Origin: Polyangiales bacterium
Lineage (GTDB): Bacteria > Myxococcota_A > Polyangia > Polyangiales > Houyiibacteriaceae
Assembly (NCBI GenBank): GCA_049670545.1
Contig: JBATTM010000416.1
Coordinates: 1,264 to 65,263 of the forward strand
Reading direction: 5' to 3'
Length of the DNA stretch: 64,000 nucleotides
Below are positions 1-64,000 of the stretch, in pieces; the first letter of the stretch is position 1, and the number at the start of each line of letters is the position of its first letter. A model generated the notes under the pieces. That model was given only the letters and a program-made list of their open reading frames with translations, was not told where the DNA came from and searched no databases. The translations under genes and the position numbers were made by a program.

Positions 1-176
1 CAGCGGGCCGCTAGACCGAGTTCATCCTGAAATGATTCGATGATCGTAGTCGCGGGGCGCTGAGGCGGCTGCTGGGAAGACGCAGGACGTGCGACGTACA
101 TTCGAGGATGAGCGGCGGCCGGGTCGGCGTCCTGAGGCTGCGAGGGCGGATCAGATCAGGGTGAACTCGGTCTAGG

Positions 177-1016
177 TCAGTCGGTGATTCGCACGAGGAC
201 GACAGTGATGTTGTCGTCGCCGCCATTACTGTTGGCCTCGGAGACGAGCGATTTGGCAGCTCGTTCGATATCGCCGTCCGCCCCGTCGACGATGCCGAGG
301 ATACGCTCGTCGGTCACCATCCCGTTGAGACCATCCGAGCAAAGAACGTACACATCCTCTGGCTCGACTTGCTCGAAGTATAGGTCGACTGCAACGCCAT
401 CCTGCATGCCAAGTGCCCGGGTGATCACGTTTGAGGGGAGTTGGTCTCGTTGCGCGTTCGACAGGTTCGGCATCACGAGCAGGTAGTCGTTGAGCAACGA
501 GTGGTCGCGCGTGAGCTGGACGATTTCACCTTTGCGAACACGGTACGCCCGGCTGTCACCAACGTGGGCGATGTGAATTCTTCGGTCGTCACGCGTGAAA
601 AGCGCCCCGACGACCGTGGTTCCCATTCCCTGCACGGCACGGTTTTGGACCGATGCCTGGTAGATGCGCTGGTTGGCAACTTTCACGGCAGACACGAGGC
701 GGTTCTGCTCCGTCGTCAGGCGAGCATCGATCTCGACGGGCCACTGTGACGACTCGCCGTTCGCTTCCGTCGTCGCGTCGAAGAAGGACGACATCTCCGC
801 GGTAGCCATGCGACTTGCGACGTCACCGGCCCGGTGCCCACCCATGCCGTCGGCCACGACGAAGAGACGGTGCGTCGACAGAATGCAGTAGCTGTCTTCA
901 TTGTGCTCTCTTTCGAGACCGACGTCGGAGAGCCCTGCTGCTACGAAGTTCATAGATGTCCAGACACCGTCGCGAGCGTCTGGCCTGTCTTTGGCCTTCG
1001 GTGACGCGACGAGCAA
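177..1016 (-). CDS. PP2C-family Ser/Thr protein phosphatase
   Basis: 279-aa ORF with PPM/PP2C core motifs GLSDVGLEREHNEDS and VVADGMGGHRAGDVAS, plus C-terminal GGDDNITVVLV. The true start is probably MNFVAAG (coordinate 953). Confidence 0.85.
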   Translation of the reverse strand: MLVASPKAKDRPDARDGVWTSMNFVAAGLSDVGLEREHNEDSYCILSTHRLFVVADGMGGHRAGDVASRMATAEMSSFFDATTEANGESSQWPVEIDARLTTEQNRLVSAVKVANQRIYQASVQNRAVQGMGTTVVGALFTRDDRRIHIAHVGDSRAYRVRKGEIVQLTRDHSLLNDYLLVMPNLSNAQRDQLPSNVITRALGMQDGVAVDLYFEQVEPEDVYVLCSDGLNGMVTDERILGIVDGADGDIERAAKSLVSEANSNGGDDNITVVLVRITD

Positions 1017-1062
1017 CCCAAATCGTGGGCTTCAGTGTATCCAACCCAACGCGTGGAGCAAA

Positions 1063-3171
1063 TCAGGGTGCCACGAAGCGGGGCAGCTCGGGCCACCCGG
1101 AGTCGGGGTCGTCCAGATACACGTATCGTGCGTAATGTGTCGTGACGCGTCTCACGTAGTTTCTCGTCTCGTTGAAGGGGATACGCTCGACGAACCGATC
1201 GAGTTCCATCTTTCGACTCTCGCGGAGCCAGCGCCGAACTCTTTGTTTTCCGGCGTTGTACGCTGCGACGCTCAGCGGGTAGACGTCGTCGAATTCCTCG
1301 GCGAGCGCGCTCATCTCGACGATTCCGAGCGGGATGTTCCGGCTCGGGGCCTCGAGCATGCGCTGCGTCGTGCGCACGCCTGCGAGGTTGGACGCGACCT
1401 CGGGCATCAGCTGCATCAACCCGACGGCCCCGGCGCGACTCACGACGTCGGGCGTGTACCCACTCTCCTGTCGCATCGTCGCGTAGATCAGGGCGCGGGG
1501 GAGGTCTCCGCGATGTGCGTCGACGACCGGAAGCCACGGCATTGGATAGGCCGCCTGCCACCACCACGAATTGGTGGCGGGATCTCGATACAGGTTCGAC
1601 ATCCGCCGCCGCGCCACGCGGAGCGCTTCGCGATAGGCACCCACCTCCTGATACAGCGACGCGAGCAGTCGAATGCGCTCGGATTTCGGGACCCCTTCGA
1701 CCAGCTCCTTCTCGTGATCGCGTAGCCATCGAATCCCCTCTCTCTCGAGGCCGAGGTCTCGGTACACCTCGAAGGAGGGTGGAAGCTCGAGTGGTGTGAG
1801 CTCCATGTGATCCTTGGCGGGTCGCTCCGGATCGACGAACGGCGGGGGCGGCGTCTTCTTCAATCGTCGAAGGCGTTGGGCCGCCAGCACGGCGTACCAA
1901 TGGAGGGGCTGGACCGCGATCGCGGCCTCGTATGACTCCACGGCCTTTGGACCCCGGCGGTAGGCCCGGCCGAGCCAGTAGAGCCCCCGCGCCTCGTCCA
2001 TCGCAGACGTGGCGAGCTTGGTGTACTGCGATAGGTACCGTACGGCCTGGGTGTAGCGTTTGTCCTCGAAGGAGCGGAACCCGAGCTCCCAAAGGGCAGA
2101 TCGCCGCCACTTCCCGCGAAGCGCGGACCGGCCCTTGAGGAGGCGCGCCATGTTGGCCTTCCCTGCGGCTCGCCCCATGCGAATCTCGAGCCACGCAGCG
2201 AGGAATCGAGCCTCGGGAGCTCGAGTGCTTCTCGGGTGCGCGCGCGCGAACGCTCGATACGCGGCGACCGCGCGTGCATCTTGGTCCGCTCTCGAAAGAG
2301 CGCGCGCGGCATGGAACGCGTCTTCGATTTCATAGCGGCCACCACGGGCAGCGGACTTGCGCAGCACCTTGGCCGCGTCCGCGTACCGCGTTCGCATTCG
2401 AAAGAGCGCCCTGCCGTAGGTGTGCAGCCAGCGCGCCTCGAGCGCGTCGTCTACCTTCATCACCTCGAGGATCTCGACGGCCTTGCCGAACCGGAGAGCG
2501 GCGACGAACGCGTCAGCGCGATCGAGCCGATCCTCGTCATTGGGTCGAACCTCTTCCTCAAGGGCTGCTGCCACTTGTCGTTGCCCCGGCGCCACTGCCG
2601 AGATCCACGCGAGGCGCCTGGCGTTCCGAGCTTCGTTGGGTTGCCCGAGACGCTCATACACGTCGGACAGCAGCACGAGTAGCGCAACATGGTCGAGATC
2701 ATCGTGTCCGCGGCGCGTCAGCCGTTCGAGTTCTTCGACGGCCTGCGGGAGCTCCCCGAGTTGCAACGCGCAATCCGCCGCAATCGCGCGATCATGACGA
2801 ACGGTGGCGACTTCGCGAGAAGCAAGCTCGAGAAGAACGGGACGCGCCTCGGCACAATGCCCGCAACGGGCTCCTGCATGAGCCCACCGACGAAGTGCAT
2901 CGGTACGCAGCGCTTCTGGCAATGACGAGGGTGTCCGGGCCAGTGCTTCCATGGCGTCGCACGAGCGACCGACCTCCGACAGGAGGCGCCCTTCGAGATA
3001 GCGCACGGAGTCCGAGTCCCGGGTGCGCGGAGACAACTCGCCGATCGCCAGGAGCGCAGCCGGAGCATCCCCATCCCTGACCAGCCCGGCAACCGCGCGA
3101 AAATCCTCCGCGGCGAACGCGATCGCGCATCCAACCCACGCGAGACCAACCCCCAGCCAGAACACACGCAA
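1063..3171 (-). CDS. Soluble lytic murein transglycosylase (Slt family)
   Basis: 702-aa ORF. Signal-like N-terminus MRVFWLGVGLAWVGCAIAFA (TTG start), a long helical repeat region, and a C-terminal SLT domain (MRQESGYTPDVVSRAGAVGLMQLMP ... AAYNAG). Confidence 0.85.
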   Translation of the reverse strand: MRVFWLGVGLAWVGCAIAFAAEDFRAVAGLVRDGDAPAALLAIGELSPRTRDSDSVRYLEGRLLSEVGRSCDAMEALARTPSSLPEALRTDALRRWAHAGARCGHCAEARPVLLELASREVATVRHDRAIAADCALQLGELPQAVEELERLTRRGHDDLDHVALLVLLSDVYERLGQPNEARNARRLAWISAVAPGQRQVAAALEEEVRPNDEDRLDRADAFVAALRFGKAVEILEVMKVDDALEARWLHTYGRALFRMRTRYADAAKVLRKSAARGGRYEIEDAFHAARALSRADQDARAVAAYRAFARAHPRSTRAPEARFLAAWLEIRMGRAAGKANMARLLKGRSALRGKWRRSALWELGFRSFEDKRYTQAVRYLSQYTKLATSAMDEARGLYWLGRAYRRGPKAVESYEAAIAVQPLHWYAVLAAQRLRRLKKTPPPPFVDPERPAKDHMELTPLELPPSFEVYRDLGLEREGIRWLRDHEKELVEGVPKSERIRLLASLYQEVGAYREALRVARRRMSNLYRDPATNSWWWQAAYPMPWLPVVDAHRGDLPRALIYATMRQESGYTPDVVSRAGAVGLMQLMPEVASNLAGVRTTQRMLEAPSRNIPLGIVEMSALAEEFDDVYPLSVAAYNAGKQRVRRWLRESRKMELDRFVERIPFNETRNYVRRVTTHYARYVYLDDPDSGWPELPRFVAP

Positions 3172-3256
3172 TGCCAGGGGAATCTACCACTCCTCGGGCC
3201 GAGCGCAGCGCGATTGGCGCCCGCCAAGTGGGTCTCGTATGCTCGGGCGTCCGATC

Positions 3257-3793
3257 ATGCGACTGACCTATCTCTTATGGCTTGGGCTGGCCCTCTCGCT
3301 CGCAGCGGCCTGCCAACCCCGAATCGGTGACAGTTGCGCTGGCTCTCGCGATTGTTCGGCGACCGGCCAGCGGCAATGTGACCTCACCCAACCTGGTGGG
3401 TACTGCACCGTGAAGGGGTGCGACGCGGACACTTGCCCTGACGGGGCGATTTGCGTCGAATGGCGATTTAACCCGACGCGGACCGCAGAAACGTGGTGCA
3501 TGCGCGGGTGCCGAGAAAACAGCGGATGCCGGGATCGAGGCGGATACAGCTGTGTTGCGCCGAGTCGTATCACTGCCAACGGCGAGAGCTTGGCGGATAC
3601 CTGCCGGGACAACGTCCCGACAGACGAGCAGATCGCGCGCGTGATCGACCTCGACGCGGAACGGTCTCTTGCAAGCATCTGCACCGCGGTGACCGAAATT
3701 GCCCCGACCTGTCCGGACGGCGAGCCCCCTCCCGAGGAACCCGCGATGGTTCCCAGCACACTCTACGAAGAATCCGACATCCAGATCCCCTGA
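3257..3793 (+). CDS. Cys-rich putative lipoprotein (hypothetical)
   Basis: In-frame ATG at 3257 gives MRLTYLLWLGLALSLAAAC, a lipobox-like signal. The mature part is rich in paired Cys. No family recognised. An alternative start lies at 3239, and the 3023 start of the track ORF lies inside the divergent slt gene. Confidence 0.55.
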   Translation: MRLTYLLWLGLALSLAAACQPRIGDSCAGSRDCSATGQRQCDLTQPGGYCTVKGCDADTCPDGAICVEWRFNPTRTAETWCMRGCRENSGCRDRGGYSCVAPSRITANGESLADTCRDNVPTDEQIARVIDLDAERSLASICTAVTEIAPTCPDGEPPPEEPAMVPSTLYEESDIQIP

Positions 3794-3811
3794 GGGTAGT
3801 ATCCGCCGGGT

Positions 3812-4753
3812 ATGTCCCCGGGCCTGATGCGGTACCTGGCGGGGCGCCTGGTGCGCGCAGCGCTGACGGTGGTGGGCCTGGTGACTCTCGTGTTTCTGCT
3901 CGTCCGGTTGATTCCGGGCGATCCGGTCGAGGCGATCCTCGGGGACCAGGCGAGTCCCGAAGAGAAGGCCGAGCTTCGCCAATCGCTCAATCTCGACGAG
4001 CCGATGGGGCAGCAGTACGTCTCGTTCGTCGCGGAGATGGTCGACGGCACGATGGGAACCTCGTTCCGTCGACCGGATCGATCGGTCTGGTCGCTGGTCC
4101 GTGACGTGTTCCCTGACACGATCGTCCTCGCGCTTGCCGCATGGTTGGTGGCGTGGTTCGTCGCTATCCCTCTGGGCACCATCGCCGCCGCACGTGCGGG
4201 GCTTTTTTGGGACAAGGTCGCGTCGACCGTAGCGGTCGCGGGGCTCGCCATCCCCAACATCTGGCTGGGGCCGCTCTTGATTCTGGCGTTCGGAGTGAAA
4301 CTCCGCTGGCTTCCGCTCCCGGGTGACGATCTGGCGGGCGGGGAAGCGCTGATCCTCCCGGCCATCACGATCGGGACCGCGATGGCCGCCATACTAACGC
4401 GACAGACCCGTGCCGCCATGATCGAGATCCTGTCGCGGCAGTACATCACCGCAGCCCGGGCACGCGGGGTGCGCTCCGGGCCACTCTACCTGCGCCATGC
4501 CCTCCGAAACGCGATGCTGCCGGTGATCACGATCGGAGCGGCCCAGCTTGGCGCGCTGCTCTCGGGAACCGTGGTCACGGAGAAGATCTTCGAGCGTCAG
4601 GGGCTCGGCACCTTGTTTCTCGACTCGTTCTTCGCCCGTGACATCCCAGTCGTGCAGGGGTGCGTGTTGATCATCGCGTTGGTCTACGTCGCGGTCAACC
4701 TCATCGTCGACCTCGCCTATGGCGTCATCGACCCTCGGGTGCGGTTGTCATGA
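3812..4753 (+). CDS. ABC transporter permease, DppB/OppB-like (peptide/nickel family)
   Basis: 313 aa with multiple TM segments. N-terminus RLIPGDPVEAILG and EAA-loop region YITAARARGVRSGPLYLRHALRNAMLPVITIG are typical of DppB/OppB permeases. Confidence 0.85.
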   Translation: MSPGLMRYLAGRLVRAALTVVGLVTLVFLLVRLIPGDPVEAILGDQASPEEKAELRQSLNLDEPMGQQYVSFVAEMVDGTMGTSFRRPDRSVWSLVRDVFPDTIVLALAAWLVAWFVAIPLGTIAAARAGLFWDKVASTVAVAGLAIPNIWLGPLLILAFGVKLRWLPLPGDDLAGGEALILPAITIGTAMAAILTRQTRAAMIEILSRQYITAARARGVRSGPLYLRHALRNAMLPVITIGAAQLGALLSGTVVTEKIFERQGLGTLFLDSFFARDIPVVQGCVLIIALVYVAVNLIVDLAYGVIDPRVRLS

Positions 4754-5568
4754 AACAGGTTCGCGGTCGCCTACGGCGAACCCCAGTTGGGCTGGTCATC
4801 GTGATTGCGTTCTTTCTCCTAGGGCTGATCGGGCCATGGATCGCTCCCTACGACCCTCTGGCAATCGACCTTGCCCACGAGTACGAGTCTCCCTCTTGGT
4901 CGCATTGGCTTGGAACGGGTGACAACGGCATCGACATCCTGAGCGCCTTGCTCTTTGGCGCGCGTCTTGCGGCGATCGTAGGCGTCGTCGTGGTCGGCGT
5001 GTCCGTGCTCATCGGCACCGTGCTCGGCGCCTGGGCGGGCTACTTCGGCCGCATGACCGACCACGTCATCACCGGGATCGCAGACTTGGTGCAAGCGTTC
5101 CCGGCCATCGTGCTCAACATCGCGGTGCTCGCACTGGTCGCGCGACCGGGCCTCGAGCATCTGATCGTCGCCCTCGCGATCAACGGTTGGGTCCTCTACG
5201 CCCGCCTCGCACGCGCTGAAACTCTATCTCTGCGCGAACGGGAGTTCGTCGAAGCCGCGCGAGCGCTCGGGGTCCCAACACGGGACGTCTTGCGACGCCA
5301 CGTGATCCCAAACCTTCTCGGCCCCCTGGTGATTCAGGCGACCACAGGTCTCGGTGTCGTCATCTTGGCCGAATCGACGCTGTCTTTCCTGGGTCTCGGG
5401 CCCGGGAAGGCAGTCTCCTGGGGGGCGCTCCTCGACCAAGGCACCAGCGTGCTGTTGCGATTCCCCCACGTGGCGCTGTTCTCGGGGGGTACGATTGCGG
5501 TGACGGTCCTCGGGTTCAACTTGACCGGGGATTGGCTTCGAGACCGACTCGACCCTCGCTATCGCTAG
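4750..5568 (+). CDS. ABC transporter permease, DppC/OppC-like
   Basis: ATG at 4750 overlaps the upstream stop (ATGA). N-terminus MKQVRGRLRRTPVGLVIVIAFF, and EAA-loop FVEAARALGVPTRDVLRRHVIPNLLGPLVIQ. Confidence 0.85.
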   Translation: MKQVRGRLRRTPVGLVIVIAFFLLGLIGPWIAPYDPLAIDLAHEYESPSWSHWLGTGDNGIDILSALLFGARLAAIVGVVVVGVSVLIGTVLGAWAGYFGRMTDHVITGIADLVQAFPAIVLNIAVLALVARPGLEHLIVALAINGWVLYARLARAETLSLREREFVEAARALGVPTRDVLRRHVIPNLLGPLVIQATTGLGVVILAESTLSFLGLGPGKAVSWGALLDQGTSVLLRFPHVALFSGGTIAVTVLGFNLTGDWLRDRLDPRYR

Positions 5569-5570
5569 CC

Positions 5571-6476
5571 ATGCCAGAACTCCCCGACATCGAGCTCTAC
5601 CGGGATGCCCTCGACCGCAGAGTCGTAGGCCACTCGATTCGCGCGGTACGCCTCGCGTCGCCGTTTCTCCTGCGAAGCGTCGACCCTCCCGTCGCCGCAG
5701 TGGTCGACCGAAAGGTGCAGAGCATCGAACGACTCGGCAAGAGGCTCGTCTTCGTGCTCGATGACGAGTTGTTCATGGTCTTGCATCTCATGATCGCGGG
5801 CCGACTCCGATGGAAAGACCCCGCAGCCAAGATTCCGGGCAAACTCGGCCTCGCTGCGTTCGACTTCGATCACGGAACACTCCTGCTGACCGAAGCCAGC
5901 AAGAAGAAGCGCGCAGCCTTGCACCTATGCCGCGGGCGCGACGCGCTTCGCGAACACGACCCCGGGGGGATCGAACCGCTGGCGATCGATTTCGACACGT
6001 TCGCCGAAACGCTGACGGCCAGCAATCACACGGTGAAACGCGGACTGACCGACCCGCGCATCTTCAGTGGGATCGGGAACGCGTACTCCGACGAGATCCT
6101 TCATCGCGCCCAGTTGTCGCCGTTGATCTGGACCCAGCGCCTCGACCACGAACAGCTGCACAGGCTCTACGACGCCATGCGCGATGTCCTGCAGGAGTGG
6201 GTGAATCGGCTCATCTCCGATCAGGGCGACGGGTTCCCCGAGAAGGTCACCGCGTTTCGACCGGAAATGGCAGCGCATGGGAAGTACGGAAACCCGTGTC
6301 CCGTGTGTGGCGACCCGATCCAACGAATCGTCTTCACCGACCGAGAAACGAACTACTGCGCCACGTGCCAGACCGACGGAAAGCTGCTCGCGGATCGGTC
6401 GCTTTCCCGGATCTTGAAAGGAGACTGGCCGAGATCCTTCGAAGAACTCGAAACGCTCAAGAAAGGTGGGCGGTAG
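5571..6476 (+). CDS. Fpg/Nei-family DNA glycosylase / AP lyase
   Basis: Starts MPELPDIE (catalytic Pro2/Glu3). C-terminal zinc finger CPVCGDPIQRIVFTDRETNYCATCQ. ATG at 5571, 3 nt after the dppC-like stop. Confidence 0.8.
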   Translation: MPELPDIELYRDALDRRVVGHSIRAVRLASPFLLRSVDPPVAAVVDRKVQSIERLGKRLVFVLDDELFMVLHLMIAGRLRWKDPAAKIPGKLGLAAFDFDHGTLLLTEASKKKRAALHLCRGRDALREHDPGGIEPLAIDFDTFAETLTASNHTVKRGLTDPRIFSGIGNAYSDEILHRAQLSPLIWTQRLDHEQLHRLYDAMRDVLQEWVNRLISDQGDGFPEKVTAFRPEMAAHGKYGNPCPVCGDPIQRIVFTDRETNYCATCQTDGKLLADRSLSRILKGDWPRSFEELETLKKGGR

Positions 6477-6534
6477 CCGAGATTTGCCTTAGACATGACC
6501 GTCAACCAGTTGCCTCCCGCCACTCACGAACACC

Positions 6535-9174
6535 ATGCAATTTTCCGTCCGCCGAGAAGACCGCCGCAACCTTGCCGTAGGCTTTGTTGGGCTCCTGGCG
6601 ATCATGGTCGCGCACTCGGTGATGGAGACCGCGCGGGACGCGTTGTTTCTCGCCAGCCTGCCCGCCACGCAGCTTCCGTGGGCGTATCTGGCGATCGCCC
6701 TACTCGCGATTCTCGAACTGCGCGTGCACCAACGCGTCATGCTTTTCGTGCGCGACCGGCGCAAGCTCCTCGCGTTCACGCTCTTCGCCGGCTCAGCCAT
6801 CACACTCTCCTTTTGGGCGCTGATCGAAAAGCTCGGCCCGTGGGCGCCGTTCGGCTTCTACGTCTGGACCGGCCTCCTGATCACGATCGTGCTGATCCAA
6901 TATTGGCTGCTGCTCGACGACGCGGTCACGGTCACGCAAGCCAAGCGGATCTTCCCGGCCATCGCGGCTGGCGGGGTCACCGGGGCGATGCTCGGCTCGG
7001 CCCTGGCGGAGGTCTTGCTCCGATTCGCCCACCCGACGGGCCTCATCGTCATGGCAGCTCTCGTTCTGGCGGGGGCTGGCACGACGCCGTTGCTCTGGAA
7101 GACCGGTGGCGCCTCAACCCAAGACCGCGCGGCTGACGACCCGGAAGCGTCGGTCGGTTGGTTGCTGCGGGACAGCTACTTATCGCGGGTGTTGTGGGTG
7201 GTCCTGCTCGGCACCATCACGCTGACGATCGTCGACTACGTGTTCAAGAGTACAGTCGCGAACGAGATCCCGGCGGAGGGCTTGGCCGAGTTCTTCGCGC
7301 GGTTCTACCTGGGACTCAATTCGGTCGCGCTGATCATCCAGCTCGTGGGCGCGGGATGGCTTCTCCGGGCCTTTGGTGCGCATCGAAGCTCGGCCCTACT
7401 GCCTGTGCTCCTGTTCGGCGGCGCGATCGGCTTGGCGATCGGGCCCGTGTTGGTGTTTGCGGTCGCGCTCAAGGCGTTCGACGGAAGCCTTCGCCACACG
7501 CTCTATCGAAGTTCGGTCGAGGTGTTGTATCTGCCTCTCGATAGTCAGCGGCGCGAGCACGCCAAAGGAATCATCGAAGTGTTTGGCCACCGTGTGGGCC
7601 AAGCCCTCGCATCGGTGTTGATCCTGACAACCGTCGGGCTCGGCTTCACCGCATCGCAGTTCGGCATCGCCCTATTGGTTCCGATCGCGCTGTGGCTCGT
7701 CCTGATCATGGCGACGCGAAAGCAGTACGTCGAACAATTCCGCTCTCGCCTTCGTCAGGGAATGATCGACACCCGCATCGAAATGGAGGAGCTCGATCTG
7801 CACTCGCTCGAAGCGCTGCTCAATGCGCTCAACAGCGAGCAAGACGAAGAGGTCCTTGCAGCCGTCGACATCTTCAGCACGCACGGGCGCGAAGACTTGA
7901 TCCCGGTGCTGGTCTTGTACCACCCGGCCAAAGAGGTCCGGATGAGGTCCCTCGAAGCGTTCGCCGAGGCTTCCGATGACCGATTCGTCCCGGTGGCTCG
8001 CCGGATGCTGAGCGATGAGGACCCGGATATCCGGGCCGCAGCGTTGCGCGCATTGACCGCAGTAGACCCGAATAGGGCGCTCCTCGAGCAGAAGCTCGAC
8101 CTCGATGCATCGATCGTTCAGGCGACCGCGTTGGTGGGTCTCCTGTCGATCGATCCACAAGCGAGCACGAGCCGGATCGACGATTGGATCGCTGGCGGTA
8201 GCGCCCGGACGATGCATTCCTTGGCCCGAGCGATTCGCCACGAGCGCGGGACCATCTTCCACGAGCTCCTCGTCCGACTCATCGAAAGCGATGACGAGGA
8301 GGTGAAGCTCGAAACACTTCGCGCAATGGAACGCAACCCCGACCCTCGCTACCTTCCACACTTGCTGCCGTTGCTCGCGGACTCGGACCTCCGAGAGGCA
8401 ACCCGACAGGCGATGGTCGCGATTGGGCAAGACGCATTCGATTTTCTCGATCGAGCGCTCGGGGATCACGCTACCCCGCAGAAGGTTCGACGACGAGTTC
8501 CGCACACGATCATTCGCTTCGAGCCCAACCACGCCGCCAAGGTCCTCATGCGACATCTCGGGGGCGACCACGAAGGTGGGGTCCGTCTCAAGATCGTGCG
8601 GGCGCTCGTCCGTCTGCGCAGTACACACGGGTCTGTGCCACTCGACCCCGGCATGCTCGAAGAGCAGCTTCGTGGGTACTTGCTTCGCGTCGTCGAGATT
8701 CTAACTTGGCGCTCGGCGATCGAGAATCAGAGCGGAATCGAGAGTACCGATGGAGAGCTTCTCCGCACCGCGCTGGGGGACAAAGAAAGGGCATCACTCG
8801 AACGAGCGCTCTCGCTGATGGGGCTTCAACACCCCGAGGAGAATTTCGTGCTGGTGTGGCGTGGCCTTCGGAGTGACAACACGAGGCTCCGGGCGGCGAG
8901 CATCGAAGTACTCGAAGCCGTTCTCACCGGGCCGACCCGCGATGCAGTCCTCGCCCTGGTGGATGACGGCGAATCGGTGGAACGCCGAGCCAGGCTTGCC
9001 GGGGCGGCGCTCGGACGGCCAGCGCCTCGGCTCTCGTACGAGGCGGCGATCGAAGCGATGACGACAGATCAGAGCGAGGTGATTCGTGGAATCGCGACGC
9101 ACCATGCAAGGGAGATCGGGCAGAGACTGCATGCTCCGCACGGAGGAAGTCATGAGGAGGTCGGAGTTGCCTGA
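6535..9174 (+). CDS. Polytopic membrane (MFS / ATP:ADP-translocase-like) domain fused to HEAT-repeat domain
   Basis: 879 aa. The N-terminal ~400 aa have about 10-12 hydrophobic helices. The C-terminal ~450 aa carry repeated HEAT/PBS-lyase-like units (DPDIRAAALRAL, DSDLREATRQAM, NTRLRAASIEVL). Confidence 0.6.
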   Translation: MQFSVRREDRRNLAVGFVGLLAIMVAHSVMETARDALFLASLPATQLPWAYLAIALLAILELRVHQRVMLFVRDRRKLLAFTLFAGSAITLSFWALIEKLGPWAPFGFYVWTGLLITIVLIQYWLLLDDAVTVTQAKRIFPAIAAGGVTGAMLGSALAEVLLRFAHPTGLIVMAALVLAGAGTTPLLWKTGGASTQDRAADDPEASVGWLLRDSYLSRVLWVVLLGTITLTIVDYVFKSTVANEIPAEGLAEFFARFYLGLNSVALIIQLVGAGWLLRAFGAHRSSALLPVLLFGGAIGLAIGPVLVFAVALKAFDGSLRHTLYRSSVEVLYLPLDSQRREHAKGIIEVFGHRVGQALASVLILTTVGLGFTASQFGIALLVPIALWLVLIMATRKQYVEQFRSRLRQGMIDTRIEMEELDLHSLEALLNALNSEQDEEVLAAVDIFSTHGREDLIPVLVLYHPAKEVRMRSLEAFAEASDDRFVPVARRMLSDEDPDIRAAALRALTAVDPNRALLEQKLDLDASIVQATALVGLLSIDPQASTSRIDDWIAGGSARTMHSLARAIRHERGTIFHELLVRLIESDDEEVKLETLRAMERNPDPRYLPHLLPLLADSDLREATRQAMVAIGQDAFDFLDRALGDHATPQKVRRRVPHTIIRFEPNHAAKVLMRHLGGDHEGGVRLKIVRALVRLRSTHGSVPLDPGMLEEQLRGYLLRVVEILTWRSAIENQSGIESTDGELLRTALGDKERASLERALSLMGLQHPEENFVLVWRGLRSDNTRLRAASIEVLEAVLTGPTRDAVLALVDDGESVERRARLAGAALGRPAPRLSYEAAIEAMTTDQSEVIRGIATHHAREIGQRLHAPHGGSHEEVGVA

Positions 9175-10105
9175 ACCTGCGGTCACACCGTCCCGTGAGA
9201 TGGATCGGTTTCAACGATTTCTGTTCTTGAGGACGTTCCCGGGCATCGCAGAGCTTCCTCTGGAGATCGCGCAAGTAATCGCGGGGAACGCACGGCAGCG
9301 CTCGTACGAGAAGGGCGACTATCTGTGTCACCGAGGCACACCTGCGATGGAGGTGCAGTACGTCGTGTCGGGTCAGTGCGAGATCATTCGCAACGGAAGA
9401 GCCGTGCGATCGTTTGGACCGCGGAGCGTCGTTGGCGGAATCAGCGCGCTCGCGGAAGAAGAAGAAGGATACGATTGTGTCGCGCTTGGCGAGATGGTCA
9501 CATTGTCGCTGGCGATGGAGGATGCCCAAGAGATTTTCGAAGAGCACTTCGTGCTTCTCAAGCAGGTGTTGAGACGTACGAGTGCAGAAGTGATCGCGGC
9601 ACGTCGGCAGCTCGGCAAGCACGCTGGCTTCGGTCTCGTGGGGGAGGCGTTTGCGATTCCCGATCGCCCTTTTGATTTGGTCGAACGAATGGCGTTTCTA
9701 CGGAAGACGTTCTCATTCGGAGAGAGCGAGATCGACGCGATCGCCGATCTCGCGCGTGGCGTTCAAGAGTTGCACGTGCCCAAGGGCGAGGTGCTCTGGG
9801 AGATCGGCGATCGTTCGACCTATTTTCTGCTGCCGTTGCGGGGCGTGATCGACTGCCACGCCACGGAGCCGGAACAGCACTTTCGGTTGGGGCCCGGTGA
9901 TTCGGTCGGGTCGATCGACGCGGTCGCCGATGCGCGCAGGTGGTTTCGGGCCGAAGTTGCGGAGCCTCTGGTGGCGTTTCGAATCGACATCGACGTCCTG
10001 CTCGAAGTGCTCGAAGACCACTTCAGCATGGCGATGTCCTTGCTTCGCGGGATTGCGACGGGGATCTTGAATCTGTACGACCAGGAGTCCGAGCTGAAAT
10101 CTTAA
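9152..10105 (+). CDS. Tandem CAP-effector (cyclic-nucleotide-binding-like) domain protein
   Basis: Two beta-barrel cNMP-like domains (GDYLCHRGTPAMEVQYVVSGQCEII ... FGPRSVVGGISAL and GEVLWEIGDRSTYFLLPLRGVI ... LGPGDSVGSIDAV). The canonical R-[ST]-A phosphate-binding residues are not evident. ATG 9152 has a GGAGGA Shine-Dalgarno 5 nt upstream and overlaps the upstream gene by 23 nt. An alternative start lies at 9200. Confidence 0.55.
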   Translation: MRRSELPEPAVTPSREMDRFQRFLFLRTFPGIAELPLEIAQVIAGNARQRSYEKGDYLCHRGTPAMEVQYVVSGQCEIIRNGRAVRSFGPRSVVGGISALAEEEEGYDCVALGEMVTLSLAMEDAQEIFEEHFVLLKQVLRRTSAEVIAARRQLGKHAGFGLVGEAFAIPDRPFDLVERMAFLRKTFSFGESEIDAIADLARGVQELHVPKGEVLWEIGDRSTYFLLPLRGVIDCHATEPEQHFRLGPGDSVGSIDAVADARRWFRAEVAEPLVAFRIDIDVLLEVLEDHFSMAMSLLRGIATGILNLYDQESELKS

Positions 10106-10135
10106 GTAATTGAATTTATTATGTTAATTACTTTC

Positions 10136-10163
10136 TTGTCACTGCTCTTTTGTTCAGTATACT
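10136..10163 (+). promoter_or_regulatory. Sigma70-type promoter candidate for imuA-imuB-dnaE2 (TTGTCA-N16-TATACT)
   Basis: -35 TTGTCA at 10136-10141 and -10 TATACT at 10158-10163, each 5/6 to consensus with a 16-nt spacer, inside a locally AT-rich island. The imuA ATG is only 10 nt downstream of the -10. Confidence 0.5.
10142..10158 (+). promoter_or_regulatory. Candidate LexA (SOS) operator, Myxococcus-type
   Basis: CTGCTCTTTTGTTCAGT matches 14 of 17 positions of the M. xanthus LexA box CTRHAMRYBYGTTCAGS (consensus recalled from the literature), including the invariant GTTCAG. It fills the promoter spacer upstream of a cassette that is classically LexA-regulated. Confidence 0.45.
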
Positions 10164-10173
10164 GGGTGGTCCC

Positions 10174-10845
10174 ATGCCTTCTGGGACACACGAAGCCAAT
10201 GTGATCAAGCTCGAGACACCGCTCGACGCCCGCACCGAACCTTCACCCAGCCAACCTCCCACAGCACAACCGCTTTCGGCACTTCTGCCACGTGCGCGGT
10301 TGGTCGAGGTCTCGGGGCGCCACGCATGTGCACGTACCACTACGGCGGTGTCGTGTGTGATCCATGCGCAAGCGCGCGGTGAACTCGTCGCTTGGGTGCA
10401 GCCTCGTGATGGTGCGCTCTTCCCTCCTGATCTTGCGGCCGCGGGCGTCGATCTCGAAGCGTTCGTCGCCATTCACGTACCGCAACATGCAGGGCCGTTC
10501 GCATTGGTACGTACTGCCGAGTGGCTTGCCCGTTCTGGTGCGTTTGGTCTCACCATCATCGACCTCACCGATGCCATGCCGAAAGGCTCATCGGCCAATT
10601 GGCAGGGGCGGCTGCAAGGAGTGTTGCGCCAATACGACGGACGCATGCTCTTGCTTACATCCAATCAGCTCGAAGATGCATCTTCAGGTCCGCTCGTCGG
10701 GCTTCGCGTCGAGCCCCAACGGGGGCCACTTCTCGGCGATCGATTCGAAGTTCAGCCGCGGATCTTGAAAGACAAGATCGGCCTTGGCACCAGCCTTGCG
10801 ACGGCACAGCCAATCGCACCTTCAGGTTTGCAAGGTGCATCATGA
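10174..10845 (+). CDS. imuA: ImuA (SulA/RecA-like inducible mutagenesis protein)
   Basis: ARLVEVSGRHACARTTTAVSCVIHAQARGELVAWVQPRDGALFPPDLAAAGVDLEAFVAIHVP is typical of ImuA. It is first in an imuA-imuB-dnaE2 order. The TTG at 10150 lies inside the promoter, so ATG 10174 is preferred. Confidence 0.75.
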   Translation: MPSGTHEANVIKLETPLDARTEPSPSQPPTAQPLSALLPRARLVEVSGRHACARTTTAVSCVIHAQARGELVAWVQPRDGALFPPDLAAAGVDLEAFVAIHVPQHAGPFALVRTAEWLARSGAFGLTIIDLTDAMPKGSSANWQGRLQGVLRQYDGRMLLLTSNQLEDASSGPLVGLRVEPQRGPLLGDRFEVQPRILKDKIGLGTSLATAQPIAPSGLQGAS

Positions 10846-12320
10846 ATCGCGTGGCTTGCGTGCTCTTGCCCATGCTTCCGATGCAGATCTTGCTTCGGCA
10901 GAAGCCCCACTGGAGCCAAGCCCCGGTGGCCGTCGTCGATGACGAAGGTCCGCACGGCCGTGTCACACATCTCAACCCACTTGCGCGCAAGCTTCGTCTC
11001 CGCATCGGGATGCGCCAAAGCGTCGCGCGCGATCTGGTGCCCAATCTGCACACGGCCGTGGTTTCACCAGATCAAACAACGGCGATCACGGCTGAGCTCG
11101 TCGCTTCATTGCAAACCTTCTCCCCAAAGGTCGAGCCGATCGCACATTCCGGCGCGTTTCACGTGGATCCGGAGGGGCTTCGACGATTGTACGGCGGCTA
11201 TCGAAACTGGGCCACGTGCATTCATCGCTACTTGCGGGCGCGCCATTGGCGCAGTGCGGTCACCGTTGGTTTTCACCGATACCGTACGCTCGCCGTCGCG
11301 ATGTCGAACGCCACCGTCACAGTTCTACAAAGCCCTGAGCAAGAAACTGAACGCTCCAACAACACCCCACTCGGCGAGTTCGATCTTCCAGGTGATGTCT
11401 GTGAGAACCTGGCGGCATTGGGCATTGAAACTCTCGGTGATTTCTTGGTGCTTCCCTCAGGCGAACTTCACAGTCGTTTCGGCGAAGCGGCGAGCGCCCT
11501 TCACGATCGTTTCTCTGAAGGGCTACAGCTTCCCATCCAGCCTCACGCCTTCGAAGAGCCGGCGCGAATTTCGTTTCAAGTCGATCCGCCCGATGACGAC
11601 CAGCACCGTTTGTTGTTTGCCATCAAAGGCGCCCTTCATTCGCTCCTTCATCAGGTACGAGCTCGTGGTGAAGCTATCGAATCGCTCACGCTGTCGTTTC
11701 ATCTCGAGCGCGCACCGCTGCACATCGAGCGCGTCGGTCCTGCATCGCCTTCACTCGACTTGATGACGCTCCTCGAGCTGATTCGACTTCGCGTTGGAGA
11801 GATTGCGCTCGACGGGGCGGTCGAAGAAGTCGAGATCGATGCGGCCACCGTGCGCGCACATGCAGAACAACGCGCGCTTCCTGGGCACCAATCGGTTCTC
11901 GACATGGGCGCTGCACACCGTGCGCTCGCACGAATCCGAGCGGCCTATGGCGAGCAGTCGGTCACCAAGGCATCTCTGCGCGAAGCTCACCTTCCAGAGG
12001 CCTCGTTTGCGTGGGAACCCATTGACCGCACGTCCCTGCCAGCCAATGCATCTTCCGACAATCCAGCGATGATTCGCAGGGTTTTTGCGCGCCCGAGGCC
12101 CCTTCCGCCACGCAAACCCGCCGAGCCCGAGGCAGGGCCTTCGCTCTCGCAGAACCAGGCAATCGAACACCTGTATGGCCCCTATCGCGTCAGTGGCGGC
12201 TGGTGGAAGCGGCTCGTCGAGCGCGACTACTACTACGCCCAAACCGATCACGGCGACCTGCTCTGGCTCTTTTACGATCGCCCGCGCAAACGTTGGTTCC
12301 TTCACGGAGTCTTGGATTGA
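10842..12320 (+). CDS. imuB: ImuB (Y-family polymerase-like, catalytically inactive adaptor)
   Basis: ATG 10842 overlaps the imuA stop (ATGA). N-terminus MNRVACVLLPMLPMQILLRQ...APVAVVDDEG...VTHLNPLARKLRLRIGM resembles the ImuB/DinB-like fold. Its position between imuA and dnaE2 supports the call. Confidence 0.8.
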   Translation: MNRVACVLLPMLPMQILLRQKPHWSQAPVAVVDDEGPHGRVTHLNPLARKLRLRIGMRQSVARDLVPNLHTAVVSPDQTTAITAELVASLQTFSPKVEPIAHSGAFHVDPEGLRRLYGGYRNWATCIHRYLRARHWRSAVTVGFHRYRTLAVAMSNATVTVLQSPEQETERSNNTPLGEFDLPGDVCENLAALGIETLGDFLVLPSGELHSRFGEAASALHDRFSEGLQLPIQPHAFEEPARISFQVDPPDDDQHRLLFAIKGALHSLLHQVRARGEAIESLTLSFHLERAPLHIERVGPASPSLDLMTLLELIRLRVGEIALDGAVEEVEIDAATVRAHAEQRALPGHQSVLDMGAAHRALARIRAAYGEQSVTKASLREAHLPEASFAWEPIDRTSLPANASSDNPAMIRRVFARPRPLPPRKPAEPEAGPSLSQNQAIEHLYGPYRVSGGWWKRLVERDYYYAQTDHGDLLWLFYDRPRKRWFLHGVLD

Positions 12321-12326
12321 AGCACG

Positions 12327-15300
12327 ATGGGGGCGTACGTTCCGTTGTGGGTCAAGACGAACCACAGCTTTTTGGAGGGGGCGTCCTTCCCCGAAGAGCT
12401 GGTCGAGCATGCGCACGCGTTGGGGCTCCCCGCGATTGCCATCACCGATCGTGATGGTGTGTATGGGCTCGTACGGGCACACGTACGTGCCAGAGATCTA
12501 GGCATTCGCGTCATCACCGGAATGCAGCTGACTCTCGACGTCGATGGCGTGGCGCACCAAGTGGTTGCTCTCGCGAAAACTCAACGCGGATATGCCGAGT
12601 TGTGCCGTGCTCTATCCCTGGGACACGCTCGTTGCGTCAAGGGCGAAGCCCTCGTGCACGTCGCGGACATAACATCGATCGAAGACGTGTTCTTTCTATG
12701 CAACACGCCTGAAGCAATTCGTGCATTGCATCATGCAAGAGGGCCTTCTTCGTTGTTCGCGTTGTGTGCGCGCCACCTTCGCGATCACGAGCACGCGACG
12801 GAGCGCCACTTGCGTGAAGCGGCAAATGACCTCGACATCGGCTTCGTCGGGGGGAACGAAGTGCTCTATCACGATCGTGCACGCCGCCCGCTCCAAGACA
12901 TTCTGTCCTGCATTCGCAAGGGGAAAGTGCTTTCCGAGGCGGGTCATGCGATCCGAGGCAATGCCGAACACGACCTCAAGTCGGTCGACCAGATGACGCA
13001 GATGTTTTCGGACGACCCTGCTTGTTTACGACGCACACTCGACTTGGCCGAGCAATGCACGTTCAGCCTCGACGACATTCACTATCGTTACCCGGGTGAG
13101 CGCCTCCCTACGGGGCAAACCGAACAGAGTTGGCTCGAGTCGCTTGCCTATCAAGGCGCGCGCAATCGATACGATGGGTGCATTCCAACGAATGTTCGTG
13201 CGCAGATCGAGAGAGAACTCTTGATCATCGAGCGCCTCGACTACGGCGGCTACTTCCTCACCATGCACGAAATCGTCCAGTACTGTCGCGCCCATCACAT
13301 TCTGTGTCAGGGGCGTGGAAGTGCGGCCAACAGTGCTGTGTGTTTTTGCCTCGGGATCACGGCCATCGACCCAGTGCGCATGGACCTCTTGTTCGAACGC
13401 TTTCTGAGCGTCGAACGTGCTGAGCCACCGGACATCGATCTCGACATCGAGCACGACCGCCGAGAAGAAGTCATTCAACACGTGTACGACAAGTACGGTC
13501 GTCGTCATGCGGCGATGGTCGCCAACATCATTCGATATCGAATCCGTTCGGCGGTTCGCGACGTCGGCAAAGTGCTCGGGCTTCCACGTACCGATCTCGA
13601 GACGGCAACGCGGCTATTGCGGCATCGTGACGACGTTCTCAACCCCGAGTTGTTGCGAGAAGCCGGTCTCGACCAGGACTCCCCGGCCACTCATCACCTG
13701 TGGTCACTTGCGTCACAAATACTCGATTTTCCTAGGCATTTATCGATTCACCCAGGAGGTTTTCTGCTCGGTCACCGAGCGGTCGACGAGATCGTGCCCA
13801 TCGAACCCGCCACGATGGACAACCGCACCGTCATCCAATGGGACAAGTACGATGTTGAAAATCTCGCGTTGTTCAAGGTCGATCTGCTCGGGCTCGGTGC
13901 ATTGACATGCATTCATCATGCATTCGATCTGCTGCACGTACACAAGGGGCAGTCGATCGAGATGGCATCGGTACCCACTGAAGACCAAGCGACTTACGAC
14001 ATGGTCTCTGCGGGAGACACAGTCGGCGTGTTTCAGATCGAAAGCCGCGCACAGATGGCCATGCTTCCGCGCCTTCGTCCACGCACGTTCTACGATCTCG
14101 TCATCGAAGTCGCGATCGTTCGGCCAGGTCCGATTCAAGGAGACATGGTGCACCCGTATCTTCGTCGCCGAAAAGGTGAAGAGTCCGTCGAGTACCCTCA
14201 CCCGAAACTCGAACGGATTCTCAAGAAGACACTCGGCGTCCCGATCTTCCAAGAGCAGGTCATGAAACTCGCGGTCGAGGCGGCGGGGTACACGCCAGGT
14301 GAAGCTGATCAGCTGCGGCGTGACATGGCGGCGTGGCGAAAATCCGGACGCATCGAGAAGCATCGCACCCGCATGATTCCCCGCATGCTCGAACAAGGGA
14401 TCCCCGAAGAGTTCGCCGAGCGCGTTTTCTCTCAAATCCGAGGGTTTGGAGAGTACGGGTTCCCCGAAAGCCATGCAGCGTCGTTCGCTCTCCTCGCGTA
14501 CATCACAGCCTGGCTCAAATGCCACCATCACGAAGCATTCACCTGCGCCATCCTCAACGCCCAGCCAATGGGCTTCTACAGCCCCGCCACACTGGTCGAG
14601 GATGCCAAGCGCCACGGCGTCGAAGTGCTTCCCATCCACATCAACCAGAGTGCCTGGGACTGCACCCTCGAGCGGCGAGGAGGCACTAGCGCCAGCACTG
14701 ACGCTGGCACCGACACTGGCACCGACACTGGCACCGACACTGGCACCGACACTGACACTGACACTGACACTGACACTGGCACTGGCACTGACACTGACAC
14801 TGGCACTGGCACTGGCACTGACACTGACACTGGCACTGACACTGACACTGACACTGACACTGGCACTGGCACTGACACTGACACTGATCTCGCCGTGCGA
14901 ATGGGGTTGCGGTTTGTGAAGGGGTTGGGGCAGGTGGAGCGGGAGAAGATCGAGGGGGCGGGTACGACGTTTCCGAATCTGGCCACGTTCGTACGAGAGA
15001 CTCGGCTCTCACGAAGAGCGTTGCATGGGTTGGCCGAAGCCGGGGCGTTTGAATGCTTTGGTCTCAATCGACGAGATGCGATTTGGCAGGTGCGAAGCCT
15101 CGCTCGATTCACACGAGATTCACTCCCGCTCGAACCAGGGTCGAGCCAGATCTCATTCTCGTCGCTAGTCCACGACGACGAAGTGATCTGGGATTACCGC
15201 GCGAGCCATCACAGCACGCGCGGTCACCCGATGCGGGGGCTGCGAGGAGCCCTCGAGGCGCGCCACATCCCGAACGCCGAGAGTGTGCGGCATACGGAGC

Positions 15301-15587
15301 ATGGCAGGCAGGCAAGCTATGTGGGCATGGTCATCTGCCGACAACGCCCAGGAACCGCATCCGGCGTGACGTTCTTCACACTCGAAGATGAAACTGGATT
15401 CGTGAACGTGGTCGTGTGGAAGCACGTGTTTGACCAGTATGCCACCATCGCAAAGACCGCATCGCTTCTCGGGATTACCGGAGAGATCCAAAAAGCCGAC
15501 GGCGTGGTCCACCTGATCGCGAAGTCGTTATGGGTGCCCGAGCTTGCCGTCGCCGATCACCCGCGACAATCGCGTGACTTTCACTGA
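12327..15587 (+). CDS. dnaE2: Error-prone DNA polymerase III alpha-like DnaE2 (ImuC)
   Basis: 1086 aa. PHP N-terminus (VPLWVKTNHSFLEGASFPEELVEHAHALGLPAIAITDRDGVYG), polymerase core (GRGSAANSAVCFCLGIT, PDIDLDIEH, QIESRAQM) and an OB-fold C-terminus. It contains a ~68-aa TD/TG low-complexity insertion. Confidence 0.92.
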   Translation: MGAYVPLWVKTNHSFLEGASFPEELVEHAHALGLPAIAITDRDGVYGLVRAHVRARDLGIRVITGMQLTLDVDGVAHQVVALAKTQRGYAELCRALSLGHARCVKGEALVHVADITSIEDVFFLCNTPEAIRALHHARGPSSLFALCARHLRDHEHATERHLREAANDLDIGFVGGNEVLYHDRARRPLQDILSCIRKGKVLSEAGHAIRGNAEHDLKSVDQMTQMFSDDPACLRRTLDLAEQCTFSLDDIHYRYPGERLPTGQTEQSWLESLAYQGARNRYDGCIPTNVRAQIERELLIIERLDYGGYFLTMHEIVQYCRAHHILCQGRGSAANSAVCFCLGITAIDPVRMDLLFERFLSVERAEPPDIDLDIEHDRREEVIQHVYDKYGRRHAAMVANIIRYRIRSAVRDVGKVLGLPRTDLETATRLLRHRDDVLNPELLREAGLDQDSPATHHLWSLASQILDFPRHLSIHPGGFLLGHRAVDEIVPIEPATMDNRTVIQWDKYDVENLALFKVDLLGLGALTCIHHAFDLLHVHKGQSIEMASVPTEDQATYDMVSAGDTVGVFQIESRAQMAMLPRLRPRTFYDLVIEVAIVRPGPIQGDMVHPYLRRRKGEESVEYPHPKLERILKKTLGVPIFQEQVMKLAVEAAGYTPGEADQLRRDMAAWRKSGRIEKHRTRMIPRMLEQGIPEEFAERVFSQIRGFGEYGFPESHAASFALLAYITAWLKCHHHEAFTCAILNAQPMGFYSPATLVEDAKRHGVEVLPIHINQSAWDCTLERRGGTSASTDAGTDTGTDTGTDTGTDTDTDTDTDTGTGTDTDTGTGTGTDTDTGTDTDTDTDTGTGTDTDTDLAVRMGLRFVKGLGQVEREKIEGAGTTFPNLATFVRETRLSRRALHGLAEAGAFECFGLNRRDAIWQVRSLARFTRDSLPLEPGSSQISFSSLVHDDEVIWDYRASHHSTRGHPMRGLRGALEARHIPNAESVRHTEHGRQASYVGMVICRQRPGTASGVTFFTLEDETGFVNVVVWKHVFDQYATIAKTASLLGITGEIQKADGVVHLIAKSLWVPELAVADHPRQSRDFH
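14682..14888 (+). repeat. In-frame hexanucleotide tandem repeat (GACACT/GGCACT/GGCACC)n, about 34 units
   Basis: Read directly: ggcacc gacact ggcacc gacact ... gacact gacact ggcact ggcact ... It translates in the dnaE2 frame as GTSASTDAGTDTGTDTGTDTGTDTDTDTDTDTGTGTDTDT...TDTD. Confidence 0.95.
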
Positions 15588-16003
15588 CTTCCAAGAGCGA
15601 TCTTCACGAGCTCGATCGCCCAGTACGCTTCGATTGCAAGCTGAACGGAGAAGAACGTGACACGAACCGTGATCGCGAGGTTACTCGTCGAGAGCAAGTG
15701 CGTGAGGCTCTGCCCGATGCGCGCCAAGAGCACCCACAACGCAAGCGCATCCGTCACCTCGGAGTGTCCGGTGACGATCGCCGTCAACACGATCACACCG
15801 AAGATCGGGAGGTTCTCGACGCAGTTGGCGTGCGCACGGCAAAGCCGCATGTGAAAGGGGGATACATCCGAGCCGTCAGGCTTGAACTCGGCACTTGCCC
15901 GCCGATTGATGAGGAAAATCCATGAGCGAAGTGTGATCGTCGTCAACACCAACAAGAGGGTCCACCCGGCGAACCCGAGGAGAGCCAACACTGAATTCGA
16001 CAT
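15581..16003 (-). CDS. MAPEG-family membrane protein
   Basis: 140 aa with 4 predicted TM helices. The motif RLCRAHANCVENLPIFGVIVL resembles the MAPEG (microsomal GST-like) signature. It converges on dnaE2 with a 7-nt overlap. Confidence 0.6.
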   Translation of the reverse strand: MSNSVLALLGFAGWTLLLVLTTITLRSWIFLINRRASAEFKPDGSDVSPFHMRLCRAHANCVENLPIFGVIVLTAIVTGHSEVTDALALWVLLARIGQSLTHLLSTSNLAITVRVTFFSVQLAIEAYWAIELVKIALGSQ

Positions 16004-16029
16004 CCTGCCTCCCGGTCAGACGACCTCGC

Positions 16030-16533
16030 TCACTCGAGCTGCATCTCTGGTTCTTCGCGGCGCGGATGAAGATCCTCGCGCCCAATCGTACGTACACACG
16101 CATTCCACCTCAGAATCGCGTCATCGACCCCGGGTGGCTTCAAGCCATCCGCTCGCTCGTAGTGGACCATCGCCTCGTGAAGCCCTTCGTAGGCGAACGT
16201 GCGCGCGATGCCACCTTGGGTGAGGTGGGCTCTGCCTTGGCGCTCGGCCACCAACCCGGTGTAGTACTCGCGCTCGTACTCACTCGGCAGCTTCGCGACC
16301 TGCTCGAGGGCGCGCCGCGCAGCGTGCGATCCGCCCCCGCCGCTGAACTGATCGGTGAGTGCGAGGATCAACGTGATTCGCGCGCGCGCGTTTCCATCGT
16401 CGATCGCAAGCACATCGAGTGAAATGCTCTCTGCTTGCTCCGGGTCGTTCAAGAGACGGTAGTGCTCGGCTCTCTCGACCGCACGCGCGATCGCGTCCTG
16501 TGAGATGGTCTTCAGTGCGAAGCGTTCTGCCAT
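16030..16533 (-). CDS. Hypothetical helical protein following sdhB
   Basis: 167-aa ORF starting 12 nt after the sdhB stop, with a codon pattern consistent with coding. No family recognised. Confidence 0.45.
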   Translation of the reverse strand: MAERFALKTISQDAIARAVERAEHYRLLNDPEQAESISLDVLAIDDGNARARITLILALTDQFSGGGGSHAARRALEQVAKLPSEYEREYYTGLVAERQGRAHLTQGGIARTFAYEGLHEAMVHYERADGLKPPGVDDAILRWNACVRTIGREDLHPRREEPEMQLE

Positions 16534-16544
16534 GGTGCCCTCCG

Positions 16545-17327
16545 CTACTCGCCCGAGTGCTCTTCCGAGCGGGATTTCATCCGAAGCTTACGCCCGGCGA
16601 AGAGCCGCGCCACCCGAGCCAGCGGGTCGTAGTACCGGTCGACGACGCGTTCCTTCAGAGGAATGATCCCGTTGTCGGTGATGTTGATGTGCTCAGGGCA
16701 CATCTCGGTGCAACAGCGCGTGATGTTGCACATTCCCGAACCGTACTCCTTCTTGATCTCGGGAACGCGGTCGTCGTCATCGAGCGGGTGCATCTCGAGA
16801 CTGGCCAATCGCACCATGAAACGCGGGCCGACGAACGCGTCTTTGCGGTCCCGATCACGAACTACGTGGCAAACATCTTGGCAGAGGAAGCATTCGATGC
16901 ATTTGCGGAACTCTTGAACACGGTCGACGTCTTCTTGGTACATGCGGTGTTCGCCGTCACTGCCTCGCGGCCTCGGCTTGAACGGCGCAATGCGTTTGTT
17001 CTGCTCGTAGTTCCAGGAGACGTCGCTCACGAGGTCTTTGATCACGGGAAACGCCTTGAGCGGCTGGACTGTGATCGTCTCGCTCGGCGAGAACACGTTC
17101 ATTCGCGTCATGCAACCGAGCCGCGGGCGGCCGTTGATCTCCATGGAACACGATCCGCACTTCCCGGCCTTGCAGTTCCACCGAATCGCGAGGTCGTTCG
17201 CCTGCTTCGCCTGAATGCGATGGAGCACGTCGAGGACTACCATCCCTTCGTCGACTTCCTCGTCGTACTCCTGGAAGTCGCCGCCTTGAGAGTCACCACG
17301 CCAGATCCGAAACGCACGCTTGGTCAT
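16545..17327 (-). CDS. sdhB: Succinate dehydrogenase / fumarate reductase iron-sulfur subunit
   Basis: Start MTKRAFRIWRG overlaps the sdhA stop (ATGA at 17324-17327). Cys clusters for 2Fe-2S (CKAGKCGSCSMEINGRPRLGC), 4Fe-4S (CIECFLCQDVC) and a second cluster (CNITRCCTEMCP). Confidence 0.9.
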   Translation of the reverse strand: MTKRAFRIWRGDSQGGDFQEYDEEVDEGMVVLDVLHRIQAKQANDLAIRWNCKAGKCGSCSMEINGRPRLGCMTRMNVFSPSETITVQPLKAFPVIKDLVSDVSWNYEQNKRIAPFKPRPRGSDGEHRMYQEDVDRVQEFRKCIECFLCQDVCHVVRDRDRKDAFVGPRFMVRLASLEMHPLDDDDRVPEIKKEYGSGMCNITRCCTEMCPEHINITDNGIIPLKERVVDRYYDPLARVARLFAGRKLRMKSRSEEHSGE

Positions 17328-19153
17328 GCTACTTGTCCTCCTTCGAGGTCTTCGAGCGACGCGTTCGCGATCGCCGCCAGCTCGGCGGGCGGCTCGGGTC
17401 GTTGCACCTTCTCGACCTGCATCTCTCCGTTCAAGCCCTTGCGGGACACGATGTTGAACTGCGCGCATTCCTCTCGCTCACCTTCGAAATCGAGCCTCGT
17501 GTGCGCGCCCCGGCTTTCCTCGCGAAGGTACGCGGCGCGCGCAACCGCCTCCCCGACGATCAGCATCGACTGAACGGAAAGGGCTTCGTGCCACCCCGGA
17601 TTGTATTGGCTGGCGCCGAGGGCCTTGAGGTTCTTGGCCCGCCCTTTGAGGACGCCGAGCTGTTCCACGGCGGTTTCGAGTTCTGATCCGGTGCGGACGA
17701 TGCCCACGTTGTCGCTCATCACCTCCTGGATCGCTTCATGGAGCAAATACGGATTCTCGCCGGACTCGCGATTCAGGATGTCTGTGGCGTCGCGGTAGGC
17801 CCCGGTAATCTGCTCGTCGTCGGCACGCGGGGTGGATGGAAGAGCGCCGACATAGTTGGCGACGCCCTCGCCGGCGAGCTTTCCAAAGACGATGAGGTCC
17901 GACAACGAGTTGCCCCCGAGCCGGTTGGCACCGTGAAGCCCAGCCGCACACTCGCCGCATGCGAAGAGCCCTGGGACGTTGGTCTCCTGGGTGTCGGGAT
18001 CGACGCGAATGCCACCCATGAAATAGTGGAGCGTCGGCCCGACTTCCATTGGCGTCGCGGTGATGTCGACTTCGGCAAGCTCCTTGAATTGGTGATACAT
18101 CGAGGGGAGCTTCCGTCGGATGAAGTCAGCCGGGCGTCTCGACGCGATGTCGAGAAAGGCGCCTCCGTGCGGTGACCCGCGGCCCGCCTCGACCTCGGCG
18201 CGAATCGCACGCGCGACGACATCGCGCGTCAGAAGCTCTGGCGGGCGACGCGCACTCGGATCGTCGGGCCACCGATCGGCCTCCATGATCGTATCCGCCG
18301 TCTCGGGCGCGAAACGCTTGGGAATGTAGTTGAACATGAAGCGTTCGCCCTTGTTGTTCTTCAGGATCCCGCCGTCACCTCGAACACCCTCGGTCACCAA
18401 TGTCCCCCGCACGGATGGCGGCCACACCATGCCCGTCGGGTGAAACTGTGTGAATTCGAGGTCCATCAACTCGGCCCCCGCCTCGTAGGCGAGCGCGGCG
18501 CCATCGCCGGTGTATTCCCACGAGTTGCTGGTGACGAACCAAGCCTTGCCGCCGCCGCCAGTCGCCATGATCACCGCCGGCGCGCGGACCAACACGACGC
18601 GACCGGTGTCCCGCCAGTACGCCGCAACGCCCGCAATCCGCCCACCGTCTCGAAGCAATCGAAGGGCGGTGCATTCCATGTGGAAGTGGATACCCTGGTG
18701 CACCCCGTGATCTTGAAGCGTGCGGATCAGTTCGAGACCGGTGCGGTCGCCCACGTGCGCGAGTCGGGGATAGCGGTGGCCGCCGAAGTTGCGTTGGCTG
18801 ATCAAGCCGTCTGGCGTGCGGTCGAACACCGCGCCCCACTCCTCGAGCTCTCGCACCCGCTCCGGCGCCTGCTTGGCGTGCAGCTCGGCCATCCTCCACT
18901 GGTTCAAGAACTTGCCGCCGCGCATCGTGTCGCGAAAGTGGATTTTCCAATTGTCGCGGCGGTCGACATTGCCGAGAGAGGCGGCCATCCCGCCTTCCGC
19001 CATCACGGTGTGGGCCTTCCCGAGCAGACTCTTGGAGATCACTCCGGTGTTGAGCCCCCGCGCGCTGCATTCGATAGCAGCACGAAGCCCGGCGCCGCCC
19101 GCGCCGATCACGAGCACGTCGTGCTCAAAAGTCTGAATCTCGTTGACGTCCAT
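17324..19153 (-). CDS. sdhA: Succinate dehydrogenase / fumarate reductase flavoprotein subunit
   Basis: 609 aa. FAD-binding N-terminus HDVLVIGAGGAGLRAA, SLLGKAHTVMAEGG (covalent-FAD His region), and LFACGECAAGLHGANRLGGNSL. Confidence 0.93.
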   Translation of the reverse strand: MDVNEIQTFEHDVLVIGAGGAGLRAAIECSARGLNTGVISKSLLGKAHTVMAEGGMAASLGNVDRRDNWKIHFRDTMRGGKFLNQWRMAELHAKQAPERVRELEEWGAVFDRTPDGLISQRNFGGHRYPRLAHVGDRTGLELIRTLQDHGVHQGIHFHMECTALRLLRDGGRIAGVAAYWRDTGRVVLVRAPAVIMATGGGGKAWFVTSNSWEYTGDGAALAYEAGAELMDLEFTQFHPTGMVWPPSVRGTLVTEGVRGDGGILKNNKGERFMFNYIPKRFAPETADTIMEADRWPDDPSARRPPELLTRDVVARAIRAEVEAGRGSPHGGAFLDIASRRPADFIRRKLPSMYHQFKELAEVDITATPMEVGPTLHYFMGGIRVDPDTQETNVPGLFACGECAAGLHGANRLGGNSLSDLIVFGKLAGEGVANYVGALPSTPRADDEQITGAYRDATDILNRESGENPYLLHEAIQEVMSDNVGIVRTGSELETAVEQLGVLKGRAKNLKALGASQYNPGWHEALSVQSMLIVGEAVARAAYLREESRGAHTRLDFEGEREECAQFNIVSRKGLNGEMQVEKVQRPEPPAELAAIANASLEDLEGGQVA

Positions 19154-19159
19154 CGCTGC

Positions 19160-19993
19160 TCAGTTCGTCCAGGTGTTCAGGTCGGTGATCACGCCCATCG
19201 AGACCAGTCGCACGTACACATCGGTGAAACCCACCCAGAACAGGCTCATCCACGCGAAACGCATGTGCCGCTCGTTCAGCCAGGTCGACTTCTTCCACGC
19301 GCTGTATCGCAGCGTCTTCTCGCCGCACGACATGCAGTCGAACCCGCCGCCCACCAGATGGCGAAAGGCGTGACAGCCAAAGGTGTACCCCGCGAGAAGC
19401 GTGGCGTTGACCAAGAGAACGATAGTCCCGACGCCCACGCCGAACTCGCCATTCCGGAAGAATGCGATGAAGGCATCATAGTAGAGAATGAAGATGTAGA
19501 GGACGGCGAAGTAAAGCGCGTAGCGGTGGAGATTCTGAAAGATGAGCCATGCGGTTTCACCACGATAGGTGCGAGTCTCCGCCACGGGGTTGACCCCACA
19601 CGCCGGGGGCGAACCGGTGAACGCGCGGTAGTACGCCTTGCGGTAGTAGTAACAGGTGAAACGAAACGCCCCGGGGAAGAAGAGGATCAACAGCGCCGGC
19701 GAGACCGGAAGGAAGCTCGGCCACCAACTCGGCCACGCGCCAATCCAAGTGTGCGCGAGTGGGGCGGCGCCAGAGACAGCGGTGTCGCTCCACAACACCG
19801 GTGAGTAGAACGGGCTGAGATACGGGTCTGCGTAGTAGTGATCGCCCTGGAAAGCAGCCCAAGTCGCGTAGATTGCGAAGGCGCTCAGAGCCAAGAGGGT
19901 GGCAACGGGGCCCACCCACCAGCGATCGGTTCGAAGGGTGGCGGCTGGTCCCGAGGGGTAGCCGCCGACTACATTCAGCTGTCTGGTCGCCAT
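19160..19993 (-). CDS. sdhC: Succinate dehydrogenase single membrane-anchor (cytochrome b-like) subunit
   Basis: 277 aa, about 5-6 TM helices, several conserved His, sitting immediately upstream of sdhA. The three-gene anchor-flavoprotein-FeS order resembles single-anchor SDH/QFR types. Confidence 0.65.
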   Translation of the reverse strand: MATRQLNVVGGYPSGPAATLRTDRWWVGPVATLLALSAFAIYATWAAFQGDHYYADPYLSPFYSPVLWSDTAVSGAAPLAHTWIGAWPSWWPSFLPVSPALLILFFPGAFRFTCYYYRKAYYRAFTGSPPACGVNPVAETRTYRGETAWLIFQNLHRYALYFAVLYIFILYYDAFIAFFRNGEFGVGVGTIVLLVNATLLAGYTFGCHAFRHLVGGGFDCMSCGEKTLRYSAWKKSTWLNERHMRFAWMSLFWVGFTDVYVRLVSMGVITDLNTWTN

Positions 19994-20072
19994 GAGTTCG
20001 GCGGACTATACCGAAAGCGAAGAGCCGCGAACAAGAGTTTCGATTCAAATGACTGGCCACGACATCGAAACG

Positions 20073-21056
20073 ATGACCACGCTCGTGTTGACCCGGAAAG
20101 AGGTCGAAGCGGTGGCGACCGTTGCGCTTGCTGTCGATGCCGTAGAGGACGCGTTCGCCGCATTCGGACGCGGCGACGCCACGATGCCTCCGAAGATCTA
20201 CCTTGGTATGGACGACTCGCAGGGGGACTTTCGCGCCATGCCCGCGCGCCTCGGCGACGCGGCCGGCATCAAGTGGGTGAACGTACACCCGAGGAACCGC
20301 ACGCAGAATGCGCTCCCGACGGTCATGGGAACGTATGTGTTGAACGACCCCGCGACAGGGTTTCCCTTGGCGGTCATGGATGGCACGTTTCTCACCGCAC
20401 TACGCACGGGTGCCGCTGGCGCCGTCGCCTCGAGGTTTCTCGCTGGTGCGGCCCCCTCGACGGTGGCGTTCATCGGTGCAGGGGTGCAGGCGAGGATGTT
20501 GCACGACGCCCACCGCATTGTGTTTCCAGATTTTTCTGCGCTCATCCACGATCGAGACCCGAAAGCAGCAGCCACGCTCGCGGCCGAGACCGGAGGCCGC
20601 GTGGTCGACCTCGAACACGCCGCGGGCGCGGACATCGTATGCACGGCAACCCCCTCGACAGAACCCATCGTTGTGAGCGATTGGGTGCGTCCAGGCGCGC
20701 ACATCAACGCGATGGGAGCCGACGCACCAGGCAAGCAGGAGCTCGATGTCGCCCTTTTGGAGATTTCCGCGGTCTACGTAGATGACCTCCACCAGGCGAC
20801 CCGGAGCGGCGAGATCAACGTACCGGTGACGCAAGGCGCGTTTCGCATCGAGGAGCTCGCGGGTACGCTTGGCGCCGTGGTTGCGGGTATCGACCCTGCG
20901 CCAAAGCGAGGCGCGACCACCGTGTTCGACTCGACCGGACTCGCGATCCAAGACGTCGCACTCGCGCACCGCATCTACCAAGCAGCCGTCCGAAAAGGAG
21001 CTGGGTCCTCGATCGACCTCCTCGGGCTCCGAGAGCCCGAGTTCGCGAAGAACTAG
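20073..21056 (+). CDS. Ornithine cyclodeaminase / mu-crystallin family protein
   Basis: MTTLVLTRKEVEAV..., Rossmann segment TVAFIGAGVQARM, and C-terminal TVFDSTGLAIQDVALA. Start uncertain: in-frame candidates at 19992, 20049 and 20073. Confidence 0.8.
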   Translation: MTTLVLTRKEVEAVATVALAVDAVEDAFAAFGRGDATMPPKIYLGMDDSQGDFRAMPARLGDAAGIKWVNVHPRNRTQNALPTVMGTYVLNDPATGFPLAVMDGTFLTALRTGAAGAVASRFLAGAAPSTVAFIGAGVQARMLHDAHRIVFPDFSALIHDRDPKAAATLAAETGGRVVDLEHAAGADIVCTATPSTEPIVVSDWVRPGAHINAMGADAPGKQELDVALLEISAVYVDDLHQATRSGEINVPVTQGAFRIEELAGTLGAVVAGIDPAPKRGATTVFDSTGLAIQDVALAHRIYQAAVRKGAGSSIDLLGLREPEFAKN

Positions 21057-21069
21057 AGTGAGATACGCT

Positions 21070-22506
21070 CTAGGTCAACCGCGGAAGCGGCCCGTTCAGC
21101 GAGATCGTACTCGAGGCGAACTGCACTTGGTTCAGACCAAAAGACTGTCGATTCGTCATGCCCATGGCGTGCATCAGATTGACGAACAGGCGCTCCTGCG
21201 CGAACCCGATGTCGTGGTTCGACGAATAGGAAACGTCGATTGAGTTGTCTTGGGCGTAGTGCACGTAGCGCCCGGGTCGGAAGTACCCTCCGCCTCCGCC
21301 TGCGACCACGACTGGCGTGCGTTCGAGGCGGTGTCCGCCTGTTGCCAGTTCGCTGAGCCACACGACGGCAGTGTTGTCGAGCAGGGTCCCAGACCCTTCC
21401 TGAACACCGTCGAGCTGGTCCAGGAGATACGCGAAGTGCTCCGCGTACACCCGGTTGTAGTTGACCATCCCCTCGATGCCGGCGGTCGTGCCATCGTTCT
21501 CATCCGAGGCGTGAGCGATGTCCTGATGCATGTCGACGCCCGGCGCGAGTCCGAACTCACTCCCTGGGATGTTCTGCGTAACCAGCGTCACCACCCGTGT
21601 GAGATCACAAGCCAGCGAGAGCGTGGTCAGGCGTGAGAACTGGTCGATGACGTGACCCTGCGACGTGAACGTCGGATCGCAGCCCGAGATGGCGGGTGCG
21701 GGCATGCTCAACCCGAGTTCGAGATCGCGCACGAGGCTTCGGTGTCGCTCGAGCTTCTCTCGATCATCGGGGTCCAGCCGTGGCAAGACCGACGCAAACT
21801 CCTCAGCCGCCATGTCGAGGGCGCTCGCCCGCGCCGAACGAATCATATCCGTGCGCGAGGGCGCGGCCCCTGGATCGGACGGCTCTGGGGCAAGTCCGAG
21901 AATGTCGTTGAACGCGGTCTGCGGGTTCTGCTCCCTAGGCGATGGCTCGTTGCTGCCGAGGTAGCTGTATGCATGCTGGTGGTTGAATCCGTAAACGCGA
22001 CTGTTCCATCGACCGGGGACCCCCACCGTGTTCCCGATTTCCTGGTCGATGGAACGTGCCCCACCCCGTGCCGTCGAGGCACCCTGAAAGGCCCATGTGC
22101 TGGTCAGAAGGTGCGCCTGCGCGATATGGTGTCGGTTGACGTCGCCGCTAAAGCCTTCTTGGGCCACGCGGTACTCTTCGGCGAACGTTACGCCACGAGC
22201 AAGCCCATCGAGGATCAACAGTTTCTCGCGGTGACGATGAAGCGGCTTCAGAATATCGCTGAATTGGTTTTCACCCATTCCGCCGAGAGAGAAATCATAC
22301 TCCTCGCGATCCCGACCCGATTGCTTCATCGTCCAGCGGCCGGGCACGGTGCCGTGGGGCGTGATGAAGAACACGACGCGCGCGGGCATCGAGGACTGCG
22401 CTCGTGCGGAGCCGAACGGGAGCGACGGAAGGTAGAGAGAACCCGCCCCAAGGCCGAGAGCGGTCAGAAAGCGACGACGGTCGAGAATCATGGGTGCGCG
22501 ACTCAT
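21070..22506 (-). CDS. DUF1552-family protein with Tat-type signal
   Basis: Start MSRAPMILDRRRFLTALGLGAGSLYLPSL (twin-arginine signal) overlaps the upstream stop (ATGA at 22503-22506). It pairs with a DUF1592-type gene as in planctomycete and myxobacterial loci. The 642-aa track ORF is an N-terminal over-extension. Confidence 0.65.
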   Translation of the reverse strand: MSRAPMILDRRRFLTALGLGAGSLYLPSLPFGSARAQSSMPARVVFFITPHGTVPGRWTMKQSGRDREEYDFSLGGMGENQFSDILKPLHRHREKLLILDGLARGVTFAEEYRVAQEGFSGDVNRHHIAQAHLLTSTWAFQGASTARGGARSIDQEIGNTVGVPGRWNSRVYGFNHQHAYSYLGSNEPSPREQNPQTAFNDILGLAPEPSDPGAAPSRTDMIRSARASALDMAAEEFASVLPRLDPDDREKLERHRSLVRDLELGLSMPAPAISGCDPTFTSQGHVIDQFSRLTTLSLACDLTRVVTLVTQNIPGSEFGLAPGVDMHQDIAHASDENDGTTAGIEGMVNYNRVYAEHFAYLLDQLDGVQEGSGTLLDNTAVVWLSELATGGHRLERTPVVVAGGGGGYFRPGRYVHYAQDNSIDVSYSSNHDIGFAQERLFVNLMHAMGMTNRQSFGLNQVQFASSTISLNGPLPRLT

Positions 22507-24203
22507 CCGTTGTCTCCCGCAGTGCGAAGTCGAAACTCGGGACGCGTGACGAGGTCCACCAAGAGCTCGATGATGTTGCCGCCGTTGTCCTCGAACGCCC
22601 GTTGAAGAGCTTCGACTTGGCACGTGTCGGCGGGCTCCATGGGGCGCCCGTACGCATAGGTGAACCATTGTCGAACCACGCAATCGTGAACGACCGGGCT
22701 CTCGGCGAGCAGCGATTGAAGCTCGACTGCGCCTTCGTATTCGCCGTCGTTCTCGATTCCGGCGGCGAAGCCGGTCGCGTCGACCGGAAACCCATTGTCG
22801 ACCGTACGAAACTGACCTGCAGCGTCGTATTCTTCGAAGCCGTAGCCGAACCCGTCGATGCGTACGTGGCAGGTCTGACAGTCGGAGGGCGCGACTCGCT
22901 CCTCGAAGAGCTCCCGATTGGTCTTCGGGCCCGTGTTGGGATCCTGCGCCGGTGGGGAGATGTCCGCGTCGGCGGGCGGAGACTGACGGGGTTCGCACAG
23001 GATCCGGTCCATCACGAAGACCCCGCGAAGGGGGGGCGACCCGTTGGCGTCGTGCGCGTTACCCGCCAAGAACGCGAGTCGACTCAGAATCCCACCGCGC
23101 TCTGCTGGATTGAGTTCAACTTCGCCCCACGGTCCAACTGGCGCGTTGACCCCGTAAAGCTGAGCCGTCACGTCATCGACGTAAGCAACTGTGCTGGTGA
23201 GCAGGTCCGAAACCGTGCCGCCAGCAAGGACCGTGTTCTCCAAGAATCGCAGGGATTCTTCGCGAACGGACTGCTTGGCAGCATCGCCCCAGAGCGGGAA
23301 TTCATCCGGCAGCTTGTCCTCACCGAGGACACGGTCGAGATAGAGCCACTGTCGGTGGAAGTTGCGCACGGTGTTCCGTGCTCGGTCGTCCGCGAGCATC
23401 CGGCGTGCTTGCGCCTCGAGTTGCTCTGAGGTCTGGAGCGCGTCGGCCTCCGCCGCGTCGAGGAGCTGATCGTCCGGCATGCTCTCCCACAAGAAATAGG
23501 AGAGTCGGTTCGCGACCTCATACGCATCGATCTCGATCTGGCCGGGATCGCCTGAAGTCCCTCGGTCTTCGAGGCGGTAGAGAAACTGAGGAGACTGCAG
23601 CATCGCGGCGACGGTGAGCTGAAGGGCGGCATCGAAGTCGATATCGATGCGTCTGTCCTCGAAGAACGAAGCCCACCGATCGGTTTCGTCCGCGGTCAGC
23701 GGTCGCCGGAAGGCTCGCCTGCCGAACCTCTCGACGAATTCGCGTCCACATGCGGACCCGCCCCCGTTGGGATCGCATGGCAGGATCCGCGCGCGAACCT
23801 CTCCGTTGTTCGCCGCGTGCTCGCCGAGATCCAAGGCGGCGGTTTCGTAACGCGTGATGCGCACGTCGGACGGACCGAGCGAAGTCGCATCGTTTTCAAA
23901 GCTTCCTTCGAGCACCGCGTCACTCGGTTGCTCCGGAAGCGGCGGCATTGCACCGCCGAGTAAGTCACGAACCGTGTTGTCGTACTCCACGTTCGTGAGG
24001 CGACGAACTGGCGCTGTGCCCAGCTCGATCGCGTCCGGATTCTCGCAGATGAATTGTTCCTGCGAACGCCCGGGTCCCCCTGGGCCGTTGGGGTCACTTC
24101 CAACCCCTGCCCCACCAATGACACCCTCACACCCCATCAGCACCAGAAGGGCGCAGAAACACAGCGCTTTCGTTCCCCTCACACACATCCCACCCTGGTG
24201 CAT
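22503..24203 (-). CDS. DUF1592/DUF1588/DUF1585-family protein with a CXXCH heme-like motif
   Basis: 566 aa. Lipoprotein-like signal MCVRGTKALCFCALLVLMGC. C-terminal SDCQTCHVRIDGFGYGFEEYDAAGQFR is typical of this family. Confidence 0.6.
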   Translation of the reverse strand: MHQGGMCVRGTKALCFCALLVLMGCEGVIGGAGVGSDPNGPGGPGRSQEQFICENPDAIELGTAPVRRLTNVEYDNTVRDLLGGAMPPLPEQPSDAVLEGSFENDATSLGPSDVRITRYETAALDLGEHAANNGEVRARILPCDPNGGGSACGREFVERFGRRAFRRPLTADETDRWASFFEDRRIDIDFDAALQLTVAAMLQSPQFLYRLEDRGTSGDPGQIEIDAYEVANRLSYFLWESMPDDQLLDAAEADALQTSEQLEAQARRMLADDRARNTVRNFHRQWLYLDRVLGEDKLPDEFPLWGDAAKQSVREESLRFLENTVLAGGTVSDLLTSTVAYVDDVTAQLYGVNAPVGPWGEVELNPAERGGILSRLAFLAGNAHDANGSPPLRGVFVMDRILCEPRQSPPADADISPPAQDPNTGPKTNRELFEERVAPSDCQTCHVRIDGFGYGFEEYDAAGQFRTVDNGFPVDATGFAAGIENDGEYEGAVELQSLLAESPVVHDCVVRQWFTYAYGRPMEPADTCQVEALQRAFEDNGGNIIELLVDLVTRPEFRLRTAGDNG

Positions 24204-24361
24204 AGAGGATCAGTATTGCGACGCGCATGCTCCCAAGACCACTCCTCAAGGGTTAAGTTTAGGGGTTAAAATCTTTACAATTGCTAAATATTTCACCCGG
24301 TTAGGCCAAAAGTAAAAAATTGTAGTAGATTTCAAGGGATTGCGTACCTTCGTACCCCTGC

Positions 24362-25405
24362 GTGAAACAGGGAACCCGACCGGGAGCCGACTACTCTGGC
24401 CGCGTGCGCAACTGGACGATCGGGGTCGTGGCCGCGTGCTGCATGTGGTCGGTGCTGAGCTTCGGGCAGGCCCCCGCCACGAGTTTCCTAGGCGAGCCCG
24501 ACGCGCCCCGGATCGCCGCTCTGCGCGAGGGGACCATCGCAAGCGTGAAAAAGGGGAAAGGCGGACGCAGCCTCGCCTTCAAGATCACCTTGGACAACGG
24601 CGTCGAGGGCTACTTCAAACCCACGCAGCGCTTCTCGGCCGCCCACTGGTATTCGGAGCTCGCCGCATACTACCTGGATCGCGAGCTCGGTTTCGGGCGG
24701 GTCCCTCCGACCACGGGGCGCGCGTTCCAGTGGGAACAACTCCGCCGGGCCGCCGGCGCTGACAAGCGGGTCGATGAGCTTCAGCACGCGAAGCACGGAC
24801 AGATCACGGGCGCCTTCATCTGGTGGATCCCCGAGCCATTGAAACGCCTGCGACTCGGACGAGGATGGGAGCGCTGGGTCCGCGTTCAGGCGACGCTTCC
24901 GATCACGCCCTATCAACGCCCTGTCGATTACCGCGCCGACCTTCGAGGATCGCCCGGCGTACGGGAAGCGACCGATCCGAGCCGGCCGACCGCCGGTGCG
25001 CCCCCAACGCCAATGCGCCCGGCCGAACTCTCCGATCTCATCGTCTTCGACTACCTGACCCAAAACGTCGATCGATGGGGAGGCGACTTCACGAACGTTC
25101 GGACCCGCGGTTCAGGCGGTCCGCTCATCTATCTCGACAACGGAGCCGGATTCTGGCTTGGCGATCAGCGGCTCGGGCTGATGGAGGCTCGGTTGAGAGC
25201 CGTCCAGCGTTTCCGGCGCGCGACCGTCGAGGCCGTCCGCAACCTCGACATCGAACGCTTCGCCGCGCGTCTCGCAACGGATCCCCTCGCCCCCATTCTC
25301 AACGAAAAACAGCTCGACGGGCTGCGGCAGCGACAAGCCGCGTTTCTCACGCACGTCGATCGAATGATCGCACGCTTCGGTGAGCCGCAAGTGCTTGCGT
25401 GGTAA
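24362..25405 (+). CDS. Secreted FAM20-like (Golgi casein kinase-like) protein kinase homolog
   Basis: GTG start and signal-like TIGVVAACCMWSVLSFGQA. Ordered motifs GYFKPTQ, ELAAYYLDRELGFGRVPPTTGR, FDYLTQNVDRWGG and IYLDNGAGFW parallel FAM20C motifs (FKPM, EIAAFHLDRILGFRRVPP, FDFLIGNMDRHHYE, HLDNGRGFG; recalled from memory). Confidence 0.6.
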   Translation: MKQGTRPGADYSGRVRNWTIGVVAACCMWSVLSFGQAPATSFLGEPDAPRIAALREGTIASVKKGKGGRSLAFKITLDNGVEGYFKPTQRFSAAHWYSELAAYYLDRELGFGRVPPTTGRAFQWEQLRRAAGADKRVDELQHAKHGQITGAFIWWIPEPLKRLRLGRGWERWVRVQATLPITPYQRPVDYRADLRGSPGVREATDPSRPTAGAPPTPMRPAELSDLIVFDYLTQNVDRWGGDFTNVRTRGSGGPLIYLDNGAGFWLGDQRLGLMEARLRAVQRFRRATVEAVRNLDIERFAARLATDPLAPILNEKQLDGLRQRQAAFLTHVDRMIARFGEPQVLAW

Positions 25406-25414
25406 AGTCCCGCG

Positions 25415-26413
25415 ATGAGGGGGCGGCTTCGCATTCCAGCCGAGTGGGAACGCCATGCATGCGTGTGGCTCGCCTTTCCCCACGTGGGCGCGGAGTGGCC
25501 GAGCGGCCTCACGGGACCGCAGCGTTCGATCGCCGAACTCGCCCGTACAATCGCGGAGGTAGGCGCTGAGCCCGTGCGGCTGCTCGTCACCGATGGCGCC
25601 CACGAGGACAGGGCCCGTCGGTGGGTCGGTGAGGTGGACGGGGTCGAGTACGTCACCGCGCAGTACGGCGACTGCTGGACTCGCGACACGCTGCCGCTGT
25701 TCGGCGTCACGGATGAGGGAGAGCTCGGCGCCGCGCGGTTTCAGTTCAACGGGTGGGGCGGCAAGTTTCCGATTCCGGGCGACGACACGGTCGGGAGAGA
25801 CGTTGCGATGCGCGCCGACGCCGTAGATCGACCGATCGCGATGTGTCTCGAGGGTGGGGCGCTCGATTTCAACGGCGATGGCATATGCCTGACGACGAGG
25901 TCATGTCTCTTGAACTCCAACCGCAATCCTGGGCTCACCGAACGGCAGGCCGCCGAAGCACTGCGCACCACCTTCGAGGCCGACTCGATCATTTGGCTGA
26001 CCCGGGGCCTCGAACACGACCACACCGATGGTCACGTCGACAACGTCGCCCGGTTCATCAACGCCGATACCGTCGCAGTCACCGAGGCCCCCCCCGGTGG
26101 CCCGAACCTCGAGACGCTGCAGCGGGTCATGCGCGAGCTCGAGGACGCCGGACTCCGCGTCTTCCCGCTTCCGTCCCCCGGGCGCATCCTCGCCGACGAC
26201 GGATCTCCGCTTCCCGCGACCTACTGCAACTTCTACGTCGCGAACGACGCCGTGATCTTCCCGTCCTATGGCGTCGCGCAGGACGAAGAGGCAGCCGCGC
26301 GCCTCCGAGACGCCTTTCCGAACCGAACCGTGGTGGGTCTCAGCGCGAAGGGCTTGCTCTCGGGCGGGGGCGCGATTCATTGTGTCACCCAGCCTCAGCC
26401 TTGGTTGCCATGA
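25415..26413 (+). CDS. aguA: Agmatine deiminase
   Basis: RIPAEWERHACVWLAFPH, DCWTRDTLP, CNFYVANDAVIFPSYG, and C-terminal GGGAIHCVTQ (catalytic Cys). Confidence 0.88.
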   Translation: MRGRLRIPAEWERHACVWLAFPHVGAEWPSGLTGPQRSIAELARTIAEVGAEPVRLLVTDGAHEDRARRWVGEVDGVEYVTAQYGDCWTRDTLPLFGVTDEGELGAARFQFNGWGGKFPIPGDDTVGRDVAMRADAVDRPIAMCLEGGALDFNGDGICLTTRSCLLNSNRNPGLTERQAAEALRTTFEADSIIWLTRGLEHDHTDGHVDNVARFINADTVAVTEAPPGGPNLETLQRVMRELEDAGLRVFPLPSPGRILADDGSPLPATYCNFYVANDAVIFPSYGVAQDEEAAARLRDAFPNRTVVGLSAKGLLSGGGAIHCVTQPQPWLP

Positions 26414-27273
26414 CTTCTCCACCCCTCATGATCGCCGTCGTTCAGTGCCCACTCGACGCGGGGCGAGCCGAGAACGTCGCGCGAATCGAGCACTGGATCC
26501 GTGACGCGGCCGCGAAGGACGCGAGCGTGATCCTGACCCCGGAGCTGTTCGAGGGGCCGTACTTTCCGCAAACCATGGACGAGGCCGAGCGGGGGCGAGC
26601 CACCCGACTCGAGGGGCACCCCACACTCGCAAGAATGAGTGCTCTCGCGCGGGAGTTGTCGGTCACCCTCCCGATCTCCGTGTACGAAGAGGCAGACGAC
26701 GGACGCTACAACAGCCTGGTCGTGATCGACGCGGATGGCAGCGACCTCGGGATCTACAGGAAGGCCCACATCCCGGACGGCCCGGGGTATGAGGAGAAAT
26801 TCTACTTTTCGCCTGGAAACACGGGCTTTCGAACGTGGCAGACGGCCTCCGGCTGCCTCGGTGTCGGGGTTTGTTGGGATCAGTGGTTTCCAGAGTCTGC
26901 CCGCGCGATGAGACTTCTCGGCGCGGACATCCTGCTCTACCCAACTGCGATTGGGACCGAACCGGCAACTCCCGGAGAGGACAGCCGAGAACCGTGGCGC
27001 CGGGTCATGATCGGCCACGCCGTGGCGAACGCCACACCCCTCGCGGCGGCCAATCGGGTGGGCTTCGAGGGAGACCTCCAATTCTACGGAAGTTCTTTCA
27101 TCTGCGACCATCGGGGAGAGCTCCTCGCCGACATGGGGCGCAACGACGAGGGAGTTGCCATCGCCGAGATCGATCGTGACGCCATCGCGCGCTATCGACG
27201 CAACTGGGATTTCCTGTCGGACCGCCGTCCCAAACTCTACCGCGGATTGGTCGATGATGACGCCGTGGAGTGA
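26410..27273 (+). CDS. aguB: N-carbamoylputrescine amidase (CN-hydrolase family)
   Basis: ATG 26410 overlaps the aguA stop (ATGA). The Glu-Lys-Cys triad contexts are present (TPELFEGPYF, YRKAHIPDGPGYEEKFYF, VGVCWDQWFPE). Confidence 0.85.
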   Translation: MTSPPLMIAVVQCPLDAGRAENVARIEHWIRDAAAKDASVILTPELFEGPYFPQTMDEAERGRATRLEGHPTLARMSALARELSVTLPISVYEEADDGRYNSLVVIDADGSDLGIYRKAHIPDGPGYEEKFYFSPGNTGFRTWQTASGCLGVGVCWDQWFPESARAMRLLGADILLYPTAIGTEPATPGEDSREPWRRVMIGHAVANATPLAAANRVGFEGDLQFYGSSFICDHRGELLADMGRNDEGVAIAEIDRDAIARYRRNWDFLSDRRPKLYRGLVDDDAVE

Positions 27274-27856
27274 GCATCTATACGCCATCGTCGATGCCGA
27301 GTTGGCAAGCGACCCGATTGCGCTGGCGGAGCGCGCGCTATCGCACGGCTGCGTCGCGTTGCAGCTCCGCGCCAAACGTCTTCACGACGACGCGGCGCTC
27401 GAACTCGCTGCAACGATCGCGCGCGCGTGCAAGCGCCACCGCGTCCCCTTCATCGTCAACGACCGTCCGGATATCGCGGTCTTGGTCGATGCCGACGGGG
27501 TTCACCTGGGACAAGACGACATGCCGATCGCCGATGCCCGCAGAGTCTTGGGATCGCGCGACATCGGCATCTCGACGCATCGTCTCGCAGAGGCTCTCGA
27601 AGCCGACCGCGCAGGCGCCGATCGCATCGCGTTCGGTCCCGTTTTCGAGACGTCGAGCAAGGCGAATCCGGACCCTGTGGTCGGGCTCGATCAGCTTCGC
27701 GAGGTCTGTCGATCGGTATCCCGGCCGGTGGTCGCAATTGGCGGAATTCGCGGCGAAAACGTCGGATCGGTGCTCGCCGCGGGAGCCAAGGAGTTCGCGG
27801 TGATCTCGGCGCTGCCGGCGTTTCTAGAGGCGCTTGACGGGGTGCGCGATCAGTAG
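27254..27856 (+). CDS. thiE: Thiamine-phosphate synthase
   Basis: LYAIVD...GCVALQLRAK...VPFIVNDRPDIAVLVDADGVHLGQDD...FGPVFETSSK...VVAIGGI. The start (ATGATG at 27254/27257) overlaps the aguB end by about 20 nt. Confidence 0.85.
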   Translation: MMTPWSEHLYAIVDAELASDPIALAERALSHGCVALQLRAKRLHDDAALELAATIARACKRHRVPFIVNDRPDIAVLVDADGVHLGQDDMPIADARRVLGSRDIGISTHRLAEALEADRAGADRIAFGPVFETSSKANPDPVVGLDQLREVCRSVSRPVVAIGGIRGENVGSVLAAGAKEFAVISALPAFLEALDGVRDQ

Positions 27857-28614
27857 CTCTGGTTCGCCTCTTCGAAGTACTGGATCGCCGTCTCGATCGC
27901 GGCGCCGAGGGCCTGATTGATCAAGTTGGAGGTCGCGTCTTCCCCACTTCGAAGCGCTTCGTAGTAGCGCTGCCGCTCGGTTGCATGAATCACCACAGGC
28001 GGGAACCCCGCGCGCATCAAGATGAGATTCATGACGAGCCGCGCGACCTTTCCACTGTGTCGCGGGAACGGGTAGATCTGGAGCAACTGGTGATGGGTCT
28101 TGCTGGCCATCCGGACCGGATGCATGGACTTCTTCGTCTCGGGCTCCCCGAGCCATTGGACGAGCTGGCGCATGCGGTAGCTGATCTTGTCCGGCTGGGC
28201 GATCTCGTGAAAGTAGAGACGGTGCAGCGGCATGTCCTTGCGGTACTTGGGTGGACCCTTGCCCTCGAGCTCTTCGGGAGCGAGCTGTGCGAAGAGCTTC
28301 TTCATCACGTCGAGGTTGACCGTGAACCGCCGACGCGTAGACATCTCCCGGATGATCTCGATCGCGCCCATGTGGTTGCGAATCTCGTCATAGACGGGGA
28401 TCATCGACGCGTCCGCCGCCACGTCGTCCTCGAAGGCCCCGCGAAGCTCGTCCATCGAGTAGACGACTCCTTCGAGCGCGCTGTCGTGGTAGATCCACGC
28501 GAGGTCGAACCGCGATTGATACTCCTGGCGCACGTCTTCGCCGGCCGCATCCATCAGTTCTTGCAGATGTGCAACCCGCTCTTCTAAGTTGGGACCTTGA
28601 AGCGCCTGGACCAA
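27850..28614 (-). CDS. Fic/Fido-fold protein with degenerate active-site motif
   Basis: 254 aa. The region IYPFPRHSGKVARLVMNLILMRAGFPP aligns to the Fic motif HPFx[DE]GNGRxxR, but His is replaced by Tyr and GNGR by HSGK. The N-terminal DSALEG resembles an off-register inhibitory helix motif. Confidence 0.6.
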   Translation of the reverse strand: MVQALQGPNLEERVAHLQELMDAAGEDVRQEYQSRFDLAWIYHDSALEGVVYSMDELRGAFEDDVAADASMIPVYDEIRNHMGAIEIIREMSTRRRFTVNLDVMKKLFAQLAPEELEGKGPPKYRKDMPLHRLYFHEIAQPDKISYRMRQLVQWLGEPETKKSMHPVRMASKTHHQLLQIYPFPRHSGKVARLVMNLILMRAGFPPVVIHATERQRYYEALRSGEDATSNLINQALGAAIETAIQYFEEANQSY

Positions 28615-28711
28615 GGAAATTCCTCCACCCCGGGCGAGCCACCGTTCTCCGGCCCACGCGGCCGGCGAAACTACCAGTGGGGCCCAAAGCAGTCAACCAC
28701 GCGAAATTCGA

Positions 28712-29257
28712 CTAGTTCATGGCCTCGGAAATCGCGTCCCGGAGGTCGGATTTGCTGGGAACCCCGCTCTTGGCCCATCGGACCATGCCATCGGGGCCGA
28801 TGACCACCACGGTGGGCAGCATCTTCACGTCGTAGCTCCGCTGCGCGGACCCGCCGCGATCGTGGAGGGTCGGAAACGCGGTCCCGAAAGCAAGGTGCGC
28901 CGCCTGAAGGCGCTGCCGGTCGATCGCCTCGACGTTGATCGCGTAGAACATGACGCCCTCGGGCGCGAACTTCTCGTAGAGAGCGTTCAGAATCGGAGAG
29001 GTCCGTCGGCAGGCGGTACACCAACTCGCCCAAAAATCGAGAACCACGACGCCCCCCTGAAGCGCCGAAAGCTGCACCTGGGCAGGGCTGTCGACATCGC
29101 CGCCGGCGGCCACCGGCAATGTGATGTCCGGCGCCTCGTCGCCGACGAGCGGGAGTTCCGCAGCACGTGTGGCGAGCGTGTACACGACGAACACGATCGC
29201 CCCGATGGCAATCCACTGAAGCCAAGGATTGCGTCTCGGTTCGGGTGGCGAGCTCAT
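28712..29257 (-). CDS. Membrane-anchored thioredoxin-like thiol:disulfide oxidoreductase (TlpA/ResA family)
   Basis: N-terminal TM helix WLQWIAIGAIVFVVYTLA, then VVVLDFWASWCTACRRTSP (CxxC). The start overlaps the kinase stop (ATGA). Confidence 0.85.
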   Translation of the reverse strand: MSSPPEPRRNPWLQWIAIGAIVFVVYTLATRAAELPLVGDEAPDITLPVAAGGDVDSPAQVQLSALQGGVVVLDFWASWCTACRRTSPILNALYEKFAPEGVMFYAINVEAIDRQRLQAAHLAFGTAFPTLHDRGGSAQRSYDVKMLPTVVVIGPDGMVRWAKSGVPSKSDLRDAISEAMN

Positions 29258-30765
29258 GGCGCGTCCACGAGGGGAAGCTCGATCCGAAAGCGAGCGCCGC
29301 CCTCAGGCGCAGCATCCAGCGTGACTTCGCCACCGTGTTCGAGGACGACCTTCTTGACGATCGGAAGGCCGAGGCCGGTGCCCTCGGTCTTGGTCGTGTA
29401 GTAGGGATCGAATACGCGTTCCCGGTCGTCCGCGGGGATACCCGGGCCATTGTCCCGAATCTCGATGAAGGCGCACCCATCCAAAGGATACGCGCGAACG
29501 AAGACGTGCCCCCCACCCGTGGGATTGATCGCGTACACAGCCTGGATCGCGTTTCGCAAGATGTTGTCGATGCCCCGGCGGAGCATCATGGGGTCCATAC
29601 GCACGTGCATCGGTTTCGTTGCACGATCGACCCGCACTTCGACCGGGGCGGGCCCATCGATCCCGATATCTTCGAGCATTGCGGGCACCGAATCCTCGAT
29701 CGAATGGACGAGATCGCTCAGCTCCGCCTCGGACAGGTCGGCCCGGGGGAGCTTGGCGAATGCGCTGAACTCACCCACGAGTCGACGGAGCGTCGCCACT
29801 TCCTCCTCGATGATCGCGCGCGCATGTTCGAGCTTCTCGCGATACTCCGCATCATCCCCCTCGTAGGTGTCGTCCAACTCCTGGGCCGCAAGCTGAATCG
29901 GCGTGAGAGGGTTCTTGATCTCATGCGCGAGGCGGCGCGCGAAGTCTTGCCAGGCACTGATTCGCTGAAGGTATTCGATACGCGTACGCGAATCACGAAG
30001 GTCTCGGACCATGTCGTTGAACGCCTGCGTGAGCTCGGTCACCTCGTCGTTCGCCACGGTCGGCAACGTGACGGTGAAGTCGCCAGCGCCCACACGACGA
30101 CTTGCCTCCGCAAGCACGGTGACGCGCCGGGTCACGCGACGCGAGGCGACTGCGCCGATCAGGAACGCAACGACGATGACCAAGAACACCAGCACCCCAA
30201 ACACCCATACGTATACGTCCGACACGGATGCGCTTTGCCGCTGGAGACGAGAATAAACCTCGGCAGCCTCGCCGGCCCGCTGCATCCGCTCGAAGTAGGT
30301 CTCGGGGACCGTCACCTCGACTGCCACGCGGTAGAGCCTTCGATGTGCCTGAATCTCGCGAGTCCGTACTGTGGCCCGGACCGCTTCGGGGAGCGTGGCG
30401 GGCTCGCCCGAGGCGACGGCAAGCAGGTCGTCGCGCTGGAATAGCTCGATCGTCCGAACGCCCGGATATCGCTCGATGAGGCCTGCCAACAACGCCTCGA
30501 CGTCGCCGAGAGTCTGGCGTCGCAAGAGCTCGGATTCAACGGCCCACGCGACGGCATCCGCAACCTGTTCCGACCCGTCTCGCAGGGCCATGAGCTGCCC
30601 ACGTCGGGCCTCGACGCCGGCACGGAGCTCCTGGCCGAAGCCTTCGTTCACGCCAACCTGGTACACCTCCCGCAGAGCACCCTGCGCAAAGAAGATGGCG
30701 CCCCCGAGCGTGAGAACGACCGTAAGCCCGATGACGAAGAGAATCTTTCTTTCGAAACGACTCAC
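29254..30765 (-). CDS. NtrY-like sensor histidine kinase (TM-HAMP-HisKA-HATPase)
   Basis: H-box HEIKNPLTPIQLAAQEL, HAMP-like RRVGAGDFTV...VTELTQAFNDMVRDL, and N/G boxes NAIQAV ... DNGPGIP ... GTGLGLPIVKKVV. No response regulator is adjacent. Confidence 0.88.
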   Translation of the reverse strand: MSRFERKILFVIGLTVVLTLGGAIFFAQGALREVYQVGVNEGFGQELRAGVEARRGQLMALRDGSEQVADAVAWAVESELLRRQTLGDVEALLAGLIERYPGVRTIELFQRDDLLAVASGEPATLPEAVRATVRTREIQAHRRLYRVAVEVTVPETYFERMQRAGEAAEVYSRLQRQSASVSDVYVWVFGVLVFLVIVVAFLIGAVASRRVTRRVTVLAEASRRVGAGDFTVTLPTVANDEVTELTQAFNDMVRDLRDSRTRIEYLQRISAWQDFARRLAHEIKNPLTPIQLAAQELDDTYEGDDAEYREKLEHARAIIEEEVATLRRLVGEFSAFAKLPRADLSEAELSDLVHSIEDSVPAMLEDIGIDGPAPVEVRVDRATKPMHVRMDPMMLRRGIDNILRNAIQAVYAINPTGGGHVFVRAYPLDGCAFIEIRDNGPGIPADDRERVFDPYYTTKTEGTGLGLPIVKKVVLEHGGEVTLDAAPEGGARFRIELPLVDAP

Positions 30766-31358
30766 TTCGGGACCTCGATGTTCTTTCCTCGAAACTGAAC
30801 CGTGCGCTCGGCGCGGCAGATTCGCCGACGCACGATACTCACGGTGATCGGGCCAATCGGATCGTCTCCGCCGGAGGGTCCGATCAACTCACGGCACTGC
30901 TTGTCGGAGATGGGATTGAACTCGGCAACGACCGAAAAATAGATCTCCTGCCCCTGATACGGGGAATAGCGGGCGGAGTCGTCGCCCACGAACAACCCTT
31001 GCACCACGAGGCAACGGTTGAGCGCTTCATCGAGGGTCAGGAAGCGCTCGGTTCGATTGGCGATGCGGACGAGGTAGCCCTCCTCCCAGAGGTCTCGCGT
31101 GGCATCACAGCCGAACTGGCGCTCGACGATCGTGCGCCCCGAGCCACTGACTTTCGCAGCCACGGTCACGACGAAACGCTTGCGCAGCGCGCTCTGCAGC
31201 TCCTTGCGCACGCGTTCGTCTGCGAGATCTTTGGCCGAGAAGCTGACGCGCGGGGCGCCCCGGGCCCAGGACACGCCGATCTCGCGCATCGGGGTGCCCT
31301 TTTGGGCAGTTGCGCCAGCCGCGACGACCAGCACCAGTGCTATCGCCCACCGCTTCAC
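30762..31358 (-). CDS. Secreted protein, DUF4390-like
   Basis: Signal MKRWAIALVLVVAAGATAQ. 198 aa. Its position immediately upstream of an NtrY-like kinase matches DUF4390 genes in other proteobacteria. ATGA overlaps at both ends. The family assignment comes from context and a weak motif impression. Confidence 0.45.
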   Translation of the reverse strand: MKRWAIALVLVVAAGATAQKGTPMREIGVSWARGAPRVSFSAKDLADERVRKELQSALRKRFVVTVAAKVSGSGRTIVERQFGCDATRDLWEEGYLVRIANRTERFLTLDEALNRCLVVQGLFVGDDSARYSPYQGQEIYFSVVAEFNPISDKQCRELIGPSGGDDPIGPITVSIVRRRICRAERTVQFRGKNIEVPK

Positions 31359-33097
31359 AGGCGAATGAACCCCAGAATCGTCGAGAAACCGACTTGGAAG
31401 ACCCCGACGCGCGTGTCGAACCGGAATCCAAAGTCGAACGTCAGATCGAGGGGATACCGCGAAAAGCCCGAATACCCGTCGATGCCGAGCCGCGTGTCGC
31501 GGATGTCGGACAAGGAGTACAGGCCGAGAAGCATGTACAGGTTGATCTCGCGCAGCCCGTTGTCCCGGACTCGCTCATAGACCGGGATGTCGTATCCGAT
31601 GTCGAGTCGCCAAGCGAGTTCGCCGAGATAGCTTGCGTCGATCGACGTGTTGAGCAGATTCGGCGCACGTCTTCGGTCCAGTTGCATCTCGAGGAAGCGC
31701 GAAGGGACGAGGTCGGTCAGGTCCGACACGTGAAAGAGATAGAAGAACGGCGTGTTCCCGAACGCGACTCCGCCGAATGCCCCGAATCGAATCGTGTGAT
31801 TCCAGGGGAGTCGCCACCAACGGCGAATCCATACTTCGAGCTGTAGATAGTCGTAGTCACTGCCCAAGAACCGCGTCCCGGCCGATACCGAGCCGCGCAG
31901 CAGAACACCCTCTTTCGTGATGCCTGGATCGTCCCTACGATCGAGAATCAACGCGAAGCGGAGCGTCGAGACGAAGCTGTGCCCGTCCTCGATCGCGAAA
32001 TCGATCGGACTGATCGTATTGCCCCGCGGCTCGCTTGCAGCTTCCGGGCGATTCAAGACACTGACGATGTCGCCGACCCAGTCGAGCGTGTAACGCACCG
32101 TCGAGGTGATGTCCTTGGCGACCCCCACCATGAAGCCACCCCGGCGATACCGAACCACCGCGCTGTCGACGATCGACGTGCCGGGGCAGGTGGGCTGCCC
32201 GCAAGGCACGCTGACCAACGGCTCGTCTCCGTAGAACTCGCGCCCGTTCAGAAAGAACGTGCCAAACCGAACCCCGTACTCGTCCTTGATCAGCTTCGGG
32301 TACCGAAGGTCGAGCCGTCCTCCCTGGTTGAACTGGCTCAGCAGCGCCGTTCCCGAGAGACGAATCCCAAGTCCGGCGAGGTTCGTCTCGGTCAGCTTGA
32401 AGCCTAGCCAGGGCGAGAGCTCCCGACTGCGGTTGGTCTGGAGCACGCCCTCGGAAAGGCCGGCCACCAGCTGCTCGATCACGATCGTGTTCCGCTCCTC
32501 CACGTCCACGATCAGGATCGCGTAGCCGGGTTTGGTTCCGCGCTCGAGCCGGATGTCGACCCAATTGAACCAACCTGTCCCCATCAATCGCCACTCCGTT
32601 GCGAGAAGCTCCGGAGACTCCGGATCGAGGAACTGGCCGGGTTTCAGCGGGAGGAATTTTCGAATCACCTTCGACTTGGTGCGCGTGTTCCCGACGACCT
32701 CGATCCGCTCGAGGATGTATCTCACCTGCGATGAGATCTGTTGTGGGGCCCGTGCATCGCTTGGCGTGCCGTACGGATCCGAGAGCTCGTCGTCGACCGC
32801 AACAGGCGGCGGCCCTGGCACGAGCTCGCCCGGCACGTAGGGCTGGGGGTCGCCGCGTGGCGGTGTCTCGATCTCGTCAGGGGCGCCAGGTTGGTAGGGC
32901 GTGCCTTCAGGCCAGTCAGGCGCGTCGTCCTGCGCGTGCGCCAGGTGTCCGTTGGACGACAGCATCGCCATGAACGCCACCATGGCGAGCATTGCGACGA
33001 TCAGGCATCGAAACCCACGTCTCGGTCGCAAGCGCGCGCCCACGACGGCGAGGTTACTCCAGCGGCGGAAGATCCGCGAGAAGCCAGAGGCACCCAA
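31355..33097 (-). CDS. Omp85/BamA-family outer-membrane protein (single POTRA + beta-barrel)
   Basis: POTRA-like VRYILERIEVVGNTRTKSKVIRKFLPLKPGQFLD, preceded by a Pro-rich linker. The C-terminal ~380 aa have alternating beta-strand patterns. The start may be internal (MLAMVAFMAML, coordinate 32992). Confidence 0.7.
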   Translation of the reverse strand: MGASGFSRIFRRWSNLAVVGARLRPRRGFRCLIVAMLAMVAFMAMLSSNGHLAHAQDDAPDWPEGTPYQPGAPDEIETPPRGDPQPYVPGELVPGPPPVAVDDELSDPYGTPSDARAPQQISSQVRYILERIEVVGNTRTKSKVIRKFLPLKPGQFLDPESPELLATEWRLMGTGWFNWVDIRLERGTKPGYAILIVDVEERNTIVIEQLVAGLSEGVLQTNRSRELSPWLGFKLTETNLAGLGIRLSGTALLSQFNQGGRLDLRYPKLIKDEYGVRFGTFFLNGREFYGDEPLVSVPCGQPTCPGTSIVDSAVVRYRRGGFMVGVAKDITSTVRYTLDWVGDIVSVLNRPEAASEPRGNTISPIDFAIEDGHSFVSTLRFALILDRRDDPGITKEGVLLRGSVSAGTRFLGSDYDYLQLEVWIRRWWRLPWNHTIRFGAFGGVAFGNTPFFYLFHVSDLTDLVPSRFLEMQLDRRRAPNLLNTSIDASYLGELAWRLDIGYDIPVYERVRDNGLREINLYMLLGLYSLSDIRDTRLGIDGYSGFSRYPLDLTFDFGFRFDTRVGVFQVGFSTILGFIRL

Positions 33098-33986
33098 TCA
33101 CCACGAGGAAGACACCACCCACCCAGCCTAGGGTGCGCCAAAACCCAATCGCGCGTCCGTCGTCTTTCGACTTCACAGCAGGCGTTGTAGCAGATTCTCT
33201 CGGCAACGAGGGAGAATAGTCGAGCGAGCTCCAGAGCTCGGGCGGCTCGTCCAGATCGGACATCTCCGGCCGCCTCACGATGCGGATCGTGGCGTCCTCG
33301 TCCCGCTCCATCTGCGGCCGAAGGCCAGAAACCGGGGTGTCGTCGCGCCTTCCCGGCAGGGTTTCGGGCTCGATGCCGGCTTCCCGAAGCGCCTCTTGGT
33401 AGGCCTCGACGGTGGCAACTTCAGTGGGGCTGCTCAAGTGCGCGGGGGTCTTGTCCTTGAGCGCGGGAGGCAAGGTCTCTCGGGGCGGGGGGACCGCGTC
33501 GACGCGAAATGTGCCGTCGGTCCACTCGAGCGCGTCCACGAAATCCGCGGCCGTCCCTCCATCGATGCTGACGTCCTCGAGCTGCCCCTTCTCGTAGTAA
33601 CCAATCGCAAGACGTCCCCGGTGTTCGAGAAGGAGCCGCCCGGTCAATCCAGCGCTCTCGCAGTAGCGCATCAGATCGGCCGGCGGGTGCACGCCAAGCG
33701 AACCGCGGCGGGTGGTATCGGTCCCTCGGGTCACGGGGAGATGGGGAAGCTTCGGGTACACCGCGAACTCGCCGTCCCGAAGAGACAAGAGTGTTTCGAC
33801 GGCGCGCTCCGTATCCTTCGTGGAGTCCGCCTCGGCGATCTGGCCGTGGATGAGTTCGACCGCACCAGAACCTTCGTTGCCTCGGAATGCCAAGACGCCC
33901 GAAGTCCCCATCTCCTCGAGCCCGCCGAGAAGATCCGCGACCCCTTCTTCAGGAATGGCGCCTTCGAAAACCGCTTCCGTAGCCAT
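33054..33986 (-). CDS. Tandem DUF4388-domain protein with C-terminal TM anchor
   Basis: Two DUF4388-like segments (GVLAFRGNEGSGAVELIHGQIAEA ... DGEFAVY; LTGRLLLEHRGRLAIGYYEKGQL ... DGTFRV), a Pro-rich linker, and a terminal helix WVGGVFLVVIGCLWLLA. Confidence 0.55.
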   Translation of the reverse strand: MATEAVFEGAIPEEGVADLLGGLEEMGTSGVLAFRGNEGSGAVELIHGQIAEADSTKDTERAVETLLSLRDGEFAVYPKLPHLPVTRGTDTTRRGSLGVHPPADLMRYCESAGLTGRLLLEHRGRLAIGYYEKGQLEDVSIDGGTAADFVDALEWTDGTFRVDAVPPPRETLPPALKDKTPAHLSSPTEVATVEAYQEALREAGIEPETLPGRRDDTPVSGLRPQMERDEDATIRIVRRPEMSDLDEPPELWSSLDYSPSLPRESATTPAVKSKDDGRAIGFWRTLGWVGGVFLVVIGCLWLLADLPPLE

Positions 33987-34074
33987 GGCCCAAGCAGGTG
34001 ATTGTCTGGGGCCGTGTTGTCAAGCGCCAAGTCTGCCGCGCGCGCACCTCTTCAGCACGAAACAGCCGTAAAAC

Positions 34075-35346
34075 TCAGGGGAAAATCCCTCGTTCCGCAT
34101 ACGATGTCGCCAGACTCTCGAGGGCCAAAGCGTAAGCTGCAATACGGGGATCGGTCTTCTTCTCCGATGCGAAAAACATCGTCCGTTGGTAGGCGCGCCG
34201 AATGATGTGCAGCAACCGGCGTTGCACCTCTTCGGAATCCCAGTGCTCGCTGTTTCGGTTCTGCACCCACTCGTAGTAGCTGACCGTCACGCCACCCGCG
34301 TTGGCGAGCACATCCGGAATGACCGCGATGCCGCGATCCTTCAGCACCGCCTCGCCGGCAGGATTGATCGGACCGTTCGCGCCCTCTGCGACGAGGCGTA
34401 CGGTGAGCGCGGTCGCCTCTTGCGCGCCCACCTGATTCTCGAGCGCGGCGGGAATGAAGAGGTCCGCCTTCGTTTCGAAGAACTCGGTTCGAGAGATGCT
34501 CTCGCCACGTGGGTAGCCCTCAATCGATCCGTGACGGCGCACGTAACCCTGCAACTTGTGGGCGTTGAAACCCTCTTCATTGCGGAGGTATCCGCTGTGA
34601 TCTCCGACCGCAATGGTCGAGACACCCAGCTTGGCGAGCAGCAGCGCCGTGTTCGACCCCACGTTGCCGAACCCCTGGACGATCGCGGTGCAGCCTTCGA
34701 GCTCGAAACGATGGTCCCGCGCCCACTCTTTGATGCAGTGCACGACGCCTTGCCCCGTGGCCTTCTCGCGGCCTTCGGAACCGCCAGCGTTGATCGTCTT
34801 TCCCGTCACCACAGCGCGCTGATCGTTCTTCTCGTAGGTCGGCCCCGTGTTGATGTAGGTATCCATCATCCACACCATCGTCTGTGAGCTGGTCCCGACG
34901 TCTGGGGCCGGGATGTCGTGCGAGGGCCCGATGTTGCTGCCGAGCGCGTGCGTGAATCGTCGGGTGATGCGACGGAGCTCGTCCTCGGAGTGCTCCCGGG
35001 GGTTGAACTTGATTCCGCCCTTTCCGCCCCCGAACGGGACTCCGAGGAGCGCGCACTTCCACGTCATCTGCATGGACAGCGCTTTGAGTTCGTCCAGAGT
35101 GACGTCTTGGTGGTACCGGGTGCCCCCTTTGTACGGACCCATCACATTGTTGTGTTGGACGCGATATCCCTTGAACAAACGGTTCTTCCCGTCGTCCATG
35201 CGAACCGGGAAGTGCACGATGATCTCGTTCTTGGGCTCGGACAGAATCTCCCGGACGTGGTCGGGCAGATCAACGACTCTGGAAGCCTCGTCGAGATACC
35301 CCTGAACGACCTGAAAGAAGGCAAACTCCTCAATCGCGGACGACAT
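34075..35346 (-). CDS. gdhA: NAD(P)-dependent glutamate dehydrogenase
   Basis: KGGTRYHQDVTLDELKALSMQMTWKCALLGVPFGGGKGGI (catalytic Lys region) and Rossmann VQGFGNVGS. Confidence 0.92.
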   Translation of the reverse strand: MSSAIEEFAFFQVVQGYLDEASRVVDLPDHVREILSEPKNEIIVHFPVRMDDGKNRLFKGYRVQHNNVMGPYKGGTRYHQDVTLDELKALSMQMTWKCALLGVPFGGGKGGIKFNPREHSEDELRRITRRFTHALGSNIGPSHDIPAPDVGTSSQTMVWMMDTYINTGPTYEKNDQRAVVTGKTINAGGSEGREKATGQGVVHCIKEWARDHRFELEGCTAIVQGFGNVGSNTALLLAKLGVSTIAVGDHSGYLRNEEGFNAHKLQGYVRRHGSIEGYPRGESISRTEFFETKADLFIPAALENQVGAQEATALTVRLVAEGANGPINPAGEAVLKDRGIAVIPDVLANAGGVTVSYYEWVQNRNSEHWDSEEVQRRLLHIIRRAYQRTMFFASEKKTDPRIAAYALALESLATSYAERGIFP

Positions 35347-35441
35347 GGCGCGGATGCTACACCGCCACGTCAGCCCGGGCCAGATGCAGAATGTGCGATT
35401 TTCACCCCCGCTTCACGCTGTGGCTCTATACCCTGGGCACC

Positions 35442-36272
35442 ATGACGAACATCAGACAAAACACGGGGCGAGCCCTCGTCTCGGCACTACTCATGCTCGG
35501 GCTCTCAGGTTGCACCCAAGTCGACGCGGGCAACTTGGGGGTCATCATGAAGTGGGGAGAGATTCAGCCAGAGCCGCTGCCCGAGGGGATCTACTTCCGC
35601 ATGCCGGTGAAGACGCAGATCATCAACATCTCGACGCGAGTCCACAAGATCGAAGCGGGCTCGACGGCATCCTCGAAAGACTTGCAGGTGGTCTCGACGG
35701 AGATCGCGCTCAACTACCGAATCGACGCGAGTCGATTGGTCGAAGTGTTTCGGAACATCGGCACACGACGCACCGTCGAATCCACGATCATCGACCCCGC
35801 CCTACAAGAGTCCGTGAAGAAGGCGACCGCACAGTACACCGCCGAACAGTTGATCACGAAACGCCAAGAAGTGAAGGAAGCGATCGCACTCAATATCACG
35901 GCGACCCTCAACAAGAGCGACATTCAGGTCACCGAACTCTCGATCACCGACTTCCAGTTCGCCCCGGAATATCAGGCCGCCGTCGAGGCCAAGCAGGTCG
36001 CAGAGCAACGGGCGCTCACCGCGCAAAACGACCTGGCCCGCATCAAGGTAGAGGCCGATCAGGTCGAAGCACGCGCACGCGGCCAGGCGGGCGCAGAGGT
36101 GGCACGCGCCGAAGCGGAGGCGACTGCCCAAGAGCTTCTCAAGCGCACGATCACGCCTGAGATCGTGTACCTCCGCGCGGTCGAGAAGTGGGACGGGACC
36201 CAACCGATGGTCGTCGGCGAAGGCGGCGCGATCCTGGACCTAGGTCAGATCAAGAAGGCGGCGGGTCGGTAG
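35442..36272 (+). CDS. SPFH/band-7 (prohibitin-family) lipoprotein
   Basis: MTNIRQNTGRALVSALLMLGLSGC lipobox, PHB domain (GNLGVIMKWGEIQ...STEIALNYRI), and coiled-coil AEQRALTAQNDLARIKVEADQ. Confidence 0.8.
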   Translation: MTNIRQNTGRALVSALLMLGLSGCTQVDAGNLGVIMKWGEIQPEPLPEGIYFRMPVKTQIINISTRVHKIEAGSTASSKDLQVVSTEIALNYRIDASRLVEVFRNIGTRRTVESTIIDPALQESVKKATAQYTAEQLITKRQEVKEAIALNITATLNKSDIQVTELSITDFQFAPEYQAAVEAKQVAEQRALTAQNDLARIKVEADQVEARARGQAGAEVARAEAEATAQELLKRTITPEIVYLRAVEKWDGTQPMVVGEGGAILDLGQIKKAAGR

Positions 36273-36280
36273 CGCGAACC

Positions 36281-37159
36281 TCAGCTGCCGAAGCCGGCGA
36301 CGAACGTGCCGTAGATCCAAGTCGCTGGCGCTGTGAAGACGAGCGCGTCGACGCGGTCGAGAAGACCACCGTGGCCGGGAAGAATTCCGCCACTGTCCTT
36401 CACGCCCGCGCTTCGTTTGAGAACCGATTCGAAGAGATCGCCAGCTTGACCCGCAACCCCCGCCACGATCGCGAGCGCGACCGCATCGAGGGCGGGCAGC
36501 GCGGGGATGAAGAGGCTGATGAGCACCGCGAAAAAAACCGACCCCGCAAGACCGCCGGCGGCGCCTTCGACCGTCTTTTTTGGGGAAATTCGAGGCGCGA
36601 GCTTGGTCCTACCGAACTTTCGCCCGACGAAGTACGCCGAGGTATCACTTCCCCACGCGATCGCGAATGCAAGAAGAACCCAAGCGCCGGTGGGCGGGAA
36701 GTCACGCACGAGATCAACCGTCGCGAGCGCGCCGCCGACGTAGATGGGCGTGGCAAGCAGCCATCCAATGTGCACGCTCGCGTTGTGCAGCGGATCATCT
36801 TGCAACATCCCGAGCACCATGGTCGCAACGATGAGCAGCAAGACGACCAGGTACACTTGCGCGATCGTCGTGCCGAAGATCACCGCGCACGCGAACGCAA
36901 CCGACGAGACCGAACCCCATACGCGCAAGCCGCGCGACGAGCGTGCCTTCATCCCCATCATCTCATAGCCGCCGACGGCGATCGCACTCAGGATGAAGAC
37001 ATGCCAAACCCATCTCCACCAACTCATCGAAGGCGATTCCGGGTCGTAGAACATCATGAACAAGATCATCGGGATCAGCGGCACGACGGTGGCCACACGG
37101 AGCGCCGTGCCCGACAGCCGTTTGCGCCCATCGTGGGTATGCTCGATCGACTCACTCAT
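36281..37159 (-). CDS. cdsA: Phosphatidate cytidylyltransferase
   Basis: Polytopic membrane protein with the CdsA signature GSDTSAYFVGRKFGRTKLAPRISPKKTVEGAAGG ... LKRSAGVKDSGGILPGHGGLLDRVD. Confidence 0.9.
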   Translation of the reverse strand: MSESIEHTHDGRKRLSGTALRVATVVPLIPMILFMMFYDPESPSMSWWRWVWHVFILSAIAVGGYEMMGMKARSSRGLRVWGSVSSVAFACAVIFGTTIAQVYLVVLLLIVATMVLGMLQDDPLHNASVHIGWLLATPIYVGGALATVDLVRDFPPTGAWVLLAFAIAWGSDTSAYFVGRKFGRTKLAPRISPKKTVEGAAGGLAGSVFFAVLISLFIPALPALDAVALAIVAGVAGQAGDLFESVLKRSAGVKDSGGILPGHGGLLDRVDALVFTAPATWIYGTFVAGFGS

Positions 37160-37932
37160 ACGGCATGCTCCAATTCGTCAGCCGAAGACTCCGGGGTCGA
37201 CTGCCCACGCGGCTCTGGAACCAAGCCAAACCGGCGCTCGCGCGCTTGGTAGCAAGTGAGGGCGTAATATAGCGAATTTGCATCGCAATTTGGCCAAAGC
37301 TCATCGGTGAAATGAAGCTCGGCGTACGCCGACGCCCACAGGAGAAAGTTGCTGATCCGCTGCTCGCCACCCGTGCGAATCAACAGGTCGACGGGGCCTG
37401 GCACCATCGACGCGAGATGTGTTTCGATGTGCTCGACATCGATGCGCTCTGGGTCGATCGAACCTTGTTGCGCTGCGCGTGCGAGTGCGCGTGCAGCGTC
37501 CGCGATCTCTTCACGGCCACCGTACGAGAGCGCAAGCGTGAGGGTCATGCCGTCACAGTTGCGTGTGTCGTCGATCAGAGATTGCAAACGTTCGCGCGCC
37601 AGCGAGGGCAACTTGTGCAGGCGACCGATCGCGCAAAGCCGGATGTCGTTGTCGATCAGTTCGGCACGCTCGGACACGAGATGCGCGCACAAGAGATCAA
37701 CGAGTGCGTCGACTTCCCCGCGCGGGCGATCCCAGTTCTGTTCACTGAATGCGTACAGCGTGAGTGCGGGGATTCCGAGTCGCCGCGCGGCGCGCATCAC
37801 CCGCCTCACCGCGTGGGCGCCGCGTTCGTGTCCGGCAGTGCGCGGCATCCCCTGCATCTGCGCCCACCGCCCGTTGCCGTCCATGATGATCGCGACATGC
37901 TTCGGGAGGCGGCTCACGTCGACCAAACCCAT
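37156..37932 (-). CDS. uppS: Undecaprenyl-diphosphate synthase (cis-prenyltransferase)
   Basis: HVAIIMDGNGRWA, FSEQNWDRP, LIRTGGEQRISNFLLWASAYAELHF. ATGA overlap with cdsA. Confidence 0.92.
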   Translation of the reverse strand: MGLVDVSRLPKHVAIIMDGNGRWAQMQGMPRTAGHERGAHAVRRVMRAARRLGIPALTLYAFSEQNWDRPRGEVDALVDLLCAHLVSERAELIDNDIRLCAIGRLHKLPSLARERLQSLIDDTRNCDGMTLTLALSYGGREEIADAARALARAAQQGSIDPERIDVEHIETHLASMVPGPVDLLIRTGGEQRISNFLLWASAYAELHFTDELWPNCDANSLYYALTCYQARERRFGLVPEPRGQSTPESSADELEHAV

Positions 37933-38128
37933 GGCGAGCGAGTATCATGGGGATCTCGTGGCAGCAACAACGCCCACGGGACCTGCACCGGCTGAACGCG
38001 AAGATGGCACTAAATAGAGCGAAGAGATGCCAGAATTGGCGTACTGAAGCCTTGAAGCACGCCAATGTGGCGTGGACGAATCAATGAGCGCGTTGAAAGA
38101 GAACCGGTCGTGGTTATGGTGAACCGGT

Positions 38129-39106
38129 ATGGCTGACCGCGACTTCTATCAGATCTTGGGGGTGTCGCGGGGCGCAAGCCCGGACGAGATCAAGAAGGCG
38201 TATCGCCAACTCGCCAAGGAGCTGCACCCCGACCGCAACCCGGACGACCAAGCCGCCGAGGAGCGATTCAAGGACGTCTCGGGCGCCTATGGTGTGCTCT
38301 CCGATGCGGGCAAGAGAAAGCTCTACGACGAGTTCGGCGAGATGGGGCTTCGGGAGGGCTTCGACCCCGAGGAGTATCGCGCAGCGACACAGGGGTTCGG
38401 GGGCTTCACTGGCGGGAGTGCGGGTCCCGGGAACTTCGACTTTGGCGATATTTTCGGCGGGGCCGTTCGCGGCGGTGGCGGTGGACCCGGTTCGTTCCGG
38501 GTGAACCTCGAGGACCTCTTCGGTGGCGCGGGCGCGGGGACGTATGTCCGCGCACCTCGTCCCGGTCAGGAACTGGAGTCGGAAGTGACGATCGAGTTCC
38601 GCGACGCCGCACTCGGATGCACCAAAGAGCTGTCGCTCCGATCGGCGGATGGCTCCTCGCGGACGCTGAAGGTGAGAATTCCTGCTGGGGTCAAGGGTGA
38701 AGGCAAGATCCGTCTTCGAGGGCAGGGAGGCGCTGGGTCGAATGGGGGGCCGGCCGGGGACCTGGTTCTAAAGGTCCATGTTCGAAAGCACCCGTTCTTT
38801 TCCATGCGCGGCAAGCAGCTGCACGTCCGGGTTCCGGTGACTCCACTCGAGGCGTATGCGGGCGCCAAGGTGAGTGTCCCGACCCCCGATGGCAGTGTCA
38901 CGCTCGCAGTTCCACCGGGGTCCCAGGCGGGTGCCAAGCTCCGGATGCGCGGGAAGGGCGTCGAGCCGCCCGGCAAACCCCGAGGGGACCTGATCGCCCA
39001 TCTCGAGGTCCTGCTTCCCACGGGTGAGGATGAGGCCGTGACGGAGGCGCTACGGGTGGTGGAAGAGGCGTTTTCGGGCGATCCCCGCGAGGGGCTGGAG
39101 CTCTAG
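38129..39106 (+). CDS. cbpA: DnaJ-class co-chaperone lacking the zinc finger (CbpA-like)
   Basis: J domain [34 protein letters not shown], a G/F-rich linker, and DnaJ C-terminal domains. No CxxCxGxG repeats. Confidence 0.8.
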
Positions 39107-39140
39107 ACCGACGTGAACGCCCCCTACAACGTTGAGCCTG

Positions 39141-39178
39141 GCGTTGTTTCACGTGAAACGTTGCACGTGAAACAACGC
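39141..39178. promoter_or_regulatory. 15-bp perfect inverted repeat, readable as two abutting CACGTG-centred palindromes; candidate bioFD operator and/or cbpA terminator hairpin
   Basis: GCGTTGTTTCACGTG (39141-39155) and CACGTGAAACAACGC (39164-39178) are exact reverse complements. Internally, GTTTCACGTGAAAC (39146-39159, perfect palindrome) abuts GTTGCACGTGAAAC (39160-39173). The element lies 35 nt after the cbpA stop and 61 nt before the bioF start. Confidence 0.5.
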
Positions 39179-39238
39179 GTCGAACCCCTTCTGACCCCTG
39201 TTTGACCAGGCGTCAGGGGTAGGCTTAGATCCGCCTTC

Positions 39239-40393
39239 GTGAGGTTCCGGGAACAGATCGTGGAGGCCCTTCAGGACCTCGAAACGCAGGGCCTGCTCAG
39301 ACGCCCGCGACACGTCGAGAGCGCCCAGGGGCCCGAGATTCAACTCGACGGCAAGAAGGTCCTTTGCTTCTGCTCCAACAACTATCTCGGTCTGGCGGAC
39401 CATCCCGACCTCGCCGCTGCGGCGCGCGTTCATGAGGGTTTCGGTGCGGCGGCCTCGAGGCTCATCACGGGGACGATGAGCGCCCACCATGAAACCGAGC
39501 ACGCCCTCGCGGGATTCCTGGGGAGCCCCGCCGCCGTGTTGTTCGCCAACGGGTACGCGGCCAACGTCGGAACGATTCAGGCCTTGGTGGGCCCTGGCGA
39601 CATCATCTTCAGCGATGCGCTCAACCACGCCAGCCTGATCGACGGATGCCGGCTCTCGCGCGCGAACGTCCGTGTCTATCGGCACCGCGACGTCGCCCAT
39701 CTTCGCGAGCTCATGGAGTCCGAATGCAACGATCGACGAAGGGCCTTGATCGTCACCGACTCCCTCTTCTCCATGGACGGAGTCGCCGCGCCCCTCGCCG
39801 AACTCGCCGCGCTCGCAACCACGCACGGGGCAGGACTCATGGTCGACGAAGCGCACGCCCTGGGCGTCTTCGGACCCGAGGGCCGTGGCCTATGCGCGGC
39901 GCAGGGGTTGGAGCCCGACGTCCTGATCGGCACGCTCGGGAAGTCCTTCGGGGGCGCGGGCGCATTCGTCGGGGCAAGCGGCGAGGTGGTTTCGCTCATT
40001 CGCAACCGCGCACGGAGTTACGTGTATTCGACCGCGCCGCCACCCTCCATCGCGCGCGCCGCCCATGCCGCCATCGCGCTGGTACGTGATGCCTCCGCCT
40101 CGCGCGCCAGACTCCTCGCCCACGCGGCCACCTTGCGCACCGAGCTGAGCCGGCTCGGGTTTGAAGTCCTCCCGGGAGAAAGCCAGATCATCCCGATCAT
40201 GATCGGGAGCAACCAACGAACGATGGCGCTGTCGGCTGCTCTTCTTGACGAAGGGATCTTCGTCCAGGGCATTCGGCCCCCCACGGTCGCCGAAGGCACC
40301 GCGCGTCTCAGGCTGACTCCGATGGCCACGCACACCGACGCGCACATCGACCGGGCGGTGGCCGCGTTTGCCCGGCTCCGCCCGACTCGCTAA
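39239..40393 (+). CDS. bioF: 8-amino-7-oxononanoate synthase
   Basis: GTG start. CSNNYLGLADHP, DSLFSMDGVAAPL, and GTLGKSFGGAGAFV (PLP-Lys), typical of the alpha-oxoamine synthase family. Adjacent to bioD. Confidence 0.85.
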   Translation: MRFREQIVEALQDLETQGLLRRPRHVESAQGPEIQLDGKKVLCFCSNNYLGLADHPDLAAAARVHEGFGAAASRLITGTMSAHHETEHALAGFLGSPAAVLFANGYAANVGTIQALVGPGDIIFSDALNHASLIDGCRLSRANVRVYRHRDVAHLRELMESECNDRRRALIVTDSLFSMDGVAAPLAELAALATTHGAGLMVDEAHALGVFGPEGRGLCAAQGLEPDVLIGTLGKSFGGAGAFVGASGEVVSLIRNRARSYVYSTAPPPSIARAAHAAIALVRDASASRARLLAHAATLRTELSRLGFEVLPGESQIIPIMIGSNQRTMALSAALLDEGIFVQGIRPPTVAEGTARLRLTPMATHTDAHIDRAVAAFARLRPTR

Positions 40394-40405
40394 GAGCCCG
40401 AGACG

Positions 40406-41092
40406 ATGCGCAGCGTCTTCGTCACAGCAACCGGAACCGGCGTCGGAAAGACCTGGTTTTCCTGTGCGCTCACGACCGCGCTCGTCGCGCGTGGAGAGCG
40501 AGTCGCCGCGATCAAACCAGTCGAAACCGGTTGCGATCCTGATCCGCTCGATGCGCTCGCACTCGCGGAGGCGTGCGGGAACCTGGCGCTCGCGCACGCC
40601 CCGGGCCTCTACCGCGCACGAGAGCCCCTCGCACCCTACGCAGTCGAGAAACGAGGCGGTCCGTCGGTCGGGTCTCTCGATTCGCTCGTCGCCGAAATCC
40701 GCGCGCTCGGAGCTGCGTCGGACTGGTGCGTCGTGGAGGGCGCGGGGGGCGTGCTGGTCCCAGTCGATGCGCGACACACCTTCGCCGACTTGATGACCCG
40801 TCTAGGGCTGGCGACGGTGTTGGTCGCCCCGAACGGGCTCGGCGTTCTGTCCCACACGCTGACGGCCGTCGAGTCCTTGCGCCAACGCGACGTCGATGTC
40901 GCCGCGGTGATCCTCAACGATGTCTTGGAGAACGGATCGGATCTGAGCGCAGGGTCCAACCGCGAAGTGCTCGAGGACCTCCTGCCGGAGATCCCGGTCT
41001 TCCCCTTACCCCACGCTGCCAATGTCGCTGCGCTCGCAACGCGGCTCACATCGATCGTCGAGTACCTCTCCAAGCGACTGATCGAGCTCTAG
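40406..41092 (+). CDS. bioD: Dethiobiotin synthase
   Basis: MRSVFVTATGTGVGKTWFSCAL (P-loop), KPVETG, VVEGAGGVLVP. Confidence 0.88.
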   Translation: MRSVFVTATGTGVGKTWFSCALTTALVARGERVAAIKPVETGCDPDPLDALALAEACGNLALAHAPGLYRAREPLAPYAVEKRGGPSVGSLDSLVAEIRALGAASDWCVVEGAGGVLVPVDARHTFADLMTRLGLATVLVAPNGLGVLSHTLTAVESLRQRDVDVAAVILNDVLENGSDLSAGSNREVLEDLLPEIPVFPLPHAANVAALATRLTSIVEYLSKRLIEL

Positions 41093-41118
41093 GCCGACAG
41101 TAGCACAGTTGATACCGT

Positions 41119-41865
41119 CTAGAACTTTCCTGATACCAAGACACCAGCCGGGGTGAACGTCCAGACCAGGTCGCGTTCCGCGTTCTTGGTCCGTCTGTGA
41201 CTGACGCCGAACCATGTCGCACTCCCTGCAAGTGCCGCGACCCCGAGCGCTCCGTACACGTAGGTCCATGGCGTTCGCGAACGCTCCGTCACGCACGCAC
41301 CAGAGACCTCATCGGCGCAAGATCCGTTCTTGACGAGCCCGACGACCATCGCGCTGACGCCCGCAACCCCGACCGCCCCAAGTGCCGCGCCACCCACGAT
41401 CGTAGATACGGGAAGCCCTGTTCGGTCCGAACTCGGCGTCGTGATCGCACGGCTCTCGACAGTCGCATCGACGAGTGCGCGCTCGGTTGCGTCACGCTCC
41501 TCGATCGACTCGCGCAACGCTTCGATTCGTTCGTTCACTTCGGCAGCCCGCGCCGGAGATGTCGTGTTCGCCAAGTAGCTTTCGAACGCTTCGAGTGCTT
41601 CGTCTTCGCGCTGCAACCGATCGGCGGCGACGCCAATGTTGTACTGCAGTTCCGCGCGCGAGCTTAGTCGGTACGCGTGCCGAAAGTAGACCAGCGCGCG
41701 CTCGTAGTCGGCGCCTTCGAATGCGACGCGCCCGCGTTCGAAATACTCGCGCGCCTCCGCATCGCGATCCGCGGCCTGCGCGTGCGCCGAGGGCGGGTTC
41801 CCTACCGAGAACGACGTCGCCATCAGCATCGCACACAGGGCGATTCCAATTGTGCCCCACCTCAT
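41119..41865 (-). CDS. Secreted TPR-like protein with C-terminal membrane segments (hypothetical)
   Basis: Start MRWGTIGIALCAMLMATSFSVGNPPSAHAQ (signal). One TPR-like helix pair (YFERGRVAFEGADYERALVYFRHAYRL) and Gly/Ala-rich TM segments. The longer track ORF (to 41982) runs into the tRNA gene and is rejected. Confidence 0.5.
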   Translation of the reverse strand: MRWGTIGIALCAMLMATSFSVGNPPSAHAQAADRDAEAREYFERGRVAFEGADYERALVYFRHAYRLSSRAELQYNIGVAADRLQREDEALEAFESYLANTTSPARAAEVNERIEALRESIEERDATERALVDATVESRAITTPSSDRTGLPVSTIVGGAALGAVGVAGVSAMVVGLVKNGSCADEVSGACVTERSRTPWTYVYGALGVAALAGSATWFGVSHRRTKNAERDLVWTFTPAGVLVSGKF

Positions 41866-41943
41866 AGAACACAAGGTAAGGGGCTCGCCGCGTGATCGCC
41901 AACCTCGTTCGGACCCGCGGACCGGAGTGTGGTCGGCTGACGG

Positions 41944-42019
<76 letters not shown>

Positions 42020-42125
42020 GAAGTCGAGGCGTTCGTATACCGCACTGACTGCGCGCGCAACTCGAACATGACCCAGGTGGGAGGCCCGCCCACGTGTGCA
42101 AGAGATCAGCGGAAACCAGTGGGTG

Positions 42126-42680
42126 TCAGGTCGCGGCGCGTCTTGCGGCCGCGTTCGCGACGCCGCCGAGCGCGATCATCGTCCACCCCGTCATCAACAA
42201 CCGAATTCCGACGAGCAAACCGACAGCCCACTCCGCGGACGAAGGAAAGTCGGCCCACAGCATGGCCGCAAGCGCGAGCGAAACGATTCCTCCGAATAGA
42301 AACCAGCCGCGACCCTCGGTACCTGCGAGCTGAAAGAACGCGAGCAAATGGTAGATTCCGTCGACCACGAAGTACGCGATGACCGCGATCGTCAAGGTCG
42401 TCAGCCCGAACACCGGATTCGCGAAGATGATCACGCCCGCGATGGCGGTGATCGCACCGAACAGGAACGCGAGCAGGCCGCGCCCAAACGTCGGCGCGCC
42501 AAACGCGAACACCGTTTGGCAAATCCCTGACACCACGAGAACCGCCGCGACGACCGCGGCGATCGCAAGCCCGCCGACGAGCGGCAACGCGATCGCGAGG
42601 ATCCCCATCAAGAGCACCAACACCCCGAACGCCATGCTGCCGCGGGACGCACGTTTCACCATCTGTGCTTCTTCGTTCAT
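42126..42680 (-). CDS. HdeD/DUF308-family membrane protein
   Basis: Six Gly-rich TM helices with a repeated G(I/V)xxIxxG pattern (LLMGILAIALP, LFGAITAIAGVIIFANP, LFGGIVSLALAAML). Start at MNEEAQMVKR; the upstream extension is unsupported. Confidence 0.65.
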   Translation of the reverse strand: MNEEAQMVKRASRGSMAFGVLVLLMGILAIALPLVGGLAIAAVVAAVLVVSGICQTVFAFGAPTFGRGLLAFLFGAITAIAGVIIFANPVFGLTTLTIAVIAYFVVDGIYHLLAFFQLAGTEGRGWFLFGGIVSLALAAMLWADFPSSAEWAVGLLVGIRLLMTGWTMIALGGVANAAARRAAT

Positions 42681-42780
42681 GCTCGACCTCCAGGCGCTAC
42701 ATATCCCCACTTGCGGGCCTTCGACAAGGCCAAGGGGTGTGGCTTGCACGCCCGGGAACCGGGGCTAGGCTCCGCCGTCT

Positions 42781-43869
42781 ATGTCCCGCGTCATCAACTT
42801 CAGCGCCGGTCCGGCCACGCTTCCGCTCTCGGTTCTAGAATACGCCCAGAAGGAGTTCCTCGACCACGAGGGGACCGGAATGTCCCTAGTCGAGCACAGC
42901 CACCGGGGGCCCGCCTACGGCAAGGTTCACGAGGAGGCCAAAGCCCTCTTTCGCGAGCTTCTCGACGTGCCGGAAACGCACGAAGTCCTCTTCATGCAAG
43001 GAGGCGCGACGGGCCAGTTTGCCTTGGCGCCAATGAACTTGCGCAGCCCGGGCCAGTCGGCCGATTACATCATGACCGGCACATGGAGCAAGAAGGCACT
43101 GGCTGAGGCGCGCGTAACCGGCCAGGCACGCGCTGCAGGAACCGGTGAAGTCGACGGGAAGTACACCCGCGTCCCGACCCAAGCGGACCTCGATCTCGAC
43201 TCCGACGCCGCGTTCGTCCACATGACGAGCAACAACACCATCATGGGAACGCAGTTCCACGAGTTTCCTGACACCGGGGACGTGCCCCTGGTCGCCGACA
43301 TGTCGAGCGACATCTTGTGGCGCCCAATCGACGTGTCGAAGTTCGGATTGATCTACGCAGGCGCGCAGAAGAACCTCGGGCCTGCCGGGATCACGGTTCT
43401 GATCATTCGTCGCGATCTCTGCGAAAACAGCCCGGAGACGATCCCGAACATTTTCCGCTACAGCACGATCCTCGCCGGCGACTCGATGCAGAACACGATC
43501 CCAACGTTCCCGGTGTACATGGTGCGAAACGTGCTCCGCTGGGTGAAGGCCGAAGGCGGCGCACCTGCGATGGAAGCACGCAACCGTGCGAAGGCAGAGA
43601 TGCTCTACGGAATGGTGGACGCAAACCCGGGTTTCTTCCGTTGCCCGGTCGAGATGGAATCACGCTCGGTGATGAACCCCGTCTTCCGACTCCCGAGCGA
43701 AGATCTCGAAAAGCAGTTCATCGCCGAAGCCGCCAAAGCCGGCATGGTTGGCCTCAAGGGCCACCGTTCCGTCGGCGGCATCCGCACCTCCATGTACAAC
43801 GCCATGGACCCCTCCAACGTCCAAACATTCGTCGATTTCGCCAACAATTTCGCGCGCAAGCACCAATAA
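42781..43869 (+). CDS. serC: Phosphoserine aminotransferase
   Basis: MSRVINFSAGPATLP, HRGPAY, GGATGQF, GAQKNLGPAGITVLIIR (PLP-Lys), KGHRSVGGIRTSMYNA. Confidence 0.92.
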   Translation: MSRVINFSAGPATLPLSVLEYAQKEFLDHEGTGMSLVEHSHRGPAYGKVHEEAKALFRELLDVPETHEVLFMQGGATGQFALAPMNLRSPGQSADYIMTGTWSKKALAEARVTGQARAAGTGEVDGKYTRVPTQADLDLDSDAAFVHMTSNNTIMGTQFHEFPDTGDVPLVADMSSDILWRPIDVSKFGLIYAGAQKNLGPAGITVLIIRRDLCENSPETIPNIFRYSTILAGDSMQNTIPTFPVYMVRNVLRWVKAEGGAPAMEARNRAKAEMLYGMVDANPGFFRCPVEMESRSVMNPVFRLPSEDLEKQFIAEAAKAGMVGLKGHRSVGGIRTSMYNAMDPSNVQTFVDFANNFARKHQ

Positions 43870-43872
43870 CCC

Positions 43873-43895
43873 AAAAAAGGGGACAGTCCCCTTTT
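43873..43895. terminator. Bidirectional intrinsic terminator between convergent serC and the GST/Grx-like gene
   Basis: AAAAAAGGGGA-CAG-TCCCCTTTT: a GC-core stem with a 3-nt loop, flanked by an A-run and a T-run, so either strand sees a hairpin plus U-tract. Confidence 0.7.
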
Positions 43896-44604
43896 ACGAA
43901 GGGTTAAGCGCATAGGTGGCGTAGAGGTAGTCGCGAATCGCGTCCGACTCGAACATCTCGGCGCCCGTGTTTGGGTCGACCAGATAGGGCACCTGCATCT
44001 TCCCAGAGAGTTCCACGAAACCGTGGCGCGACGGACTGTCCCTAGGCAGGTTTCGCAGTTGGTGCGGCAGTTCGAGTTCGCACAACGCTTCGCGCGCGAT
44101 GCGACAGAACGGGGAGCCTTCGTAGGAGTAGAGCTCGAGAAGCTCTTCCGGCTGTCGTGATGGTGCCGCGCGGCGCCCCTTCTGTGGACGAAACCCGGAC
44201 GCAAGCATCGACGTACCGACTGCGAACGTGCGCCGGCGCAGGAACCATGGCGCGCGCTTGCCCCCGTACTCACGAAACAGGTACTCCGCGATGTCAGCGG
44301 ACTCGTACATCGCGACGCCCGTATTCGGATCCACCAAGTACGGAAACTGATATCGGCCACCTTCCGTCTTTACCTTCTCGCGAAAACGGCGACCTCCCTT
44401 CGGGCACGGATACACGATCGGATCGAGGCTGAGTGCGCTCAATGCTTCGCGCGCGATTCGGCAGTACGGACATACCTCGAACTCGTAGAGCTCGAGCGGC
44501 CTCGCCGGGTCCTTCGTCCGGGTGTGGTGGTAGTTCCCAAAGTTGGGGCGTGCCGCGCTCGCTGCTGTCGCCGTCGTCAGATCCCAAAAACGCGCCACAT
44601 CCAT
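43894..44604 (-). CDS. Tandem glutaredoxin/GST-N-terminal-like thioredoxin-fold protein
   Basis: Two repeats: LYEFEVCPYCRIAREALSALSL...QFPYLVDPNTG and LYSYEGSPFCRIAREALCELEL...QVPYLVDPNTG. Confidence 0.65.
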   Translation of the reverse strand: MDVARFWDLTTATAASAARPNFGNYHHTRTKDPARPLELYEFEVCPYCRIAREALSALSLDPIVYPCPKGGRRFREKVKTEGGRYQFPYLVDPNTGVAMYESADIAEYLFREYGGKRAPWFLRRRTFAVGTSMLASGFRPQKGRRAAPSRQPEELLELYSYEGSPFCRIAREALCELELPHQLRNLPRDSPSRHGFVELSGKMQVPYLVDPNTGAEMFESDAIRDYLYATYALNPS

Positions 44605-44657
44605 CCGAGCCTTCTAAGGCGACTTTCCCCTTTTTCAAGCGGTGATAGCCTCAACCT

Positions 44658-46688
44658 ATGGGTCAAGAACTCGAGCTGATCAGCGAATTGACGCCGAAAG
44701 GCGATCAGCCGACCGCGATCAAGGAACTGCTCGAAGGCCTCGAGCGCGGGGACGCGCACCAGGTCCTGCTCGGCATCACGGGCAGCGGGAAGACGTTCAC
44801 CGTGGCCAATGTCATCGCAGCGACCCAGCGACCGACCCTCATCATCGCCCCCAACAAGACCCTCGCCGCGCAACTCTACAGCGAGATGCGCGACCTCTTT
44901 CCAAAGAACGCGGTGGAATATTTCGTCAGCTACTACGACTACTACCAACCCGAAGCGTACATCCCGTCCTCCGATACCTACATCGAGAAGGACGCGATCA
45001 TCAACGACAAGGTCGACCGCATGCGCCACAGTGCCACGCGATCACTCTTGGCCCGTCGCGACGTGATCATCGTGGCAAGCGTTTCGTGCATCTACGGCAT
45101 CGGTTCTTCCGAATGGTACCAAGAGATGCTGATCAACCTCGAAGTCGGCGAAGAGTACCGGAGAGACCGTTTGCTACGCCGTCTCGTCGACATTCAATAC
45201 CAGCGCAACGACATCGACTTTCACCGCGGCACGTTTCGCGTCCGCGGAGACGTCGTTGAAATCTTTCCGGCGCACTCCGAGAACCTCGCGGTGCGCGTCG
45301 AGTACTGGGGCGATGAGATCGAACGGATCGTCGAAATCGACCCAACCCGAGGCAAGGTCATCGCCGAACTCGAGCAGTACGGCGTGTATCCAGGTAGCCA
45401 CTACGTCACACCGGACGAGCACCGAAAACGCGCGATCAAGTCGATTCGCGAGGAACTTCTCGAATGGCTCCCCAAGCTCGAATCAGAAGGGAAATTGCTG
45501 GAAAAGCAGCGCCTCGAGCAACGGACTATCTACGACCTCGAGATGCTCGAGCAAATGGGTTTCTGTCACGGAATCGAGAACTACAGCCGGCATCTATCGG
45601 GCCGCAAAGAGGGCGAACCTCCACCAACCCTCCTCGACTACTTCCCTGACGACTTCCTGGTGGTCCTCGACGAGTCACACATCACGGTCCCACAGCTCGG
45701 TGCGATGTATCGGGGGGACCGCTCGAGGAAGGAGACGCTCGTCTCGCATGGGTTTCGTCTCCCGAGTGCGCTCGACAACCGACCCCTTCAGTTCGCCGAA
45801 TGGCAGGAGCGCGTCGGGGAAGTGTTGCACGTGAGTGCGACGCCGGGGGACTGGGAGATCGAGCAAGCGAGTGGCGTCGTCGTCGAGCAGGTGATTCGTC
45901 CGACAGGTCTCCTCGACCCGCAGATCCACGTGCGCCCCACCAAACACCAAGTCGACGACTTGTTGAGCGAGATCCGCGCGCGCGTCGAACGGGACGAACG
46001 GGTGCTGATCACCACATTGACCAAACGAATGGCCGAGGATCTCACCGAGTACTACAGCGAGCTGGGTGTCGCGGTTCGGTACCTTCATTCGGATATAGAC
46101 ACGCTCGAACGCGTTGAAATTCTTAGAGATTTGAGGCGTGGCGAATTTGACGTGCTCGTCGGCATCAACTTGCTGCGCGAAGGGCTCGATCTCCCCGAGG
46201 TCTCCCTCGTGGGGATTCTCGACGCGGACAAAGAAGGCTTTCTCCGTTCGCCACGCTCGCTGATTCAGACCACCGGGCGCGCGGCCCGCAACGTGCGTGG
46301 CGAAGTGATCATGTACGGCGACCGAATCACGGACGCGATGCAGCGTGCGATCGACGAAACCGAGCGACGACGCGAACGACAGAACGCGTACAACGCGGAG
46401 CACGAAATCACGCCTCGCACGATCACCAAAGCGGTGCTCGAAATGGACCCGTCGACCGGCGCTGGGGACTACGTCGTGATCCCGATCTTGCGCGCTGGCG
46501 AAGAGCCAGCGGACATCCCCGCCCGCATCGAAGAACTGAAGAGCGAGATGTTGCTCGCCGCGGAGCAACTCGAGTTCGAGAAAGCAGCGCAGCTCCGCGA
46601 TCAAATCGAACAGCTCCGTGCGTCACGTACGCCCGGCCCACAGCAGCCTCCGAAACGCGACCGGCAGACCCAACGCCCCCGCCGCTGA
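44658..46688 (+). CDS. uvrB: Excinuclease ABC subunit B
   Basis: [22 protein letters not shown] (Walker A), DESH, and C-terminal UVR domain [13 protein letters not shown]. Confidence 0.95.
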
Positions 46689-46779
46689 GGACCCTCTAGG
46701 CGTTCGAATTCGCTAACTTTTTGCCTGCGCCGGGCGTTTCCTTGAGCCGGAAAAGTCCGACAGCTAGGCTGCCGAGGGC

Positions 46780-48771
46780 ATGCGTTTTGGTTGGCTTGGT
46801 TTGTGGACCCTCGGGATGGGCCTGTGCTGTGTGGCGAATACCACCGCACAAGAGCGCCTGATCGAACTCGAATTCACGCCGACCGAGCGCGCGCAACTCG
46901 CGATTTGGATCGAGCGCGCAGACGGCACCTTTCTGCGCACCGTCCGTCTGACTTCCTCGACGTCGCTGCGCGGAGTCGGCAACCGACCGGGTGCCTCGCA
47001 GATGAACAGCGGTTTTCGATGGCCCTATGGGAGACGCGAAGGAATCCTTCCGATCTGGGGTTGGCGCCGGGCCACTGCACCTGAGGGGGAGTTCTTTCCT
47101 CGTGTGATCTTTCAAGATCGCGACTCCGAGGGTTTCGCAGCGCGCACGTCGGTCGACGCATCCCCCGACAACTACTTCTGCCTGTCGTTCGATCAAACGA
47201 CGACTACACGCGACGCGCTCGACGCCGTGACTTGTGCGAGTGTGTTCAGCAGCGACAAGGGTCGGTTTCTCGACGAACAAGACGCGAGTGACGGCTACGC
47301 CGAGCCGTTCGTCGGCCCCGGGGGCGGAGACGCCATGCGCGAACTCGGAATCAGATCGATCTATCCTCCGCGTCGTGACATCGATGGGCTCGGCCAGTTC
47401 GACCATCCCGACGCCGCGCTCTTTGCCGATGAAGCGACACGGGTGATGCCCGAGATCGACGCGGTCACCATGGCGACACCCGCGGGCGGGCAACCCGTCG
47501 CGATCCAATACATCCTCCCCGGCGAATGGGAGGACGGCGAGTACACGCTCTGGATCGAGGTCAACGTCGAAGGCGACTACAACGAAAACTTCAATGATCT
47601 CGAATACCCAACGCCCAGTTCGGACGCTTGGGACTTCTGGGCGGAGACGTACGGCTACCCATACAGGGGCCAGCCTTCCGTGGTGTACAGCATCCCCTTC
47701 GCACTCGGTCCCCCGATCGCCGAGTACGTGATCGACGGCCCCGTGGGGTACGGAAGTCTTCACGGCGAAGATGGGACCCTGACCGCGATGGACGGATCCA
47801 TCGCCGACGATCCGGCTACCGCACCCGGGAGTGGCGCGGACCGCCTCGCACGAGACCCGAGCGGCGCGCGCGCCACGCTGAGTGTTCTCGAGACCAACAT
47901 CTGCTCGAGCGACGCCCCGCCCCCGCAGTGCCTCGAAGCGTGTACGGAGAGTGCCGACTGCGACGCCGGGTTCATCTGCGGCCCCGACGATCGGTGCACC
48001 GGAGCGTGCGACGTTCAGGGTTTCCCGGACGACATCGAAGACCTCGAGACCGCAAACCATCCGGACACAAAATGGTCCCATCGTGTCGGTCGCCTCGGCT
48101 TCACGATCCCGGCAAGCGCGCGTCCCTTGCGACAGTACGAGATCCTGACGAGTGATGGCACTGTCGAAGACGAGGCCCGGACCGTGGCGTTCAGCGCCGA
48201 AGGTCGACCCGTCGTCGGGGATCGGTTGCGCATCCCAGTCGCAGAAGACTGCGCCCCCGAGACATGGATCGAGTCCCTGTGTGCGCCGTATGTCGCCGAC
48301 GCGACCGGCGCCTGCAGGAACGGGCTCGACATCGACGGCGACGGAGATTGCCTCGACCCCGGAGATCGCATCGAGGTCGACATCGCGTTCGACCGTCACG
48401 AGACGCGATACGAACTCGAGATGTCCGCACTCGACGTATGCCAGGGCCGAAGCTCTGTGTCTCAGACCGCGCTGACCACCAGTCGAATCGACTTCACCAC
48501 CGTCCCCCCTTGCTTTGTCGCAACCGCAGCCTACGGTTCCCCGCTCGCAGACGAGATCTGGGCGCTTCGGCGCTTCCGTGATCGTTATCTGATGACCCAC
48601 AGCGCGGGTCGAGCCTTCGTGGATCTCTATTATGCGTGGGGCCCGTACGCCGCCGATTTCATTGCCGAGCACCCATGGCTGCGAACCACCACCCGCGTAC
48701 TTCTCACTCCCCTCGTCGGACTCGCGCGTCACTTGACCGAGAGCGACGAAAACCCCGCGCCCTCGCTTTAG
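46780..48771 (+). CDS. Large secreted protein: DUF2271-like N-terminus, Asp/Cys-rich middle, C-terminal CFVATAAYGS module
   Basis: Signal MRFGWLGLWTLGMGLCCVANTTAQ. AQLAIWIERADGTFLRTVRL resembles DUF2271. C-terminal PPCFVATAAYGSPLADEIWALRRFRDRYL is followed by a hydrophobic tail. Its coding strand is preferred over the 701-aa antisense ORF. Confidence 0.6.
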   Translation: MRFGWLGLWTLGMGLCCVANTTAQERLIELEFTPTERAQLAIWIERADGTFLRTVRLTSSTSLRGVGNRPGASQMNSGFRWPYGRREGILPIWGWRRATAPEGEFFPRVIFQDRDSEGFAARTSVDASPDNYFCLSFDQTTTTRDALDAVTCASVFSSDKGRFLDEQDASDGYAEPFVGPGGGDAMRELGIRSIYPPRRDIDGLGQFDHPDAALFADEATRVMPEIDAVTMATPAGGQPVAIQYILPGEWEDGEYTLWIEVNVEGDYNENFNDLEYPTPSSDAWDFWAETYGYPYRGQPSVVYSIPFALGPPIAEYVIDGPVGYGSLHGEDGTLTAMDGSIADDPATAPGSGADRLARDPSGARATLSVLETNICSSDAPPPQCLEACTESADCDAGFICGPDDRCTGACDVQGFPDDIEDLETANHPDTKWSHRVGRLGFTIPASARPLRQYEILTSDGTVEDEARTVAFSAEGRPVVGDRLRIPVAEDCAPETWIESLCAPYVADATGACRNGLDIDGDGDCLDPGDRIEVDIAFDRHETRYELEMSALDVCQGRSSVSQTALTTSRIDFTTVPPCFVATAAYGSPLADEIWALRRFRDRYLMTHSAGRAFVDLYYAWGPYAADFIAEHPWLRTTTRVLLTPLVGLARHLTESDENPAPSL

Positions 48772-48971
48772 CGCTCTGCTGCATTCTGCTGGGCCTCGCA
48801 ACCTCAGGTTGCGCGACGGTCAAGCCGTATGAGCGTGAGTATCTCTCGCGACCAAGCATGGACTTCGAGCGGGAAGCCACCGAAGCGAAGTTCTACTCGC
48901 ACGTGCTCGATTCCCGCGAGGGTGCGACCGGGGGCGTCGGCAGCGCCGGCGGCGGCTGCGGGTGCAACTGA
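48675..48971 (+). CDS. DUF4266-family small lipoprotein
   Basis: LALALCCILLGLATSGCATVKPYEREYLSRPSM ... ends GGGCGCN, as I recall for DUF4266. There is no canonical start near the lipobox. The nearest in-frame ATGs are 48675 and 48636, both overlapping the upstream gene. Confidence 0.55.
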   Translation: MAANHHPRTSHSPRRTRASLDRERRKPRALALALCCILLGLATSGCATVKPYEREYLSRPSMDFEREATEAKFYSHVLDSREGATGGVGSAGGGCGCN

Positions 48972-50143
48972 CCGGTTCAATACGGCGGTCAGTTTCGACT
49001 TCGTTCCAACCGCTTCTCGCGGTCACTGTCGTGCTGCTCAGCTCGTCTCCTCTCGGCTCACATGCCGACGAGGTCACAGGTACTTGGACCGGCGACGTGC
49101 AGGTGCGCGGCAACTACTACTGGGACCGCAGCACCCGCGTCTTGGCTCCCGAGATCATCGCGGATCTCGACGCCCCGCAAGGGAGTCGGCTTCGCGTCGA
49201 CTACCTCGTCGACTCGATCACCAGCGCAAGCATCGCGACCGGTGCGCTCGAAGACACGCGCTTCACGGAGATCCGGCACGACGTATCGGTCAAAGGCGGC
49301 CACGAATTCTACGAACGTGAGAACCCGGTCGACGTCTTCGGTGGGGTTCGCTTCAGCAAAGAGCCTGACTATTTCTCGTTCAGCTCGTTCTTCCAGCCGA
49401 CGATCTGGCTCGCGGATCGAGCGACGAAGTTTCGCGGCCAAATCACGTATCTGCACGACGAGATACGTCAGAACTTCCGCGGAGGGACCGGCATGCGGCC
49501 GGACGAAGAAGGCAACACGTCGAGCAGCAGCTTCCGAGAATCGCTCGACGCGTTTTCGGTGGCGGTGGGCTGGGAGCAGGTCCTGACGCCGACTCTCATC
49601 ATGGAGGTCGGGTACGACTTCACGGTGCAATCTGGCTTCCTCGCCAACCCCTATCGAACCGTTCTGGGTGGCCAGCGCCCCGAAGAACATCCGCCACTCC
49701 GACTACGAAACCTCCTCTACTCGAGGCTCGCTTGGTACATCCCTCGCTCCAAGAGCTCGTTGCAGGGCATCTATCGATCCTATTTCGATGACTGGGGCGT
49801 CGGCGCGATCAATCCCGAGTTTCGCTACTACCAGGAGATGTCGCCATATTTCCAGACTCGCCTTCGCTACCGATACTACCAACAAACATCTTCCTTCTTC
49901 TACCTACCGGACCCGAACGCCTACACGTTCGAGGACGAGTTCGTGACCTCAGACCCGAAGATGAGTGCGTTCCACATCAACGAGCTCGGAATCCAACTCC
50001 TGGTGCTCGGATCCTTTCTCGAGGGCCGTGCCCATCGGTCGATCGTCGGGGCGCAGTTCGACATCAGCTTCAACTACCGATGGAACACGAATGCGTTCGG
50101 CAACCAAGTCGTCGCACAGACGGGGGTTCGGATCCCTTTCTGA
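48962..50143 (+). CDS. DUF3570-family putative outer-membrane beta-barrel protein
   Basis: GTG start overlapping the DUF4266 stop by 10 nt. Signal-like LLAVTVVLLSSSPLGSHA. RGNYYWDRSTRVLAPEI...VDYLVDSITSASI, and a C-terminus ending in F. DUF4266-DUF3570 adjacency is a known conserved pairing. Confidence 0.6.
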   Translation: MQLTGSIRRSVSTSFQPLLAVTVVLLSSSPLGSHADEVTGTWTGDVQVRGNYYWDRSTRVLAPEIIADLDAPQGSRLRVDYLVDSITSASIATGALEDTRFTEIRHDVSVKGGHEFYERENPVDVFGGVRFSKEPDYFSFSSFFQPTIWLADRATKFRGQITYLHDEIRQNFRGGTGMRPDEEGNTSSSSFRESLDAFSVAVGWEQVLTPTLIMEVGYDFTVQSGFLANPYRTVLGGQRPEEHPPLRLRNLLYSRLAWYIPRSKSSLQGIYRSYFDDWGVGAINPEFRYYQEMSPYFQTRLRYRYYQQTSSFFYLPDPNAYTFEDEFVTSDPKMSAFHINELGIQLLVLGSFLEGRAHRSIVGAQFDISFNYRWNTNAFGNQVVAQTGVRIPF

Positions 50144-50151
50144 GGCGTCGG

Positions 50152-51027
50152 CTACACGCGAACCTGAATCGTGCGGCCGTCGAACTCGAAGCGAAGCCCC
50201 GTCGCGCGAAGATGATGGTGAGGGTCCTCGTTCGGCGGCGCTCCATACAACGTATCCCCGAGCAAGGGGTGACCAATCGCGGCGAGATGCACCCGGATTT
50301 GGTGGCGTCGCGCATGGTTCGCCCGGACTTCGACGCGCGAGCCGGTGGACTCCGGAACGCTCGCGAGGATCTCGGTGCGTGCCGCTTGTGCACGAAGGCG
50401 CTTAGCCTCGCGTGGGTCTCTGCATGCCCGCACCTTGCGGCGATCGTGCGGGTCGGCAGCGATCGGAAGGTCGACCATCGCGGGCGCAGTCACGGTGCCT
50501 AGACAGTTGGCGACGTAGCGCTTGTCGATGCGCCCCGCGCGTAGCTCTTCCCGAAGCCGCCGAAAGGCGTCTTGATGCCTCGCCGCGAGCAGAAGCCCCG
50601 ACGTGTCGTTGTCGAGTCGGTGGAGGATGCCCGGCTCCCGCGCCCCGTAGCCGACACCACGCATCTCCGGGTAGCGGGCGAGAAGCGCCCCCGCCACCGT
50701 GCCACGCTCCCCGGCACGCAACGGGTGACTCGGCATGCCCACCGGCTTGTCGACCACCACGAAGTCGGGGGTCTCCTCGACGATGAGGAGCTCGATCTCA
50801 GGATCTGGTGTCGCCTCGAAACCGGAAGCCCCCGGAACCATGGCGACCCGGACGCGATCGCCCGACGCGATGCGTTGGCCCTTGGCGGCCAGCCGACCAT
50901 TGATCGTCACGTGCCCCTCGTCGAAGAGGGACTTGGCCCGTCCGCGGCTCAGTCCGTCCACCCGTCTCACGAGGACGACGTCGATCCGCCGCCCGACGTC
51001 CTCAGACTCCAGCTCGATCTCGAGCAC
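50152..51027 (-). CDS. RluA-family (RluD-like) pseudouridine synthase
   Basis: S4-like N-terminus ([32 protein letters not shown]) and catalytic [31 protein letters not shown]. No ATG is available. GTG at 51027 is preceded by GGAGAGAGG; alternatives are GTG at 51033 or 51051. The rest of the 898-aa track ORF is antisense to dnaJ and the PPIase gene. Confidence 0.75.
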
Positions 51028-51111
51028 ATCCACCTCTCTCCACTCCCACACTTTCCCTCGATCTTCCACGCCGTTTGCGCGGTGGTGCCGCCCGCCTACA
51101 CTGCGAAAGCC

Positions 51112-52206
51112 GTGAGTAAACGCGACTACTATGTGATCCTCGAGGTCACGCGGACCGCCTCCGCGAACGAGATCAAACAAGCCTATCGCGGCCTGGCGAT
51201 GCGGTATCACCCCGATCGAAACCCGGACGACCCCGCCGCGGAGGATTCGTTCAAAGAGGCGAGTGAAGCGTACGCGGTGCTCAGTGATCCCGACAAACGG
51301 GACCGCTACGATCGCCATGGTCATAGCGCGTTCGAAAGCAACGGCACCGGCTTCGAGCCCGGGGACTTCGGGGCGGTAAGCGACATTCTCGAGGGACTCT
51401 TTGGCGAGGTCTTCAACAGCGGTCGACGAAAACGACGCGGGGGACGCGATCTCAAGTACGAGCTCGACATCTCGTTTGTCGAGGCCGCCCTCGGAGTGGA
51501 CAAAGCAATCGACGTCAATCGCCCATCGCCGTGCAAGGCATGCGACGGCAACGGCGCGCAGCCGGGGACACCGGTTCACAAATGCAACGTCTGTCAGGGG
51601 CGGGGCCAGGTTCGCTATCAGCGCGGCCTTTTTGCGGCGCCACGCCCGTGCCATGGTTGCAGTGGAACCGGGACGAAGATCCCCTCGCCGTGCCAAGAGT
51701 GCAAAGGCGTGGGCAGCCGCCTCCGGCCCGAGTCGATGTCGGTCAAGATCCCTGCTGGGGTGCAAGATGGTGCGGTTCGAACCGTACGCGGCGCCGGAGA
51801 GCCAGGTGAAGGCGGGAACGGCGACCTGCATATCCACATCAGCGTCAAAGGCCATTCGCTTTTCGAGCGGGAGGGCGCGGACATCCTCGTGTCGGTGCCG
51901 ATCTCGTTTCCGCAAGCCGTGCTCGGGGCCAGCATCGACGTCCCGACCCTCGACGGAACGGTCGTGATGAAGGTCCCGCCGGGAACCCCTTCCGGGAAGG
52001 TCTTTCGCCTCCGCGGCAAGGGAATTCCGGTGTACGGCGGCTACGGAAAGGGCGATGAACTGGTGACGGTCGTGGTCGAGGTGCCTCGCGAGATCAGTCG
52101 GAGGCAGCGCAAACTGATCACCGAGCTGGCTCACGAAATCGGCGACCAGGGCCACACGGAGCAGGCGAGCTTCTTGGGCAAGCTCCGCGGTCTCTTCGAC
52201 AACTAG
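51112..52206 (+). CDS. dnaJ: Chaperone DnaJ (type I, with zinc-finger domain)
   Basis: GTG start gives (M)[37 protein letters not shown]. Four CxxCxGxG repeats ([32 protein letters not shown]). Confidence 0.9.
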
Positions 52207-52251
52207 ACGGGCAGCGACTTGCGCAGGGGGCCCGGCTTGCCAAGGTACGGC

Positions 52252-52935
52252 ATGCGAAACGCTGTGTTGCTGATCCTGGCTGGCGCACTCCTCGTCCTCG
52301 GCGGGTGCCCCAAGAACGAAACGACAAACACCGCGCCCCCGGCCGAGAAGAGCCCGGCGGACGCACCCGAGGAGGCCAAGCTGCCAGACGACGAACCCAA
52401 CAAAGCACCCGACCGCTACACGGTCGAACTCGACACCACCAAAGGCCCGATCATCATCGATGTCCACCGCGACTGGGCGCCCCATGGTGCGGACCGCTTC
52501 TACGAATTGGTCAACGCCGGCTACTTCAACGATGTCGCGTTCTTTCGGGTAATCAGCGGTTTCATGGCGCAGGTTGGAATCAGCGGAGACCCCGCCCAAA
52601 ACACCATTTGGCGTGAAAAGCGGATTCCCGACGACCCGGTCAAGGGAACCAACAGCCGCGGCACGGTGTCCTTCGCGACCTCCGGCCCCGACTCGAGGAC
52701 GACACAGTTCTTCATCAACTTCGGTGACAACTCGCGCCTCGACGGAATGGGCTTCTCGCCCTTTGGCAAGGTCCAAGACATGACGGTCGTCGATGCGCTG
52801 TACTCCGGCTACGGCGAGGGTGCGCCAGGAGGGCGTGGCCCCTCTCAAGGGCGTCTGCAGTCGGAAGGCAACGCGTATTTGAAGAAGGATTTTCCGAAGC
52901 TCGACTACATCAAATCGGCGAAAGTCATCAACTGA
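52252..52935 (+). CDS. Cyclophilin-type peptidyl-prolyl cis-trans isomerase, lipoprotein
   Basis: MRNAVLLILAGALLVLGGC lipobox. Cyclophilin core APHGADRFYELVNAGYFNDVAFFRVISGFMAQVG ... TQFFINF. Confidence 0.88.
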   Translation: MRNAVLLILAGALLVLGGCPKNETTNTAPPAEKSPADAPEEAKLPDDEPNKAPDRYTVELDTTKGPIIIDVHRDWAPHGADRFYELVNAGYFNDVAFFRVISGFMAQVGISGDPAQNTIWREKRIPDDPVKGTNSRGTVSFATSGPDSRTTQFFINFGDNSRLDGMGFSPFGKVQDMTVVDALYSGYGEGAPGGRGPSQGRLQSEGNAYLKKDFPKLDYIKSAKVIN

Positions 52936-54019
52936 CGCGCCCCGCTTCGACCTGAAAATCGAGGCGGTCGTTCTCGAGAAGGATGAACTCCGGGTGTGTG
53001 GTGGTCAGAAAGACCTGCCCCCCCGCCCGGCTCAACACTTCGAAAAATCGGCGGTTGCGGCTCCGATCGAGTTCGCTCGACACGTCGTCGAGGAGCAAGA
53101 TCGGTACCCTGCCCGTGCGCTCGCTGAGTAGGTCGAGCTCGGCGGTCTTGAGCGCCAAGACGATCGTACGGTGTTGCCCTTGCGAACCGTGGTGTCGCGC
53201 GCGCACGTCATGGAGCTCGAGTGCCAAGTCGTCGCCATGCGGGCCGTCCGCGGTGAACCCGCGCGCACGGTCTTTGTCGAATGCAGCCTCGAGCGCCTCG
53301 GCGATCGCTTCCTCCGTCGGTTCGACACGGGGCAGATAATGGACCCCAAGCGGGGTATCACCTGCGAACACTTCCGAGAACGCGCGCACGACACGCGGCG
53401 CGAGGTCGGCGATGAGCCGGGCGCGAGCCTGACCGACAACCGCCCCAGCCTTGCTGAGGATCGCGTCGTAGGCCCGAACTGACCGACGATCGATGCGGTC
53501 TTCCTTCAGGAGCCGATTGCGACTCCTGAGGGCCTTCTCGTAGCTTGCAAGTGTCGATGCGTAGATCGGATCCATTTGTTGGAGAATGCGATCGAGAAAC
53601 GCGCGACGACGATCGGCGGCACCCGCAGCCAGCACGAGATCGCCGGGATGAAAGAGCACCATCTGCACACTCTGATGCCACGCGCTCGTCGACCGGGGAC
53701 GTTTGGAGTCGAGGACGAGCTTTCGCCGCGTGTGCCGGCCGAGCTCGATGCGGAGTTTGTGGGGCGCCGCGGCACCGGCGATTGCGGCTTCGAGTACCGC
53801 CGAATCTTGATTGAGCCCGATGAGATCGTCGGTCTTCGCGCCCCGAAAACTCTTGAGCGCGCCGAGATAATCGATGGCTTCCAAAAGGTTGGACTTACCG
53901 GCCCCGTTGTCTCCGTGGATCACGTTGAAGTGCGGGCCAGGCGAAAAGGTGAACGCCTCGAGGTTCCGGAAGCCCTGCACCCGCAGCGCGGTGACCCGGG
54001 TTGGGGACTCGGCCCCCAC
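52928..54019 (-). CDS. recF: DNA replication and repair protein RecF
   Basis: GTG start. LRVQGFRNL...VIHGDNGAGKSNLLEAI (Walker A), signature-like GSQGQHRTIVLALK, and Walker B ILLLDDVSSELD. Confidence 0.92.
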   Translation of the reverse strand: MGAESPTRVTALRVQGFRNLEAFTFSPGPHFNVIHGDNGAGKSNLLEAIDYLGALKSFRGAKTDDLIGLNQDSAVLEAAIAGAAAPHKLRIELGRHTRRKLVLDSKRPRSTSAWHQSVQMVLFHPGDLVLAAGAADRRRAFLDRILQQMDPIYASTLASYEKALRSRNRLLKEDRIDRRSVRAYDAILSKAGAVVGQARARLIADLAPRVVRAFSEVFAGDTPLGVHYLPRVEPTEEAIAEALEAAFDKDRARGFTADGPHGDDLALELHDVRARHHGSQGQHRTIVLALKTAELDLLSERTGRVPILLLDDVSSELDRSRNRRFFEVLSRAGGQVFLTTTHPEFILLENDRLDFQVEAGRVS

Positions 54020-54020
54020 G

Positions 54021-55157
54021 CTAGATGCGCATCGGCATGATCACACCGATAAACTCGGAGTCGGCCCCAACGGGCTTCAAGACGCCCGGATCGCGTTCAC
54101 CACTCAACTCGATCGCGATCTCGTCGTAGGGCATCGCGCCAAGCACATCGAGAAGGTACCGCGCGTTGAAACCGATTCGGAGCTCATCTCCCGCGTAGTC
54201 GACGTCGACTTCTTCGCTGCCTTCACCGACATCGGGGTTCTGGCTCTGGAGACGAAGCGTGCCCGGCTCGATCATGAGTTGCACGCCACCGCTCTTGTCG
54301 TTGGCAACGAGACTGATGCGGCGGAGCGCTTCGACCAAGGGCCCTCGTGCGGCGATGACGGTGCGGCTCTGCTTCGACGGAATCACTTTGTTGTAGGGCG
54401 GGAAATGCTCGTCGGCGAGCTTCACGCTGAGCGCGAGGTCCTCGCGCTTGAAGAACGCATTCCCACCCGCTGTCGCGATTCCGATCGTCGCACCAGAATC
54501 TCCTTTGCCCTTCGCGGTCTTCAGGTCGTCGAGCAGGCGTTTGAGTTCGGAAATTCCCTTGTGCGGCACCAACATCGAGAAGTTCATCATCGGCCCTTTG
54601 CCGGTGATCTTGCGCTCGGCTTTCGAGAGCCTGTGCCCATCGGTGGTCACCATTCGAACGACCTTGCCATCGCCCTCGAATAACGTGCCGGCCAGGTGGG
54701 GGCGCGTATCATCGTGAGACATCGAGTACTGGGTCAGCCCGATCAACTCCGCCAAGCCCGTCGCGTCGAGCTCTGCAAACTCGCTGTCGCCTGCATTCGG
54801 TAGCGGTGGGAAGTCTTCTCCGGGCATGGCGGGGATGCGATAGCGAACCTTTCCGCACTTGAGCTCAACCGCATGACTGTCGCTCAGGGTCCAACTGACT
54901 TCGCCATCCGGAAGGTTCTTGACGATGTCGTACAGGGTCCGGGCAGCCACGGCGATGGTGCCTGAGGTTTTGATCGTGGCAGGGACGACCGCAGTCACTC
55001 CAAGGTAGAGGTCGGTTGCAGAGAGGCGAAGCTTGTCATTGCCTTCCGCGGTTAGCAGGACGTTCGACAGGATGTGCATCGAGCTCTTGCGGTCGGCGAC
55101 ACCATGTGTGCGTGCAAGACCACGAAGGAACTCTTGCTTCTCGATCGTAAGCTCCAT
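54021..55157 (-). CDS. dnaN: DNA polymerase III beta sliding clamp
   Basis: 378 aa. MELTIEKQEFLRGLARTHGVADRKSSMHILSNVLL ... typical three-domain clamp, ending with VIMPMRI. Sits downstream of dnaA. Confidence 0.93.
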   Translation of the reverse strand: MELTIEKQEFLRGLARTHGVADRKSSMHILSNVLLTAEGNDKLRLSATDLYLGVTAVVPATIKTSGTIAVAARTLYDIVKNLPDGEVSWTLSDSHAVELKCGKVRYRIPAMPGEDFPPLPNAGDSEFAELDATGLAELIGLTQYSMSHDDTRPHLAGTLFEGDGKVVRMVTTDGHRLSKAERKITGKGPMMNFSMLVPHKGISELKRLLDDLKTAKGKGDSGATIGIATAGGNAFFKREDLALSVKLADEHFPPYNKVIPSKQSRTVIAARGPLVEALRRISLVANDKSGGVQLMIEPGTLRLQSQNPDVGEGSEEVDVDYAGDELRIGFNARYLLDVLGAMPYDEIAIELSGERDPGVLKPVGADSEFIGVIMPMRI

Positions 55158-55531
55158 GAGGGTTACTCCATTGCTCTCAGAAAAGACGTTGCCAGGTTAT
55201 CCACGCACTAGTTCTTCTAATTTAAAGATCTCTTCGTCGTCTTAACGGCTGTGAATTGTGAATCAAGTTGGGCAAGCGGTTGGAAAGACTGTGGTTTTAG
55301 AGAATTTTCAGGACTTGATGGGCAGGGTACCGACTGGGGACTACGAGATCCCCGCGCTGTCCACAGGGTTACTCCCCACCTTGATCGCAGTTCGTGCACA
55401 GGGGCGGGTATACACCAAAAGGCGCCCAAAAGCCCGGTCCTCCGAGGTGTGATTGGGCGTCACGAAAGCAGGCGAAACCCAGCCGCGGGCGGGCGGGTTC
55501 GAGGGGTGGGAGAGGCGCCATGCGGAAGGGC
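55158..55531. other. Candidate oriC (dnaA-dnaN intergenic region)
   Basis: 374-bp non-coding gap. It holds the DnaA-box-like TTATCCACG (55197-55205) directly next to an AT-rich stretch (55209-55245, tagttcttctaatttaaagatctcttcgtcgtcttaa), plus degenerate boxes TGTGAATCA (55257-55265), TGTGGTTTT (55290-55298) and CTGTCCACA (55357-55365). Confidence 0.45.
55197..55205 (+). promoter_or_regulatory. DnaA box (TTATCCACG, 8/9 to TTATCCACA)
   Basis: Read directly. It is embedded in the 13-mer GTTATCCACGCAC, which recurs identically at 57308-57320. Confidence 0.55.
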
Positions 55532-56893
55532 TCAAAGGCCGAGCTTGCGCTCGATGGCACCCACCGCACTCAGCACTTGCTCGTCCTGAGCCTCGACGAG
55601 GCCGCCGATTTTTCGGACCGCGCTGATCACCGTCGTGTGATCCTTGCCGCCGAAGCGCTCTCCGAGCTCAGGGTAGCTGGTGCCTAGGCGTTGGCGGCAC
55701 ACGTACATGGCCACCATCCTCGGGAAGCTGACCGCTCGATGCCGTCTGCGCGACTTCAAATCCACGAGGCGAATGCCGAAGTACCCGCATGCGATGCGCT
55801 GAATGTCTTCCACGCTGGTCGCCGTGTCGTGATTCGGGATCACGGCACGCATCGCCTCTTTGGCAAGCTCGAGCCCAATGGGCTGCCCGAGAAGCTCCGC
55901 CTTGACCGCGATACGCAAGAGGGTCCCCTCGAGCTCGCGGATGTTGCTACGAACCGTTTGGGCGATGAAGAGCGCGACTTCGCTGTGCAGGACGATGCTC
56001 TCGCTTTCCGCCTTCTGCTGGAGAATCGCGATTCGCGTGTCGAGCTCCGGCGCCTGCACGTCCGCAACCATCCCTGACTGGAACCGGCTGACGAGTCGTT
56101 CCTGCATCTCCGAGATCTGCTGAGGATAGACGTCCGAGGTGACGACGATCTGCCTGTCGGAGTGGTAGAGCGCGTTGAACGTGTGAAAGAACTCTTCTTG
56201 GGTCTGCTCGCGGCCCGCCAGAAACTGGATGTCGTCCATCAGAAGCACGTCGCAATGCGAGCGGTATCGATCACGAAACGCGCTGATTTCGTGATTCTGA
56301 AGGGACCAGATGAACTCGTTGGTGAAGCGCTCGGCAGACACATACAGGATTCGTGCGCGCGGGTTTCGTTGAAGGACGGTGTGACCGATCGCGTTGACCA
56401 GGTGGGTCTTGCCGAGCCCAACCCCTCCGTAGATGAACAGTGGGTTGTAGCGGCGGCCCGGGTCGGAGCCCACAGCAACGCTCGCGGCGTGGGCGAGCTG
56501 ATTGGCCGGGCCGACCACGAAGTTCTTGAAACGGTATTTGGGATTGAGGTCGGCTGAGATCGAGGGAGCCCGAGTTTCCGCACGCCGTGGGGGTGGGCTC
56601 GAGACCTCTCGTGCAGCCTGTGCCTTCTCGCGAAGCGTCTCGTCCAACTCCCAACGGACACGTTTCGGAACCGTGCTGCCGTTGGCTTCTTGGTCGAGCG
56701 TATCGAAAATCAGGTCGAGGTAGTGTGTGGAGATCCAGTCCGCGAAGAACTGGTTCGGGATGCGAAGGACGATCGAGTCAGTCTCGACGCCGCCGAACTG
56801 CACGGGACGTATCCAGGTTTCGAAGTTCTCGGGAGAGAGATGTGTTTGGAGGCTGCCCAGTGCCCGTTCCCACAGTTGTTCCATCGTCTCCAT
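55532..56893 (-). CDS. dnaA: Chromosomal replication initiator protein DnaA
   Basis: N-terminus (METMEQLWERALGSLQ), AAA+ core (NPLFIYGGVGLGKTHL, LLMDDIQFL), and C-terminal DNA-binding domain (FGGKDHTTVISAVRKI). Start ambiguous: GTG 56941, ATG 56893, ATG 56884. Confidence 0.93.
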   Translation of the reverse strand: METMEQLWERALGSLQTHLSPENFETWIRPVQFGGVETDSIVLRIPNQFFADWISTHYLDLIFDTLDQEANGSTVPKRVRWELDETLREKAQAAREVSSPPPRRAETRAPSISADLNPKYRFKNFVVGPANQLAHAASVAVGSDPGRRYNPLFIYGGVGLGKTHLVNAIGHTVLQRNPRARILYVSAERFTNEFIWSLQNHEISAFRDRYRSHCDVLLMDDIQFLAGREQTQEEFFHTFNALYHSDRQIVVTSDVYPQQISEMQERLVSRFQSGMVADVQAPELDTRIAILQQKAESESIVLHSEVALFIAQTVRSNIRELEGTLLRIAVKAELLGQPIGLELAKEAMRAVIPNHDTATSVEDIQRIACGYFGIRLVDLKSRRRHRAVSFPRMVAMYVCRQRLGTSYPELGERFGGKDHTTVISAVRKIGGLVEAQDEQVLSAVGAIERKLGL

Positions 56894-57297
56894 ACCCCAG
56901 AAAAACGCGCACTTCAGCGTCGTCGTCCCCAAAACGTCCACAGCGTTTTGGGTCGAATTCTTGTTTCACCATCCGCAGACCCGGCGACTTCGTCTGGTGC
57001 TCTCTCCCAGTGAAGGGCGCCGAAGCTAGCAGTCCGTTTCACGAGCGTCTACGGGGATCGAACGACAAACTTCTAAACACTTGGGATCGCGTAAGATTCA
57101 AACGCAGATTTTTTGACACTCGAACCGTGTGCGTCACGCGCTGTTTCATGCCTGTTGACAAGGTGTTGCAATCACTCTGAATTAAGCGGTGTTATCGTTT
57201 GCGCAACATCGATTCGAGCAGCCATTGCGATTTCTTCCACAGGCTGTTGACTGTTTTGCGTTTCGCGAATGCCCGCGATCTGTACGCGTGACTGACT

Positions 57298-57317
57298 TCA
57301 TCCACAAGTTATCCACG
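57298..57317 (+). promoter_or_regulatory. Pair of DnaA boxes upstream of dnaA (TCATCCACA and TTATCCACG)
   Basis: TCATCCACA at 57298-57306 and TTATCCACG at 57309-57317, each 8/9, in the same orientation. A third, weaker box TCTTCCACA lies at 57233-57241. Confidence 0.5.
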
Positions 57318-57323
57318 CACAGT

Positions 57324-58316
57324 TCACCGAACTGCGGAGCCCTGACAGACCCACTCACTCACACGACCCCACTGCCCGAATAGCCAGCGCAGTGCGTCGT
57401 CCTTGTCTCGTGGCACCTGATCGGACGACACGCGCCACACGCGGATCTGCACACGCGATCCAACCACGCTGCCGCTCAACAGGTCTCGAACCGTAGCGAA
57501 GTGCTCGAGGCCGGTGTGTGCGACGAACACGCAATCGACGTCGGGCAGTTCCTCGAGAAGCGTGAGCACGCCACCAGGTTTTGGCGGAAGGACCCCAACC
57601 AGAGTCTCGGCCTGGGCCGCAAACGCCGGCATCTCGCGTGCGACGCGAGCAAGCGCACGCTCCCTCTTTTTCGGCGAAAAGCGAGTACCTTCAGGATAAA
57701 TCAGCACTCCATCCGTGCCCAGATCGGTCACGAGATCACGGATGCCTTGGAGCTCTACCGCGGTGTTGCCGGTGCGATCGACGAAGTAGTTCGGCAGGAT
57801 GTGACCCACCACGTCGAGGCATGGATCGACCAGAAGCTCTTGCTTCAGGATGTACCGCACCTGCCATTGCGTCGCCCGTTGGAGGTACACGCAAGGCAAC
57901 AAAGTATCGAGGATGCTCGCATGCCGGATCAGAAGAATCGCAGGGCCACGCGTTGCGACCTCTGCGCCCTCGACCGACACCTCCAGCCGAAGCATGCGAC
58001 ACGCGACTGTGAGAACCGTCGTCGCCCACCAGGTTTGGAGCGAGACGATTCTTGGAAAACAACGCGTTTCGTCGTACCGGAGGCGCGTCCAGTGAAACGC
58101 AACACGCAGAAGCGCGAACATCTCGAATCCGAAATAGAACCAGCCAAACGCAAGCAAGCGAAGCACGATGAAGGAACGTTGGCGGAACAAGCCGAGGATC
58201 CACGCCAAGGGGACCCAGGCGGGTGCGAGCGCCGTGAGGACGACCCAACTGGTCGCGTAGAGCGAGATCGTGGCCGCACGTCGCCGGGCCGCGCCCTCTT
58301 TCCTCGGTTTCACCAT
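57324..58316 (-). CDS. Lysophospholipid / 1-acyl-sn-glycerol-3-phosphate acyltransferase family protein
   Basis: N-terminal TM helices, H(X)4D motif in LLIRHASILDTLL, and YPEGTRFSP block. Start MVKPRKEG (ATG 58316) overlaps the upstream SDR stop by 7 nt. The longer track ORF is an over-extension. Confidence 0.7.
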   Translation of the reverse strand: MVKPRKEGAARRRAATISLYATSWVVLTALAPAWVPLAWILGLFRQRSFIVLRLLAFGWFYFGFEMFALLRVAFHWTRLRYDETRCFPRIVSLQTWWATTVLTVACRMLRLEVSVEGAEVATRGPAILLIRHASILDTLLPCVYLQRATQWQVRYILKQELLVDPCLDVVGHILPNYFVDRTGNTAVELQGIRDLVTDLGTDGVLIYPEGTRFSPKKRERALARVAREMPAFAAQAETLVGVLPPKPGGVLTLLEELPDVDCVFVAHTGLEHFATVRDLLSGSVVGSRVQIRVWRVSSDQVPRDKDDALRWLFGQWGRVSEWVCQGSAVR

Positions 58317-59257
58317 CCCGTCGTATCTTGTGCATCCGCTGCCGCTGGCGCCAGCGACTCGAGGGTATCCTCGAGCGAGTCCCGATCTTGAGGTGTGGCC
58401 TGGGTGCGCCGGCTTCTGTGGGTGGGGCGCGGGCGCCGGTCGTGCCAAAAAAGACCAGTAGTTTCAGCGGCTTCCGGAGACGTGCACAACCACACGATCG
58501 TGTCCGCACCCTCCGCGGGAGTTCGCAGGAGTGGCTTCATCAGCGTGTGAAACCTCGGGAGCGAATCCGCCACGCCCTGGGTGTCGGCCCAGCCCGGGTG
58601 CATCGCGTGGACCGTCACGCCGCTCCCGCGGAGTTGGTCCGCCCATTGCTCGGTCAGAATCACCTGCGCCCGTTTGGTGTGCGCGTAGGCGGCGGTGCCG
58701 TCGTACGTGCCCTTCGACATTTGGAGATCGTCGAGACGAAGCCGCTGCGTGTACATCCCCCCTGAGGAAACGTTGACGATTCTGGCGGGCGCGCTGGCGC
58801 GAAGCCTCGGCATCAACGCACGGGTCAAGACGAAGTGGCCGAGCAGGTTCGTCGCGAAGGTCGCCTCCAACCCTTCCGAGGTCACCTGCCGCTCTCGGAG
58901 CATCACTCCCGCGTTGTTGACCAAGAGGTGAAGCGGGCCTCGGAAGCGAGAGGCCAAGGCCCGCACCTCGTTCATGATACTGAGGTCGGCGATCTCCACG
59001 GCAATCGCCTCGTTGCCGGTCCTCCGGAACATCTCCGTGCGAACACGCGAAGTCTTTTCGGGATCGCGCCCCACGATCGTCACCGACGCCCCAAGCGAGG
59101 CCAACGCGGTTGCGGTGGCCTTTCCAAGCCCCGACGTCGCGCCCGTGACCAACGCTGACTTCCCCGTCAGGTCAACCGAGACCGGCGGATGCGGCCGCCA
59201 CCGATACCCGAGGGCTGTGTATCCCACGAGCGACTTGTCGAGAAGTGCGTCCCACAT
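58310..59257 (-). CDS. Short-chain dehydrogenase/reductase (SDR)
   Basis: Start MWDALLDK has GGAG 8 nt upstream. TGATSGLGKATA (TGxxxGxG), NNAG, and catalytic YAHTK. Confidence 0.85.
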   Translation of the reverse strand: MWDALLDKSLVGYTALGYRWRPHPPVSVDLTGKSALVTGATSGLGKATATALASLGASVTIVGRDPEKTSRVRTEMFRRTGNEAIAVEIADLSIMNEVRALASRFRGPLHLLVNNAGVMLRERQVTSEGLEATFATNLLGHFVLTRALMPRLRASAPARIVNVSSGGMYTQRLRLDDLQMSKGTYDGTAAYAHTKRAQVILTEQWADQLRGSGVTVHAMHPGWADTQGVADSLPRFHTLMKPLLRTPAEGADTIVWLCTSPEAAETTGLFWHDRRPRPTHRSRRTQATPQDRDSLEDTLESLAPAAADAQDTTGW

Positions 59258-59403
59258 CCGGACGCTCCTAGCGCGAGGATCCCGCGGCGCAAACCTGGGA
59301 AGGATGAAGGGTCGCGGTTCGTTGTTCCCGGTGGAGAGTTGCGCAGGGGCCGACAATTTGGAGCCAAGATCCAACGCTGCTAGCTTCGCGCGGGGCACCG
59401 ACC

Positions 59404-60345
59404 ATGTGGGAAATACGAGGTTTTTTGGCGATCTTGCTCGCCGCTGGGGCGTGTGTACTCACGACGCCGCGGCTCGGGTTCGCCCAAACCGCGGCGCCCC
59501 CAGGGGTCTCTCAGGAAGCCCCGCGCTCCGTCACGCCCGAGGACACCCTCGAGACGGCGTACACCTTGGGCATGGGGACCGGTTCACGGGCCGGGGCGAT
59601 GGGAACGTCGGCACTCGCCTATAACGCGTCCAACATGGGGGCGCAGCGCGGCTACGACATCGAAGCGTTTTCGCAGCTGATCCCGGGCGACGGCGACACC
59701 TATTGGACGATCGGAACCTCGATCGTCGATTCGGCGACCAGCCAGCGCATCTCGCTCGGCACCAGCTTCCGTGCGACGTTTGCCGGCACCGATCGCGAAT
59801 ACGATGGCCTCGATTGGCGCACGGCGATCGGGATCAAAGCGATCGAACAGCTCTCGCTCGGTTTCGCGGTCCGGTGGGGTCGGTTCGACAGCAAGACGTT
59901 CGACGGCGAGCGAATCGGGCCTTCGTTCAACGGCATCACCGTGGACGCATCTCTCACCATCACGCCGCTCCCTTTCATCAAGATCGCCGGCCTCGGCTAC
60001 AACCTCGTCAAGACCGACTCCCCACTCGCGCCGCAGATGGCGGGCGGAAGCGTGTCGATCGTGCCCATCGAGTCTTTCACCGCCGGCTTCGACCTCCTGG
60101 CCGACCTCTCGACATTCGAGAAGACGGAACTGCTGCTCGGCGGTGGCGCGCAATTCGTCGCCGGGGAGAAAGTGCCTCTCCGCATCGGCTACCGGCGCGA
60201 CAACGGGCGTGATCTGAATCAGATCACGGCGGGCGCCGGCTTCTCCCAAGGCAAGTTCGGCATCGAGGCATCCATTCGGCAGACGCTCGGCTCTCAGAAA
60301 GAGACGTACATCATTCTGGTGTCCCGGTTCGTCGTCGAGCAGTAG
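59404..60345 (+). CDS. Putative outer-membrane beta-barrel protein (hypothetical)
   Basis: Signal MWEIRGFLAILLAAGACVLTTPRLGFAQTA. Alternating hydrophobic strand patterns run throughout. No family recognised. Confidence 0.45.
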   Translation: MWEIRGFLAILLAAGACVLTTPRLGFAQTAAPPGVSQEAPRSVTPEDTLETAYTLGMGTGSRAGAMGTSALAYNASNMGAQRGYDIEAFSQLIPGDGDTYWTIGTSIVDSATSQRISLGTSFRATFAGTDREYDGLDWRTAIGIKAIEQLSLGFAVRWGRFDSKTFDGERIGPSFNGITVDASLTITPLPFIKIAGLGYNLVKTDSPLAPQMAGGSVSIVPIESFTAGFDLLADLSTFEKTELLLGGGAQFVAGEKVPLRIGYRRDNGRDLNQITAGAGFSQGKFGIEASIRQTLGSQKETYIILVSRFVVEQ

Positions 60346-60349
60346 GCCG

Positions 60350-61141
60350 CTACTTCCCGCGGGTGAGGCCGAAGTGCACCAGGCCGGGCATGTGGCGCCC
60401 GACGAACGCGCCCACTTTGCCGTGACCGGTGAAGGTGTACTCGCGTTTGCGGGCGGCGATCGCGTCGAGCATCACGGTTGCAGCGCGCTCCGATGTCCAC
60501 ATGAGCTTCTTCGGCCGTGTGTCTTCACGGCTTGCGTCGAATCGTCCCTGATTGTCCACCTGGCCGATCTCGCTTTCGATGTAGCCGGGATGCAGGGTCG
60601 TGCAGCTGACGCCGGTCCCGTGCAGTTCGACGGCCAGTGTTTGCCCGATCGAGCGCACTGCGTACTTCGAGGCGGAGTAGGCGCCGACGCCCGGGGTGGC
60701 GATCATGCTGGCGACGCTCGCGACCAGCACCAAGCGCCCCTCGCTCTCTTTGAGAAGCGGAATCGCGTAGCGTGCAGTCATCGCCAGCCCGATCACGTTG
60801 ACGTCGAGTTGGCGTCGCCAGTCGTCCGCCGACAGCTTCTCGATTCGTCCGGCGACGGAAAAGCCGGCGTTGGCAACCGCGACGTCCATTCGACCGAGCT
60901 CGGTCACGACGCGTCCGGCAGCCGCCTCGACCGAGCGTTCGTCGGCGACATCACATTGGATGGCGCGGGCTGTACCACCGGAGCCCTCGATCTCATCGGC
61001 GACCAGTTGGAGACGCTCTTGTCGTCGCCCCGAGACTGCGACCTTGGCTCCTGATTCTGCGAAAGCGAGGGCGAGCGAGCGTCCGATTCCGCTGCCCCCA
61101 CCCGTGATCCAGACCACTTGGTCCCTAAACTGCGTGCCCAT
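60350..61141 (-). CDS. Short-chain dehydrogenase/reductase (SDR)
   Basis: VVWITGGGSGIGRSLA, NAGF, catalytic YSASKYAV. Confidence 0.88.
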   Translation of the reverse strand: MGTQFRDQVVWITGGGSGIGRSLALAFAESGAKVAVSGRRQERLQLVADEIEGSGGTARAIQCDVADERSVEAAAGRVVTELGRMDVAVANAGFSVAGRIEKLSADDWRRQLDVNVIGLAMTARYAIPLLKESEGRLVLVASVASMIATPGVGAYSASKYAVRSIGQTLAVELHGTGVSCTTLHPGYIESEIGQVDNQGRFDASREDTRPKKLMWTSERAATVMLDAIAARKREYTFTGHGKVGAFVGRHMPGLVHFGLTRGK

Positions 61142-61150
61142 CTCCTGCGC

Positions 61151-62014
61151 CTAGCATCTCTCGGGTCCGCTGCCAGGGCGCAGCTCCGCGTACGCATGGC
61201 TCAGCGCGACTTCGTCCGGCCGTCCCTCGGTCGTCACCCGCACCACGACTCGGGCATCCTCTTTCCATCCCTCGATCACGAGGGAGTCCCCGGGGAACAC
61301 CGGTGCGCTGAACTGTCCTTGGAGCGCTGCAAGCCGAGCGGGGTCCCCGTCGCAACCCTCGGCGAGCACGGCCCGCCCCGCGTATCCGAACGTGCAGAGC
61401 CCATGAAGAATCGGCTGATCGAACCCAGCCTCGGAGGCGAACGCCGGGTCCGCGTGCAACGGATTGTAGTCTCCGTTCAGCCGGTAGAGCAGCGCTTGGG
61501 TCGCCGGGATGGTCTCGCACACCTCGAAATCGGCGGGGCGGCTTGGGACCGTCACGCGCTCCATGCGTGGCGGCCGAGGTCCGCCGAATCCCCCGTCGTT
61601 GCGCAACAGCAGGGTGACGCCGCCCCGCACGACGACCTCGTCACGTTCGTTCCGGGCTTCGATATCGAACACGGACATCGCAAAGCGTTTGAGGTCGTAC
61701 AACCCCGAAACCCGCCCGGTCACTCGGAGGATGGCGTCGGGCGGAAGCGCCCGAGCGAGTTCGAGGCGTTGGCTGTGATGCACCATGCCGACGCGATCGC
61801 AACCGATTCGGTCGACCAACGCATCGAAGGCCGCGAATGTCGGGATCGTCGCGAACGTGGGAAGCACCCGAGGACCCTGCCCTTCGTACAGGAAGTCGAG
61901 ATCGTTCGGTGCGGTCGCGCCAACACCGAGGGCGTAGATCACCGCATCTCGCCAGCCGTAGCGGAACTCGATCGGCGGCGTCTCGAAGCCGAGAGCTTGG
62001 GGGTCGATGGCCAT
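61151..62014 (-). CDS. Double hot-dog MaoC-like (R)-specific enoyl-CoA hydratase (hydratase-2 type)
   Basis: N-terminal MaoC_dehydrat_N-like half and C-terminal half with YRLNGDYNPLHADPAFASEAGFDQPILHGLCTFG. Confidence 0.8.
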   Translation of the reverse strand: MAIDPQALGFETPPIEFRYGWRDAVIYALGVGATAPNDLDFLYEGQGPRVLPTFATIPTFAAFDALVDRIGCDRVGMVHHSQRLELARALPPDAILRVTGRVSGLYDLKRFAMSVFDIEARNERDEVVVRGGVTLLLRNDGGFGGPRPPRMERVTVPSRPADFEVCETIPATQALLYRLNGDYNPLHADPAFASEAGFDQPILHGLCTFGYAGRAVLAEGCDGDPARLAALQGQFSAPVFPGDSLVIEGWKEDARVVVRVTTEGRPDEVALSHAYAELRPGSGPERC

Positions 62015-62178
62015 CTCGTTGCGCCCGAGTAGAGCGCCACATCAGGCGACTCGCAATCCGCCAGGGCGCCGACCTCGGCTGCGAGGATCCAGTCCGGCGT
62101 AGCTTCGGCCGAAACATCGGATTTCTTGGACTCATGTTGCCTTGTTAAGGGTACTGGGGCTCGGTAGAGTGCACCTCC

Positions 62179-63519
<1,341 letters not shown>

Positions 63520-63555
63520 GCGGCTTCTTGCGATCGGGTGGATGTGGCGCGCGTG

Positions 63556-63783
63556 TTAGTACGTGCGTTCGGCCAGCTGGCGGATCCGCTTGCGGCGACG
63601 ACGAGCAGCCTCGGCTGCTTTCTTCCGCTTCTTGATCGAAGGCTTCATGTAGTGACGGCGCCGCTTGAGCTCGCGAAGGATGCCCTCGGTCGCCATCTTG
63701 CGCTTGAGGTGCTTGACCGCACGCTCGAGTCCACGTTCACCCACGTGAACTTCGATCGGTTTAACTTGGACGGTCTCAACCAT
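63556..63783 (-). CDS. rpsU: 30S ribosomal protein S21
   Basis: MVETVQVKPIEVHVGERGLERAVKHLKRKMATEGILRELKRRRHYMKPSIKKRKKAAEAARRRRKR, with AAGGAG 8 nt upstream of the ATG. The longer track ORF is an over-extension. Confidence 0.9.
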   Translation of the reverse strand: MVETVQVKPIEVHVGERGLERAVKHLKRKMATEGILRELKRRRHYMKPSIKKRKKAAEAARRRRKRIRQLAERTY

Positions 63784-63894
63784 GGACGCTTTGACTCCTT
63801 CTAAGAGCGCGGGAGGCTTACATAGTGCACCGAAGGGCGCAAGGAGGCCCACAATGCGGCTGGACTTGCTCTGCAAATCGCTAAATTTGCAGGG

Positions 63895-64000
63895 CTATTC
63901 CACGGAACGCTGCACCTCCTGGGAGGCTTCGCGGACCCCCTTCTCGAAGGTGAGCGCGCCCTCGGAAGCCTTGACGACCACCGAATCGCCCGCGGAGAAC
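63895..64000 (-). CDS. 3-prime end of an unidentified gene running off the window
   Basis: The minus-strand frame reads ...FSAGDSVVVKASEGALTFEKGVREASQEVQRSVE then TAG (63895-63897). It is only 34 codons, so no function is assigned. Confidence 0.3.
   Translation of the reverse strand, partial: FSAGDSVVVKASEGALTFEKGVREASQEVQRSVE

Follow-up and report, generated by a model that had tools for sequence, protein, structure and literature searches.

The locus described here raises the question of how a long hexanucleotide repeat came to lie inside the reading frame of an error-prone DNA polymerase, and whether it serves that polymerase or is simply carried along by it. The window, meaning the whole stretch of 64,000 nucleotides that was analysed, holds this repeat in a gene that a preliminary description had named dnaE2, and the family score, the domain content and the neighbouring genes all bear out that name. 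The protein matches the NCBIfam model NF004225 'error-prone DNA polymerase' from end to end (protein residues 3-1086 to profile positions 5-1047 of 1047) with 1303.4 bits, the cut-off being 939; with the replicative DnaE model NF004226 the same protein reaches 634, under that model's cut-off of 1002. Pfam places a PHP domain at residues 9-100, DNA_pol3_alpha at 269-522, the finger domain at 526-691, HHH_6 at 855-917 and an OB domain at 1005-1069, and the protein stops at residue 1086 without a C-terminal tau-binding domain. The palm motifs are intact (PDIDLDIE at aa 368 and KVDLLGLG at aa 517), and D369, D371 and D519 are invariant across 64 homologs. An exact look-up of the protein in the public collection returned no identical entry.

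The imuA and imuB genes lie directly upstream of dnaE2, the ATG of imuB overlapping the stop codon of imuA (ATGA). This gene order is kept in L081, L084, L206 and L207, and the length of imuB is identical in relatives. As judged from gene content, the locus is an ImuA-ImuB-DnaE2 mutasome cassette, in which imuB is predicted to encode an inactive Y-family homolog. The sole occurrence of ACTG-N10-CAGT in the window is found upstream of imuA, and the palindrome is conserved 5' of imuA in the same four loci; it lies between -35-like and -10-like hexamers and may serve the cassette as a DNA-damage operator. The coordinates of these and the following features are collected in Table 1.

Table 1. Features of the imuA-imuB-dnaE2 locus and of the repeat tract, with positions in the window.
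Feature	Positions	Strand	Basis
Promoter-like TTGTCA-N16-TATACT enclosing palindrome ACTG-N10-CAGT (10141-10158)	10136..10163	+	Motif scan and conservation
imuA, RecA-like, 223 aa	10174..10845	+	RecA match
imuB, Y-family (IMS) homolog, 492 aa	10842..12320	+	IMS match
dnaE2, error-prone C-family DNA polymerase, 1086 aa	12327..15587	+	NCBIfam, Pfam, palm motifs
First hairpin arm, predicted beta-strand T780-R783	14664..14675	+	AlphaFold2 models, local pLDDT ~75-90 (domain model)
Degenerate 5' units GGCACT AGCGCC AGCACT GACGCT (encoding G-T-S-A-S-T-D-A)	14682..14705	+	In-frame reading
Perfect microsatellite core, 30 consecutive GRCACY units	14706..14885	+	In-frame reading, Tandem Repeats Finder
Terminal half unit GAT, Asp854, closing the T787-D854 tract	14886..14888	+	In-frame reading
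Second hairpin arm, predicted beta-strand L855-R858	14889..14900	+	AlphaFold2 models
KGLG, aa 865-868, first helix-hairpin-helix signature of the (HhH)2 / 'beta-binding' domain	14919..14930	+	Pfam HHH_6

Read in frame, the tract extends over 14682-14888 and comprises 207 nt or 34.5 units, in agreement with the approximately 34 units counted at first inspection. Tandem Repeats Finder reports a single array at 14696-14887 (period 6, 32 copies, 86% matches, 0 indels, score 265), by far the strongest repeat within the 64-kb window. The core is made up of 18 GACACT, 8 GGCACT and 4 GGCACC units; its opening 48 nt consist of GGCACCGACACT repeated four times, and beyond them the order of the unit variants is aperiodic. 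A pattern of three GRCACY units matched 28 times in the window, every match falling within the tract, and had 0 matches in each of 100 dinucleotide-preserving shuffles used as a chance control. With copies set head to tail far beyond chance, the tract is a microsatellite, i.e. a coding VNTR. Its threonines are encoded by ACT in 28 of 32 cases, which is the rarest Thr codon in the genes of the window (7.5%) and points to a process at the level of DNA and not to selection at the level of protein.

The tract showed no significant RNA folding when compared with shuffled sequences (z = -1.59, with 12 of 200 shuffles folding equally well or better). It is a pure hexamer repeat in which no ORF of its own, terminal repeats or splicing motifs indicative of a mobile element or an intein were found, and the only NCBIfam matches overlapping it are weak low-complexity hits to TafF and the MXAN_5453 family, far below their cut-offs. 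Low-complexity ORFs occur in other frames, namely (AL/TL)n at 14446-14919 on the plus strand and (SV/PV)n at 14576-15112 and (CQ)n at 14686-15012 on the minus strand. All three were rejected as genes and, as had been proposed earlier, are by-products of the repeat within a strongly supported gene. A metagenome scan for runs of at least five GRCACY units yielded at least 120 loci. Among the matches listed, none was in dnaE2, the longest run was 21 units, and the hexamer most often encoded TD/TG runs in unrelated ORFs.

In the protein, the tract encodes T787-D854, 68 aa with the composition T32 D20 G12 S2 A2, preceded by the flank WDCTLERRGG and followed by LAVRMGLRFVKGLG. The in-frame Thr-Asp/Thr-Gly tract of about 68 aa between conserved polymerase sequences is therefore present as it had been described, with exactly the flanks quoted. 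The structural reading rests on an AlphaFold2 model of a 271-aa domain, the full-length model being poor (mean pLDDT 43.8); the match of the domain model to Pol III alpha structures has a probability of 1.00, and the comparison with solved structures found only Pol III alpha of the DnaE1 type and no DnaE2. The domain model has a strand at 780-783, a coil with pLDDT 41-47, a strand at 855-858 and then helices with pLDDT of about 90, so that the tract is predicted to be disordered between well-folded flanks. It stands where the 2-residue turn of a beta-hairpin would be. P0044, the homolog whose loop is shortest and has 'EG' as its turn, gives a gapless alignment with the hairpin of Thermus aquaticus Pol III alpha (residues 876-889), in which residues 880 and 888 flank the position of the tract, and the Pfam HHH_6 match covers profile positions 21-89, the profile being interrupted between positions ~20 and 21. 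The view that the tract is an insertion into a variable loop is thereby upheld, the repeat replacing the turn; and the structure prediction that had been suggested for placing it relative to the (HhH)2 domain sets it at the tip of the hairpin, 10 residues ahead of KGLG. The loop would be exposed to solvent.

The same position is highly variable across the DnaE2 family. Loop length ranges from 2 to 69 aa in 120 close homologs. Among 79 species representatives drawn from many phyla the spacer measures 5-68 aa, 18 of them having 27 aa or more, and among 115 cluster representatives it measures 3-270 aa. Loops at this site are often long, low-complexity or repetitive; others are Arg-rich, Pro-rich, random or just 2 aa long, and the charges of the inserts can be opposite, Arg-rich in Vicinamibacterales and acidic in the window. 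Independent repeats are found at the tract site in L210 (39 nt x 3.1, a hairpin minisatellite) and L032 (9 nt x 9.4). Foreign inserts occur there in L206, where 129 nt are inserted inside a (GACACT)n run, and in L207; the window has none. A literature search found no description of the DnaE2 hairpin loop or of a repeat in it. Since long loops, often of low complexity or repetitive, are common among homologs at this point, the insertion site is not lineage-specific; specificity to the lineage is limited to the GRCACY repeat and the extreme extent of its expansion.

The repeat itself recurs in relatives. DnaE2 proteins of marine Myxococcota, about 80-85% identical outside the loop, share the GACACT/GGCACT units and the codon at which they lie; the runs are short and give loops of 5-25 aa. 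L081-L085 have GACACT, GGCACT and GACGCT units at the codon matching the tract of the window, and two clades of relatives have TD/TG tracts. The loops of P0003, P0004 and P0008, which at 84-85% identity are the nearest relatives of the window, are not repeats, and in a genome scan the best among the matches listed were MAGs 79-81% identical. In approximately 175 homologs, the longest TD/TG loop falls short of the tract of the window by a factor of nearly three.

Copy number differs by whole units between close genomes, as seen in relatives of the window species. P0002 and P0005 agree in 1027 of 1028 aligned residues, with a gap of 4 aa falling within the tract. Comparison of the two loci over 9795 nt gives 99.745% identity; there are 13 mismatches, and the only gap is a 12-nt indel inside the tract. 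Within clusters at 90% identity the loop alleles measure 11/15/19 aa (P0005 having 15), 15/17/19 aa and 7/11 aa. Near-identical strains are set apart by whole-unit indels of 6, 12 and 24 nt, and all of the length differences observed are multiples of 6 nt. The preliminary description had supposed that the tract might be hypervariable between strains and that slippage would change the length of the linker without breaking the frame; the relatives behave in both respects as supposed. The alignment of orthologs that it had suggested bore out a shared repeat with variable unit numbers, but not a lineage-specific insertion site, long loops being common there.

We consider it probable that the tract arose by slippage-driven expansion of a coding microsatellite in a permissive surface loop of DnaE2, and that it is most likely near-neutral. 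The ancestral seed would have been two or three GACACT units encoding the turn of the beta-hairpin that shortly precedes the (HhH)2 motif; replication slippage in the lineage of the window would have grown them to about 34 units. Since the nearest relatives carry non-repeat loops, this history from seed to expansion is drawn from TD-bearing clades at a greater distance. With a unit of 6 nt, the frame survives the gain or loss of any unit, and the only consequence would be a longer or shorter Thr/Asp/Gly loop, disordered and strongly acidic, extruding from the hairpin tip, with the polymerase fold unchanged on either side. Slippage is the mechanism to which we attribute the whole-unit differences, and near-neutrality is argued from the diversity of the loops: the family tolerates nearly every kind of sequence at the site, so that the tract would persist as a length-polymorphic passenger, not as a regulated device.

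Other readings explain the tract, or its length, differently. It might be a functional and tunable acidic tether, a DNA mimic or steric spacer by the (HhH)2 domain that modulates the binding of duplex DNA or docking to the ImuB thumb, slippage then producing heritable differences in mutasome activity between strains. Published AlphaFold modelling has the (HhH)2/beta-binding domain of DnaE2 contacting the ImuB thumb (PMC12926913), and with about 20 negative charges placed 10 residues from the DNA-binding HhH of a domain so modelled, an effect on activity is plausible; the retention of TD/TG tracts in two clades and the segregation of length alleles between close strains would also agree with it. 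We nevertheless hold such a tether to be unlikely, since loops at the site conserve neither length, charge nor sequence, the repeat is missing from the nearest relatives, and the use of the rarest Thr codon speaks for a DNA-level process. A bolder version makes the hairpin tip a selected 'evolvability' site, seeded again and again in marine Myxococcota with DNA prone to slippage (the 6-nt TD/TG microsatellite and the 39-nt hairpin-forming minisatellite) and acting as a frame-preserving contingency locus, which would tune the damage-induced mutation rate through heritable and reversible strain differences in the engagement of the mutasome with DNA or ImuB; to this we give little credence.

The length of the tract might, on the other hand, be an artefact of assembly, the repeat being real and its copy number of about 34 inflated or collapsed by the assembler. 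A low-complexity tract of 207 nt exceeds typical short reads, the excess over the TD/TG loops of all homologs is large, and on small contigs of relatives several gene fragments (228 aa) have MGLRYVKG as their exact start, so that assemblies evidently break at this site. An inflated or collapsed count is quite improbable all the same: the order of units past the first 48 nt is aperiodic, unlike the product of a simple assembly-graph loop; the tract lies in frame between intact conserved flanks in a contiguous 64-kb window; and independent assemblies of relatives share the repeat at the same codon. Myxococcota genomes encode many Ser/Thr kinases and FHA-domain proteins, and every Thr of a TDTD run, in a tract this rich in Thr, Asp and Gly, fits pT-x-x-D; an array of threonines phosphorylated by such kinases, or O-glycosylated, might thus recruit partners or control stability. 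Such an array is not conserved, most relatives having 0-3 such threonines or unrelated loops, and the conserved neighbourhood of the cassette contains no linked kinase or FHA gene, which leaves this a very improbable reading. That the tract switches the mutasome on and off as a phase-variable contingency locus, as suggested by a long simple-sequence repeat within a coding region and by out-of-frame truncated DnaE2 variants in the relatives P0150 and P0151, has next to no probability and was rejected: the unit length is a multiple of three and the tract is in frame, so that whole-unit slippage never shifts the frame, in keeping with the 6-nt steps observed, and the truncations in P0150 and P0151 stem from a distinct foreign insert, not from the hexamer repeat.

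The near-neutral expansion thus remains the preferred reading, and the tract is real and length-variable but probably a harmless curiosity. Even if neutral, it is of use. The DnaE2 hairpin tip is a very permissive insertion site (2-270 residues), and a possible site for tagging or engineering mutasome polymerases; the tract is a ready strain-typing marker for an uncultured group of marine Myxococcota; and its site explains breaks of metagenome assemblies and gene calls in dnaE2. If it were true that tract length affects the binding of DNA or ImuB, this would be the first simple-sequence repeat to tune an error-prone polymerase, with a bearing on the evolution of mutation rates themselves; present evidence favours neutrality over tuning.

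Compared with known systems, the window agrees with the DnaE2 (ImuC) mutasomes of Caulobacter, Mycobacterium and Myxococcus in family score, domain order, palm motifs and linkage to imuA and imuB, and differs in its hypervariable hairpin loop and microsatellite, a feature undescribed in the accounts of those systems (PMC10421592, PMC5285347, PMC12926913). In Myxococcus xanthus, dnaE2 is reported to be regulated by DdiA and the operon of imuA and imuB to exclude dnaE2 (PMC12288472), whereas in the window imuA, imuB and dnaE2 are contiguous behind one conserved operator-like palindrome. The Thr-Gly repeat of Drosophila period shares hexanucleotide-encoded Thr-Gly runs and a natural length polymorphism generated by slippage; it belongs to a clock protein of a eukaryote, in which variants of different length are reported to have phenotypic effects under selection (PMC4109182), while the DnaE2 tract is bacterial and mixes TD with TG. 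The staphylococcal Clf/Sdr Ser-Asp repeats are likewise in-frame tandem DNA repeats encoding an X-Asp dipeptide run, with strain-variable copy number, a disordered acidic product and a preserved frame, but they have 18-nt units and serve as stalks in secreted, wall-anchored adhesins (PMC3324548), in contrast to a 6-nt microsatellite in a cytoplasmic polymerase, placed where a folded domain has the tip of a hairpin. In host-adapted bacteria, contingency loci also create strain differences by slippage in a long simple-sequence repeat; their units are 1, 2, 4, 5 or 7 nt (or act through promoter spacing) and switch genes on and off, whereas the DnaE2 tract changes the length of a loop only.

The dnaE2 gene of the window holds the one strong tandem array that Tandem Repeats Finder reported, at 14696-14887 (period 6, 32 copies, no indels, score 265), the next-best arrays in the 64-kb window scoring at most 66. 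The hexanucleotide repeat claimed for 14682-14888 in the preliminary description was also seen on direct reading of 14400-15200, and the low-complexity ORFs it mentioned in other frames were found and are by-products of the repeat. The opening 48 nt of the perfect GRCACY run consist of four copies of GGCACCGACACT. A pattern of three GRCACY units matched 28 times in the window, each time within the tract, and gave no match in 100 dinucleotide-preserving shuffles; the RNA fold of the tract region was unremarkable (z = -1.59). The tract writes 28 of its 32 Thr residues with ACT, which the window's genes use least of all Thr codons (7.5%); this argues for amplification of a DNA unit rather than codon- or peptide-level selection. 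The hexamer also recurs in at least 120 metagenome loci with at least 5 units (L086-L205), in many unrelated ORFs and with up to 21 units among the matches listed; TD/TG runs are its commonest reading (32 of the 120 listed loci), so TD/TG linkers appear to be a recurrent low-complexity motif beyond dnaE2.

Features of the imuA-imuB-dnaE2 cassette and of the repeat tract (window coordinates)
Feature	Position	Strand	Description
Promoter-like TTGTCA-N16-TATACT	10136-10163		Intergenic, upstream of imuA; encloses palindrome
Palindrome ACTG-N10-CAGT	10141-10158		Inside TTGTCA-N16-TATACT
imuA	10174-10845		RecA-like; upstream of imuB
imuB	10842-12320		492 aa, IMS family; directly upstream of dnaE2; ATG overlaps imuA stop
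dnaE2	12327-15587	+	1086 aa; ORF, NCBIfam NF004225, Pfam
Degenerate units (n=4)	start of 14682-14888	+	GGCACT AGCGCC AGCACT GACGCT; dnaE2 frame
Perfect GRCACY units (n=30)	14706-14885	+	18 GACACT, 8 GGCACT, 4 GGCACC
Closing GAT	end of 14682-14888	+	dnaE2 frame

The gene that carries the tract is a genuine dnaE2, part of an ImuA-ImuB-DnaE2 cassette. Its protein scores 1303 bits against the NCBIfam model NF004225 'error-prone DNA polymerase' (cut-off 939) and falls under the cut-off of the replicative DnaE model; it has the Pfam domains PHP, Pol3-alpha, fingers, HHH_6 and OB, and intact palm motifs PDIDLDIE and KVDLLGLG, which are invariant in 64 homologs. Damage-inducible control of the cassette is plausible, since the palindrome, which could be an operator of the LexA type or of another damage response, occurs only once in the window and is kept with its promoter-like element, nearly identical, ahead of imuA in four related loci. 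The dnaE2 gene of Myxococcus xanthus reportedly depends on the regulator DdiA, not LexA (PMC12288472). Relatives share the neighbourhood of cNMP-binding protein, imuA, imuB, dnaE2, MAPEG protein, 167-aa protein and fumarate reductase genes. A protein with two cNMP-binding domains lies upstream of the cassette (9086-10105), and a MAPEG-family membrane protein and a 167-aa protein without family assignment lie downstream on the opposite strand (15581-16533), all with counterparts in the related loci L081, L084, L206 and L207; in relatives the fumarate reductase genes come next. Third-position GC of imuA, imuB and dnaE2 (10174-15587) is 0.58, 0.64 and 0.67, against ~0.70-0.83 in most other long ORFs of the window, a pattern that weak codon adaptation or a different history could explain.

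In the protein, the tract comprises T787-D854 (68 aa; T32 D20 G12 S2 A2) between WDCTLERRGG and LAVRMGLRFVKGLG, and ends 10 residues before the KGLG signature of the first HhH. The Pfam HHH_6 match is interrupted there, starting only after the tract from profile position 21, and the loop measures 2-69 aa in the best 120 homologs, in agreement with the insertion into a variable loop proposed from the sequence. The flanks align with residues 880 and 888 of Thermus aquaticus Pol III alpha. P0044 (...WDCTLEEGRLRMGL...), whose loop is the shortest among the homologs, shows a gap-free alignment to FDFKVVGEEILFGL of T. aquaticus, so the basal state is a tight beta-hairpin whose turn has two residues. 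AlphaFold2 modelled residues 690-960 with strands at 780-783 and 855-858, the tract as coil between them (pLDDT 41-47) and the (HhH)2 helices at pLDDT ~90; this model matched the E. coli, T. aquaticus and M. tuberculosis Pol III alpha structures with a probability of 1.00. Over the full length the prediction was of low quality (pLDDT 43.8), with the local pattern at the tract unchanged. Structure comparisons found no solved DnaE2 structure, the matches being Pol III alpha. In published AlphaFold models (PMC12926913), the (HhH)2 domain of DnaE2 lies against the thumb of ImuB.

The best 120 homologs, from uncultured marine and sediment Myxococcota, are 75-86% identical to the window DnaE2 by BLASTP (~80-85% with the loop masked), and their total lengths (1015-1082 aa) differ only at the hairpin loop. 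One subset carries TD/TG(/AD/AG) runs in loops of 5-25 aa, written in DNA as GACACT, GGCACT and GACGCT at the codon matching the window tract, which at 68 aa as assembled is the longest such run among the homologs compared. The suspected strain hypervariability was borne out in these relatives. Proteins P0002 and P0005 are identical at 1027 of 1028 aligned residues, with a 4-aa gap in the tract, and their loci (99.745% identity over 9795 nt, 13 mismatches) have a single gap, a 12-nt indel in the tract. In one 90%-identity cluster the loop is 11 aa in one allele and 19 aa in another, and the near-identical P0005 has 15 aa; other clusters hold alleles of 15/17/19 aa and of 7/11 aa side by side. 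Several members of the P0002 and P0007 clusters (P0124, P0127, P0132, P0135) are 228-aa C-terminal fragments on small contigs that start exactly at MGLRYVKG, just past the loop, so metagenome assemblies or gene calls tend to break at the repeat. In a loop-masked distance tree the TD-bearing sequences fall in two clades, and the nearest neighbours of the window DnaE2 (84-85% identical) have loops unrelated to the TD tract. The exact window protein had no match in public collections.

Beyond these relatives, the spacer from WDCT to VRMG, ~76 aa in the window DnaE2 by manual count, spans 5-68 aa in 79 species-representative genomes of many phyla among the matches listed (more than half at most 12 aa, 18 at least 27 aa) and 3-270 aa in 115 measurable cluster representatives at 50% identity (median 16 aa, 10 with at least 60 aa). 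The inserts share no common sequence, being Arg-rich (in Vicinamibacterales), Pro/Ser-rich, apparently random or repetitive. Independent tandem repeats occur in the loop of an Acidobacteriota MAG (L032 6548-6633; 9 nt x 9.4, DGQ-like peptide) and of L210 (39 nt x 3.1, 97% identity), and peptide repeats in P0198 and P0300. Judged by these sequences, the hairpin loop is an insertion hotspot across the whole DnaE2 family. In-frame loop repeats in unrelated phyla (L032; P0198, P0300, P0260) include SVKGE x3, a ~13-aa unit x3 and an (E-S/E-F)n run.

Foreign DNA enters the same site. About 129 nt of non-repeat DNA lies in frame within (GACACT)n in L206 (5329-5532), with GACACTGACACTG on either side, and L207 (5329-5574) has an in-frame insert of ~200 nt (69 aa) flanked by tract remnants; the cluster members P0150 and P0151 carry out-of-frame versions of such inserts and have a truncated DnaE2. 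In many relatives a 'SPVDDAKRRLY'-type loop replaces the TD tract (L210 3615-3736; L212; L213; L001 6550-6609). Its DNA is a ~39-nt unit with two short hairpins of the GCGAAGC mini-hairpin type (GGGGC-GAA-GCCCC, CGATGC-GAA-GCATCG), in which stem changes between loci preserve pairing (GGCGC/GCGTCC, GACGAC/GTCGTC). The unit has the look of a small palindromic DNA element that stays in frame, rather than of a peptide under selection.

The tract is genuine, well documented and mildly surprising; on the evidence, an ordinary explanation is to be preferred. Short orthologous seeds, such as relatives have, would precede slipped-strand expansion of the hexamer in a permissive hairpin turn. Expansion of this kind, with near-neutral consequences, is the best explanation and a probable one, given those seeds, the indels of whole units that separate near-identical strains, and a site open to any sequence. 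A tuning role for the tract would draw on its 20 negative charges, tethered beside the DNA-binding HhH motif of a domain for which contact with ImuB is predicted; we consider it unlikely, as neither length nor charge is conserved at the loop site, which speaks against a general function. On/off phase variation as a contingency switch is ruled out by the 6-nt unit.

Neither the C-family polymerase surveys (PMC3919608, PMC12926913) nor wider literature searches yielded a description of a hypervariable hairpin or a microsatellite in dnaE2. In mechanism, the dnaE2 tract resembles the staphylococcal Ser-Asp repeats (PMC3324548) and the Thr-Gly repeat of Drosophila period (PMC4109182), which are likewise coding microsatellites/VNTRs.

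Follow-up and report, generated by a model that had tools for sequence, protein, structure and literature searches.

DUF4390 proteins had no known function until 2026, when genetic work made PlrP the third component of an NtrYX-type system of Bordetella (PMC13001219). This system, PlrP-PlrS-PlrR, combines a DUF4390 protein with a two-component system of the NtrYX family. PlrP is a secreted protein of 203 aa, plrP overlaps plrS by 4 bp, and PlrP behaves genetically as a third component that restrains the phosphatase activity of PlrS through its periplasmic domain (PMC13001219). In Caulobacter, the periplasmic protein NtrZ regulates the phosphatase activity of NtrY (as cited in PMC13001219). Our literature search found no paper that connects Omp85 proteins with DUF4390, a domain that itself came up in only three papers. 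In enterobacteria, the small envelope protein RcsF engages with an Omp85-family machine and thereby informs a signalling protein of the inner membrane about the state of the outer membrane.

Here we analyse a 64-kb stretch of DNA from a Polyangiales bacterium (the window), in which consecutive genes encode a predicted Omp85 protein, a DUF4390-like protein (p3) and a predicted NtrY-type kinase (gene 4), a pairing that appears to be undescribed. The original prediction could not match the locus to any described system, but its DUF4390-plus-NtrY part matches PlrP-PlrS of Bordetella (PMC13001219). As in PlrP-PlrS, the gene that lies immediately 5' of the kinase gene, with a 4-nt overlap, encodes a DUF4390-type secreted protein some 200 aa long, although the kinase is lacking from one set of loci (group B, Pendulispora/Labilithrix-type). 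As in PlrS, gene 4 has a TM-periplasmic domain-TM-HAMP layout, a HEIKN H-box and a DHp-CA region nearest to NtrY. Unlike in PlrP-PlrS, p3 falls below the Pfam threshold and has extra cysteines, and gene 4 has no PAS domain. The locus also differs from that of PlrP-PlrS-PlrR in that there is no adjacent response regulator and no rsmB upstream, and an Omp85 gene always precedes that for the DUF4390-like protein. The host is a member of the Myxococcota, from which DUF4390 is not reported in PMC13001219. The idea that a small periplasmic protein controls how active an NtrY-type kinase is connects the present locus with NtrZ-NtrY-NtrX. NtrZ differs in being encoded away from ntrYX, in not belonging to DUF4390 and in involving no Omp85. 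RcsF-BamA/OmpA-IgaA-Rcs is a working analogy only, with no homology. RcsF, in contrast to p3, is a lipoprotein with no relation to DUF4390; the BamA that it engages is the housekeeping one, and its genes do not share an operon with an Omp85 gene.

Gene order and junctions

An ORF check of the window recovered five co-directional minus-strand ORFs at 28712-33986, confirming the coordinates of the five coupled genes described in the original prediction, and this cluster is conserved. Gene 1 (33054..33986; all genes described here are on the minus strand) encodes a predicted cytoplasmic protein of 310 aa of the DUF4388/PatA_N (PATAN) type with a C-terminal TM segment (33075-33131). It is followed by genes for a single-POTRA Omp85 outer-membrane barrel (gene 2, 31355..33043, alternative start TTG 33097), the 198-aa secreted DUF4390-like protein p3 (gene 3, 30762..31358), a 503-aa sensor histidine kinase (gene 4, 29254..30765) and a 181-aa membrane-anchored periplasmic TlpA/ResA-like thiol-disulfide oxidoreductase (gene 5, 28712..29257). 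The locations initially assigned to these proteins (cytoplasm, inner membrane, periplasm and outer membrane) agree with our topology analysis of the five genes, and the DUF4388, single-POTRA Omp85, HAMP histidine kinase and CxxC TlpA-like family assignments pass HMM tests. Outside the span first described, and separated by 97 nt from the downstream end of gene 5, a sixth gene (27850..28614) encodes a predicted protein of the Fic fold whose catalytic motif is degenerate.

Start/stop overlaps of 4 nt occur at three junctions, namely Omp85/p3 (31355), p3/kinase (30762) and kinase/thioredoxin (29254). All three had been described as ATGA, which is correct for 29254 only; the other two read GTGA. 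A 44-nt overlap between gene 1 and the Omp85 gene had also been proposed, and exists only with the start at TTG 33097. We consider GTG 33043 the more likely start because it yields a normal signal peptide and lies 10 nt past the gene 1 stop, and because relatives have a gap of 13-100 nt at this junction. Promoter and terminator scans gave no signal above shuffled expectation. The sole match in an Rfam scan was a tRNA at 41947-42019.

The Omp85 barrel and the DUF4390-like protein

Gene 2 is a predicted member of the Omp85 superfamily, in which a signal peptide (32933-33043) and a Pro/acidic-rich linker (32729-32932) are followed by a POTRA domain (32492-32719; PF07244, 30.1 bits, cut-off 21.3) and a barrel (31358-32383; PF01103, 34.6 bits, cut-off 24). 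The linker is variable among gene 2 homologues (alignment A5), and every tested relative has a single POTRA domain. A 16-strand-type Omp85 barrel behind POTRA is common to gene 2, BamA, TamA and the type Vd protein PlpD, and the best model is POTRA5 plus barrel of BamA: the BamA equivalog TIGR03303 matches with 73.1 bits (cut-off 297) over model positions 316-614 only. BamA has five POTRA domains and TamA three, whereas gene 2 has one. TamA also has a TamB/DUF490 partner, and no TamB/DUF490 gene is found among the neighbours of gene 2. Type Vd PlpD is a known single-POTRA Omp85 protein, but its patatin passenger is absent from gene 2. A housekeeping BamA was considered because uppS-cdsA lie upstream, and was dropped. 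Given the one POTRA domain, the score of 73 bits on TIGR03303 and the presence of a separate multi-POTRA BamA-like gene in locus L059 (168.6 bits though truncated), gene 2 is predicted to be an Omp85 paralogue and not the housekeeping BamA. Its Cys pair CGQPTC (32186-32203) is clade-specific: 45/45 Omp85s of the kinase clade carry it and those of group B do not.

The original DUF4390-like call for gene 3 fails by direct HMM search and holds through homologues. When the 198-aa p3 was searched directly against Pfam and NCBIfam there was no match, and PF14334 (DUF4390) was absent even at E<=10. A profile of p3 (alignment A1) finds 150 representatives, with the match spanning p3 residues 7-196, and PF14334 is matched by 67 of the 121 full-length p3 homologues found by profile (E<=0.01). 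Homologues that reach the Pfam gathering cut-off of 27 bits are P0126 (27.0 bits), P0133 (29.0 bits) and P0220 (30.1 bits). As p3 itself has no PF14334 match while its homologues do, we class it as a putative divergent relative of the DUF4390 superfamily, below Pfam membership and placed there by transitive homology only.

Like PlrP, p3 is predicted to be secreted and, at 198 aa, consists almost entirely of one domain. The hydrophobic N terminus that forms its signal peptide (31305-31358) is kept in aligned homologues, and its four Cys (31107-31109, 31011-31013, 30894-30896 and 30816-30818) are invariant in the 22 closest homologues. The AF2 model (pLDDT 89.7) is a beta-sandwich with helices. 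Foldseek searches of the PDB with p3 models of pLDDT 74.9 and 89.7 returned nothing at E<=0.001, the best matches being Ig-like domains with a TM of about 0.3. A LolA/RseB-like fold was dropped, the weak early LolA-like matches not being reproduced. Longer "fusions" that carry a DUF4390-like part (eCIS_core, NAD_binding_7, DnaJ) appear to be artefacts of gene calling and offered no clue to function. An exact-sequence look-up of p3 (window and GenBank versions) returned no record.

The kinase and the accessory genes

Gene 4 has Pfam matches to HAMP, HisKA and HATPase_c. Its predicted parts are TM1 (30688-30744), a periplasmic loop (30205-30687), TM2 (30148-30204), HAMP (29992-30147), HisKA (29749-29952) and HATPase (29269-29595). 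The H-box region reads AHEIKNPLTPIQL at His281 (29923-29925) and contains HEIKN. Residues 258-498 (DHp-CA) have 42% identity with Paracoccus NtrY, and the top tblastn matches of gene 4 against PLSDB are NtrY genes. With a core nearest to NtrY and a HEIKN H-box, gene 4 is a predicted NtrY-type kinase. There was no Pfam match to PAS in gene 4. Its HAMP domain extends to residue 258, its DHp begins from about 272, and nothing in it corresponds to NtrY residues of about 380-495 (PAS). PlrS has a periplasmic sensor domain of PDC type; the periplasmic loop of gene 4 (~160 aa, residues 27-187) had no Pfam match and contains no Cys. The original prediction noted that no NtrX-type response regulator is encoded here, and indeed no receiver domain or NtrX/NtrC-like protein was found across the 64-kb window. 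Loci L001 and L003 likewise have no adjacent response regulator within 10 kb. The initial label of NtrY-like kinase fits the DHp-CA core and H-box, but does not extend to a PAS domain or an adjacent NtrX, both of which are absent.

Gene 1 matches PF14332 in two stretches (45.3 bits, cut-off 25), has its hydropathy peak at residues 286-304, and is an accessory member of the cluster. It has the PF14332 domain in common with PATAN/DUF4388 proteins of cyanobacteria and myxobacteria, where this domain is known to mediate contacts between proteins, one partner being the type IV pilus motor (bioRxiv 10.1101/2021.06.11.447907). Unlike PATAN proteins, gene 1 has no receiver domain, is predicted to be tail-anchored in the inner membrane and lies directly before an Omp85 gene.

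Gene 5 has an N-terminal TM segment (29168-29224, residues 12-30), a WCTAC motif (29009-29020, residues 79-83) and Pfam matches to AhpC-TSA (81.5 bits), Redoxin (69.7 bits) and Thioredoxin (38.5 bits). The NCBIfam ResA subfamily model scores 87 bits, below its cut-off of 170, and no equivalog or subfamily cut-off was reached. The thioredoxin fold, CxxC motif and N-terminal membrane anchor identify gene 5 as a predicted TlpA/ResA-type protein; the anchor, the fold and WCxxC are common to TlpA, ResA and CcmG. TlpA-like proteins often serve cytochrome or copper-protein maturation, but gene 5 overlaps the kinase gene and is not beside genes for cytochrome c or copper-protein maturation.

Gene 6 matches the Fic fold (PF02661, 44.5 bits). 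Its catalytic motif (28039-28074) departs from the HxFx(D/E)GNGRxxR of Fic AMP-transferases, reading YPFPRHSGKVAR with the His replaced. This degenerate motif is identical in 70/74 homologues, identity between species is 81-92%, and we regard gene 6 as a predicted pseudo-Fic.

Conservation and possible roles of the operon

A genome scan with p3 alignment A1 recovered close relatives only. A locus search from the Omp85 side gave close, intermediate and group B loci, which are counted here where they have room downstream. The arrangement is kept in 46 species-level genomes and 46 close metagenomic loci, which is far beyond chance, and synteny, which could have broken down in close relatives, holds among them. 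Breaks at L029 and L037 are only apparent, being scaffold gaps of N. A DUF4390-like ORF lies directly downstream of the Omp85 gene at 72/72 loci (close 45/45, intermediate 6/6, group B 21/21). The kinase gene follows it at 43/43 loci of one clade (close 40/40, intermediate 3/3) and at 0/18 group B loci. A DUF4388 homologue is upstream of Omp85 at 27/27 close, 2/3 intermediate and 0/15 group B loci; it is found in L056 and is missing from L057, L058 and, as far as the contig reaches, L059. The thioredoxin gene is present at 30/30 close, 1/3 intermediate and 0/16 group B loci, with no adjacent copy at L056 and L106/L107. Gene 6, at 26/26 close loci and also at L057-L059, accompanies the thioredoxin gene and is equally conserved. 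The original view of the five genes as one module stands in so far as the cluster is coupled and conserved, but its core is the Omp85/DUF4390-like pair, with the kinase belonging to one clade, and the roles first suggested for it, in envelope biogenesis or redox sensing, are hypothetical. Nor do the five genes form an indivisible unit: DUF4388 and thioredoxin are variable, and the degenerate Fic gene makes a sixth member as conserved as thioredoxin.

Overlaps of 1-4 nt at both Omp85/p3 and p3/kinase are found at L001, L003, L056, L057, L058 and L059, the Omp85/p3 overlap also occurs in Pendulispora (L054) and L055, and at p3 identities as low as 33-40% start/stop overlaps are still present. 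Kinase-clade p3 proteins mostly have four Cys and their Omp85s a CxxxxC pair, versus two Cys in p3 and 0-1 in Omp85 in group B. Exceptions to a link between Cys pairs and thioredoxin are L056 and L106/L107 (Cys pairs without an adjacent thioredoxin) and L058 (thioredoxin with a 2-Cys p3). In a mirror-tree comparison, correlations among the distance matrices of the five genes (r 0.79-0.86) exceed those with GDH (0.71-0.76); this support is weak and confounded by rate. The flanks are also syntenic in the lineage, with GDH upstream (19/21), thiE and polyamine genes downstream, and CN_hydrolase, PAD_porph and Fam20C. The upstream flank varies between loci (NiFe hydrogenase in L003, M61 peptidase in L056, Rieske protein in L057). 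Because the whole neighbourhood is syntenic in the lineage, adjacency alone is weaker evidence inside the close clade.

From the observed gene content, family relationships, couplings and co-occurrence, we infer the physical interactions, signal and output of the operon. Our preferred reading, offered tentatively and at a little less than an even chance, is a layered trans-envelope sensing operon in which a PlrP/PlrS-like three-component sensor was grafted onto an older Omp85 and DUF4390-like pair. The oldest layer would be an obligate pair, encoded by overlapping genes: an outer-membrane BamA paralogue that has one POTRA domain, and a DUF4390-like beta-sandwich protein that is secreted. In the clade of the window, a bifunctional NtrY-type kinase (HEIKN, TM-loop-TM-HAMP, no PAS) would have been added right behind the DUF4390-like gene. 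As a go-between, p3 would associate with Omp85, probably via the POTRA domain, and depending on this association would bind the periplasmic loop of the kinase and set its kinase/phosphatase balance, as proposed for PlrP/PlrS. The output would be received by a response regulator that is encoded elsewhere and is probably of NtrX/NtrC type. The TlpA-like reductase, tail-anchored PATAN protein and pseudo-Fic would be lineage-specific accessories, with the additional Cys pairs of Omp85 and p3 in the kinase clade as possible substrates of the reductase. The gene pairings, the kept overlaps, the superfamily of p3, the kinase core, the PlrP precedent, the status of the Omp85 as a paralogue, the clade-restricted Cys pairs and, weakly, the correlated distance matrices argue for a sensing operon. 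Against it, p3 fails the DUF4390 HMM and the kinase lacks the PAS and adjacent NtrX that define NtrYX; against the redox accessory idea, the link between Cys pairs and thioredoxin has exceptions and is a correlation across loci that are not phylogenetically independent.

Since group B has the Omp85 pair without an adjacent kinase, the primary role of p3 may not be signalling. The universal pair, kinase-free in Pendulispora/Labilithrix-type genomes, would also suit a dedicated export or assembly device of Omp85 and p3, with p3 not controlling the kinase and the kinase regulating the device or merely co-expressed. In such a device p3 could be cargo that is displayed on the surface or released (split type Vd or two-partner-like), or a non-lipoprotein accessory subunit of a specialised insertase. 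Type Vd PlpD offers a precedent for single-POTRA Omp85s, and a variable Pro/acidic-rich linker before POTRA is expected of a periplasm-spanning tether. We nevertheless find an export device unlikely, as p3 has neither a TPS domain nor a C-terminal beta-signal, a kinase gene, where there is one, always shares 4 nt with p3, and proteobacterial DUF4390 proteins are tied genetically to a kinase and not to an Omp85 (PMC13001219).

The ATGA overlap of the thioredoxin gene with the kinase stop, its presence in all close loci and the additional Cys of the kinase clade would be consistent with a thiol-redox sensor, in which the TlpA-like reductase keeps the Cys pairs of p3 and/or Omp85 reduced and the kinase reads oxidation state, not outer-membrane integrity. 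This is improbable given the Cys-free periplasmic loop of the kinase, the common role of TlpA-like proteins in cytochrome and copper-protein maturation, and the exceptions noted above, where L056 and L106/L107 have Cys pairs and a kinase with no adjacent thioredoxin. It is also conceivable, though very improbable, that there is no joint function past the Omp85 pair, and that kinase, thioredoxin, Fic and DUF4388 are kept by macro-synteny of the lineage. Unrelated flanking genes (GDH, thiE, CN_hydrolase, PAD_porph, Fam20C) are in conserved order too, and DUF4388 and thioredoxin come and go; however, the overlaps outlast divergence of p3 to 33-40% identity, the upstream flanks of L003, L056 and L057 differ, and the p3/kinase overlap mirrors plrP/plrS.

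Taken further, the preferred sensing reading would make the pair a new class of outer-to-inner-membrane transducer, with the barrel as sensor or dock and p3 shuttling or bridging to an NtrY-type kinase, and the ancestral role of DUF4390 proteins, PlrP included, would be Omp85/POTRA binding. We hold this extension to be rather unlikely; if true, NtrYX-type systems would be outer-membrane surveillance pathways. An envelope regulon has been reported for Rhodobacter NtrYX (PMC7240162), and the operon is likewise consistent with NtrYX-type signalling being a pathway for envelope state. In the sampled loci, a divergent DUF4390 branch is linked without exception to a dedicated single-POTRA Omp85, to which one clade adds an NtrY-like kinase. 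This gives a concrete, testable candidate for the contact partner of DUF4390 proteins: a barrel in the outer membrane, or the POTRA domain of such a barrel. Our analysis defines an uncharacterised Omp85 paralogue family of Polyangia, with Pendulispora and Labilithrix as cultured carriers. The conserved operon in uncultured Polyangiales points to an undescribed form of signalling of outer-membrane state to the cell interior.

Organisation of the cluster and relationships of its products

Five consecutive ORFs occupy the minus strand at 28712-33986, preceded by a glutamate dehydrogenase (GDH) gene (35346-34075). Reading the ORFs and their junctions upheld the five-gene cluster of the original prediction with minor corrections. 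Gene 1 (33986-33054, minus strand, 310 aa) passed the Pfam model for DUF4388/PatA_N in two stretches (45.3 bits against a cut-off of 25) and has a single C-terminal hydrophobic helix (residues 286-304), in line with its predicted family and membrane anchor. Gene 2 (minus strand) ends at 31355 and starts at either TTG 33097 or GTG 33043. The proposed 44-nt overlap with gene 1 exists if the TTG is used, but that start is the less likely one. GTG 33043 lies 10 nt past the gene 1 stop, yields a normal signal peptide (MGARLRPRRGFRCLIVAMLAMVAFMAMLSSNGHLAHA/QDD) and is the likely start; genes 1 and 2 are separated by 13-100 nt in relatives. Gene 3 (31358-30762, 198 aa), gene 4 (30765-29254, 503 aa) and gene 5 (29257-28712, 181 aa) follow on the same strand. 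Their start/stop overlaps, read directly, are GTGA at 31355-31358, GTGA at 30762-30765 and ATGA at 29254-29257, so the prediction of three ATGA junctions was right about the 4-nt overlaps but slightly off in that two of them read GTGA. In GenBank, gene 3 (WBG86_13270) begins at an internal ATG, giving 175 aa and losing a signal peptide that is conserved among aligned homologues; a start at GTG 31358, which overlaps the stop of the Omp85 gene, is preferable. Gene 6, encoding a Fic-fold protein (28614-27850, minus strand), lies 97 nt beyond gene 5.

Gene 2 passed the Pfam models for POTRA (once) and Omp85, as expected of a single-POTRA Omp85. It scored 73 bits against the BamA equivalog TIGR03303 (cut-off 297), with the match limited to POTRA5 and the barrel. 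All gene 2-type Omp85s tested have one POTRA, and one homologous locus (L059) carries a second, multi-POTRA Omp85 of more than 1000 aa (8177-10897) approximately 4 kb from the cluster, which is probably the housekeeping BamA (168.6 bits on the BamA model despite truncation). This rules out the gene 2 type as the housekeeping BamA and indicates that it is a paralogue. In the cultured carriers Pendulispora rubella and Labilithrix luteola, the homologue is annotated merely as "BamA/TamA family outer membrane protein". Upstream of the cluster, on the same strand, are uppS (37156-37932) and cdsA (36281-37159), with no rseP beside them. As uppS-cdsA-rseP-bamA is the classical bamA neighbourhood in Proteobacteria, the paralogue may sit near an ancestral bamA position.

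The gene 3 product falls under the Pfam DUF4390 threshold and had no Pfam or NCBIfam match even at E ≤ 10. Close homologues are numerous (59-77% identity, ~197 aa), and a signal peptide and four invariant cysteines are common to them. A profile of 22 close homologues, searched against 1.8 billion representatives, retrieved 150 proteins at E ≤ 0.001, mostly full-length matches of 200-225 aa. DUF4390 (PF14334) was matched by 67 of 121 full-length representatives (E ≤ 0.01, best 7.9e-13), and near relatives of the gene 3 product passed the Pfam threshold, with 27.0 bits for P0126 (profile E 6e-45) and 29.0 bits for P0133. Gene 3 thus encodes a divergent DUF4390 superfamily member, linked by transitive homology only; the predicted label thus held through homologues but not in the direct HMM test. 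A confident AlphaFold2 model built on a deep alignment (pLDDT 89.7) has a beta-sandwich and four helices, with no significant structural relative in the PDB.

Gene 4 encodes, in order, a transmembrane segment, a 160-aa loop, a second transmembrane segment, HAMP, HisKA and HATPase domains. Its best tblastn matches in PLSDB, among more than 5000 matching records, are ntrY genes, including an annotated ntrY in Sinorhizobium meliloti and one within ntrB-ntrC-ntrY-ntrX-trkA-trkH in Paracoccus. BLASTP aligned the protein collinearly with Paracoccus NtrY, at 42% identity in DHp-CA (residues 258-498) and 28% in TM2-HAMP; the PAS segment has no counterpart in gene 4. The H-box, AHEIKNPLTPIQL, carries the HEIKN motif, which has been tied to bifunctional kinase/phosphatases (PMC13001219). 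No receiver domain or NtrX/NtrC-like ORF was found in the 64-kb window, as had been predicted, or within 10 kb of the cluster in relatives. Gene 4 thus encodes an NtrY-type core, in keeping with the predicted NtrY-like HAMP kinase, but lacks two features that define NtrYX, namely a PAS domain and a neighbouring NtrX.

Conservation of the Omp85/DUF4390-like pair

Scanning a single genome for each GTDB species yielded 46 loci, every one in uncultured Myxococcota/Polyangiales MAGs. Genes 1-6 are collinear wherever the contig reaches; two apparent breaks were discarded as scaffold gaps. The wider neighbourhood is syntenic too: GDH precedes the cluster, and it is followed by thiE, CN-hydrolase, agmatine-deiminase-like and Fam20C-like genes. 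Close-relative synteny in such a lineage is by itself weak evidence.

More distant loci vary in content. L056 (gene 3 product 39% identical) has DUF4388, Omp85, the DUF4390-like gene and the kinase, followed by an unrelated Ser/Thr kinase, without thioredoxin or Fic. L057 (40%) has a Rieske protein, Omp85, DUF4390-like, kinase, thioredoxin and Fic genes, without DUF4388. L058 (33%) has the same series from Omp85 to Fic behind GDH, and L059 (38%) has that series from Omp85 onwards. In L054 (Pendulispora brunnea) and L055 (~25%), a GST-like gene is followed by Omp85, a DUF4390-like gene overlapping it by 4 nt, and then uvrC or a cyclase, without a kinase.

An independent metagenome search from the Omp85 side (80 loci), using an alignment that did not involve gene 3, was scored for neighbours with the gene 3 family HMM and the window proteins; all fractions count loci with room on the contig. 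A DUF4390-like ORF lies directly downstream of Omp85 in 45/45 close, 6/6 intermediate and 21/21 group B loci (the kinase-less Pendulispora/Labilithrix-type clade, Omp85 ~37% identical). The kinase comes next in 40/40, 3/3 and 0/18, respectively. Corresponding values are 30/30, 1/3 and 0/16 for thioredoxin, 26/26, 1/3 and 0/15 for Fic, 27/27, 2/3 and 0/15 for upstream DUF4388, and 0/27, 0/3 and 9/15 for an upstream GST-like gene. Overlaps of 1-4 nt at the Omp85/DUF4390-like and DUF4390-like/kinase junctions are kept throughout relatives. The module is real and layered: the invariant core is the Omp85/DUF4390-like pair, the kinase marks a subclade, and DUF4388, thioredoxin and Fic are accessories. 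The proposed single five-gene module therefore stands for gene order in close relatives but not beyond them.

Cysteines, accessory proteins and neighbouring genes

Gene 5 encodes a membrane-anchored thioredoxin-fold protein with a WCTAC motif; the nearest models are ResA/TlpA, with scores under their cut-offs, which agrees with the predicted TlpA-like CxxC protein. Omp85s of the kinase clade have a close cysteine pair (CGxPTC or similar; CGQPTC at 32186-32203 in gene 2), with at least two cysteines in 45/45, and their DUF4390-like partners mostly have four. Group B lacks these extra pairs in both partners: Omp85 has 0-1 cysteines in 24/25 loci and its partner two in 21/24. The pattern fits the TlpA-like protein as a thiol-redox accessory, and its correlation with thioredoxin is phylogenetically non-independent, with exceptions in L056, L058 and L106/L107. 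The group B GST-like gene (6606-7253 in L054, 6614-7276 in L055) encodes a cytoplasmic protein with a thioredoxin-fold N-domain, a thiol-related neighbour 10-30 nt upstream of the pair.

With 81-92% identity between species, the Fic gene is better conserved than any other in the cluster. Its degenerate catalytic motif YPFPRHSGKVAR (28039-28074, minus strand) has His changed to Tyr, and this 12-mer is identical in 70 of 74 homologues; the protein is probably a conserved pseudo-enzyme co-travelling with the thioredoxin gene.

Elsewhere in the window, a plus-strand ORF (24362-25405) carries a C-terminal domain of the Fam20C, Golgi casein kinase-like type (33.8 bits) and adjoins agmatine-deiminase-like (25415-26413) and CN-hydrolase (26410-27273) genes, a trio kept in relatives. 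A minus-strand gene (22503-24203) encodes a Planctomycete-type PSD2-PSD5/PSCyt3 (DUF1585-1595) multi-domain protein, paired in relatives with an HXXSHH (DUF1552-like) gene.

A possible link between Omp85 and kinase

The only DUF4390 protein studied experimentally is Bordetella PlrP, which is secreted, has 203 aa, and whose gene overlaps that of the NtrYX-family kinase PlrS by 4 bp (PMC13001219). Genes 3 and 4 copy this layout but differ in having an obligate Omp85 upstream. We therefore propose, tentatively and as somewhat short of an even prospect, that the DUF4390-like protein, as the partner of the Omp85, would signal the state of that barrel to the kinase, whose output would pass to an unlinked regulator, probably NtrX/NtrC-like. 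The gene content, homology and co-occurrence are observed; from them we infer the interactions, signal and output of the module, and that its DUF4390-like/kinase part would act as PlrP-PlrS does.

Other readings appear less probable. The pair, found both with and without a kinase, could be dedicated to export or assembly, with the kinase incidental; we consider this unlikely. A thiol-redox sensor is a fainter prospect; for it stand the extra cysteines of the kinase clade, against it the lack of any cysteine in the periplasmic loop of the kinase. Least probable, and doubtful, is a merely conserved neighbourhood. Mirror-tree correlations among the five genes (r 0.79-0.86) lie above those with GDH (0.71-0.76), weak support for co-evolution.

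The PlrP study reports DUF4390 from Magnetococcia and from beta-, gamma- and zeta-proteobacteria but from no other group, and in every case together with ntrYX (PMC13001219). In the searchable literature the domain is mentioned by just three papers, where we found no link to an Omp85. The original statement that the cluster matches no described system thus holds for the Omp85 link but not for genes 3-4, which partly match PlrP-PlrS, described in 2026. The Myxococcota branch, bound to Omp85 and partly kinase-less, appears undescribed; a categorically new system is not indicated on present evidence. Organisms with the complete cluster are without exception uncultured. Our analysis defines a hitherto uncharacterised family of Omp85 paralogues in Polyangia and offers a concrete hypothesis for the binding partner of DUF4390 proteins.
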